Assembly: GCA_002269645.1 (NCBI GenBank)
Contig: NIVC01002780.1
Span: 55,359 to 119,358, forward strand
Length of the DNA: 64,000 nucleotides
Origin: Macrostomum lignano
Taxonomy: Eukaryota
Reading direction: 5' to 3'
This document shows, piece after piece, positions 1 through 64,000 of the stretch. The translations under genes were made by a program, and so were the position numbers. Within the stretch, counting starts at the first letter, position 1. The number at the start of each line of letters is the position of its first letter. Under the pieces are notes generated by a model. It saw only the letters and a program-made list of their open reading frames with translations, had not been told where the DNA came from and did no database searches.

Positions 1-3000
1 TTCCAATTCGTCCTCTCAGTCCCGCGTACTCCCTTCCAAAGCAATTGAGTGTGCTAAAGAGAAACTAAATTGCGACAGAGCACAAGCCGAACTCTTTAGA
101 GTTGCCCGCTACCCAATTTCACTTCTCATCCGCTTCGGACTGCCTCTGACTGCTAAGCGCAGAGTTAAACAGTTGGCTACGAACGAGTTCATGAACTCGA
201 GTGCACACCTGCAGCCAACTCCTAGCTCGCCTCGACTCTTTTGACTGACACACCTACGAGCAACTAATAGTGACCAAGCGAAGGGCAAATGATGACGCAC
301 TAACGAGATGCCTAGAAACATTATGTTTCACCCAACCGAGGAGTCGAGAATTCGCTGGAGCGGAAAGAGAGCTTAAACACAAAAGTCTCATTGCTCTACT
401 AGATCTAACGCTAAGGGCTAAGAAATTTCATAAAAAGGCCGTATAGATATCGGACTTACAAAGTAGTTTCTCTAATCTTTCTGGTTTATGGATTCTCTAA
501 TAACAACCTGTTAAAATTTAATGACATAAAACAGTCTTTTCATGTTTAATATTTTGGCTGCCCATTCCAGCTGTAGAAGCCATACGCACGTAAAGGTATC
601 AGATAGGTAGCCATAACGGCCATACATTCAATCTTGGCTCAAAGAATATAGATGGATGCGATAGGAGGCAATGTGCGTATATACATGTAGGTATGCGTGT
701 ATGCGTGTGGAGGCCCGTAAAGAGTTCTGTGGGTGACAGCCGACCGCAAATTGATGGCGCGACAGTCGAGAGGGACGCAAGCGCAGAGCGCAGTTACCAG
801 CTTCTAAACCCGGACTGAAAACGCTTCGGCGGCAACAGCGGCGTGGAAGAATGGAAGTTTTTAACTTGGCCTGGAGAGTGTAGGGATACCGGAGTGGGGA
901 CTAAAGAATTGTTCACCTCGCGATGACAGCGGCCAGAAGCTGATTAATGGTGATGGGAAAGAACAGGGGAGACAGTAAATGTGGGTATGACTTTGACCTA
1001 GCTGAACGGCCTTTTTGAATACTGGGGCGTACACAGCACCGTTCAGTACGTGTTGGGTGCAACTGTCACCTGATAGTGTCGCATGCTGAACCGCTTTTTA
1101 TTCCTGTAGCGATCAGTCTGCTGATTATTCTTCTCGTAAATTACCCAGTACCAAAGTGCCGCTCGTACGAGCCGTAATTCAATGACTAAGCACGGTCGAA
1201 AGTATTACTTTAACCATACCGATAGGTATTGCTTTTGTCAGCCAAGTTGATAGTTAAGCCAACCAATGAACGTTTTTTATTGGTATTAAGGACGTAGGTT
1301 TTTGCTAATTTTAGAACAAAAAGCTCAAAAACACAGAAAATTTTTCTCTGTCCCTTGCCTACATTCTCTCATCCGAGTCGATGAAGAAAGAATGCAATCT
1401 GTTGCACAAAAGCAAAGCAGGACAAACACAGGCGAACACTAGCAGAATAAGCCACAAAGAGATGAGGAAGAGAACCGGTATTAATTCTGGGATGGATGGT
1501 AAAAAAGGGGAAAGGAGAACAGCGACAAGCTGGAAAATTGGGATGCAAACGATGCAAGGTGGACCGTCATGTAAGAAGGAGGGAGAAGCTAAACAAACGA
1601 AAACCGTCTGTGGCCACAGAGCATCATCTGTGACCGCTGTGCGTCTGTCGTTACTTGCATAATCAATGCCTCAGCAAGGCTTGCTATACCGGACGCGACC
1701 CGAATTCCTTCTCTTGCTGAGACGGCTCAGGCAAGATCAATAAACTGCTCCGAACCGCATGTGCTTGTATGAATGAATGCGAGCGTTTTTTTTCAGGTCA
1801 TCTTTTTTCTATAAGCATTGCTGACAGCACTGTCGTTTCATCAAAGAGGATGTACAAGAATATGAGAAGACATATTTGTTCCGGGTTTATGCAACTGGGG
1901 ATTAAAGATGACAAAACGAGGAATGTGGAATAAGTTCTAACTTTACTATGCATCATGTGATGCCTTGTTCGACTTGAGTTGCTCGAATAATTAGATACCT
2001 ACAGTAATTCGACTATTCCAAAGCTTAAGTTCTATTAGAAAGGCAATATATATTGACTTAGTCTCCAAGACACATTGAATTGAAAAGGAGGATAAAAGCT
2101 GGAATTATATATGATTTTATATTTGCCTTCATATAATAGTTTTAAAAATCCACAACTTGCTGCCAAAAAATTATCGAACTTTTCAGCAAATCTGCCGGGG
2201 CAAATTTTAAAGAAAAATCCAAGGCATTTTAGCTGTCTGCATTGAAAGGCGCAGAAATTTGACGGCAAAGAATAATTGAGCGAAGGGAGTGAAAGAGGGA
2301 GCTGTGAATGGCTCATGATCTCTGCAGCAGGGGGCTGCAGGATGATCCCAGGCTGGGGATCGGCACAAAAAATCGCTGCCAAGGCCGTCGGGAGCCAGTG
2401 CAGAATATATTAATAATTCAATGAAAAGAAGCGACCGGACGGTCAAAGGCACGCAAAGAATAAAGCACCCCCCATATTCCAACCATGGGTTGGTAAGGAA
2501 GAGTTGGAAAACGGCCAGGGCTGCAAGAGGGAGGGAAAGAATGGTTTTTTTCACCATCCCGGATTATCCCAGCTCCGGGCTAAGGTGCTGGCCGCGCACC
2601 TTCGGTTATACTGCTGCATTCTTGGAGGAAGGCAGCTCCGATGACGCTATGGACAGCTAAAGGAAGCTGCAGACCCCTCTCTTATCCGTCGGTTCTATTC
2701 GTTCCACAAAGAGCCTTCTCTGCTCCATCATTTTTTCTCGCTCTAGCAGCCCAGCTTGAAAAGTATTAGTTCCAGTCTAAATTGTGTAAATTCCTATCGT
2801 TTCCATGCATCGACCCTCTTTTCTGATGTTTATTAGTATGAGAAAAGTCGAAAAAGTTCAATCAGATGAGATTGGAGTGGCAAAGTCAACGATAAGTGAG
2901 CATTGACATGTGATGCTGGTACTGTACTCCCTGAGATTTCATGTATAATTTTCTACTGCAGGTTCTATCGTATTAGACTCTGAAAATGGCCACAGAGTAA

Positions 3001-6000
3001 GATTTAAATTACGGGCGTAGTAGTGAAATCCCTTATATCGACGGCATTGCAGCAGCTAGCTCATATATGATAATAAGGAAAGATGATGATGTGAAAAATT
3101 ATGACATCTACATTGCGCAGTGGGGCAGGATGCCACGGTGTGGCAACAGGCACGCAAGATAGTAACGTATACCTCTTCTCTTCTCTACCGTCGGCTAAAG
3201 TTTTCCTCACTAATTAGTCGGATACTCTAGCGGCGTCTTGCAGTTAGGCAAGTATACGTTAACATCTAAAAAAGCGCAAAAAGTTATGATAGGGCGAAAA
3301 TCTTGTGCCTGCACTTTAGAGGGACATGCCAAGGCTGTGATCTTATTCGATGATATGGATGCCATATTTGAAAACCCTATGCGGCATGTGATCGCACGCA
3401 TAGACACACTTGCATGCACTGTACGCCATTGAACTTCAAAATACCACAAAGACCCTACATATACAAATGGTCAATTTCCACGAGATTCAGTAAATAAATG
3501 AAAAGAACATATATGATTAGGAGCTAGCTTTGTCCATTAATGCTGTTTAATGCCTGATGAGGATACAGAAGATATGGACGGCACACAGCAGCAATAATTG
3601 CAATTGAGCCAACTAGTGATACACAAAAGAGGCCAGTCAGCTGTTTCCTTCAATATCGCCTCTTTGACCAAAGCCATGGGATTCGACAGCTGTGCGCGCA
3701 GTTGCAAGGATGACCCACCAGCACAGCGTCATCAAAGCTTCAACTGGCAAACTAAAATGCTGGAAATGGCGCATTAGCATGCGCAGATGTGACGCGAGAG
3801 TCCTTAAACGTTTTCCTGCCAATGTACTTAATCTTTCGTTGGAGTTTCAACATGGGAGTGGCTATCTGGCTATTACAATTCAAATTCCGTAGCGTAATTA
3901 TCCATTTTATATAAGAATACGCTGCTTGCTGAATTCGATACTTCAACCAGATAGAAGACAAAATAACATCGTAATAAAATAATTCCAGCGAAACAATTAT
4001 GGATAAAATATTTCACATCGAAGATTTTGTTTCGAAATATTGTACTTAGAAGGCCCCGACATTCTCTTATTTAAATATCAAATTTTTCTTTTACAAGAGT
4101 GTTTGCCCTCTAAGTTTGGCTTGAGTTTAACCAGCTAGGTTCCTGATGAACGCCACCTGCGCCAAGGAAACTGTGAAAGCGCGAAAATTCCTTTGGAATA
4201 TCGCTCAACTCTCTCATTTAGCTTGTAATTACTGGGCCAAAAGCGACGAGTTGACGAAGAAAGTAGCTCAAATTAATTAATAGGATAGGAGCAAGCGCGG
4301 GGTGACAAGACAGACAATCTGTTTCTTTCACGGAAAGCGAGCGCCAACATTGGCTTGTACCCCGAATGGCCAGGTCTCCCAAGCAAGGAGGGGCGGATGT
4401 GATAAATAAACAGAACTCATTTGGCCCCTGAAAGTCTGAAACTGATTGCGCACGCCTAGATAAGCATGTTAATTCAGTTGTCTACGAGCAAGCCACTCAC
4501 AGAGAATCATAGCCACGAAATAGGTCAAGGTTGGTGGACGGAAAATGAAAGTGAAACCAAATCCTGAAGAGATTTTAGGGACCAGTTTTATGGAGTGGTG
4601 AGAAAAAAATGCGGCCTAATGTGCATTCAACCTCACAAAACAGGTAGAAATGTATAAAACAAATAGCTAGCAAGAAGTGAAAACATAAGAGCTGTGTAAT
4701 CAACACTGCTTGAGCTGAGCAGATGAAAGCACACCTAACAAAACACACCCTCTGTTCTGCTTCACCTGGCCTCCTACTCGCATGCGTGCATAATTTGAGA
4801 CACCGGCACGCAATTCGAGATCCCGTGAGCAGCATATGAAGGCCAACGTGAAAAGAAGGCGATGATGTCACTTTCCCTCATTCCGAGGCAAACTAAATCC
4901 CCTTGTTCCTGGTCGGATTATTGGGTCGCTGACTCACCGGTATGTAAAAAATCCTGCAGCAGTGATTTTTCAGTAAAATGTGATACAAATTGGCGCAGCT
5001 GTTCTTTGCCCGGCTTCTGCTGATTGCTCGAAGTAATTTTCAAATCTGATGGCAGCCTTTTTCTGTTATTGCAGATTCAAACTTGGTGAGAGTGAAACAC
5101 CTTGGATTCGAAGACTGTTATTGCTTGTAATACTTCTTGAAGCAAATAGCGGTCGCGTGAGTCAGCTAGCCAGGGATGATCAGCTTTGAGCAAAAGGAAA
5201 CTGGGAGGCGCTCGTTAGAAATGGAGAGTTTGAGAGTTGAGAGGGAGAAACGGTCCGCAGCGGCCTGATAAAAATGAGTGGAATGGGGAGAAGGGCTGGT
5301 AAAGGGGGGGCGACACGGGGTTGGCGACGACGGGTAGGTGGGAGTGGGAGGAGGTGAAGCTGAGAGCGAATCGCGACGCATTGCCCAACTGCTTATGACT
5401 GAGGGGCAAGAGAGAGAGAGGGGGTGGGACTGCTTGAACCCGCTCTCCCGGCCACTCCAACATAGCCACAAACTCTTCTATCAGGAACACAACCACTGAC
5501 ACTCCGGACTGGACAAGCCGGCTGGTGCAAGTAGAGAGAGGATGACGACATATTTCAAGGGGGGGGGGGTGCAGAACGCATTGAAGCAAGAGCAGGTTGC
5601 AAATACAAAAACTAAGAAGTAGGTAAAAATGGAAACCACGAACTCATTTCAAGCCTTGATGAAAAACGAGCTCAAGAGCATACATTCGTAGTCTACACTT
5701 TCAAACTGACTCGGCGAACTATGCACGACGCTTTTTCAATATTAGTTTGAAATGTATTGCTATGAATATGTTTATTGACTAATGTTTCACACAAACAAGA
5801 GAACAAAAATGTGTCCACAGAAATGAGATGATTGAGCAAAGGCTTATGCACATATGATTATCCTGTATTTAACCTAATCAAACCCATGAAACCAATGATA
5901 GTGTATTATCCAGCTTTGCTTGCCAATTCCGCTCCAGTCTACGAAAAGTTGGATGTAAGGCAGACACAAAGGACAAACATGTTCAGTTGGCGCCAGTGAA

Positions 6001-9000
6001 ACTTGGGCCACTACCACTATACGAAAATACGTGCGTGTCTGTGGTCACGATGACGGAGGAAAAGCTCAGTGAACTACCACTTTCACTGTTCCAAAGCAGC
6101 ATTTAGCGAGGAAGAAAAATATAGAAGGCGGGCTTTTCGTAACTTCCGCAACGGCGAGGGGCTTGACTGACAGGAGGCAGCCTTACAGAGTAGCTAGCGA
6201 GAGTGGGAGGGACAAAGGATGGCAGGTAGTTAATAGGCCATTGGGACAGACGCTGGCGCCCAAACTTGCACTGGTCTGAGCGCCACAGGGTCTGCTTTCT
6301 CTCCTCCCCTCCTCATGCGCATTTGGAATGGCACTCAGTTGGAGTCCAACTTTTGGCATCCTTCAGAGTTAACAAATTCTACACTTCCGGGACTAGAGGC
6401 ATACAGAATTTCAGACGAATAGTTATCTCACCGTTTATAGACGCGGATCGTACTACTATTCATTTATTTGCCCTTAAGTAGTCAGAAGTGAATTCTAAGT
6501 ATCTGAATGATAGGAATAGCTTAGTCAGATTAATAACGATGAGTAAACTCGAAACTACATGCGAGTCCCGGGTCGAGCAGACAGCGCGTGGAACTGCGTC
6601 TACGAGTTTACGTACTGGAATAAACAAGATTATTTTCTCTGATCCGTCTATTACGCTAGCAAACCTACTGTGCACGAGTGCGAGTGCGAGTGATAGACGA
6701 AAGTGCACGCAAGGCGATGATCAGTCAGCCGCCGGTTGGCTGCTTCAATAGTGCAAGAAGCTCGTAGTTTAGTACTTGTTAATCAAATGCTCAAACGAGG
6801 CTAGGAGTCGAATGCAGATCACACGAACCCGCACGCATGTCATTAAGTGCATTTTGCGAAACATATTTAAACCAATATTGTTATTTGACACCATTACTCC
6901 ATTACTCCTTTGCGCATCACATAACTGGATTACATCTCGCAAATACGCTCGCAGTTAAATACGAAATTTGAATATCGGCTACTCTGAAAGACAAGCTCAT
7001 AACATTGTGAAAACATTGGCATCAGCATTAACCCGAGAATCCAGAATAATTTGACTCCGAATTTCCATCAAGACTCTCTGACAGCCAGCTGTAATAAGGC
7101 GTAAATGTTATAGCTCAGAATCTGATTCAACTGTTGCACCACTGATTGCTAGGATTTCCCACTTTTATCGAATCCGCTTTCCAGCTAAGCTGTGTGCAAA
7201 ATTCATCAGCTCCATAAATTGTTCGACACTTGCATCTCGGCCGACTGCGAATCACAGCAAAGCGAGAAAAATGTGCCCAGTAGGCCAGGGCCAATCGTCA
7301 AGTCATAGCTGTGTTGTGGAAAAGAAAACTTTGTTTGCACATTCTTATCACAGCCCCGGGCCCCCTGGACAGAGGGCGGGGCCTCGGGAGGCCAATCAAC
7401 CAACTTGTACAGCATTGGAAGAAAAACACATTATAGAACTTGTTAGCTACGAAGTTGCAAACAAGCTGCAGTATAAGTAAGAAAAGCATAAAGAATTGCT
7501 TATCTATGCAAGGCTTGTACGACGCAGGGAATGCATGTAGCTGGGCTTTGCACCGCAATAGGGACGCGTGTGACGCATTCCACGTATCCAATAATGTTTT
7601 ACACCCACTACACATGCTCGGAAAGTGTGAATATCTGGAGTGTAGAACAGATTTGGAACTTTAAAAAGTTCTAAATATGCACTACTGAAACGATATTGGA
7701 TCATTTCGTAAATCATGGGGATGGCAACTGTACATGCAAAGGGACATTACAATCTGAAGAAAACGAAAAAAAAATTTTTTCAAAGGCGCCAGTTTGAAGG
7801 ACCAAAAGATGGCAATCTCAGTGTGCTAGAGTACAAGTATATATCTGTGTACAAATAGTGTGCAAAAATTGATTGTGCAGTGCAAGGCATTGCAAGGGTG
7901 AGGATCTCTTAATCAAAACTTCTGCATACATACTAAATATATGGGACTAATATGATGCATTGGATCTGCTAATACTTTTTAACCTTGAAACCTTATATAG
8001 ACCTACTTGAACTTAATTGACACTAAGTTTTATTTTCCTTCTATTTCAAAGTGAGAGGCTATCAAATAAATTGAAAGTGTCTTTACATCAAAAAGACAAG
8101 TATATCTACCTATAAAATGCATAAAATCAATATTTAAATATCAGACTTAGCAAAAGTTTGAATATTTAGATCTAAATACACTTCTCAAGTGTGCATAATG
8201 ACAGTTATATGTAAATTGATATATGATATTTTAAATTTAAAACAAAGTTTACAACAAATATAATATAGAAAATTTACTTGCAGTGCACTTTAATTTATTT
8301 GTAATACTTACTATGGAAGTATTAGTACACTTGTTTCTAGGCAATAAAGTATATAATTTTTTTAAACTTCAAATATAAAGTGTCTAGGCCTAGGGTCTAT
8401 TTTTAATGAATATTAATCATTCTGTATAAAAAAAGCAAGATTTTTTTGAAAAAAAGAAAAAAGTCTTTTAAGTATACTTTTATAAAAACAGTAAGTGAAA
8501 ACAAGTAGAAAGGCTAATAGCATTTATTATAAGTACTCATTTTTGCAACACTTGCCTAGTATATCATTATAAATTATAGCATGGTATAGATACAAAAACC
8601 ATACTAATTGTAAAAAATATAACATATTTAAATAATAATATAGAGGAAAGAAAGCAATATAACTATAGATTAAAATATTCATACGAATTTCTTCATTTTG
8701 AGGATTTAGCTTTACACTCAGTGAAATGAAATGTTATCAAATGAATGATTACAATAAATTAAAATGAACTGCGAATTCAGCATACTACCCTGGATATATA
8801 TCATAATAAAGCACAAAATATTTATAGTAGCAAAGTAGCACACTGAATTGTAGTACTGTAGTTAATTGAGTATCAAAGTCTGTCACAAAGATTACAAGCC
8901 TGTATCACCACGCCGTGACGATTTGAAAATAATTTCTATGAGTTAAAACAAAAGGGTAAAAATATGAAGGATGAGATGAAAGGGTGCTTTTAAATTCTGA

Positions 9001-9128
9001 TAAATATAACTAATTTAGAAAAATAATAATAATAGCAACGATATTACTGTCTTAGATACATCCGACTAAAGACGCATCTTTACGGACGCATCCGACTAAA
9101 GATGCCACGCATCTTTACTAATGTCATT

Positions 9129-10227
9129 GGGAGCACGAGAATTGCCGCAGACGAATTGCCCGTTCATAGAAAACTGGATTCTACACGCATTCTATAACAC
9201 GGTAAAATATTACGGCTCGATAGACATCGGGAGTTTTTCATGTTATATTGCGGATGTTTTTGGATCACATATGTGATTGCCCGCCTAGATTTGTCCGCGG
9301 GAGATTGATTTGCCCGTCGAGATTTGCCTCCGCAGTGCATTTTGCCCGCGAGCGAATTGCCCGCCGAGTTTTTTTCCGCCGAGGTTTGCCCCGCAATGCT
9401 TTTTCCTGCAGCGCATTTAGCCACGCCAAAAGCTAGATTGTCTGCGTTGCCCCCCCCGCAATGCTATATAGTACTGCGTAAGTCTTTAATAAGATATTTG
9501 TAGGACAAAGCGACTCGGCTGCATGAATTAATAGCTCACCGGTGTACCCATGCATGTATAGAACTCATGAATACCTACAAGAAAAGTTTCGTTTTGAAAC
9601 GTTTTGATCGGGTCTATGTAAATCTCTTTATTACGACTTACTAGCATTGGGGAGGCAATGCAGGCTAAATCTTCCGCGTGGCTAAATGCGCTGCAGGAAA
9701 AAAGCATTGCGGGCAAGCCTCGGCGGGAAAAAAACTCGGCGGGCAATTCGCTCGCGGGCAATTCACTCGCCAGCAAATTGCACTGTGGGCAATTCTCGAC
9801 GGGCAAATCTCGACGGACAAATCTCCTGATCTCGGCGGGAAAAGCATTGGCGGGCAAATCTCGACGGGCAAATCTCGACGGACAAATCTCCTGATCTCGG
9901 CGGGAAAAGCATTGGCGGGCAAATCTCGACGGGCAAATCTCGACGGACAAATCTCCTGATCTCGGCGGGAAAAGCATTGGCGGGCAAATCTCGACGGGCA
10001 AATCTCGACGGACAAATCTCCTGATCTCGGCGGGAAAAGCATTGGCGGGCAAATCTCGACGGGCAAATCTCGACGGACAAATCTCCTGATCTCGGCGGGA
10101 AAAGCATTGGCGGGCAAATCTCGACGGGCAAATCTCGACGGGCAAATCTCGACGGGCAAATCTCGACGGGCAAATCTGCGGGCAGATCTCGGCCGGCAGT
10201 TCGTCTGCGGGCAATTCTCATGGACCC
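9129..10227. mobile_element. Foldback-like non-autonomous DNA transposon with long modular inverted arms
   Basis: The termini are imperfect inverted repeats: GGGAGCACGAGAATTGCCGCAGACGAATTGCCCG at 9129-9162 versus CGGCAGTTCGTCTGCGGGCAATTCTCATGGACCC ending 10227. Internal arm 9342-9424 is the reverse complement of 9678-9762. The arms are built from a 14-bp GGGCAAATCTCGAC module. No clear TSD or transposase. Confidence 0.7.
9801..10140. repeat. 65-bp tandem repeat (~5 copies) in the right arm of the foldback element
   Basis: AAAGCATTGG recurs at 9841, 9906, 9971, 10036 and 10101 (period 65). The unit contains 14-bp GGGCAAATCTCGAC subunits. Confidence 0.9.
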
Positions 10228-10919
10228 TATTTACGACGCACTATTATTATTCGCACTTTTGAACTGTATAAAAATTGTATATATTTACTAGTATATATAA
10301 ATGCTCCCCATTAATCGTTGCTCTGTTGTTGCTACTAACTAAACTAACGTACACGTTTCTAACTGTACCCGAAAGACTCCAGGCTGTTGAGTGGGTCTTG
10401 GGATACATGTTGTGGTACGAGTATGTCTTTGTAAACGAAGATTATTATCCTTGTAACAAAGCCAAAAAATTTCATCTTGAAATCGTAATTAGAATACAAT
10501 AATTTAATGAATCAAATCCTTGACAGGCAATTGTAACTGCAACTACCCTCGTACATGTAAGTCTAGAGAAAAAGTTGCACGAAAAATGTCGAAATCGAAT
10601 GACGACTTTAAATATCGAAAGACTGAGCTTCAGCTTCAGCTTTCGGTACATTTTTAATAAATTCATTTATTTATGTTTATGATTTAGTCTCATATTATTT
10701 AAAATTATTAAGATTATCAATTTTAAGCTAATTTTGAGGAACATTTTTGGGGCCAATGAAGAGCTGCTTATATTGTACTCGCTAGAAGGCTGCCAAAAGC
10801 AGATGCAGACTGACTTTAAATAGCAGAGAGATGCATGGCTCCAAAATAGCAATATAAATAGGTTGTACTTTAACTACTCGGTCAATGCCAAACATCTAGT
10901 AAAAAGCGTATCGAGAAAG

Positions 10920-11412
10920 TCAGGATCTGCTTGTAAGCTGTCTCCTTTTGCGTTTGCCATACCTGCGGGATTGAGACAGTGGTAGAAAATAATTGTTTAT
11001 ACTGTTGTTTAAAGTTTGCTTGAGAAATAATAGCTTTGAATGATGTTCAAATGTCACTTAAGTTTCAGAAATGCGTAGTCTCAGTGTTGGTGGGTACAAG
11101 AAGTTAAAAACACCTATACAGACGTTCAGATTTCGGAAAATTACCCGTGAGCTAATTTATGCACAAATGACCTGCTCACCCAGGCCTGCCTAGAAGAGCC
11201 AGATACTTGTTGAGATTGCGCAAATACAACCGCAAGCTTTCAGGCGACGCGAAGGGTTGCGGAATTTCTGGCTCACCAACACTGCCTCCATTGCTAATGC
11301 TTGCTTCAATAAGCTTCGAAGCAACCGGCCGGCTCAATGCCGAGTTGGAAAATGCGATTCCCAGCTGAAAAATGATGTGCAGAATCCAGTGAAGATTCGA
11401 AATTGCCATCAT
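10920..11412 (-). CDS. NPF: Neuropeptide Y/F (NPY/NPF) family precursor, 2 exons (11412-11180, 10962-10920), 91 aa
   Basis: ATG at 11412 is followed by a hydrophobic signal-like N-terminus and the NPY-fold signature PEIPQPFASPESLRLYLRNLNKYLALLGRP. A GT-AG intron (11179-10963) splits the penultimate peptide codon in phase 2, the position typical of NPF genes. Exon 2 encodes Y-GKR (amidation/cleavage site), then KRRQLTSRS-stop. Confidence 0.9.
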
Positions 11413-11454
11413 TCTGAGACCTTTGAGTTTTTGATACAGCTCTGGATGTTGTTA

Positions 11455-11496
11455 AACTGCTGAGGCAGTCGCCTGAACTGCTAGACAACATTTATA
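11455..11496 (-). promoter_or_regulatory. Candidate TATA box and initiator of the NPY/NPF gene
   Basis: Minus-strand TATAAA at 11496-11491, with TCAGCAGTT (Inr-like) about 30-35 nt downstream and about 45 nt upstream of the ATG. Confidence 0.5.
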
Positions 11497-12521
11497 CTAC
11501 AATTTGATTGACATGAAAACCTAATGTCTTTTTTCATTTGTGAATAATGCTGAATTGACTATAACTGAAGCTTCCACGTGAATTAAGCATAAAACCAAAT
11601 GGCTTCAACTCCAAAAAAATTTCTCTACCAGAGAGTGACACGGAAAGAGAACTGTAGCAAATTTTCATGTAGGGAGCTTTTTTAAGTGCTTGTGAAGTGC
11701 TCCAGTGCAAAATTCAGCCTCTAAATCAAATGTTGTTTTTGCTTCTACTTGCCAATCTCGATGAAACTCGTAGTTTTGCAGCATTTAGCATTCAGAATTT
11801 TGTTTGTTTTGCTTTTTTTGTACCTGCGATTGCAACAGTTCCGTGCTCACACTTCTCAAATTCCATTTTGAAGTTGAATCTTCGATTTGGATCAAAAAAC
11901 GACAGTAGTTATGCGTAGAGATTCATGGAACAGGCATCAAATACAGTAATTCATGAAAAGCATTGACACGCGAGTATTGATAATGAGGACTGAAGGTACA
12001 GGTGTATGGGTAAGGCAGGTGGCTAAAAACCAGATAGACAAGCACCGCAGTCGTTTGGAGAGGACTGCTTTACCCCATGCTCAAGAGATCTGTAATTCCT
12101 GCCGTTGGACGCGAGGGGAATTGTTGTACCAATGTGTCATGTCACTCGTTAAAGCCTCATTATGCAATCACAGGGGAAGAGCAAGATTAAAAAAATCGAT
12201 TGGAAAGAAAGTAATTGCTCAATTAGATTCGAAACAGGTCATGCGACCTTCAAAGAAAGCATGCCTTTAGGTTCAGTGGATAAATGGAATATTTTCTTAT
12301 TCTTTCAAGTGGATGAATAGCATTTGTTATTAGTAGCAATAAAATTTATATTCCAGTAGTGCGTGTTGATTCTTTTTGTATAATGATGATAATTACTGCA
12401 TATAATGATGCTGAAAAATTGCGACAGCTGGTTGAAAAGTGACAAAATAAGTAAGTTAAAGACTATTACGAGTAGAATCGCCGTGTAATTAAACGACATT
12501 AAAGTTTAATTTATATTGTAG

Positions 12522-13037
12522 TATTGGTTTTGCCAGCCTAACTGAGAATAAAGCCATCCAAAGTGAGAATCCTGCCTACGCTGACTGCGAAGGGCCGGCC
12601 TGGCTGCGTGCAGCCTTAGTCTATGGGCCATAGACAATAAAGGACAAGCAAAGTGATAAAAAGCCATCCAATGTGAGAATCGATTGGTCTATGCGTCGCG
12701 TCGTATTCTTTTATTTTTATACCTTCTGAGCCATATGACTAGCCAATAGCTTGAACGGAATAACGGAAACAGGAACACACTGGATGATGTCTTTTTCAAA
12801 CTTTGCTTGTCCTTTATAGTCTATGGCTCATAGACTATGCTGGACGCAGCTAGGCCCTTCGTATTCAGCGTAGGCAGGATTCTCACATTGGATGGCTTTT
12901 TATCACTTTGCTTATCCTTTATAGTCTATGGCCCATAGACTAAGGCTGCACGCAGCCAGGCCGGCCCTTCGCAGTCAGCGTAGGCAGGATTCTCACTTTG
13001 GATGGCTTTATTCTCAGTTAGGCTGGCAAAACCAGTA
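12522..13037. mobile_element. MITE with ~157-bp terminal inverted repeats, TA-bounded (Tc1/mariner-type)
   Basis: TATTGGTTTTGCCAGCCTAACTGAG... from 12522 to ~12680 is nearly perfectly reverse-complementary to ...CTCAGTTAGGCTGGCAAAACCAGTA ending 13037. The right arm carries an extra diverged ~110-bp subunit. No ORF. Confidence 0.85.
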
Positions 13038-13111
13038 GTCTTGCTGAGGGTTTCTAGTGGAGCTTGTTTAAAAAGTTTGGATCGACTGCTGCAATCAATA
13101 GTACAACTTAA

Positions 13112-14234
13112 TATATCTTTTTGTAATCTACGAGTAGTTGGCCAAAACTGCGATCAAGTTGGCCCAGATCGATGGCATTCGCTAGTCGACGCCTTCCAAG
13201 TTGAACTTAGAGCCCCAGATAACTTAGTTTTGGTCCGTCTGTACTGCTATCTTTCCCATAGCAGTCTACATAGGTGGTCGGCATCTCCTACCCTGAGGTG
13301 GTCTCGAACGCGGCCCTCTACCGACGAGCCGGCCTGCGACCACCCAGCGAGACCATCCGGCGGCGGCGGCTGCAGCTGGCGGGCCACGTGATCCGCGCGG
13401 AAACCTACTGCCCTGAACCGGTGCAGGACGTCCTGCTGCTCACGCTGCGGGGCCCCTGGCGCCGAGGGCAGGCCAGGACGCGCCGGTACGTGGACTGCCT
13501 GCTGGCTGATGCCGGTGTCATCGGCCAGACCAACGCTGCGGCTGCCTTCAGGGAGCAAGCCAGAAGGAGAGTGCTCTGACACTGCCGCCACGCTCTCACA
13601 TTTCCGTTTCTTTTCCCCCCTTTTTTGCTCTTCCGTCCCGTGCTGCCCCCTTTTCCTTTTGCTTTCTTTTGCGGCGGTGTACATGTATGTATGTATGTAT
13701 GTATGTATAGCAGTCTATTTCTCTAAGCTATTAATTTGACCGTAATCTGTGATCACTTATACCATAGCTGAAATCGCGGAGACTATGGCTCAGAGAGGCC
13801 TGCATACATGAAAATTTCAACTCTGGATCGCCAGAGGTTGCTGAGCGTCTTTGAAAATGGAGAAGACTGGCAAAGTCTCGGCCGGCTCTTGGGAATCGCA
13901 TGGAAAACAGTTACAAACATTATTCGGACTTTCACAGAACCTGGCCACCTCCGCACTCTGCCCCGAGGAGGTGTCAGGCGTTCGTCCCTAAGCGAAGCCG
14001 TGGTCGACAGCAACATGTCGCTTATTTCTTCTTCTGCGCACATGCAAAAACAAAATTGCTAAACAAACTTGATCGCAGCTTAAGCCTAATTGGTTGCAGT
14101 ATTTTTACACTGAGTCTAATGGCTTTCAGCTCAGCTCAGCTGGGTGAGCCGACTCGCGAGAGCGAAGAATTTCCTATCCCTGGCCAAATTGATCGCAGTT
14201 TTGGACAAGTACATGTAGATCGCAAAAATGTATA
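13112..14234 (+). mobile_element. Internally deleted Tc1/mariner (IS630-Tc1) element with N-terminal HTH remnant
   Basis: ~50-bp TIRs: TATATCTTTTTGTAATCTACGAGTAGTTGGCCAAAACTGCGATCAAGTTGGCC from 13112 and its imperfect reverse complement at ~14182-14234, both TA-ended. ORF 13808-14062 (ISTLDRQRLLSVFENGEDWQSLGRLLGIAWKTVTNIIRTF...TLPRGGVRR) resembles the paired-like HTH plus GRPR-type linker of Tc1 transposases. No DDE domain. Confidence 0.75.
13269..13706 (+). mobile_element. 5'-truncated RTE-type non-LTR retrotransposon (C-terminal ORF fragment, 3' UTR, (ATGT)n tail)
   Basis: The peptide VSNAALYRRAGLRPPSETIRRRRLQLAGHVIR...RRGQARTRRYVDCLLAD matches the RTE-clade C-terminal motif. It is followed by a pyrimidine-rich UTR and an (ATGT)n tail, and flanked by an 11-bp direct repeat ATAGCAGTCTA at 13258-13268 and 13707-13717 (TSD). 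Confidence 0.85.
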
Positions 14235-14272
14235 GTGCTATAACTCACTCAATACTACTACTGTGAGTAGCC

Positions 14273-16213
14273 TTATGAGTCAGCCCTGTGATAAATTGTA
14301 TTCATCAACGACGTCATAGAAGCTGAAAAATTTACGACGACATCCGGACGCCGCAAGGGCTCTGTAAGCTCGTCAACAGCTGCGCCACCCGCCTCAGGTG
14401 CTGCTTCTTCGGGTGTAGCATCTGGTTCGCAGTGTCGCTTAAACTCGTGGATGCAGGTAGCCGAGTGGAAACGATAAAACACCTGCAGCGGAACGGTCAC
14501 TAGCGACAGGACCAGCACTTCGCTCTTGGTATCCTCAATGAAGAACTGACTAAAGCACACCGTGTTGATGATCCATTCGGCAGCGTTCAGCAAAATCAGC
14601 AGGTTAAAAAGAGCTCGACCGTCCATGCCCCGACCGTTCGGGGCTCGAAATTTCCACAACAGGGAGCACTCGATGGCGTAGATTTGCATCAAGCTCTGAT
14701 AAATATTCAACCCGCAGCTGACGCCAAGTAAAATCTCATTGGTCAATTTCAAATTACTTTTTGGGTCGTACTTCTTGCTGGAGCACTTCACAATTGTGCC
14801 CCACAGTTTGTTGAACTCGTGAATGACAATTGCAGTAGCTCCCAACCACAGAAGCGATCGGTCTGTGAGATGGACTGTAGAAATCTGCTTTTTGTTTGCC
14901 TTGTTTAAGTAGTATGGCAACATGCTTGCGCACACGGCACCGAAAAAGTAGAGAAATATTAGTGAGCTTAAAAACACAGAGCGAATAGCGTCCTGACTCT
15001 TGACGTTTTTGTTAAAAAGAACAAAAGTGGATACAAGAAGCGCCAGAGCAGATAAACCAATTCCAATGGCGAAGCTAAAGAAGTATTTACGAATTATAAA
15101 TAACTCTGAAGAATAAGATCTAGCTGAAGTCTCAGGCTTCGAGTTTGACTTCAAAAGGGATCGAAGGTCAACTTCTCGAGCTTGGTCAGCTTCCAAGTCA
15201 GACAGCTCACCGATGTGAATTCGAAGAAAGGTCCCAATGCGTCCTGCATTGGCAACTAGATTGAAAGCCATCAGAGCGCCCATGACGTAGTACTCCACCC
15301 CGAACTGATAAAGCAAATTTGAGACCATTTGAATATTATTCGCCTTGCAAAACGAAGTTCCATTGCCAGCGCCATGTGAATACTCAAAGGCTGGCTGCTT
15401 GCTCTGCTCATCATTTAGAATTTCTCGTAGCTCTATGCCAACATTGAAGAACCAGGATGCAATATTCGTAGCCAGGAGCTGGCATCCACAAAACCAAGTA
15501 GCAGAAAGCTTCCACTGGGCTGAGTGGCGAAAGTGAATAACAAACAGCTTCGTCTGCATGATGATGAATATTGTCAGCAGGGCGCGTCTGAACACATCAG
15601 GCAGCTTTTCTCCAGGTTTAGACATCGAATCAATAATGCCGCACGTGATGTCGATCCCAGACTCCAGGCAGAATGCCGCGGCGAATATAATGAATGTCAA
15701 AATGAACAGCGCTGAAGGGTAGCTTCCAACATGTTTTGGAATTTTTATGTACCGGAGAACATTTTGGAAAATAATGAGTCGGCTCTCTTGCCTGGGATGG
15801 GGCGCAGTGGCCTCGGGAATAGTTCCATCGATGAGCACGGCTTTCTCAATGTAGATTATTGCAGCGATGCCAAGCATCAAATACGTGCACTTGATGAATA
15901 AACAAGCGTATTCGTTTAAACTGAGATTGCCCGTGAGTTTTGTCGAGTTAAACAATTTTCGGGAAGCATTTGGATTCATGGAGAAGTTTGGCTGAAGCAG
16001 GCACCGACTTCGCTGCTCAAGGGATTCGATGTTCATCTCTGTTTCAATCAAGGTGACAATAAATCCTATAGCAATCAAACTCAATGAATACACTAGGCAC
16101 TTTAATTTTACCGAAGGCTCGACCACAATGCTCTTTTGGGATTTATCGCTTCTAGGGCCCGGATGTCTAGCAGAATATGACGATGATTGGAGCAAACTCT
16201 GACGAGATTCCAT
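14273..16213 (-). CDS. OTOP: Otopetrin-family proton channel, single exon, 646 aa
   Basis: Uninterrupted ATG-to-stop ORF with many hydrophobic segments and otopetrin motifs: NIASWFFNVGIE, LLYQFGVEYYVMG (cf. LFPCxIEYSLI), LNAAEWIINT and VPLQVFYRFHSATC (cf. PLxIFYRFHS). Confidence 0.88.
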   Translation of the reverse strand: MESRQSLLQSSSYSARHPGPRSDKSQKSIVVEPSVKLKCLVYSLSLIAIGFIVTLIETEMNIESLEQRSRCLLQPNFSMNPNASRKLFNSTKLTGNLSLNEYACLFIKCTYLMLGIAAIIYIEKAVLIDGTIPEATAPHPRQESRLIIFQNVLRYIKIPKHVGSYPSALFILTFIIFAAAFCLESGIDITCGIIDSMSKPGEKLPDVFRRALLTIFIIMQTKLFVIHFRHSAQWKLSATWFCGCQLLATNIASWFFNVGIELREILNDEQSKQPAFEYSHGAGNGTSFCKANNIQMVSNLLYQFGVEYYVMGALMAFNLVANAGRIGTFLRIHIGELSDLEADQAREVDLRSLLKSNSKPETSARSYSSELFIIRKYFFSFAIGIGLSALALLVSTFVLFNKNVKSQDAIRSVFLSSLIFLYFFGAVCASMLPYYLNKANKKQISTVHLTDRSLLWLGATAIVIHEFNKLWGTIVKCSSKKYDPKSNLKLTNEILLGVSCGLNIYQSLMQIYAIECSLLWKFRAPNGRGMDGRALFNLLILLNAAEWIINTVCFSQFFIEDTKSEVLVLSLVTVPLQVFYRFHSATCIHEFKRHCEPDATPEEAAPEAGGAAVDELTEPLRRPDVVVNFSASMTSLMNTIYHRADS

Positions 16214-18671
16214 ATGAGCTTGCTGTAAATACGATAATTGACTTCATTAAGTTGACTTTGCAGAGAGATGCTTGCCCAGGACAATTAGTTCTTCGTTTTC
16301 TTAAATTAAAAGCTTTTCCGTCCAGACGTTCTTGTGTTTATATATTGTCTGCTTTACAAACTGCAGCCACTGCAACAGCAACCTCAACTTGGCTATTCAG
16401 CATTCCCAGCAGTAAACCAACAGGATGTGAACCAATTGAATGTATGTTGTCGGACGAGCTGCACACTTTCCCGCACTCGTGAAAACCACTTAGAATTAAA
16501 ATGTAAACAACATAAACCAGATATGCCCGAGCATCCGGTTAGCTGCAGACTGCAGTGTACCTGTGCCCGCCAGTCTGACATGCTTCAAAAAGGCGACTTA
16601 GTTTAACACACATAATGCATGAAAAAATGCTACCAAGACCACGAGTGCCACATCCCAAATTTGAATTTGATGAGCGAGCCCAAGTTATTGAAGCTTCTAA
16701 AGCTTTCTTCTACTGACCCTTTCGCCCTGTCTCAATACATTCTCCAGGCTGGCTGTGTCTCTTCTACTTTAATTAAACAAATGAAAGCTGATTTGCATAA
16801 TCAGTCACTGCAACCCGGCCTGTCAGGACGGGGCTTTTCAGTGGCCGAATTGCTCAGTTCCTCACTTCTTTACCGCTGCATTAGGGCGGTCATTCTTATA
16901 GCCAGCTCTCATCCTCGGTCCACATCCTCATGAGGAAGCCGGGGTGGGCCGCATTCTGCTAGCCTGAAACTGTGCAATTAAAGATAAGCCGTGATTAGGA
17001 GGGGGTTTCGTCCCGGGCCTCAACCACAGGCCCTCTCCCTGCCAGCGGGTCTCAGGCAGCTCGTTTCTCCCTAGGGCAACTCTATAGCGACAAACTGACA
17101 CCGGGAGTTTGAGCCGAATGGCAATAAAGAGAAGCTAAATGCTACTTCCTGGAGCCCGCATCAATCTTTCCGCGCTAATCGCATCCGCAACTTGATTAAC
17201 TCAGCGCCCGGAGCCTCCTGCGTGCTTGGACAGCAGGAGGGCACTTGACCGGCACTAATTTAAAGATAATATTTGACACAATGGCCCGGACAGAAGGAAA
17301 CGTGGCCACACGAAGGTTGATAATGACCTCCTTAATTAGCCTTCTTCCGTTGCTCGACCCTCCAGCCTCGTTGTAAAGCTGCTCTTTGGCTCACGCAGCT
17401 TTCCCATTTGTTCTCCGGCTACCAGTACAGTGTCAGCAGCTTCTGTGCCCCAATGTCCGTCCGGCTCTCAGGACTCACACGCCCCCCCCCCCTGCTGCTC
17501 CAACGAATGGCAGCGTTTCCCTTCCCGTCAGTGAGGATTTGAGCTGCCAACCTCGCTTTCCTCGAGCTGGAAACACAATCGGATTCGAACTCGCGCTCAG
17601 TTTGGATCCCTGCGAATCGAACTTGCTTTTCTCTGCTGCTACCGTAACGCTGATCGATAGATCAAGCAAGAACAGGGACAAAAAGCAAACAGTTCCAGAA
17701 CAGCTCCGGTATGTATGTGGTCGATTATTTTTGTTCCTGTTCTCATTTAAAACAGAAAAAAAATAACAAAGCAAATTCAAAGCAGATTCGAATCCATGAA
17801 ATTGTTTTACTAACCGACTGGCCTAAAGCAATTTCTAATTATCTCTGTTCTATAAAATTTTCACAAAAGGGCTTCTGCTTCAAGCATCTGCTTTCAGTTT
17901 CTGCTTCTTTTTGCTCCAGCTCGGGTAGGGACAAGCATGGTAGAATTCTCAACAGCCTTCACCTTACCCAGGCAGGGAGCTCTCGCCACGCTTCTGTTTA
18001 ACCAGTTGAAAGCTCCTACCCATCTCCTCTGCCTTCCCTGCCTTCTGCTTTCAACCGCCTCTGCCTCCCGGCCTCACCTTGGAAAATGCGCCACCTGACT
18101 ATTGCAGCCTCATCGATTTCTTCTCTCTACCGCGTGTGTCTCGCTCACGGCGAACCCCCCCCCCTCCCTTTCCTGGATGCATTCTCTCTGGGGGAGAGAG
18201 AAATGAAGAGTAGGAACTGGAGCTGGAGTAGGAACTGGAACCCTAGCTTGATGCAGCGCTCAGTTTTGCTTGCATTTACCCCTCCTTCCAGCATCCTCGC
18301 GGGAAAAAATGAGTTGCAGTGTAGGGATAGGGCAGGGTGAAACAAAACAGACCATTCTAACGATCCATTGGACGGAAGCGCTCACCTGCTGAGTCGCCAG
18401 CCATTGTTTTACTTCTTGCTTTTCTCTCCCCTACCAAGCCTCCCCTCTCGCCTCTTCCTCTTCTCCCCTTCTGTTAATACAGCAGTTGTCCCCCTACCGC
18501 CGCCTGCCTTACGCACAACTCCGAGGCCCAAGCGAGCAAACAGGCAGACTATATATAATACTCGTCACCAGCTGCTGAAATACTCGCCTCTCTCCTATCG
18601 TCAGTTCGCAGCATCCAACAGGCAGAGAATTCCTAGTCAACAACTGACAGATCAACCCATTGAAGGAAAGC

Positions 18672-36130
<17,459 letters not shown>

Positions 36131-37306
36131 TTTTTACCCTACAGCCTTCACCTGTTGGGCCAGTTACGAGCGTCCCTTCAATTCCTAGACTCAATCGCTT
36201 GTTGTTTTTTTAAAGATATTTAGCCCGGAGAATCGATTTTTATATTCAATGTGAGTAGCAAATGTAAGCAGCAGCTGTGTCAAAATGTTTATGCTACAAA
36301 GCATTCGTGTGGTATTTTTATCATCGGGCAAACAGCCACATGGCATCCTTTGAACATGGATAAGTGCGTTGTAGTTGTGCAAAACCATTCATCAATATTC
36401 CTGTATTTTCCGGCCCGCTGTATAAATGCAGCAAGTTGCGATCTTGTGTTGTAACAACATTACATTAATATTTACTGTTTGTGTCAAAGTTCGACTCGAA
36501 AGCATTTTTTTGGGATTTCAAAGTGGATACTGACGTAAAATGATCTCTTGAGAGTTAAGCGGTGCAGTAACTTCATCTGATGTAGTCGCTGAATGTCTAA
36601 TTTTGATCTTAAGTCACATTTTATGGACAGTTTGCAGAGTATGTGTGCTGTGAGTAAAGTTTCACGTGCCCAAGGTCGGGAACCATTGGAATCTAAATAT
36701 CTAGCTTTTTCAAGTCACAACAATTACGTTCGGACGCGAACCTGAGTCAGCTGGATGGGTTCTGATTTCGTGGTTATTTTTTTCCTGTTTTAATTTTTTG
36801 TTTTAATTTTTGTTTTCTGATACATTTCTGTTCGGCTTGCTTCGTTGTGCTTTGAAGTCCCCACATTTTTTAGCGTTGTTTTCTACAAGTGCTTGACTTG
36901 ACTCGTGCATCGCAAAGTTGTGCAGGCGCTCGACTCGGCCTGTCGGCACCCTTCACCCAAGATGCCTTAGGTTGATTTTACCCATAGCCTAGCTAATATT
37001 ATTATTATTAATACGCGTACGCACTGATACAGTACCGCTGAAGTTCGCTTTCGGTTGGCAAACACAAAGAAATATTAAGTACAACTGAAGGCGCTGCTTG
37101 ACCTAATACTGAAGTGAAAGCACATATTAAGTAAAGTGCAATCTGTCACCTTATATTATGCGTTAGTTGTCGTGCCGACTCCCCTTCTCCCAGAGTCCCC
37201 AGAAATTTTTCTAACAAAATATTTAATTTGCGCACTGAATATTGGCTGTTTAAAGCAATCCAATTGGAACGCACGTTTGTACTTTTGTGGTTATGAAACT
37301 AAATGA

Positions 37307-37312
37307 AATAAA
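37307..37312 (+). terminator. Candidate polyadenylation signal of PTB
   Basis: AATAAA about 1.18 kb after the PTB stop, at the end of a U-rich UTR-like stretch. Confidence 0.4.
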
Positions 37313-38209
37313 TCACAGATATTAAACCAATTCTATGGACGTTAATGTCAGCGTGAGAAATTACTTGTAAGTTTCTCTGTGACTTTCCTTTCGTCCAACT
37401 TCTTTATTTTGCTGCGCCTCAACGAATTTTGCTCTTCTCAAACAAGAACCAAGTCGCCAGCCCTCCGGACCGTCGAGATATTCAACGATTCTGCTACGAA
37501 AAGGTCGGATTTTTCCCATAAGCGCCAGTGTATTCAATATGTACACTCCTATGCACCAATGCGCCTCAGTGCGGCGTTGCCAAGCGTCCAAACTTCATCA
37601 GCACATCGGCACATCATCAACGCTAACTTTCGTTGGTCACTGGTCTTCACCCAGACGGAGCTTGTGGACCTTTAACAGGTGACACCAGGATGATTATGGG
37701 CACCCCAAAATTGCGAATTTCTATTGGTTCGCTGAGCAAGCCTCGACAGTGGGCAAATCACAACAGCTGGACATCCTCAGCTAGTCTCTCAAACACTCCG
37801 TCATCACTCCGACGCCGTTGGCACCTTCAACGTATGGCAACAGGTGACTATGGACACTCGAACGAGGTTTTCATCATTACCCTTAAACTCTGGAGCTAAA
37901 ACCGTATCTTGAAGATTTAATGAGCCTAATTTGCTCAGTTCCTGTGCAGCAAAAAACGTGTGTGAAGAAAATTCCCAGGAAAGGGTATTCCTACTGTTAA
38001 AATAGTCGATTGATTTTCAATTACAAGAGTCAAGACAATGGCTAAATTGCAGGTTGTACCATAGATCCACGGTGTTGTCTCCAGCCTGGCCTGGCCTCTC
38101 AGACTACACCAGGCGATCTACGAGCTATATTGATCCATGGAGAATGTAAACACAGCTATCTCCAGCAGTCACAGGACAGCACTCTATATTTTAGTATACT
38201 ATATATACT

Positions 38210-38502
38210 ACTACTAATAATAATTGATTACACCTGCCCCAATGGGCAGATGTGCAACCGACAGCCCAGCCGCAGCTATTGCGCGGCGCATCTGAAGACT
38301 GCGTACGGCTGTTCAGTTTAAGGACTGGGGGGTCGCCACACACACCCTCAATTACCCCAGCTAATGCTGGCACCCATTTTGCAGCTGGGTGATCTGAAGC
38401 AATGCAAAGTGTCTTGCTCAAGGACACAAATTTTTGGGTTGAGAATCGAACCCCGATCTTTCAGTCGTGATTCCGACGCTTTAACTATTAGGCTACAACC
38501 CC
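38210..38502 (-). mobile_element. tRNA-derived CORE-like SINE (copy 2)
   Basis: Closely similar to 25348-25651 along its full length, in the same orientation, with a (TAG/TTA)n-like tail. Confidence 0.8.
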
Positions 38503-38911
38503 TATTAGAGCGGAACCCCTTCTAGTGAATAGAGCAGAAAGCGATCTCAGGAAAAAGTGTGTGATGAAACAATAATTTGCGCTTGGTACAACGCAGAAAA
38601 AGTTTATTAGTGTGTCAAAAATCTGGCAATAGGTTAAAACCCTTGAAACTTTGGTGCCATGCTTTGTCAGTGGGAAATAAAGCAAATCATTTATTTTGTA
38701 AAAATCTAATAAGATAACAATCAATTAACAGTCGAGTTTTTAGGGAGAAAAGAGCCGGTCGTTGGGATCCTGCCGTGACTTTTTCCCTTTCTAAAGAGTA
38801 TTAAGTGCAAAGAGAGTATAGATATCACAAAAGCAAAAGTTATACCAGATTAAAACCGCTTGAAGATGTCTCTAATATTCTCGTACAAAGCAAAACTGAA
38901 TCGCTATTAGT

Positions 38912-39028
38912 TCACTTTGCCGGCCGTCTGGCCGCAGTTCCTGCCCCGCCGGCTCCCGATGGTCGTTCGCGCTCGTTTTTGTACTCGGATTCGACCTTCT
39001 TCTGAATCTCCTCCCATGACGGCACTTG
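38912..39028 (-). CDS. IFT80: IFT80 exon 3 (C-terminal helix)
   Basis: Encodes QVPSWEEIQKKVESEYKNERERP...-stop, matching the IFT80 xIDWEKIKAKIExE tail. Acceptor ttttgcag. Confidence 0.85.
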   Translation of the reverse strand, partial: QVPSWEEIQKKVESEYKNERERPSGAGGAGTAARRPAK

Positions 39029-41733
39029 CTGCAAAATGGGGGTTGGGAGGTTATATATATAGCTCGTATATGTATCCCGCAACCAGCACTGAGGGTAATT
39101 CGGCCGATTCCACTGACTCCTAAGCACATTACAAGCGCGCCAATACTGTGTGTACGCAGACATGTACTCATGCACACGCTCACTCAAGGTGTACAGCGGC
39201 CCAAATTTCTACTCGTCAGGGATGTACACACTCTGCGCCTTGGGGTTGGCCCTCATGGCTTTGAATTGCACGAATTCACATTGAATTCGGATAATCTACT
39301 CTTCTCTTGCCGTCAAAACGGATGCTTTCACAATTTTAAGCGAAAACGCAATTTTTCACGTATCCTACCTCGTCGGACAGCTGCTTGAACTTTGGCAGCG
39401 TCTCTTTTCGTCCGACCCGCTCTAGAAATTGTCTTCGATAAGCTAGCACAACGTCCACATGGACACGGTGCTTCTGAGCCAGGTCCAGTGCCCGCTCCCA
39501 GCTGTAGAGGCCCAGGTGCATCATAACTGCACGGAACAGCAGCCCAGCCTGCACCAACAACCCCTCTGCATCCTGGACATTGCCGGACAGTAGCAGCATC
39601 TCGGCATTGCAGGCCTCCTTCAGCGGCAGTGACCGGATGTACTGGATGTACTCGACCTTGTCCGGCTCGGCGATGGCTGCGAACGCCGTTTCGGCGGTAT
39701 CCAAATCTCGCTTAGCGATGCTCATGGCGGCCAGCACCGCCCAGAGCATCTCGTCGTCAACGAAATGGCACAGCTTGATGGCCTCGCGCCACTTGCCAAC
39801 GGATGTGTAACTGTGCAGAGTGCACGGATACGGCGAGATGCTCATCGTCACCGGCGTGCCGTCCGATTTGCGCACCGTGATGGATCGGCCCAGGAAGCCG
39901 ATCAGCTGCGGACTCTTGCCAAACTCCATGCCAGCGTCGCGCTCGAATACGGTTCGCCGAACTAAAGCGGCGTCCTGCAACGCAGCCGCAGGGTAATAGT
40001 ACACCAGCAGCTTGCTACCCGCCAAGCAGGCTAGCATGTTGGCTTCGCTGTTCCAGCACATGGATTCCACCATGGTGCCGATCTTGACAATACGCCGCTG
40101 TCCACCGTATGTGCGGACCTGAGAAAATTTGTTACAGAACATGAGCTTTCACATATGAGCCTAAAAGTAAACAGGATAAGTAGTCTTTTTGAAGAGGTCA
40201 TGCAACAATCTATGTCGTTAAACTTCATACTAGGCTCACCTGAGTGATGAAAAGGTCTCGATTGCGATCGATTATGGCGAGCTTGCGGTCAGTGGCTGGC
40301 CCGGATTGGTCCAAAGCGACTTCAGCCACCTCCGATTTGTGCATGATCGGCTTGCCGTCGCCAACCAGCCGGCCTGTGGCGGTGTCGAATGCGTACACAG
40401 CCTTCTCGTCGGACTTGTCAGCGAGCACAACAGTATCCGGACTAATTGAGCAAGTGAGGGGACTAAGTGTATCCGCGCGCATATCCTGATACCGTGGCGA
40501 GCAAATCAGCCGGCCTTCGTATGAGTACACATGCACCGATCCTTGGTCAACCAAGAGAAACTGCTTTTCGCTCATGTCAATCATAGTAACGCAGCCGCCT
40601 TTCAGATCAAATATCGTTGGGGTGTTCCAGTTGCGAGTCCCGTAGACGAAGCACTGGCTGGCGGTGCACACAACCAGATGGTTCCAGTTCAGACTAGCCT
40701 TCACGATACGGTCTCGAAAATCTAGCTTGTCCTTGGCATCGTCCAACACGTTACGAACCGAGATAGACTTTTCGCTTTCAATAACGGCCTCGATGTTTTT
40801 CCACTCGAGGCGTCGCCCAACCACCTGACAGAAGACGACGCGGCCGTTGCCACCAGCCGCAACCGCTTGGGTGCTGTCGCTGCTCCAGCACACGTTGAAG
40901 ACTGAGCCGCAGTCCAGCTTTTCCAAACTGTAGGACCAACCGCAGCGGTCGCACAGGCGAATGGAGTTGAAGCTGCCGACTAGAAACAGCTCTCCATCTG
41001 GCGACCAGCTGACAGAAGTTATTGGGTAGTCAGAGATAGGCGGGCTAGAATACACACATCTGCCGAATGAATCCCACAGCTTGTAACGGCAGTCTTCTGC
41101 CCCAGAAACGATAAGGTTGTTGATTGGATTCCAGTCCACTTTCAGTACCAGATTTTCATGAGCCTTCCAGGCGGTGGGTCGAGCATTTGGTTGTAGTGAC
41201 TTGAGCACAAGTTGCTTGCCTAGGCTGTACACTACCTGGTCAGAGTTAGCACTCCAGGAGCCAGAGTAGACTGGATAAGCATTCTGTGATAGCACAGAGC
41301 GAAGCATTCCGTTGCGTGACCAGATCTTCACGGCACCGTCCTCGCCACAGCTGAGCAGCATACTGCCGTCGTAGCTCCAGCGAACTGACAGAACGGCACC
41401 CGTGTGTCCGTCGATGACTTTCTCCACGCGGCCCGCCCTAGACATGATGTACAGCTTGCCATCCGTGGAACCCAACGCAAAAACCTCTGAGCCTGTGACC
41501 TTCTTGGACCCGCCGCCGCCGCCGCCGGATGTGACCGGCAGCCAGTGCATGTCCGTGGGGAAAACACCATCAGCCATCTTTGGTAGGGCCTGCGATTCCG
41601 ATGAATTCAGGTTCCATCGGATTAGCTGATGGTCGTCACCAGCAGAGATCACCTCCTCTGGACTGGCAAAGCCGACAGCGCTGACTAGGTCAGTGTGCTT
41701 CTGGTCTTTTGAAAGTTGTGTCTTAAGCTTCAT
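38912..41733 (-). CDS. IFT80: Intraflagellar transport protein 80 (WD40 IFT-B subunit), 3 exons (41733-40240, 40118-39369, 39028-38912), ~786 aa
   Basis: N-terminus MKLKTQLSKDQKHTDLVSAVGF matches IFT80 MRLK..L.KE.KH. It has WD40 repeats (HTGAVLSVRWSYDGSMLLSCGEDGAVKIWSR, WKAHENLVLKVDWN) and the C-terminal motifs LWAVLAAM and SWERALDLAQKHRVHVDVVLAYR. GT-AG phase-0 introns at 40239-40119 and 39368-39029. The ORF-track start at 41745 is TTG; the true ATG is at 41733. Confidence 0.95.
39369..40118 (-). CDS. IFT80: IFT80 exon 2 (250 codons)
   Basis: Encodes VRTYGGQRRIVKIGTMV...FKQLSDE. Donor GAG|GTAGGA. Confidence 0.92.
40240..41733 (-). CDS. IFT80: IFT80 exon 1 (498 codons)
   Basis: WD40 propellers, donor CAG|GTGAGC. 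Confidence 0.93.
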
Positions 41734-43783
41734 AGCAGCATGCAATAGAGTAGAGAGTTAGTTAAAGAGCATGAATACTTGATACGCGAGTTAACATATT
41801 TTCTTAAACCCCATTTTAAAAGTAAAAAATTCAGTCCGTCCCGAATAAGCTTGGATAAAAAAATTATTTTAAGCCAGGTTTGACTACCTAGATCATTATT
41901 GATAATTAAAGCACGTTTATCGAGATTAAACGAGTAAAGTATGAAAAGCGAAATGCTAGTCGGGTAATTATGAAAACTAAATAAGTGACAGAAAAAAGAT
42001 TCTAGTATGGAATCGTAAAAGAAGCAAAAACATTAAAATATGAGCTATAAATTTATGGTGTGCTTCCCACTCGATTTTTTGTGATAAAGAGAGTAAACCT
42101 ATCAAGAACCACACATGAACAATGAGCATGCATATTGAGAATGGATATCACTTTAAAAAAATTGGTTGGTGATTGGATATATATAAGGATCAGGTCATGG
42201 CTTAAAAGTACACAAACCTAAACAAAGGAACAAAATTCAAAGTATGCATGTATTAAAATGTTATTGAAAATATATCTATAGCAGTTTTTATTTTAAATCT
42301 TAGCCAAACCAGATTATTAGAAGCATCCAACGGAAGATGCTTCTAATAATTTAGATATTGGTTTTGCCTTTGTATGTGGCAGTCTCGAATAAACCTATCA
42401 ATTCAACACCAGTAGTCAGTAGAGAAAGATTTCTAAATTTTTATTTTTAATTTAGATAATTACAAATGAATCACTAGCTACATAGATACATAAGCATAAA
42501 CATTTAAAATTTCCTATGATTTTCTATTTCCTATAAAGAATGCATAGAAACTATTTTATTTATGAAAAAATGGACTCCTATTGATATATTATACGTTTAA
42601 AATTGCATGATTTTAAGTGTGTCTGCCACAATTTTTGCATGGGTTTTATTATTAACTTACGATTATGAATGCGTTAAACTAGTCTAAGATATTGACTAAT
42701 GTGCAATAGGCTGAAAAATACTCCTATTTTTTAGTTTAAATAGTCCAGGTTGCCCTCTATTAATACGATTGTAATTGTATAAAAAGTTTATCATCAGTGA
42801 CCAAGTGTTGATTGAAGATTTTTTATTATTACAGTTCAGTGAGATACTTTAATAAGAAATTTCGGTAAAAAAGGAGTAGGAGGTGAAATACATGGCTTAA
42901 TCTTATGACTAATCGGATGGAACGATAGTTTTGTTACATGATAAAGTTTCACTTAACTTATGATAGCTCATGACATTATAAATATACTAAAGTATTTCAA
43001 TTCAAACCAAACGTTACTGATGTAAATAGTAGACATTAAAACAAAAGTGAAAATATTAACTCGAAATTTAAAGGCAAAAAATAGCAATATTATCTCTTTC
43101 AAAGAGCTTTTTCAATGAGAAGAAGTGAATTTTTGTGTATTTATTTGAGATTTTATCTGATCAGCTGTTTATATAATTTTAAAAAGTCCAGTTATTTATC
43201 ATCGATAAACTGTGATTAAACTTTGTTGTCCGCTTTTGTGCAAGTGACGACAAGTCGACATGTAGACACGAGTTTAAGAAATACTGCAATCAACGATTTG
43301 TGCGAGCAGATGTGACTGTATAAATTCTAAATTTTAGTAGATACTACAAAAGTATGTTCTTACTCACCTCGAGTCAGCCTTTAGCCAGCTGCCCTGCCTC
43401 TAGAGTATAGAATTAGATTATTCTTTAAATTAAAGTTTAATAGACCACTATTGTATATTCTCTTTATAGGAAAATTTCTTAAAATATATTTTGCTATCAA
43501 CAAAGTCAATTTTACAAAGTTTTGCTCTTTTTTCATAACAAGGCCTAACTAAATTTTTTGTAGGCCTAGTATATCAGAGTAGGCCTAACACTAACTAACA
43601 TAGTAGTCCTAATAACATAATCATAGGCGATAGGCCCAAGTCAACCATGTCAACCATATTAGGCTGAGTAGCGCCTATTATACTTTAGCCTTTTTATGCT
43701 TTTGGCAAAGATGGTTCTAGCAATGACCTTGTAACTTGTAAGTTCTTGGCCTAAGACTAAGAGCAACAAATATGGCAATGGCT

Positions 43784-44152
43784 AGAGTTCTGGCACCGGA
43801 ACCCATTTTCTAATGGCTATGGATCCGGCAGTGCCATTATAATATAGATGGAACATTATATTTTTCTTTCTACAGGTGGCTGATATTGAGATTTTGTTCT
43901 AGATTAAAATTTAAGACTATATGATAAGATTCGGGATGAGATGCTTCTAATATTCAGACTTCTTAAGATATGTTTTTAGGGCATAGTTCTAGTTTACTGC
44001 GTTAAATTATTTTGCCCTCTATTCAAGGGTAGGGGGGTTGGAATATAATGAAGTAAACTAGAACTATGCCGTTTTTAGCAGTCTTTATATGCTTCTATAC
44101 GGCACTGCTGGATCCCTAGCTATTAGAAAACAGGTTCTGGTGCCGGAACTCT
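43784..44152. mobile_element. Decayed MITE with 53-bp terminal inverted repeats
   Basis: 43784-43836 versus the reverse complement of 44100-44152: 45/53 identical. A second internal 17-bp inverted repeat (GCATAGTTCTAGTTTAC / GTAAACTAGAACTATGC) is present. Confidence 0.75.
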
Positions 44153-45164
44153 GACATTACCGACAAATATAGACAAGGCTACTCAAACAAATTTACTTTT
44201 AACTTTAGAATTAAATTAAATTATAGAGCTTTTCTTCTCTTTACTACATGGTAGAAGAATTTTTAACAAATAATACAACTTTAATTCTGGTCTACTTACC
44301 ATATTTAGAAAAGTGTCATAATTATACTAGAAAAGATATTCTTAAAACCCTTTTTGACAATTGTAAAAAAAGTGCACATTTAATTATTTTTCAACTTAAA
44401 TGAACACCAATGCATATTTATTATGATGCGAGACATTTAATAACAAAACAGTTCAACAACATTGCACATCTTATTGGGTAGACAATGATATAATTTAATA
44501 GGCTTTAGTGCTAATCTAGTAGAGCATCCAACCAAATTGCTTTGTGGGATAAAGCTTGTGCCACATGTACTCTTCTAAATATATCTCAGAGTTGTTGCTG
44601 TGTGCTATGTATGGCCTGTAGCTTTGCCTTGCAGTATACATGTGCAACAGTTGGCCAAGTCGGCCGATCTAGCTGACTAATTTGGTGGCCAACCAAGGTA
44701 AGTCACAAAAATGCCCACCCAAATAAATACCCAAGTAGTACCCAAATTTTGGAGGTTGTGCATATATGCCTGCTTCAGTCGCTGCTCTGCTATGCCCTGA
44801 GCATGCACTACCCTAATACTGATACTATGTTGACTAGGGACCTGATGACTTGCACTGGTGTTCTTGCACTCAGTTGCACTATCTATAAATGTTGTCAGAT
44901 GTTACTTGGCCACTGCCTAAGAAGCCACAGCCGCGGCAAGCAAAATCTCAAAGCGCTGACTCTCTTGCATCAGCTCACTGAGTGCCTGCGCCATGGCCAA
45001 GGCCAAACTGTGATGCTAAATGATACATTTCTGACTGACTTGCAGGCCATTGGGCTTAGCCCCTAGTCTACCATGACTTGCCCCTCTTGGTTGTTCTGCA
45101 AATGCATTTGTGCAAAGTCTAGCTAGATCTCTTTTTGTCTATGCTACTCTGTGCATTGCTATAT

Positions 45165-45564
45165 ATGCACGGGCCTGCTAACTGTCTGTGATGATAGCTT
45201 CCAATGAGTATATATTGCTATACGATAAGTAGCAATGTAGCAGCCATATGGTTATTGATAGACAAATATACACTTAGGTGCACTATGCTTAATCATACCT
45301 AGAACCCACTATGCCTTGCAGTATGCCCATATCCTTTCAATCAGGTTAGTATGCACTGTTAGGTCCTAGGGATACACAAAGGCCAGCTGATAGTTCATGA
45401 CTACATAGTTAGGCAGCTATGCATAGGCCTGCTAACCATCTGTGATGATAGCTTCCAATGAGTATATATTGCTATATGATAAGTAACAATGTAGCAGCCA
45501 TATGGTTATTGATAGACAAATATACACTTAGGTGCACTATGCTCAATCATACCTAGAACCCACT
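45165..45564. repeat. Local direct duplication (~146 bp, offset 254)
   Basis: 45165-45310 is repeated at 45419-45564 with a few substitutions. Confidence 0.9.
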
Positions 45565-48500
45565 GACCAGGCTCATGCTGTCCCTGGTGGTACTTGTGAT
45601 AAAAGAATTATGACTTGTCAACTTCTATGTCATGTTTAGGACCACCAAGCTATATTTGGTGGTCAATGAGATACTAGGCACATGTCTCAAATGAAGTTCT
45701 ACCAATCCACAGCAGTAGACCTTGACACCTTGTTTTGCTAGGCACACTTGCTGCTTGGCATCTATTGCCCACTAAAAAAGATCAGGTTAACAATCTATTG
45801 GAGCTGCAGAAAACTTGCTTCAAAGAAGGAGCTCTTGTATATAGAGGCCTATAGTTTTGGACATGGTAGTTAGGACATGCCTGTGCAAAACCATCTATGA
45901 AGTGGGCACCCTCACATTGTTGTAGGCATATAGTAGGGGCACTAAGGCAGAATGAGCATGTGCACTAATTGGCTAGTAGGTGGTACATAGCCAGTTAATG
46001 ATGTCCTGTGGTGTGGCTGTTGGTTGGCTATCTTAAGCATTGTAAAATCCATATTATAGAGCTCCTAGGCCTGATATACCTACCTTAGGGGTAAAATGAA
46101 GGTTTGTGCAAGTGATATTTAGCCATCTAGTCACTGCAAGCAATGATCAAGGAAAATAAATTGAAACTTACTAAAATTAATGTTTGTAACAATTACACAG
46201 TTATAATTAAAAATCAGGGATTGCCCAATCTAAAACTATTATTATTATAACTAAACTGAATAGTTTTGTATTATCAAATGTGTTTCCCATCACAAAAATA
46301 TGCTTTGGTATTCATTTAAGTTGAAAAATAATTAAATGTGCACTTTTTAAATTGCCCCCCTTTTTGTATATCTAGGCTAAGGTCTATAGGCTATATTACT
46401 TAGGCCCTATTCCAAACTTCTTAGAAAATTTATATACTATAAATAAATAATATATATATATATAAATAAAATAAATAAATATATATATATAAGTTCAACT
46501 TTTTATATTAATAGTGGTTTCTAAATTATTTGTTATACTATTAAAATAAATAATAAATGTAGGGATCCTAGAATAGTCATTATAATAATTTTGTTATGTT
46601 TAAATAGAAAGGAATATTTTTAGTTACTTTATTATTTGGCTAATTAGAAAGCAAAAATTATGGTTATAGATTAGTTTGTTAATTGGCCTATTATATGATA
46701 TATTATATGTTCTTCTTAGTCTTCTATTTTCTTTTTCTCTCTGTCTAACTTTGCAATCTTGTCTTTTATAGCAGCAGCAATAGCATATGCTTGCTCTTAA
46801 GCCAGATAAGCTACTGTATCCTATATTGCTTTTAAATGCTTCTTACATTCTAAACTTGCTTATTAAACTAACTGATGTTCATGATATCCTTGATCTTCAA
46901 TATATTGATAGAAACAATGTAAATAAGGCAGAGCAAATAAATTGCCATTAGACTATTTAGTAATAGGTCCTATAGCCAATTTCTATCTTTGCACAAGATT
47001 TTGTATTTAGTTTGCTTAACTTGTGCTCAATATTAATATGCCATAGGAGAAAAAGAGTCTTCCAAGCCAATTTTTTAGAACAGTTCTATATGTCTTGGCT
47101 TGTTATTCAATTTTTGGATCAAGTGCTAGTAGAGCTAAATAATCTCAACTCCAATTGTAATATATCAGTCCTATTTATATAGCAGGCCATGAAACATAAT
47201 TGCCTCTCAAGACACTTTCATTTGAATCTGTCACTACCAAATGGGTTGGCAAATTTTGCAGCTTGCAATACCCACAACTTCATTAGCAAGTAACAGAACA
47301 AGGCCACTTGTAGAGTTGAGTAGAACAAATTAGTTAAAGAAAAGTGAACCTTAGAAAATTGAAATAAAAGCCAACCTTTTAGTTATTGCATGTAATTTTT
47401 CTAATTGTGATATCTTTGCCAAATAGCTATTCTGAGCATATGGTATTCAAGTTTTATGCTTCTTTGCCTTTTCAATATACTTCTATTAAATGGAGCTACT
47501 AGCCACAGTGTGAATCAATGGCAATGCAAAGTTTTTTAATTTTAACTTTTAACTTTTAAAAAGTTGAAAATTTGTGACTCAGCTGACTTAAAAAGCTAGA
47601 GTGGAGTTAGGTAGAGCTTATAAACCCTAAGTACAACATTATATCTAGGGCTTTTAGATATTGGAAAACTTGCTGAACTTTAGGCTTCCTCTTTTCAATC
47701 TCAAAAAGGCAGCAAAGCTGCTAGCAGCAGTTGTATAACTGAATATAGCAATTCACTATGTCTATAATTTATAACTATTCTTTATACACCTTAGCAACTA
47801 CAAAGGTGTCTTCCTGAGCTTTTTCCTAGGTTTTACAAAAGTCATTAGCAGTATTGGCATAGCAAAAATAGTTATAGACTTGAGAAAGACTGGTATCAAA
47901 TAGTGCCTTATTTTATCCAGAAAGTGCCAATATTTTTCAAAGTAGTGCCAGTTTTGGGTATTTTATAAAGCACTATGTTGGCATTAGCCACCAAAATTTG
48001 GCTTTGGTATAATGCCAAATGTCTTTTACAGATAGTGCCAATGTTGAATATATAAGGATGAGGAACTATATGAGGAACTAGTTTGGCACTAGATGCCAGA
48101 TTTAGGCACTTTTGAAATGCTACATAGTGCTTAATTTTTAGTAAAAGGTGTAGTATATTGTTTAGCATTCAGTATATAATAGTATTGCAAGTGAATTAAA
48201 TTTGTAGCTCCTAGTATACAAAGCTTGTCAAAAAGGACAAAAGCAATGTCCTCTAGTCTTTAGGCCTAAAAGGAAATATCAGTTAGCATGTTTCCTCACT
48301 TGATATTTAGTGTACTCCTTAGTTTCCTTATTTCTCATTTTAGGAACAATCTTCTTTTGATTTCCTTACTTTATAGGGTTTATACAATTGAAATATTAGT
48401 TTATATACTTTTTGGACTCATATAGCCATTAATTGTTTCATGAACTGAAATAATATTAGAACTAAATAGATTTCTTCTTTTTTTTCTCTTATCTCTCTAA

Positions 48501-50239
48501 TTTAGTTATTATATATTACTAAGCAGACTTTATTGTTGAAAGAAACTTAAAAAATCATTCAATATACAATTATTTGCCAAACAAGAAAAGTGTGAATTTT
48601 AATTAGAATAAAATTGTCATACAAATATAATTTTACTACTAACAAAAGAAATACATTGTTTTTAAACAATAAAAAGAATAAAAAAAGCTTTTTAAACTTC
48701 AATGCATAGAGCAAAATGCTAAGTAAAAAAGCTTTATAAATTTTAATGCATTAAAGCAACTGCTAAGTATAAAAGCTTTGGACTATCAGGTGAACTTTGT
48801 CTTTTAGGTTTGGCTTCTTTGGCTTCCTGTAAATCAGGCCCATTTCTAGGCTGATAATGAATAGATGCTAAGCATAGAGGATATTGTAGACTATTAGGGC
48901 CACTTTTATAGGATTGTATAATTATATTGGGAAATTCTAAAAAAGTTTAGTTTGGATAGGTTAAAACCTTATAGTACAACTTTTGAAACAAACAATTAAT
49001 AGGTAGATAATATTTTAATGCAAAAAAGTTTGCTTTTGAGGCAAGAAAGTAGGTCAAACAGCCAAAAGGAAAGTTGTCATAATGAAAGTGCTGATTATAC
49101 AGAATTACACAAAGCTGCATTGAAATTTTTAATTGAATTTCAGCATTATTTAAATGAGTAAAAATGAGCTAAACTGAGCCTTAGCTCAGATAACATTGAA
49201 ATTTATGGTATTTTAAAAGATTCTTTTAAATAAAAAAATAATGGAAATGTTTAAAATTGATTAAAAAATTCCTAACAAATTTAATTAATTATTAAAAAAA
49301 TTCAAGTACTTATTTGTATGTTAAAACAACTTTAAGATTAAAATAAACTACAAGCTAAGTATTATAATAGTTGATCAAATTGTTTGGTAATTTCATTAGC
49401 AACATTGTTAAATATTAACAAGGCATGAGCATTTGTTAGTACATTAGTAGTATATTCTAGAGGTTGGACAAGTAGAAAATTTTGGTTGGACATGAAATTT
49501 TATGAAATTTTCAAAGTTGGGCATGATTGTGATTATGAATGTGAATTTCTCATTCATTTATTATGCAGACATGTATTATGAGCTTGTAAGTTACAAGCGT
49601 AGAAAGTAGCAAAATGAGCAAAGGAACCATTATATATTAGATACTCAGTAATGCTATCAAGTCAACAAATATATTACTGCTTTATACATTCGTGTTCATG
49701 CTTTTATTTTAGTAAATCAAATAGAAACATTACAATTTGAATAAAAAAGTTAAGCAGAAACTCACAAGCTCATGAATTTTATTTAAAGGAAATGGTCATG
49801 AATTCACAAAATTGTGATCATATCCAACCCCTAGTATATGCTTGACAACTTAATGTAAATGTTGTTACAACTTTAATAGTAGCAACAAAAGATAACAAAT
49901 AATATCTTTGAACTTTAGAGATAAATATTGAATGTTTGTTACATTTAAAAAAAGCTTTCTAAAAATGATTTGTAAAAACCAAAATAAAAGTAACTCAACT
50001 ATTTTTGTAAAAATCTAGATAGATGCATTTTGCACATGCATTTTGGGACTGTGGATTGTGGAGTTTAGGAGTTAGGAAGTTAAGAAATTTGTTGAGCTAA
50101 AGGGCTATTGAGTTTAGTGTTGTTATTGTTGCATGTGCATCTATAAACACCTAGTATTTAATTTTGAGCATATTATTATTTTGTTTTGTTTTAACATTCA
50201 GTGTTTTTGGGCACTACATGTCTATGCAACTAACTTTGC

Positions 50240-50960
50240 GATGGCACTATCTTTTTTGAGTGTTGGTATCATTGAGAAGCTCTTTTACTACTTCTACAAG
50301 CTGACTAAATGCTCGCTGCAAACTATTGTACACGGGATGGAGAATGCAGTCGCCAATTGCAACTAAGTTGGGTGCCAATTCTTTGAGAAGTGCCATGAGT
50401 CCTCCAACATTACCGCGCATTATATTTGCACTGCCTGATATGATTGAAATGCACTAACGGGGCTTCAAGTTCCGGCTGCCCAGTTTTTCAAGCACATTCT
50501 CCTTCAAGGCCTCAGCAGTTGCTCTGGGATGTTGAGCCCAAAAAAGAGAGTCTGTCATCACCTGGCACTGGTTGTCTCCCAGATGACGGACTATTGCAAC
50601 AAGCCACTGCTAACTTCTCACTCTGCTGCACTTCTTTTAGCACTTCCTTCTGCAGCTTAATACTGCCCTGTAGTGATACAAACTCGTGCTGTTTTCTTGC
50701 TATCTTGAGTATCATTAACAATAGAGTCTGCTAGAAGGAATCGCAGATGATGCTCAGCAAACATGATGGCAAGACGTATCTTGGCATCCATCTTCTTGTC
50801 AGGTGGCCAAGTGCTTTTCAGCCTTGCTTTTCATCTTTTCTTCACATAAACTGTATTCTTGTACAACTTGCAGTCCACAAATCCAGTGGATTGCACATGT
50901 CAGGCACCCAGGCAGTCGCCATTCATACCTTTCTAGCTGGCATGCTCATCTTTCCATGCT
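50240..50960 (-). pseudogene. Disrupted hAT-family transposase remnant
   Basis: The minus strand translates, with stops and frameshifts, to AIMFAEHHLRFLLADS (cf. AEHNLPFxxADH), ATAEALKENVLEKL, ISGSANIMRGNVGGLMALLKELAPNL (cf. SDGANVMxG) and DCILHPVYNS (hAT CxxH motif). Confidence 0.7.
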
Positions 50961-51413
50961 GTGCAGCGGGACTCCTCCTCACGTACTGGTCACTAATTGT
51001 GTTTGGCTACTAATACTAACTTACTATTTAACTTTCCAATTTTACTCTATAGTGTACCCTAGAACTGTATACTGTGCACAATATGTAACTATCAAAGACC
51101 ACATCTTCTAAGTACTGCTGTATTTACATTCTGCTTTTCAACTGCATGCAATAGTGATTATTGTGAAGTGTAGATGAAGTTTTTGCATATCTTCAATGTC
51201 ACTTTTTAGGCATTTGAGCTAAACTTTCGTTAATTTAAAATAAAAATAGAACACAGAGCTATACAAACTATAAAATAGTTTAAAATAATAACATCAAATT
51301 AATACTTCTGAGCAATAAATGATTGCATTTTGACTAGTATTGCTACAATATTCAAACTGAATTCACTGTTACAGCATCAAGCAATTCCATGATTTGCTTT
51401 GCAATTCAAACTT

Positions 51414-54400
51414 ATGGCAAGGAAAAGTAAGAAATCTGCTCGAGGAAAGAAGCAATCAGCAAAGTCATCATCAAGGTAAGTCAATTTCGGAAGCCTATTT
51501 TTATTGTCTAATTAAATAATTTACAGTTAAGAATCGTTTATTGCGTAAATCTTGTAAATTGGTTTGATATGTATGCAATACATTATGTTAGACATTAATA
51601 TACATCTATAAGTTCGGAAAAATTGCAGTTTTTAATTAGCTTTGCATTTCTGCTTTTCAGACGTAGCACTTCGAGTGCAGCGAGCAGCTCAATCGCCAGT
51701 TCGGTAAGTCACTCACTCGTCACACTTAGTTTCACTTTTTATTCTTAGATTAGAGCTTCCGAAGTTGACTGTAAAGTTTAGGGATTGAGAGGAGTTTAGG
51801 GACTGTGGAGTTTAGGGACTGTGGAGTTTAGGGACTGTGGAGTTTAGGGACTGTTGAGTTTAGGGATTGTGGAGTTTAGGGACTGTGGAGTTTAGTGACT
51901 GTGGAGTTTAGGGACTGTGGAGTTTAGTGACTGTGGAGTTTAGGGACTGTGGAGTTTAGTGACTGTGGAGTTTAGGGACTGTGGAGTTTAGGGACTGTGG
52001 AGTTTAGGGACTGTGGAGTTTAGGGACTGTGGAGTTTAGGGACTGTGGAGTTTAGGGACTGTGGAGTTTAGGGACTGTTGAGTTTAGGGATTGTAGAGTT
52101 TAGGGACTGTGGAGTTTAGGGACTGTGGAGTTTAGGGACTGTGGAGTTTAGGGACTGTGGAGTTTAGGGACTGTGGAGTTTAGGGACTGTGGAGTTTAGG
52201 GACTGTGGAGTTTAGGGACTGTGGAGTTTAGGGACTGTGGAGTTTAGGGACTGTGGAGTTTAGGGATTTTAGAGTTTAGGGACTGTGGAGTTTACGGACT
52301 GTGGAGTTTAGTGACTGTGGAGTTTACGGACTGTGGAGTTTAGGGACTGGAGTTTACGGACTGTGGAGTTTACGGACTGTGGAGTTTACGGACTGTGGAG
52401 TTTAGTGACTGTGGAGTTTAGGGACTGTGGAGTTTAGTGACTGTGGAGTTTAGGGATTGTGGAGTTTAGGGACTGTGGAGTTTAGGGACTGTGGAGTTTA
52501 GGGACTGTGGAGTTTAGTGACTGTGGAGTTTAGTGACTGTGGAGTTTAGGGATTGTGGAGTTTAGGGACTGTGGAGTTTAGGGACTGTTGAGTTTAGTGA
52601 CTGTGGAGTTTAGGGATTGTGGAGTTTAGGGATTGTGGAGTTTAGGGACTGTGGAGTTTAGTGACTGTGGAGTTTAGGGACTGTGGAGTTTAGGGATTGT
52701 GGAGTTTAGGGACTGTGGAGTTTAGGGACTGTGAAGTTTAGTGACTGTGGAGTTTAGGGACTGTGGAGTTTAGGGACTGTGGAGTTTAGGGACTGTTGAG
52801 TTTAGTGACTGTGGAGTTTAGGGATTGTGGAGTTTAGGGATTGTGGAGTTTAGGGACTGTGGAGTTTAGTGACTGTGGAGTTTAGGGACTGTGGAGTTTA
52901 GGGATTGTGGAGTTTAGGGACTGTGGAGTTTAGGGACTGTGAAGTTTAGTGACTGTGGAGTTTAGGGACTGTGGAGTTTACGGACTGTGGAGTTTACGGA
53001 CTGTGAAGTTTAGTGACTGTGGAGTTTACGGACTGTGGAGTTTAGGGAATGTGGAGTTTAGTGACTGTGGAGTTTACGGACTGTGAAGTTTAGTGACTGT
53101 GGAGTTTAGGGACTGTGGAGTTTAGTGACTGTGGAGTTTAGTGACTGTGGAGTTTAGGGACTGTGGAGTTTAGGGACTGTGGAGTTTAGTGACTGTGGAG
53201 TTTAGGGACTGTGGAGTTTAGGGACTGTGGAGTTTAGAGATTAGGAAGTTTATAAATTCGTGAAGTTGAAGGCCTGTGGAGTTTGGTGTTGTTAAAAGTG
53301 CCTCAAGAAGAGTCCAGACTAATAACCGCGATTGCTGCAGGCCGCCGATCGCCAGTCGCGCGGCAGCAGGAAGTCTCCGCACCGCCGGGACAGCTCTGAG
53401 ACGCAGCAGCGGCGGCAGTCTCAGTCAAAAGCCAAGCGGCATAGCCAGCCGTCGCGGTCTCAATCGGCCGTTGCGGCGTCGCGAAAGCGAAAAATTAGCA
53501 AATCGGAGCCTCTGTTGGAGGATAGTGAAAGCAGCAACAGCAGCAGCAGAAGCAGAGCCAATAGCCGGTCACAGCCGGCTGCCACCAGAGTGTTGCGCTC
53601 CGCTTCCAGGCGTCAAGCCCGCGAACAGGCATCGCTGGCGTCTCCCCAGCAGCAGCAGCCGCAGCCGCAGCCTAGCGAGCAGCAGGCTAACAGTTCGGAC
53701 TCGGCTCGTCAGGCCAGTTTGAGGTTTGTTTTCTGTTAATGCATTTGCTTTGCCTCCTGCTGCTTTTGTCTGCCTCTCCTGTTCTTTCACTGTTCCTGTC
53801 TTTTCTTTGTCTGTCTGCTTCCGCCTCTGTCTGCCTCTGACTGACCGTCTATCTGTCCTGTGTCTGACTGTCTGTCTATCTATCCTGTGTCTGACTGACT
53901 GTCTATCTGTCCTGTGTCTGACTGTCTGTCTATCTGTCCTGTGTCTGACTGTCTGTCTATCTGTCCTGTGTCTGACTGACTGTCTATCTGTCCTGTGTCT
54001 GACTGTCTGTCTATCTGTCCTGTGTCTGACTGACTGTCTATCTGTCCTGTGTCTGACTGTCTGTCTATCTGTCCTGTGTCTGACTGTCTGCCTATCTGTC
54101 CTGTGTCTGACTGTCTGTCTATCTGTCCTGTGTCTGACTGTCTGTCTATCTCTCCTGTGTCTGACTGTCTGTCTATCTCTCCTGTGTCTGACTGTCTGTC
54201 TATCTCTCCTGTGTCTGACTGTCTGTCTATCTCTCCTGTGTCTGACTGACCGTCTATCTGTCCTGTGTCTGACTGACCGTCTATCTGTCCTGTGTCTTAC
54301 TGTCTGTCTATCTGTCCTGTGTCTGACTGACTGTCTATCTCTCCTGTGTCTGACTGACCGTCTATCTGTCCTGTGTCTGACTGTCTATCTATCTCTCCTG

Positions 54401-57400
54401 TGTCTGACTGTCTGTCTATCTCTCCTGTGTCTGACTGACTGTCTATCTCTCCTGTGTCTGACTGTCTGTCTATCTGTCCTGTGTCTGACTGTCTGTCTAT
54501 CTCTCCTGTGTCTGACTGACCGTCTATCTGTCCTGTGTCTGACTGTCTGTCTATCTGTCCTGTGTCTGACTGTCTGTCTATCTGTCCTGTGTCTGACTGT
54601 CTGTCTATCTGTCCTGTGTCTGACTGTCTGTCTATCTCTCCTGTGTCTGACTGACTGTCTATCTCTCCTGTGTCTGACTGACTGTCTATCTCTCCTGTGT
54701 CTGACTGACTGTCTATCTCTCCTGTGTCTGACTGACCGTCTATCTGTCCTGTGTCTGACTGTCTGTCTATCTGTCCTGTGTCTTACTGTCTGTCTATCTG
54801 TCCTGTGTCTGACTGTCTGTCTATCTGTCCTGTGTCTGACTGACTGTCTATCTCTCCTGTGTCTGACTGTCTATCTCTCCAGTGTCTGACTGACTGTCTA
54901 TCTCTCCTGTGTCTGACTGACTGTCTATCTCTCCTGTGTCTGACTGACTGTCTATCTCTCCTGTGTCTGACTGACCGTCTATCTGTCCTGTGTCTGACTG
55001 TCTGTCTATCTGTCCTGTGTCTGTCTGTCTATCTCTCCTGTGTCTGACTGTCTGTCTATCTGTCCTGTGTCTGACTGACTGTCTATCTCTCCTGTGTCTG
55101 ACTGTCTGTCTTTCCTGTGTCTGACTGTCTGTCTTTCCTGTCTGACTGTTTGTCTTTCCTGTGTCTGACTGTTTTCCTGTCTCTATCTCTCCTGTGTCTG
55201 ACTGCCTATCTCTCCTATGTCTGACTGTCTGTTTTTTCCTGTCTAACTGTCTGTCTTTCCTGTGTCTGACTGTCTGTTTTTTCCTGTCTAACTGTCTGTC
55301 TTTCCTGTGTCTGACTGTCTGTTTTTTCCTGTCTAACTGTCTGTCTTTCCTGTGTCTGACTGTCTGTTTTTTCCTGTCTAACTGTCTGTCTTTCCTGTGT
55401 CTGACTGTCTGTTTTTTCCTGTGTCTGACTGTCTGTCTCCTGTGTCTATCTCTCCTGTGTCTGACTGTGTCTGTCTTCTGTTTTCCTGTCTCTATCTCTC
55501 CTGTGTCTGACTGTGTCTGTAGTGTCTCCTATGCCTGTCTGTCTCTTGTCCACTATATTAAATTATCCATAAAATGTGCATTCAAAGTGCAATTTTCATA
55601 TGTACCTTTATTATAACATACATAGCGCTCTACTGTTAGTAGCTAAAAACACCAATCATCCGCTTAGAGTATTATAGTTTTGTATATTCCAAATCTCGCC
55701 TTTATAGGAGCGCATGTAAAATAATCCTTGTGATTCTTTCCTGCCCTGTTTCTAACAGTATTAACCTTCCCTTGGCGTCGCTGGCCTTACAAAGCGGGCC
55801 CCAAGCAAGCATTTTTCTTTTTGCACCGCTAATCTACTAATCTGGCACTGCCGCAGCTATTAGCTGCATTGCCTTCTGCTTCAAGCCAGCTGCTTAGCCG
55901 CCCCCGGACGTGTTCTTTCTTTTTTCCGCTTAGCTTCGCAGCCTTTTCAAAATCTTCCTCACTTCTCGTGTTCCCCTTTCTGACCCTTTCGCTAATACTC
56001 CTTAATTGACGTCCTAATAGCTCACAGCTGCTTGATCTGCCCGTCACTGCCTACGTATCTGCCTGCATCTGTAGCTGTGTACGTGATTGCCCGCATTTCC
56101 CCATCTCGTCCCATCTTTCCCGTTCTCGTCCTCATCTCTCCTCATCTATTCCCATCTCTTCCCGTCTCTCTCAGTCTCTTCCCGTCTCTCCCCATCTCTC
56201 CTCATCTCTTCCCATCTCTCCCCGTATCTCCCCATTTCTCCATACCTCCCATCTCTCCCCATTTCTCCTCGTATCTCCTCATTTCTCCCCGTCTCCCCTC
56301 ATTTCTCCCCACCTCCCATCTCGTCCCCATCTCTCCCGTCTCTCCCATCTCTCCCATCTCTCCCCGTCTCTCTTCATTTCTCCCCACCTCCCATCTCTCC
56401 CCATCTCCCATCTCTTCCTCATCTCTCCCCGTCTCCCGTCTGTTCCCCATCTCTTCCCATCTCCTCATCTCTCCCCGTCTCTCCTCGTCTCTTTCCCATC
56501 TCTCCCCATCTCCCAACTCTCTTCATCTCTCCCCGCATCTGCTTATCTCACACAATCTCTTCCTGTCTCCCCTGTCCATCTATTTTCTTGTCATCGCCTT
56601 CCATCTGTCAGATATCGAATTTCTTTGTCAGTAAGTATCTAAACTGTGGGTTCTTTAAACAAAAATCAACCAAGCATTTGCAATTTTTCATACTGGTAAT
56701 CTAGCCCAGTGAAGCATACATTGTCAAGATTTCTCTGCACTTCAGACAATATCCAGCCACTCAGCTTCCAAGCCTCTTCTTGTCCCTGCTGTTGTCCCCT
56801 GCCCTGCTTGCAACTTTTGTTTGTGCAGAAAATTTATTTCTTATTATGTTTGGCTTGTCCGTTTCTATTATTAGAGTGAGTTTTCTTGAAGTTTCTTTAC
56901 AGAATATAACAGCTTCTGTGTTGTTTTTCGGTTTTAGCATAGCTACTCACATGCTGTTGTTATTCTGGCTTCTCGTGTTTGGTCTTGCCTAAAGCTCACT
57001 CTTAATAACTAACCTTGCATTCTAACGGTGTGTGTGTGTGTGTTCTGTCTTCTTCTTTTCTCTTGCCAATTGCCAATAAACAAATCCTTGAGTTTTAAGA
57101 TTTTTTATCCTTTCAGACCCGGAGTTCACACTGACAACATTGTTTTCTAAATGCTGGAGAAATTCTCGAAAATTGTTTATCCGACTCGATTGGATAAATT
57201 AATTCTCCCACTCTCATTATCACTCACTCACTCACTCACTCACTCACTCCCATTTTCTCACTCGTTCACTTACTTTCATTCAATCACTCATTCATTCATT
57301 CATTCACCCACTCATTCACTCACTCCCATTCTCTCACTCTCGTTCACTCACTTTCATTCAATCACATTCGTTCACTCACGCCCATTTTCTCACATTCGTT

Positions 57401-59331
57401 CACTCACTCCCATTCTCTCACATTCGTTCACTCACTTTTATTCACTCATTCCATTCTCTCACACTCATTCACTCACTTTCATTCAATCACATTCGTTCAC
57501 TCACGCCCATTTTCTCACATTCGTTCACTCACTTTCATTCACTCACTCCATTCTCTCACACTCGTTCACTCACTTTCATTCTCTCACTCCATTCTCTCAC
57601 ACTCGTTCACTCACTTTCATTCTCTCACACTCGTTCACTCACTTTCACTCTCACATTCGTTCACTCACTTTTATTCTCTCACACTCGTTCACTCACTTTC
57701 ATTCTCTCACTCCATTCTCTCACACTCGTTCACTCACTTTCATTCTCTCACATTCGTTCACTCACTCCCACTCTCTCACACTCGTTCACTCACTTTCATT
57801 CTCTCCTTCCCCTCTTTCCCTCTCTCACACTCGTTCACTCACTCTCATGAACTTTTTGTTGTATTAAAACTTAACTTGCTCGTTCCAAAACTGGCTTTAT
57901 TCATTTATTGGGTGCCAGTAAAGACTTTCTGTTCCGAGGTTAGGCTACGGGCTGTTTAAGGACAAGTAGGGAGTTGGCGCGAGCGCACATGACGCGCAGT
58001 ACAGTAGGGGCGGGAGAGGCCTGGATTCTGTTTATAATTGGCCTGGATGGGTACCTTGGCTACCTGTCTGAAATAGCACTACAATATTGAGACTGTGCAA
58101 TTGCAAGTTTTCTCGTAGCTAGATAGGTAGATAGATGAAGTATATATAAAGGTAATTTGTCTATTTGAACACCAAACTGTTCAGCTAAAGGACTCCGAGT
58201 GCGGTCAGGTTAGGAAAAGGTCTTGGCTGGTAGTAGGGCGGTACCCTGCCCTCAGTTTTCATTTCTTTATAGTCGATTCCCATTGGCTCGGCCTGTCTCA
58301 CCCTCTGCCTACCCTTCACTCTCTCTCCACCTCTCTCCCATTTGCGCACAAGGCGACCTAGACGGATCAGCTGATCGGTCTGTCTGAGCAATATACCTAC
58401 TCTTGTACGTACACAGCGTGCTTTGTATTGCTAGGAGCAGCGCGTGTGTGTTTAGTACCTTTGTGTGTGACCCGCCCGCCTGCCTGCGTGTCCTCAAGCC
58501 AGATTTCTTCTGTCTATAACCGTGTGCGCGTGTGTACCCCATTGAACACTGTTGTTGGCTCCCCGGGTATTGGGCAGAGTGAAACAGAGTGCATCGCCTG
58601 CTGAAGTTGGGGGGTAGAGTGGCGGTCCGCCCTCCTCTCTCCCTCTCCGCTCGTCCCCCTCTATCCGATCTCTCTTTCCTACGTGCCTCTTCAAAATAAA
58701 AAGCACTTTTTTTCAACGCCCAACCATTTGCCGTTCAGGCAGCTCCAGTTTTTTAATATATTTTCTCCGTCCTATCTCGCTTTCAAGCCCCTTCACTATA
58801 ACGAGTTCGACTCGTGTCTCCCTGCTCTCTTTACCTAAGCCGTTTCAGTCTGTACCGCCCTGATTAGTCAGGGTCTCATAAGGCTGCTGTGTGCTTGCCT
58901 GCTTGCGCGCGTACTAAAAAAAACACAGTCAGCTCAACTCTCACAGAGCTGCGCGCTTGTCTACCTGGGTGGTGCAGTATTATATCTGTCTCGTACTTGA
59001 GCTTTCCTAATTCTCCAACTCCAGAGTCTCTTTCCGTCTCCAAAAGTAAATATATATTATAATAGTAAATCGCCATACACAGATGGCTAACGCTCTGATA
59101 ATTCTCCAGGCCTATGCTGCTTGCCGCATATTTAGTACATCCAGTCCTATTATTAGTATATAGAGCGCAATCCTAATCGAAGAGTAAGAGAAATTGAATC
59201 CAATCCGGCTGATTTTCGATCAACGCGCTGACTTACAGATCCGTGCCATTGAAGAAGCGGGCGCGGCTAACCACAGCCGAGGAGGCCAGCGATACAAACG
59301 CCAACACGGGCAACTGCGCTGCCGTAACTAA
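51414..59331 (+). CDS. Unidentified basic Ser/Arg/Lys-rich low-complexity protein; exons 51414-51475, 51661-51703, 53341-53723 and probably 59239-59331; 3' end not found
   Basis: ATG at 51414 gives MARKSKKSARGKKQSAKSSS, donor AG|GTAAGT. Exon 2 (phase 2-0, GTAAGT) gives RRSTSSAASSSIASS. Exon 3 gives AADRQSRGSRKSPHRR...SRKRK...ASL, donor AG|GTTTGT. Exon 59239-59331 (phase 2-2, acceptor acttacag, donor GTGAGT) gives RSVPLKKRARLTTAEE. Phases are compatible and no domain was recognised. Confidence 0.65.
51775..53240. repeat. 16-bp TTAGGG-containing minisatellite (~90 copies), intronic
   Basis: Unit GGAGTTTAGGGACTGT, with TTTAGTG and TTTACGG variants. Confidence 0.95.
53837..55545. repeat. 27-bp CTGT-derived minisatellite, degenerate after ~55110
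   Basis: Unit CTGTCTGTCTATCTGTCCTGTGTCTGA. It produces the 9-aa periodicity in ORF 53726-54889. Confidence 0.93.
56090..56575. repeat. Degenerate CT-rich low-complexity tract
   Basis: Built from CCCATCTCT / CCCCGTCTC-like motifs. Confidence 0.8.
57212..57845. repeat. Degenerate CACT/CATT satellite
   Basis: Recurrent CATTCTCTCACACTCGTTCACTCACTTT motifs. Confidence 0.85.
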
Positions 59332-59390
59332 GTGAGTATATTTTGTTTGACTGTTGCATTCTGTTGATCACGTCTATGCATTTTTAACTT

Positions 59391-59980
59391 CCTGTGAGAG
59401 AATCGCCCCTGAACCAACCATCCCTGTGAGAGAATCGCCCCCGAACCAACCATCCCTGTGAGAGAATCGCCCCTGAACCAACCACACCTGTGAGAGAATC
59501 GCTCCTGAACCAACCATCCCTGTGAGAGAATCGCCCCTGAACCAACCACACCTGTGAGAGAATCGCTCCTGAACCAACCATCCCTGTGAGAGAATCGCCC
59601 CTGAACCAAACAGCAATGCGAGAGAATCGCCCCTGAACCAACCATCCCTGTGAGAGAATCGCCCCTGAACCAACCACACCTGTGAGAGAATCGCTTCTGA
59701 ACCAACCATACCTGTGAGAGAATCGCCCCTGAACCAACCATACCTGTGAGAGAATCGCCCGTGAACTTACCATAACTGTGAGAGAATCATTCCTGAAGCA
59801 ACCATAGCTGTGAGAGAATCGCACCTGAACCAAACAGCCCTGTAGAGAATCGCCCCTGAACCAACCATCCCTGTGAGAGAATCGCCCCTGAACCAACCAT
59901 CCCTGTGAGAGAATTGCCCCTGAACCAAACATCCCTGTGAGAGAATTGCCCCTGAACCAAACATCCCTGTGAGAGAATTG
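59391..59980. repeat. 32-bp minisatellite (~18 copies)
   Basis: Unit CCTGTGAGAGAATCGCCCCTGAACCAACCATC, contiguous with no unique spacers. Confidence 0.93.
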
Positions 59981-60364
59981 CCATGAACTGACAGACCACG
60001 CAATAGTATACAGTACAGTAATCAAGTGCTGAAATTCAATAGGTCTCGGTGCTAACTAACGTATAACTAGTACGAAGGCAAGGCTTTTGCGTGTGCTAAG
60101 CATTTTTTCCTGACAGGTCTCTGTACATTCTTTTTGTCCCTATAGAAAGTCAACTCGTTACAATGTATATGTATATATATATATATACTCTGGGCGTCAA
60201 CTTGCTTTTCAAGTCAGCACGTCAAGTCCATTTCGCTCACGCTCTATGCAAACAAATAAAGGCAACCACGCCAGACCGGGGGTATGATATTCTTAGTGCA
60301 CTATATATAGAAAATCAATTGCAGCATTGTAACTTGAACTCGTTTCAGTATTTCGCCAGGTTTA

Positions 60365-61757
60365 CCAGAATCATTCAGTCCTCATGTCCAGAATCATTCA
60401 GTCCTCATGTCCAGAATCATTCAGTCCTCATGTCCAGAATCATTCAGTCCTCATGTCCAGAATCATTCAGTCCTCATGTCCAGAATCATTCAGTCCTCAT
60501 GTCCAGAATCATTCAGTCCTCATGTCCAGAATCATTCAGTCCTCATATCCAGAATCATTCAGTCCTCATGTCCAGAATCATTCAGTCCTCATGTCCAGAA
60601 TCATTCAGTCCTCATGTCCAGAATCATTCAGTCCTCATGTCCAGAATCATTCAGTCCTCATGTCCAGAATCATTCAGTCCTCATGTCCAGAATCATTAAG
60701 TCCTCATGTCCAGAATCATTCAGTCCTCATGTCCAGAATCATTCAGTCCTCATATCCAGAATCATTCAGTCCTCATGTCCAGAATCATTCAGTCCTCATG
60801 TCCAGAATCATTCAGTCCTCATGTCCAGAATCATTCAGTCCTCATGTCCAGAATCATTCAGTCATCATGTCCAGAATCATTCAGTCCTCATGTCCAGAAT
60901 CATTCAGTCCTCATGTCCAGAATCATTCAGTCCTCATGTCCAGAATCATTCAGTCCTCATGTCCAGAATCATTCAGTCCTCATGTCCAGAATCATTCAGT
61001 CCTCATGTCCAGAATCATTCAGTCCTCATGTCCAGAATCATTCAGTCCTCATGTCCAGAATCATTCAGTCCTCATATCCAGAATCATTCAGTCCTCATGT
61101 CCAGAATCATTCAGTCCTCATGTCCAGAATCATTAAGTCCTCATGTCCAGAATCATTCAGTCCTCATGTCCAGAATCATTCAGTCCTCATGTCCAGAATC
61201 ATTCAGTCCTCATGTCCAGAATCATTAAGTCCTCATGTCCAGAATCATTCAGTCCTCATGTCCAGAATCATTCAGTCCTCATATCCAGAATCATTCAGTC
61301 CTCATGTCCAGAATCATTCAGTCCTCATGTCCAGAATCATTCAGTCCTCATGTCCAGAATCATTCAGTCCTCATGTCCAGAATCATTCAGTCATCATGTC
61401 CAGAATCATTCAGTCCTCATGTCCAGAATCATTCAGTCCTCATGTCCAGAATCATTCAGTCCTCATGTCCAGAATCATTCAGTCCTCATGTCCAGAATCA
61501 TTCAGTCCTCATGTCCAGAATCATTCAGTCCTCATGTCCAGAATCATTCAGTCCTCATGTCCAGAATCATTCAGTCCTCATGTCCAGAATCATTCAGTCC
61601 TCATGTCCAGAATCATTCAGTCCTCATATCCAGAATCATTCAGTCCTCATATCCAGAATCATTCAGTCCTCATGTCCAGAATCATTCAGTCCTCATGTCC
61701 AGAATCATTCAGTCCTCATCTGCAGAATCATTCAGTCCTCATGTCCAGAATCATTCA
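60365..61757. repeat. Highly homogeneous 23-bp minisatellite (~60 copies)
   Basis: Unit CCAGAATCATTCAGTCCTCATGT. It generates the overlapping periodic ORFs in all three plus frames. Confidence 0.97.
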
Positions 61758-62521
61758 CGCCCTCAGCCCCAAAATCCTTTATTGCCCCAATTTAATCCCC
61801 GTTCTCAGAATCCTCCAGCCTTCATCCCTAGAGTACTGTAATCCTCACGCTCAAATTACCTTAACGCTCATTCCCCAGCCCTTAGTAGTTCTTAATTCCC
61901 CATAGTTCTAGATAAAATTGAGCTGATCTATTTCTTTAATCTAAATTCTACATGCAATGAGTACATCTAATATCAATAGTTTACAGTATGAAAATCAGTT
62001 GTATGAATAGTTGAACTGTATACATTTGTATGCTTGATTGTGTTCTATTTTTGGATTCTCATCACCAAGCAAAGCAAAAGCAAACTTGTGCATAGTGACA
62101 TCGTAGCTTCTGTATAATGGCTTTGATGGGCTTTGATGCAGATTTGTTGTTAACTGACCCGGCCAGTTCCAATGCACAAAAGTTAAACCATTAACAAGAG
62201 AGTATTCATAAGCAGGCGATGGAAGCCGCAGAGCTGCATTTGTGTGTACTTTTCATTTTTAATCAACTGGCTGCATAGGCTGGCTGAAATCTGCGGGCTC
62301 TGTCTGGGCCGGTGCGGGATCTTGTCACGTGCTACTTTCCTGTACCGAATATCTATCTATCCCCCTAGCCGCCCAGCACTAGCTTTGATATTTGGTGCAT
62401 ATAGTGCGCCTGGTTGCTAATGATACTACTCACTAGAATAAGTAGTGTGCCTTTTTTAAAATAAGAAAATACATTCGCCACTTAATCAATGCTGTCGGAG
62501 AAGGAACCGAATGCGATATGT

Positions 62522-64000
62522 GGAAATGAGTGCAAAACCCCGGGAGAGGTTGAGTAAAAATAGAACTGCGATGATGAGGAGAGACGGAGACGTGAGGAGA
62601 CAAGAGTGTGGATCTCAGTGCACCGCTAACGCACTCGCTCCTGCTAGGACGGAGGATTCCATGCAGTTCGCGGATCTGATAAATCCTCTCTATACACAGC
62701 TATCGTACAGACAGCGTGCGTGCGGGTTGGGCAGTTTTTCCTCAACTGGCAATCCTAGTTTATTCCGCAATCTTTTCTCCCCTCTCTTTCTCCCCTCTTA
62801 TTCCTGTCTTCGAGTTCCCCTCGTTGGATTTATGGGGGAAAGCTGCTAGCAGATCTCTCTCTCTCTCTCTCTTTGTACTTTTCCACCCCTTTCCCTATGA
62901 CGAATCCCTTCTACGAGTTTTGTCTCGCATAGAGACGCCTAACCGCAGTCAATCCTGTGAAACTTGTCTCTGCCTGGCTGAAAGCTTGTAATGAGTGAGT
63001 AGGCTGGGTTGGAGGGTAATAGTGGATCGGGAAGGGCTGTGGGTAGCTGTATAGGAAGGCAGGCCTATACCTGTACCAAGGTGCTCTGACGGTATCCCTC
63101 AGGCGCCCTCTGAGCGAACAGCCAGCGACCCTATTAAAGCTGGAGTGTGCCAGAACCAGGACTGAGTCTGAGCAGGACGGGACCGTTGGCACGGTCACAA
63201 TAGAAATGGCGGGTTGGCGAAGCAAAGGGTGAAATAGTCCCGGCGATTAGCCCTCCTGCCGCTTCAAAGATAAGAGACTGTCTGTTGGCAAGAGTACCCG
63301 GGGTCTAGTTGGGGGGGAGGCTCCTTCGGGTTGCCACGGCCTTGGGGGCGGTCAAATGACCGGCATTGGCTTTTCTAACCCAGGAGTAGGCACGGGCTTC
63401 CCTGAATGGTTCACTCAACCCTCTCTGGCCCCGGGGAGGTTTTTGATATGTACCCGGGGGTGGTGGGCGGTCGGCCCCAGCATGGTTGCCACGGCTCTAG
63501 GCCTTCGGGCCATCCCTAATAGGCTAAGGGGCCTTCTAACCTGGTTTTTGGGCACGGGCTCCTGACTGGTTCGTCGAACCGCTGTCACTGTCCCCCGGGG
63601 AGGTTTGGATTTTATGATATTGCCCTGTACAGTCCTCTATAGTCTAATTGGCTTTTAGTGTACATTAGTACACTCCCAATCTGGAACCTAAATTATCTCT
63701 AGTGGCGTAAGAGCCTTTTTACTTAGGCTGAGGCGCCGGAAGTACTTATCATAGTCATAGTCATAGTCATAGTCATAGGAAATGAGTGCAAAACCCCGGG
63801 AGAGGTTGAGTAAAAATAAAACTGCGATGATGAGGAGAGACGGAGACGTGAGGAGACAAGAGTGTGGATCTCAGTGCACCGCTAACGCACTCGCTCCTGC
63901 TAGGACGGAGGATTCCATGCAGCTCGCGGATCTGATAAATCCTCTCTATACACAGCTATCGTACAGCGTGCGTGCGGGTTGGGCAGTTTTTCCTCAACTG
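62522..64000. mobile_element. Retroelement-like unit bounded by >=220-bp direct repeats, with a (CATAGT)5 tract
   Basis: 62522-62749 is repeated almost exactly from 63779 to the window end. (CATAGT)n at 63750-63778 abuts the second copy. There is no RT ORF. Read on the minus strand, the repeat ends in a pyrimidine-rich stretch followed by the hexamer tail, like a non-LTR 3' end. Confidence 0.5.

What the first reader, a model, noticed from the sequence alone, without database searches (positions are those of the whole stretch)
10950..11200. NPY/NPF precursor with Gly in place of the near-invariant penultimate Arg (GRPGY-amide)
The split codon is GG|G (Gly), giving ...YLALLGRPGY-GKR. NPY/NPF peptides end R-x-R-F/Y-amide, and this Arg is established as important for NPY-receptor activation. 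The signal peptide, PP-fold residues, conserved intron, amidation site and TATA/Inr all look intact. It could therefore be a functional ligand with altered receptor specificity, an antagonist, or a very recent AGG>GGG loss-of-function allele.
Basis: partly seen in the sequence, partly recalled or inferred. Interest (0 to 1): 0.7.

Follow-up and report, generated by a model that had tools for sequence, protein, structure and literature searches.

The report
Flatworm NPF gene with Gly35
This is a real, unannotated neuropeptide F/Y gene of the flatworm Macrostomum lignano. In this genome copy a glycine replaces the normally invariant arginine next to the C-terminal tyrosine-amide, and these tools cannot tell whether that is a recent tolerated defect or a retuned hormone.

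Summary
On the minus strand, a two-exon gene (CDS 11412..11180 and 10962..10920, with a 217-nt GT-AG phase-2 intron) encodes a 91-aa precursor. It ends ...YLALLGRPGY-GKR, and the split codon is GG|G (Gly).

The precursor matches Pfam Hormone_3 (NPY/PP family) at 41.6 bits, above the cut-off of 28.7. Its only hits among 1.84 billion representative proteins are NPF/NPY precursors.

The window is M. lignano contig NIVC01002780.1. The gene is not in the protein collection searched (which holds this assembly's NCBI proteins).

The Arg really is near-invariant:
- 37 of 37 NPF loci pulled from metagenomes have AG or CG at this codon. Most have the same phase-2 intron.
- All ten planarian NPY-family precursors I read keep RPR.
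- All nine peptide copies of M. lignano's other NPF gene keep RPRF.

Everything else in the peptide is canonical: P5, P8, Y20, Y27, R33, P34, Y36 and Gly-Lys-Arg. It is the most complete PP-fold match among the flatworm sequences compared.

My best reading (0.45) is a recent single-base change in one copy of a recently duplicated genome, tolerated through redundancy. A retained ligand with changed specificity is a serious rival (0.3).

The homeologous copy, reads, transcripts and orthologues would decide this, but I could not reach them. The claimed Inr was not found. Interest is moderate.

The parts
11491..11496 (-). Candidate TATA box (TATAAA), 84 nt upstream of the ATG.
   Evidence: Pattern scan and sequence. 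No Inr consensus lies between it and the ATG.
11180..11412 (-). Exon 1 coding part. It encodes the signal peptide, an N-terminal extension, and NPF residues up to Pro34 plus the first two bases (GG) of codon 35.
   Evidence: ORF 11176..11412; splice model; Pfam match.
11338..11412 (-). Predicted signal peptide (about residues 1-22/25: MMAISNLHWILHIIFQLGIAFS/NSA).
   Evidence: Kyte-Doolittle 9-residue mean hydropathy is 1.8-2.3 over residues 7-14, followed by a small-residue stretch. The cleavage site is inferred; no signal-peptide predictor was run.
11180..11181 (-). First two bases (GG) of the split codon 35. With G at 10962 the codon reads GGG = Gly, where the family has AG|N or CG|N = Arg.
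   Evidence: comparison set.
10963..11179 (-). Phase-2 intron, 217 nt, GTGAGC...CCGCAG, at the family's conserved position.
   Evidence: The same position and phase occur in 33 of 37 metagenome NPF loci and in 10 of 11 planarian npy genes (PMC2953531).
10920..10962 (-). Exon 2 coding part. It supplies the third base of codon 35, Tyr36, Gly (amide donor), Lys-Arg and further basic residues, a short C-terminal peptide, and the TGA stop (10922-10920).
10666..10671 (-). Candidate polyadenylation signal AATAAA, about 250 nt after the stop.

Best explanation
This is a genuine neuropeptide F/Y prohormone gene of Macrostomum lignano that is missing from the protein collection searched here. It has the ancestral architecture: one peptide per precursor and a phase-2 intron in codon 35.

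Inferred processing, none of it observed:
- The signal peptide is removed.
- A prohormone convertase cuts after the Lys-Arg that follows Gly37, and the basic residues are trimmed.
- Amidation uses that Gly, giving a long peptide that ends ...LLGRPGY-NH2.

The Gly comes from a single-base change (AGG or CGG to GGG) at window 11181. I judge the change to be evolutionarily recent, because every other conserved feature of the peptide is still canonical.

The residue replaced is the one that salt-bridges the conserved Asp6.59 of vertebrate NPY receptors. The product is therefore expected to be a very weak agonist, or inactive, at the canonical NPF receptor.

The change is probably tolerated because the genome is recently duplicated. 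A homeologous contig exists. A second NPF gene, with three RPRF-amide peptides per precursor, is present in three identical copies.
For: Shown:
- Gene model and Gly codon.
- Family assignment (41.6 bits against a cut-off of 28.7; only NPF/NPY precursors hit).
- Organism and contig (the window is 100% identical to NIVC01002780.1).
- A homeologous contig, NIVC01000798.1, is 94.5-97.8% identical over 23 kb of the window. The IFT80 proteins are 769/772 identical.
- The second NPF gene, BOX15_Mlig009822, is an intronless three-peptide precursor. Its three annotated copies (g1-g3; two seen on different contigs) are identical across all nine RPRF peptides.
- Arg at this codon in 37 of 37 metagenome NPF loci. 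The search pattern stopped at ..RP, so it was blind to this codon.
- RPR in all ten planarian NPY-family precursors that I read.
- The window peptide keeps P5, P8, Y20, Y27, R33, P34, Y36 and G-K-R. It is 60% identical to a nemertean pro-NPY-like peptide but only 36% identical to M. lignano's own RPRF peptides.
- It aligns to Pfam positions 3-36, whereas planarian NPY-5, planarian NPY-11 and Mlig009822 align only from position 9.
- Changing the one residue back to Arg raises the Pfam score from 44.6 to 52.0 bits.
- Ala substitution of R33 or R35 lowers binding more than 170-fold at Y1, Y2 and Y4. R35 salt-bridges D6.59 in all three structures (PMC9067930).

Inferred: that the change is recent, that the peptide is weak or inactive, and that redundancy explains its tolerance.
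Against: - No read, transcript, homeologue or orthologue was seen, so neither the age of the change nor whether it is copy-specific has been measured.
- Homeologous coding sequences in this genome are very well conserved: 3/772 differences in IFT80 and 1/137 in the other NPF. A radical change at the most critical residue of one copy is therefore a rare event a priori.
- A gene that is intact in every other respect fits a selected, functional Gly variant equally well.
- Receptor pharmacology is extrapolated from vertebrate receptors. No flatworm receptor was examined.
Confidence: 0.45

Rival explanations
1. The Gly is an older, fixed and selected change. The ancestral-type NPF gene was freed by the rise of the three-peptide RPRF-amide gene. 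It now encodes a functional RPGY-amide ligand with changed receptor specificity: a co-evolved receptor paralogue, a biased or partial agonist, or (less likely) a competitive antagonist.
For: - The gene is intact in every testable respect: ORF, hydrophobic N-terminus, GT-AG intron, Gly-Lys-Arg, aromatic C-terminus.
- An RPRF-amide source exists elsewhere in the genome in three identical copies, which could have released this gene from its original role.
- Flatworm NPY families do diversify. Planarians have 11 paralogues, one of them atypical (RPRL-amide) and still expressed in the pharynx (PMC2953531).
- The a-priori rate of copy-specific amino-acid change between homeologues is low.
Against: - Only one residue of the receptor-contacting C-terminus has changed. 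G32, R33, P34 and Y36-amide are untouched, and the whole PP-fold is unusually conservative. That is not what long evolution on a new receptor would predict.
- None of about 55 family members examined tolerates a non-Arg here.
- In vertebrate receptors, loss of R35 abolishes binding (PMC9067930), which argues against an antagonist.
Confidence: 0.3
2. The G at 11181 is not the true germline base of the line. It is a consensus or polishing error, or a rare variant captured by the assembly, and the real gene encodes ...GRPRY-amide.
For: - The anomaly rests on a single base in a single long-read assembly contig.
- Restoring Arg gives a perfectly canonical Y-type flatworm NPF, like planarian NPY-5, -7 and -10, with a higher family score.
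Against: - By general knowledge, errors in long-read consensus are mostly insertions and deletions in homopolymers. Any indel in the GGG run destroys the Y-G-K-R reading instead of restoring Arg (sequence).
- A substitution error landing exactly on this base is very improbable.
- No reads were available to test this.
Confidence: 0.08
3. The locus is a silent, dying duplicate: it is not transcribed, or is transcribed but never processed. The Gly would be the first visible lesion of a pseudogene.
For: - The gene is absent from the protein collection, both by exact look-up and by HMMER search.
- No initiator motif was found.
- The genome is recently duplicated, so one copy can be lost.
Against: - The absence is readily explained by the precursor's length of 91 aa, below the 100-aa minimum commonly used when ORFs are called from transcripts (inference).
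- There are no frameshifts, no stops, no splice-site damage and no loss of the processing site. A TATA box and a polyadenylation signal are in place.
Confidence: 0.12

Closest known systems
Invertebrate neuropeptide F (lophotrochozoan long NPF, e.g. Tubulanus pro-NPY-like XP_074653141, Urechis NPF-1, Moniezia and planarian NPF)
   Same: - 36-residue PP-fold core with P5, P8, Y20, Y27, R33 and P34.
- Gly-Lys-Arg processing site.
- One peptide per precursor.
- Phase-2 intron in codon 35.
- 60% identity to the Tubulanus peptide.
   Different: - Gly instead of Arg at position 35.
- Tyr rather than Phe at position 36.
- About 20 extra residues between the signal peptide and the core, with no dibasic site.
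Schmidtea mediterranea NPY superfamily (npy-1 to npy-11; Collins et al. 2010, PMC2953531)
   Same: - It belongs to a multi-member flatworm NPY/NPF family that includes Tyr-ending members (NPY-5, -7, -9, -10).
- Same intron position.
- npy-11 shows that an atypical C-terminus (RPRL) can persist in an expressed gene.
   Different: - Every planarian precursor that I read keeps Arg35. The atypical one changes residue 36, not 35.
- The planarian peptides align to the Pfam model only from position 9, whereas the window peptide aligns from position 3.
M. lignano BOX15_Mlig009822 g1/g2/g3 ('Neuropeptide F' in UniRef)
   Same: Same species and same Pfam family (96 bits over three repeats). It is the likely redundant source of canonical ligand.
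   Different: - Intronless.
- Three shorter tandem peptides, each ending SRPRF-GKR.
- Only 36% identical to the window peptide.
- Annotated, unlike the window gene.
Vertebrate NPY / PYY / PP and their Y receptors
   Same: Same fold, same gene structure, same C-terminal Tyr-amide. R35 contacts D6.59 in Y1, Y2 and Y4 (PMC9067930).
   Different: The vertebrate NPY and PP whose receptor complexes were solved carry R35 (PMC9067930). Here it is Gly. Whether the flatworm receptor uses the same contact was not tested.

Membership tests
NPY/NPF (pancreatic-polypeptide fold) peptide family, Pfam PF00159 | Sequence match to the family profile above the curated threshold | tested here: met
   41.6 bits (precursor) and 44.6 bits (core) against a cut-off of 28.7, covering profile positions 3-36 of 36. 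The only HMMER hits in 1.84e9 proteins are NPF/NPY precursors.
NPY/NPF (pancreatic-polypeptide fold) peptide family, Pfam PF00159 | C-terminal Arg-X-Arg-Phe/Tyr-amide motif | tested here: not met
   The motif reads Arg-Pro-Gly-Tyr. Arg35 is present in 37 of 37 metagenome loci, in all ten planarian precursors read, and in all database hits.
NPY/NPF (pancreatic-polypeptide fold) peptide family, Pfam PF00159 | Phase-2 intron inside the codon of residue 35 | tested here: met
   GG|GTGAGC...CAG|G in the window. The same position and phase occur in 33 of 37 metagenome loci and in 10 of 11 planarian npy genes and vertebrate NPY genes (PMC2953531).
NPY/NPF (pancreatic-polypeptide fold) peptide family, Pfam PF00159 | Gly amide donor followed by a dibasic cleavage site directly after the aromatic residue | tested here: met
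   Tyr-Gly-Lys-Arg-Lys-Arg-Arg in exon 2.
NPY/NPF (pancreatic-polypeptide fold) peptide family, Pfam PF00159 | PP-fold residues (Pro5, Pro8, Tyr20, Tyr27) | tested here: met
   With Tyr36 as anchor, the core SVGEPEIPQPFASPESLRLYLRNLNKYLALLGRPGY has P5, P8, Y20 and Y27. The three-dimensional fold was not modelled.
NPY/NPF (pancreatic-polypeptide fold) peptide family, Pfam PF00159 | Secretory precursor with an N-terminal signal peptide | tested here: inconclusive
   There is a hydrophobic core at residues 7-21 followed by small residues. No dedicated predictor was available.
NPY/NPF (pancreatic-polypeptide fold) peptide family, Pfam PF00159 | Expressed, processed and amidated peptide that activates an NPY/NPF-type GPCR | not testable with these tools
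   No reads, transcripts, peptidomics or receptor data were reachable. The precursor is absent from the protein collection.

The most novel reading that the evidence does not exclude
M. lignano keeps, in all its genome copies, an ancestral-type NPF gene whose product ends in Gly-Tyr-amide. This peptide would be a working signal for a receptor that no longer needs the Arg35-Asp6.59 contact, or a natural modulator of the RPRF-amide system. It would be the first natural NPY/NPF-family ligand without the penultimate Arg.
Probability: 0.27. Interest if true: 0.62.

Novelty: new variant of a known kind. Interest (0 to 1): 0.38.

Why it matters
The penultimate Arg of NPY/NPF peptides is among the most conserved ligand residues in bilaterian neuropeptide signalling. 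In vertebrates it makes the key salt bridge to the receptor.

If a natural, expressed family member lacks it, that would be a ready-made experiment on how a peptide-receptor pair can drift. It would also show how gene and genome duplication (here a three-peptide RPRF gene plus a recent whole-genome duplication) release an ancient hormone gene from constraint. M. lignano is a transgenic, RNAi-tractable flatworm, so the question can be tested.

If the change proves to be a copy-specific lesion, the finding is ordinary. It still adds an unannotated, ancestral-type NPF gene to the species' neuropeptide list. It also shows that short prohormones are missed by the current annotation.

Tried and rejected
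1. Alternative splicing that would restore Arg. The only option is a GC donor at GGCAG|gcctgg, giving ...LLGRY-GKR. I rejected it because the canonical GTGAGC donor 8 nt downstream is far stronger and sits at the family's conserved position.

2. Indel error in the GGG run. One G fewer or one G more both lose the Y-G-K-R reading (sequence).

3. A second copy in the window. tblastn found none.

4. Close relatives in the big protein collections. There are none: the word-index search was empty, the best HMMER hit is 43% identical, and exact look-ups of the exon-1 ORF, the Gly precursor and the Arg version were all absent.

5. Close relatives in JGI metagenomes. There are none. The profile scan gave 37 distant NPF loci, which I used as the comparison set.

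6. Reaching the homeologous NPF copy.
   - I first mis-assigned the window to NIVC01000798.1 and corrected this. The window is NIVC01002780.1 and the other contig is the homeologue.
   - No gene on record was found within 10 kb of the NPF gene. Eight ORFs were tested in all (six within 3 kb of it) and none is on record.
   - I rebuilt the neighbouring PTBP-like gene as a 13-exon, 554-aa model. It has the same length as the annotated product but is not the same sequence.

7. Literature.
   - 'GRPGY' gave no relevant paper.
   - No M. lignano neuropeptide catalogue is in the held library.
   - McVeigh et al. 2009 is not held.

8. Rfam and tRNA scans of the window were empty.

Full report
**What is in the sequence**

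The feature lies on the minus strand.
- An ORF starts at ATG 11412 and runs to a TGA formed by a splice donor (11176..11412, 78 aa).
- Exon 1 ends ...CTA GGC AGG CCT GG at 11180.
- The intron (11179..10963, 217 nt) begins GTGAGC and ends CCGCAG.
- Exon 2 begins at 10962 with G TAT GGC AAA CGC and stops at TGA 10922-10920.
- The spliced product is 91 aa: MMAISNLHWILHIIFQLGIAFSNSALSRPVASKLIEASISNGGSVGEPEIPQPFASPESLRLYLRNLNKYLALLGRPGYGKRKRRQLTSRS.

Flanking signals:
- A TATAAA sits at 11496-11491.
- An AATAAA sits at 10671-10666.

**Is it really an NPY/NPF gene?**

Yes.
- Pfam Hormone_3 (PF00159) matches at E=1.2e-10 and 41.6 bits, against a gathering score of 28.7. The match covers profile positions 3-36 of 36.
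- A full HMMER pass over 1.84 billion representative proteins found six hits, all NPF/NPY precursors. They are krill NPF, M. lignano BOX15_Mlig009822, Tubulanus pro-NPY-like, Urechis NPF-1 and two unnamed metagenome proteins.
- Numbered from the C-terminal Tyr as residue 36, the core SVGEPEIPQPFASPESLRLYLRNLNKYLALLGRPGY carries P5, P8, Y20, Y27, R33 and P34. Gly-Lys-Arg follows it.
- The N-terminus has a hydrophobic core at residues 7-21 followed by small residues. This fits a signal peptide, but no dedicated predictor was run.

**Where it comes from**

- The IFT80 ORF in the window identifies the organism as Macrostomum lignano.
- I first placed the window on contig NIVC01000798.1 and then corrected this. 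The window is 100% identical to NIVC01002780.1 (141 kb; window position = record position minus 55,358).
- NIVC01000798.1 is a homeologous contig. It is 94.5-97.8% identical in DNA over about 23 kb of the window, and its IFT80 protein is 769/772 identical.
- The NPF precursor is not in the 15-billion-protein collection, either exactly or as a relative. It is therefore unannotated.
- A 91-aa product falls below the usual 100-aa minimum for ORFs called from transcripts. That would explain the absence, but it is my inference.

**How unusual is the Gly?**

I collected NPF-like loci from JGI metagenomes with a pattern that ends at ...Arg-Pro, so it cannot bias the next codon.
- In 37 of 37 loci the next codon begins AG or CG (Arg).
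- In 33 of them GT follows directly after the second base. That is the same phase-2 intron; the other four loci read on without an intron at that point.

Other comparisons agree.
- All ten planarian NPY-superfamily precursors that I read keep Arg-Pro-Arg. This includes the 'atypical' NPY-11, which changes residue 36 to Leu (Collins et al. 2010, PMC2953531).
- All six database hits keep Arg.
- Putting Arg back raises the Pfam score of the core from 44.6 to 52.0 bits, so this one column is worth 7.4 bits.

On the receptor side, Tang et al. 2022 (PMC9067930) report two things.
- Ala substitution of R33 or R35 lowers binding more than 170-fold at Y1, Y2 and Y4.
- R35 salt-bridges D6.59 in all three receptor structures.

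**Context inside the same genome**

M. lignano has another NPF gene, BOX15_Mlig009822.
- It is intronless and encodes three tandem peptides, each ending SRPRF-GKR.
- Its three genomic copies are identical over the entire mature region: nine of nine peptides are RPRF.

The window peptide is only 36% identical to those peptides. It is 60% identical to the nemertean peptide and 46-54% identical to the annelid-like peptides.

It aligns to the Pfam model from position 3. The planarian peptides and the Mlig009822 peptides align only from position 9.

So the window gene is the conservative, ancestral-type NPF gene of this species: one peptide, a full polyproline N-terminus and the conserved intron. 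It is also the one that has lost Arg35.

**Artefact checks**

- An indel in the GGG run cannot give Arg. Both alternatives lose the Tyr-Gly-Lys-Arg reading (sequence).
- The only other splice option is a GC donor that would give ...LLGRY-GKR. It is much weaker than the canonical GTGAGC donor at the conserved position.
- Only a substitution at 11181 could restore Arg, and substitution errors are uncommon in long-read consensus (general knowledge).
- There is no second copy in the window.
- No Rfam family or tRNA overlaps the region.

**Most likely mechanism**

Shown: an intact prohormone gene with a Gly codon at position 35.

Inferred processing: signal-peptide removal, convertase cleavage after Lys-Arg, trimming, and amidation, giving ...LLGRPGY-NH2.

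Inferred function: a very weak or inactive ligand at the canonical NPF receptor.

Two readings remain open.
- (a) The change is recent and possibly specific to this homeologue. It is tolerated because the other homeologue and the three-copy RPRF gene supply ligand.
- (b) The change is older, fixed and selected, giving a ligand with altered specificity.

For (a): the rest of the receptor-contacting C-terminus (G32, R33, P34, Y36-amide, G-K-R) and the whole fold are untouched. No other family member tolerates a non-Arg at this position.

For (b): the gene is intact, and amino-acid differences between homeologues are rare in this genome (3/772 and 1/137).

I put (a) at 0.45, (b) at 0.30, a silent dying copy at 0.12 and a base-call artefact at 0.08.

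An antagonist role is the least likely version of (b), because loss of R35 removes binding in the receptors studied.

**What could not be done**

The decisive data are the homeologous copy, reads, spliced transcripts and Macrostomum orthologues. None was reachable.
- No gene on record was found within the 10-kb reach of the locus tool.
- Eight window ORFs are not on record.
- My 13-exon, 554-aa model of the neighbouring PTBP-like gene has the annotated length but is not the annotated sequence.
- The held literature has no M. lignano neuropeptide catalogue and no mention of an RPGY-amide peptide.

**Verdict**

The C-terminal motif, a defining feature of the family, is not met. I therefore rate it a new variant of a known kind, with its functional status unknown. 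Interest is moderate (0.38). It would rise to about 0.6 if the Gly proves to be fixed and the peptide is expressed.

Noticed in passing
window 14273-16213 (-): A single-exon 646-aa ORF matches Pfam Otopetrin (PF03189, E=5.6e-11), 2.9 kb upstream of the NPF gene on the same strand. It is not in the protein collection, either exactly or by homology, so it appears to be unannotated.
   Followed up: partly
locus L002 3001-3492 (NIVC01000624.1) and proteins P0122, P0128, P0129: The annotated M. lignano 'NPF' (BOX15_Mlig009822 g1-g3) is an intronless precursor with three tandem peptides ending SRPRF-GKR. The three genomic copies are identical across the mature region. A krill NPF precursor (P0121) also carries three tandem copies.
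   Followed up: partly
window 22180-36130 (+): A PTBP-like four-RRM gene. My 13-exon model gives 554 aa, the length of the annotated product, yet is not an exact match to it. At least one exon boundary therefore differs from the annotation. Candidates are the 27-nt alternative acceptor at 30457/30484 and the 75-nt linker exon at 32080-32154.
   Followed up: partly
window 38912-41730 (-): IFT80 (BOX15_Mlig022764g1) is built from very large exons. Its homeologue on NIVC01000798.1 differs by 3 of 772 residues, while the flanking DNA is only 94.5-97.8% identical.
   Followed up: yes
window 20088-21080 and 22704-23714: Two roughly 1-kb tetranucleotide arrays, (AGAC)n and its complement (CTGT)n, lie in inverted orientation on either side of the first two PTBP-like exons.
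   Followed up: no
window 34488-35312; 51767-53237; 53836-55438; 59391-59982; 60365-61765; 9787-10150: Long minisatellites with periods of 44, 16, 27, 32, 23 and 65 bp. They account for the extreme GC and AT skews at 52-62 kb and for many long spurious ORFs.
   Followed up: no
window 42000-50000: An AT-rich block (GC 27-30%, against about 45-50% elsewhere) lies next to IFT80. Its content was not examined.
   Followed up: no
window 18660-19043 (+): An ORF with long poly-Gln and poly-Ala runs ([21 protein letters not shown]...) and no Pfam match. It may be an exon of an unannotated gene or just a repeat-derived ORF.
   Followed up: no
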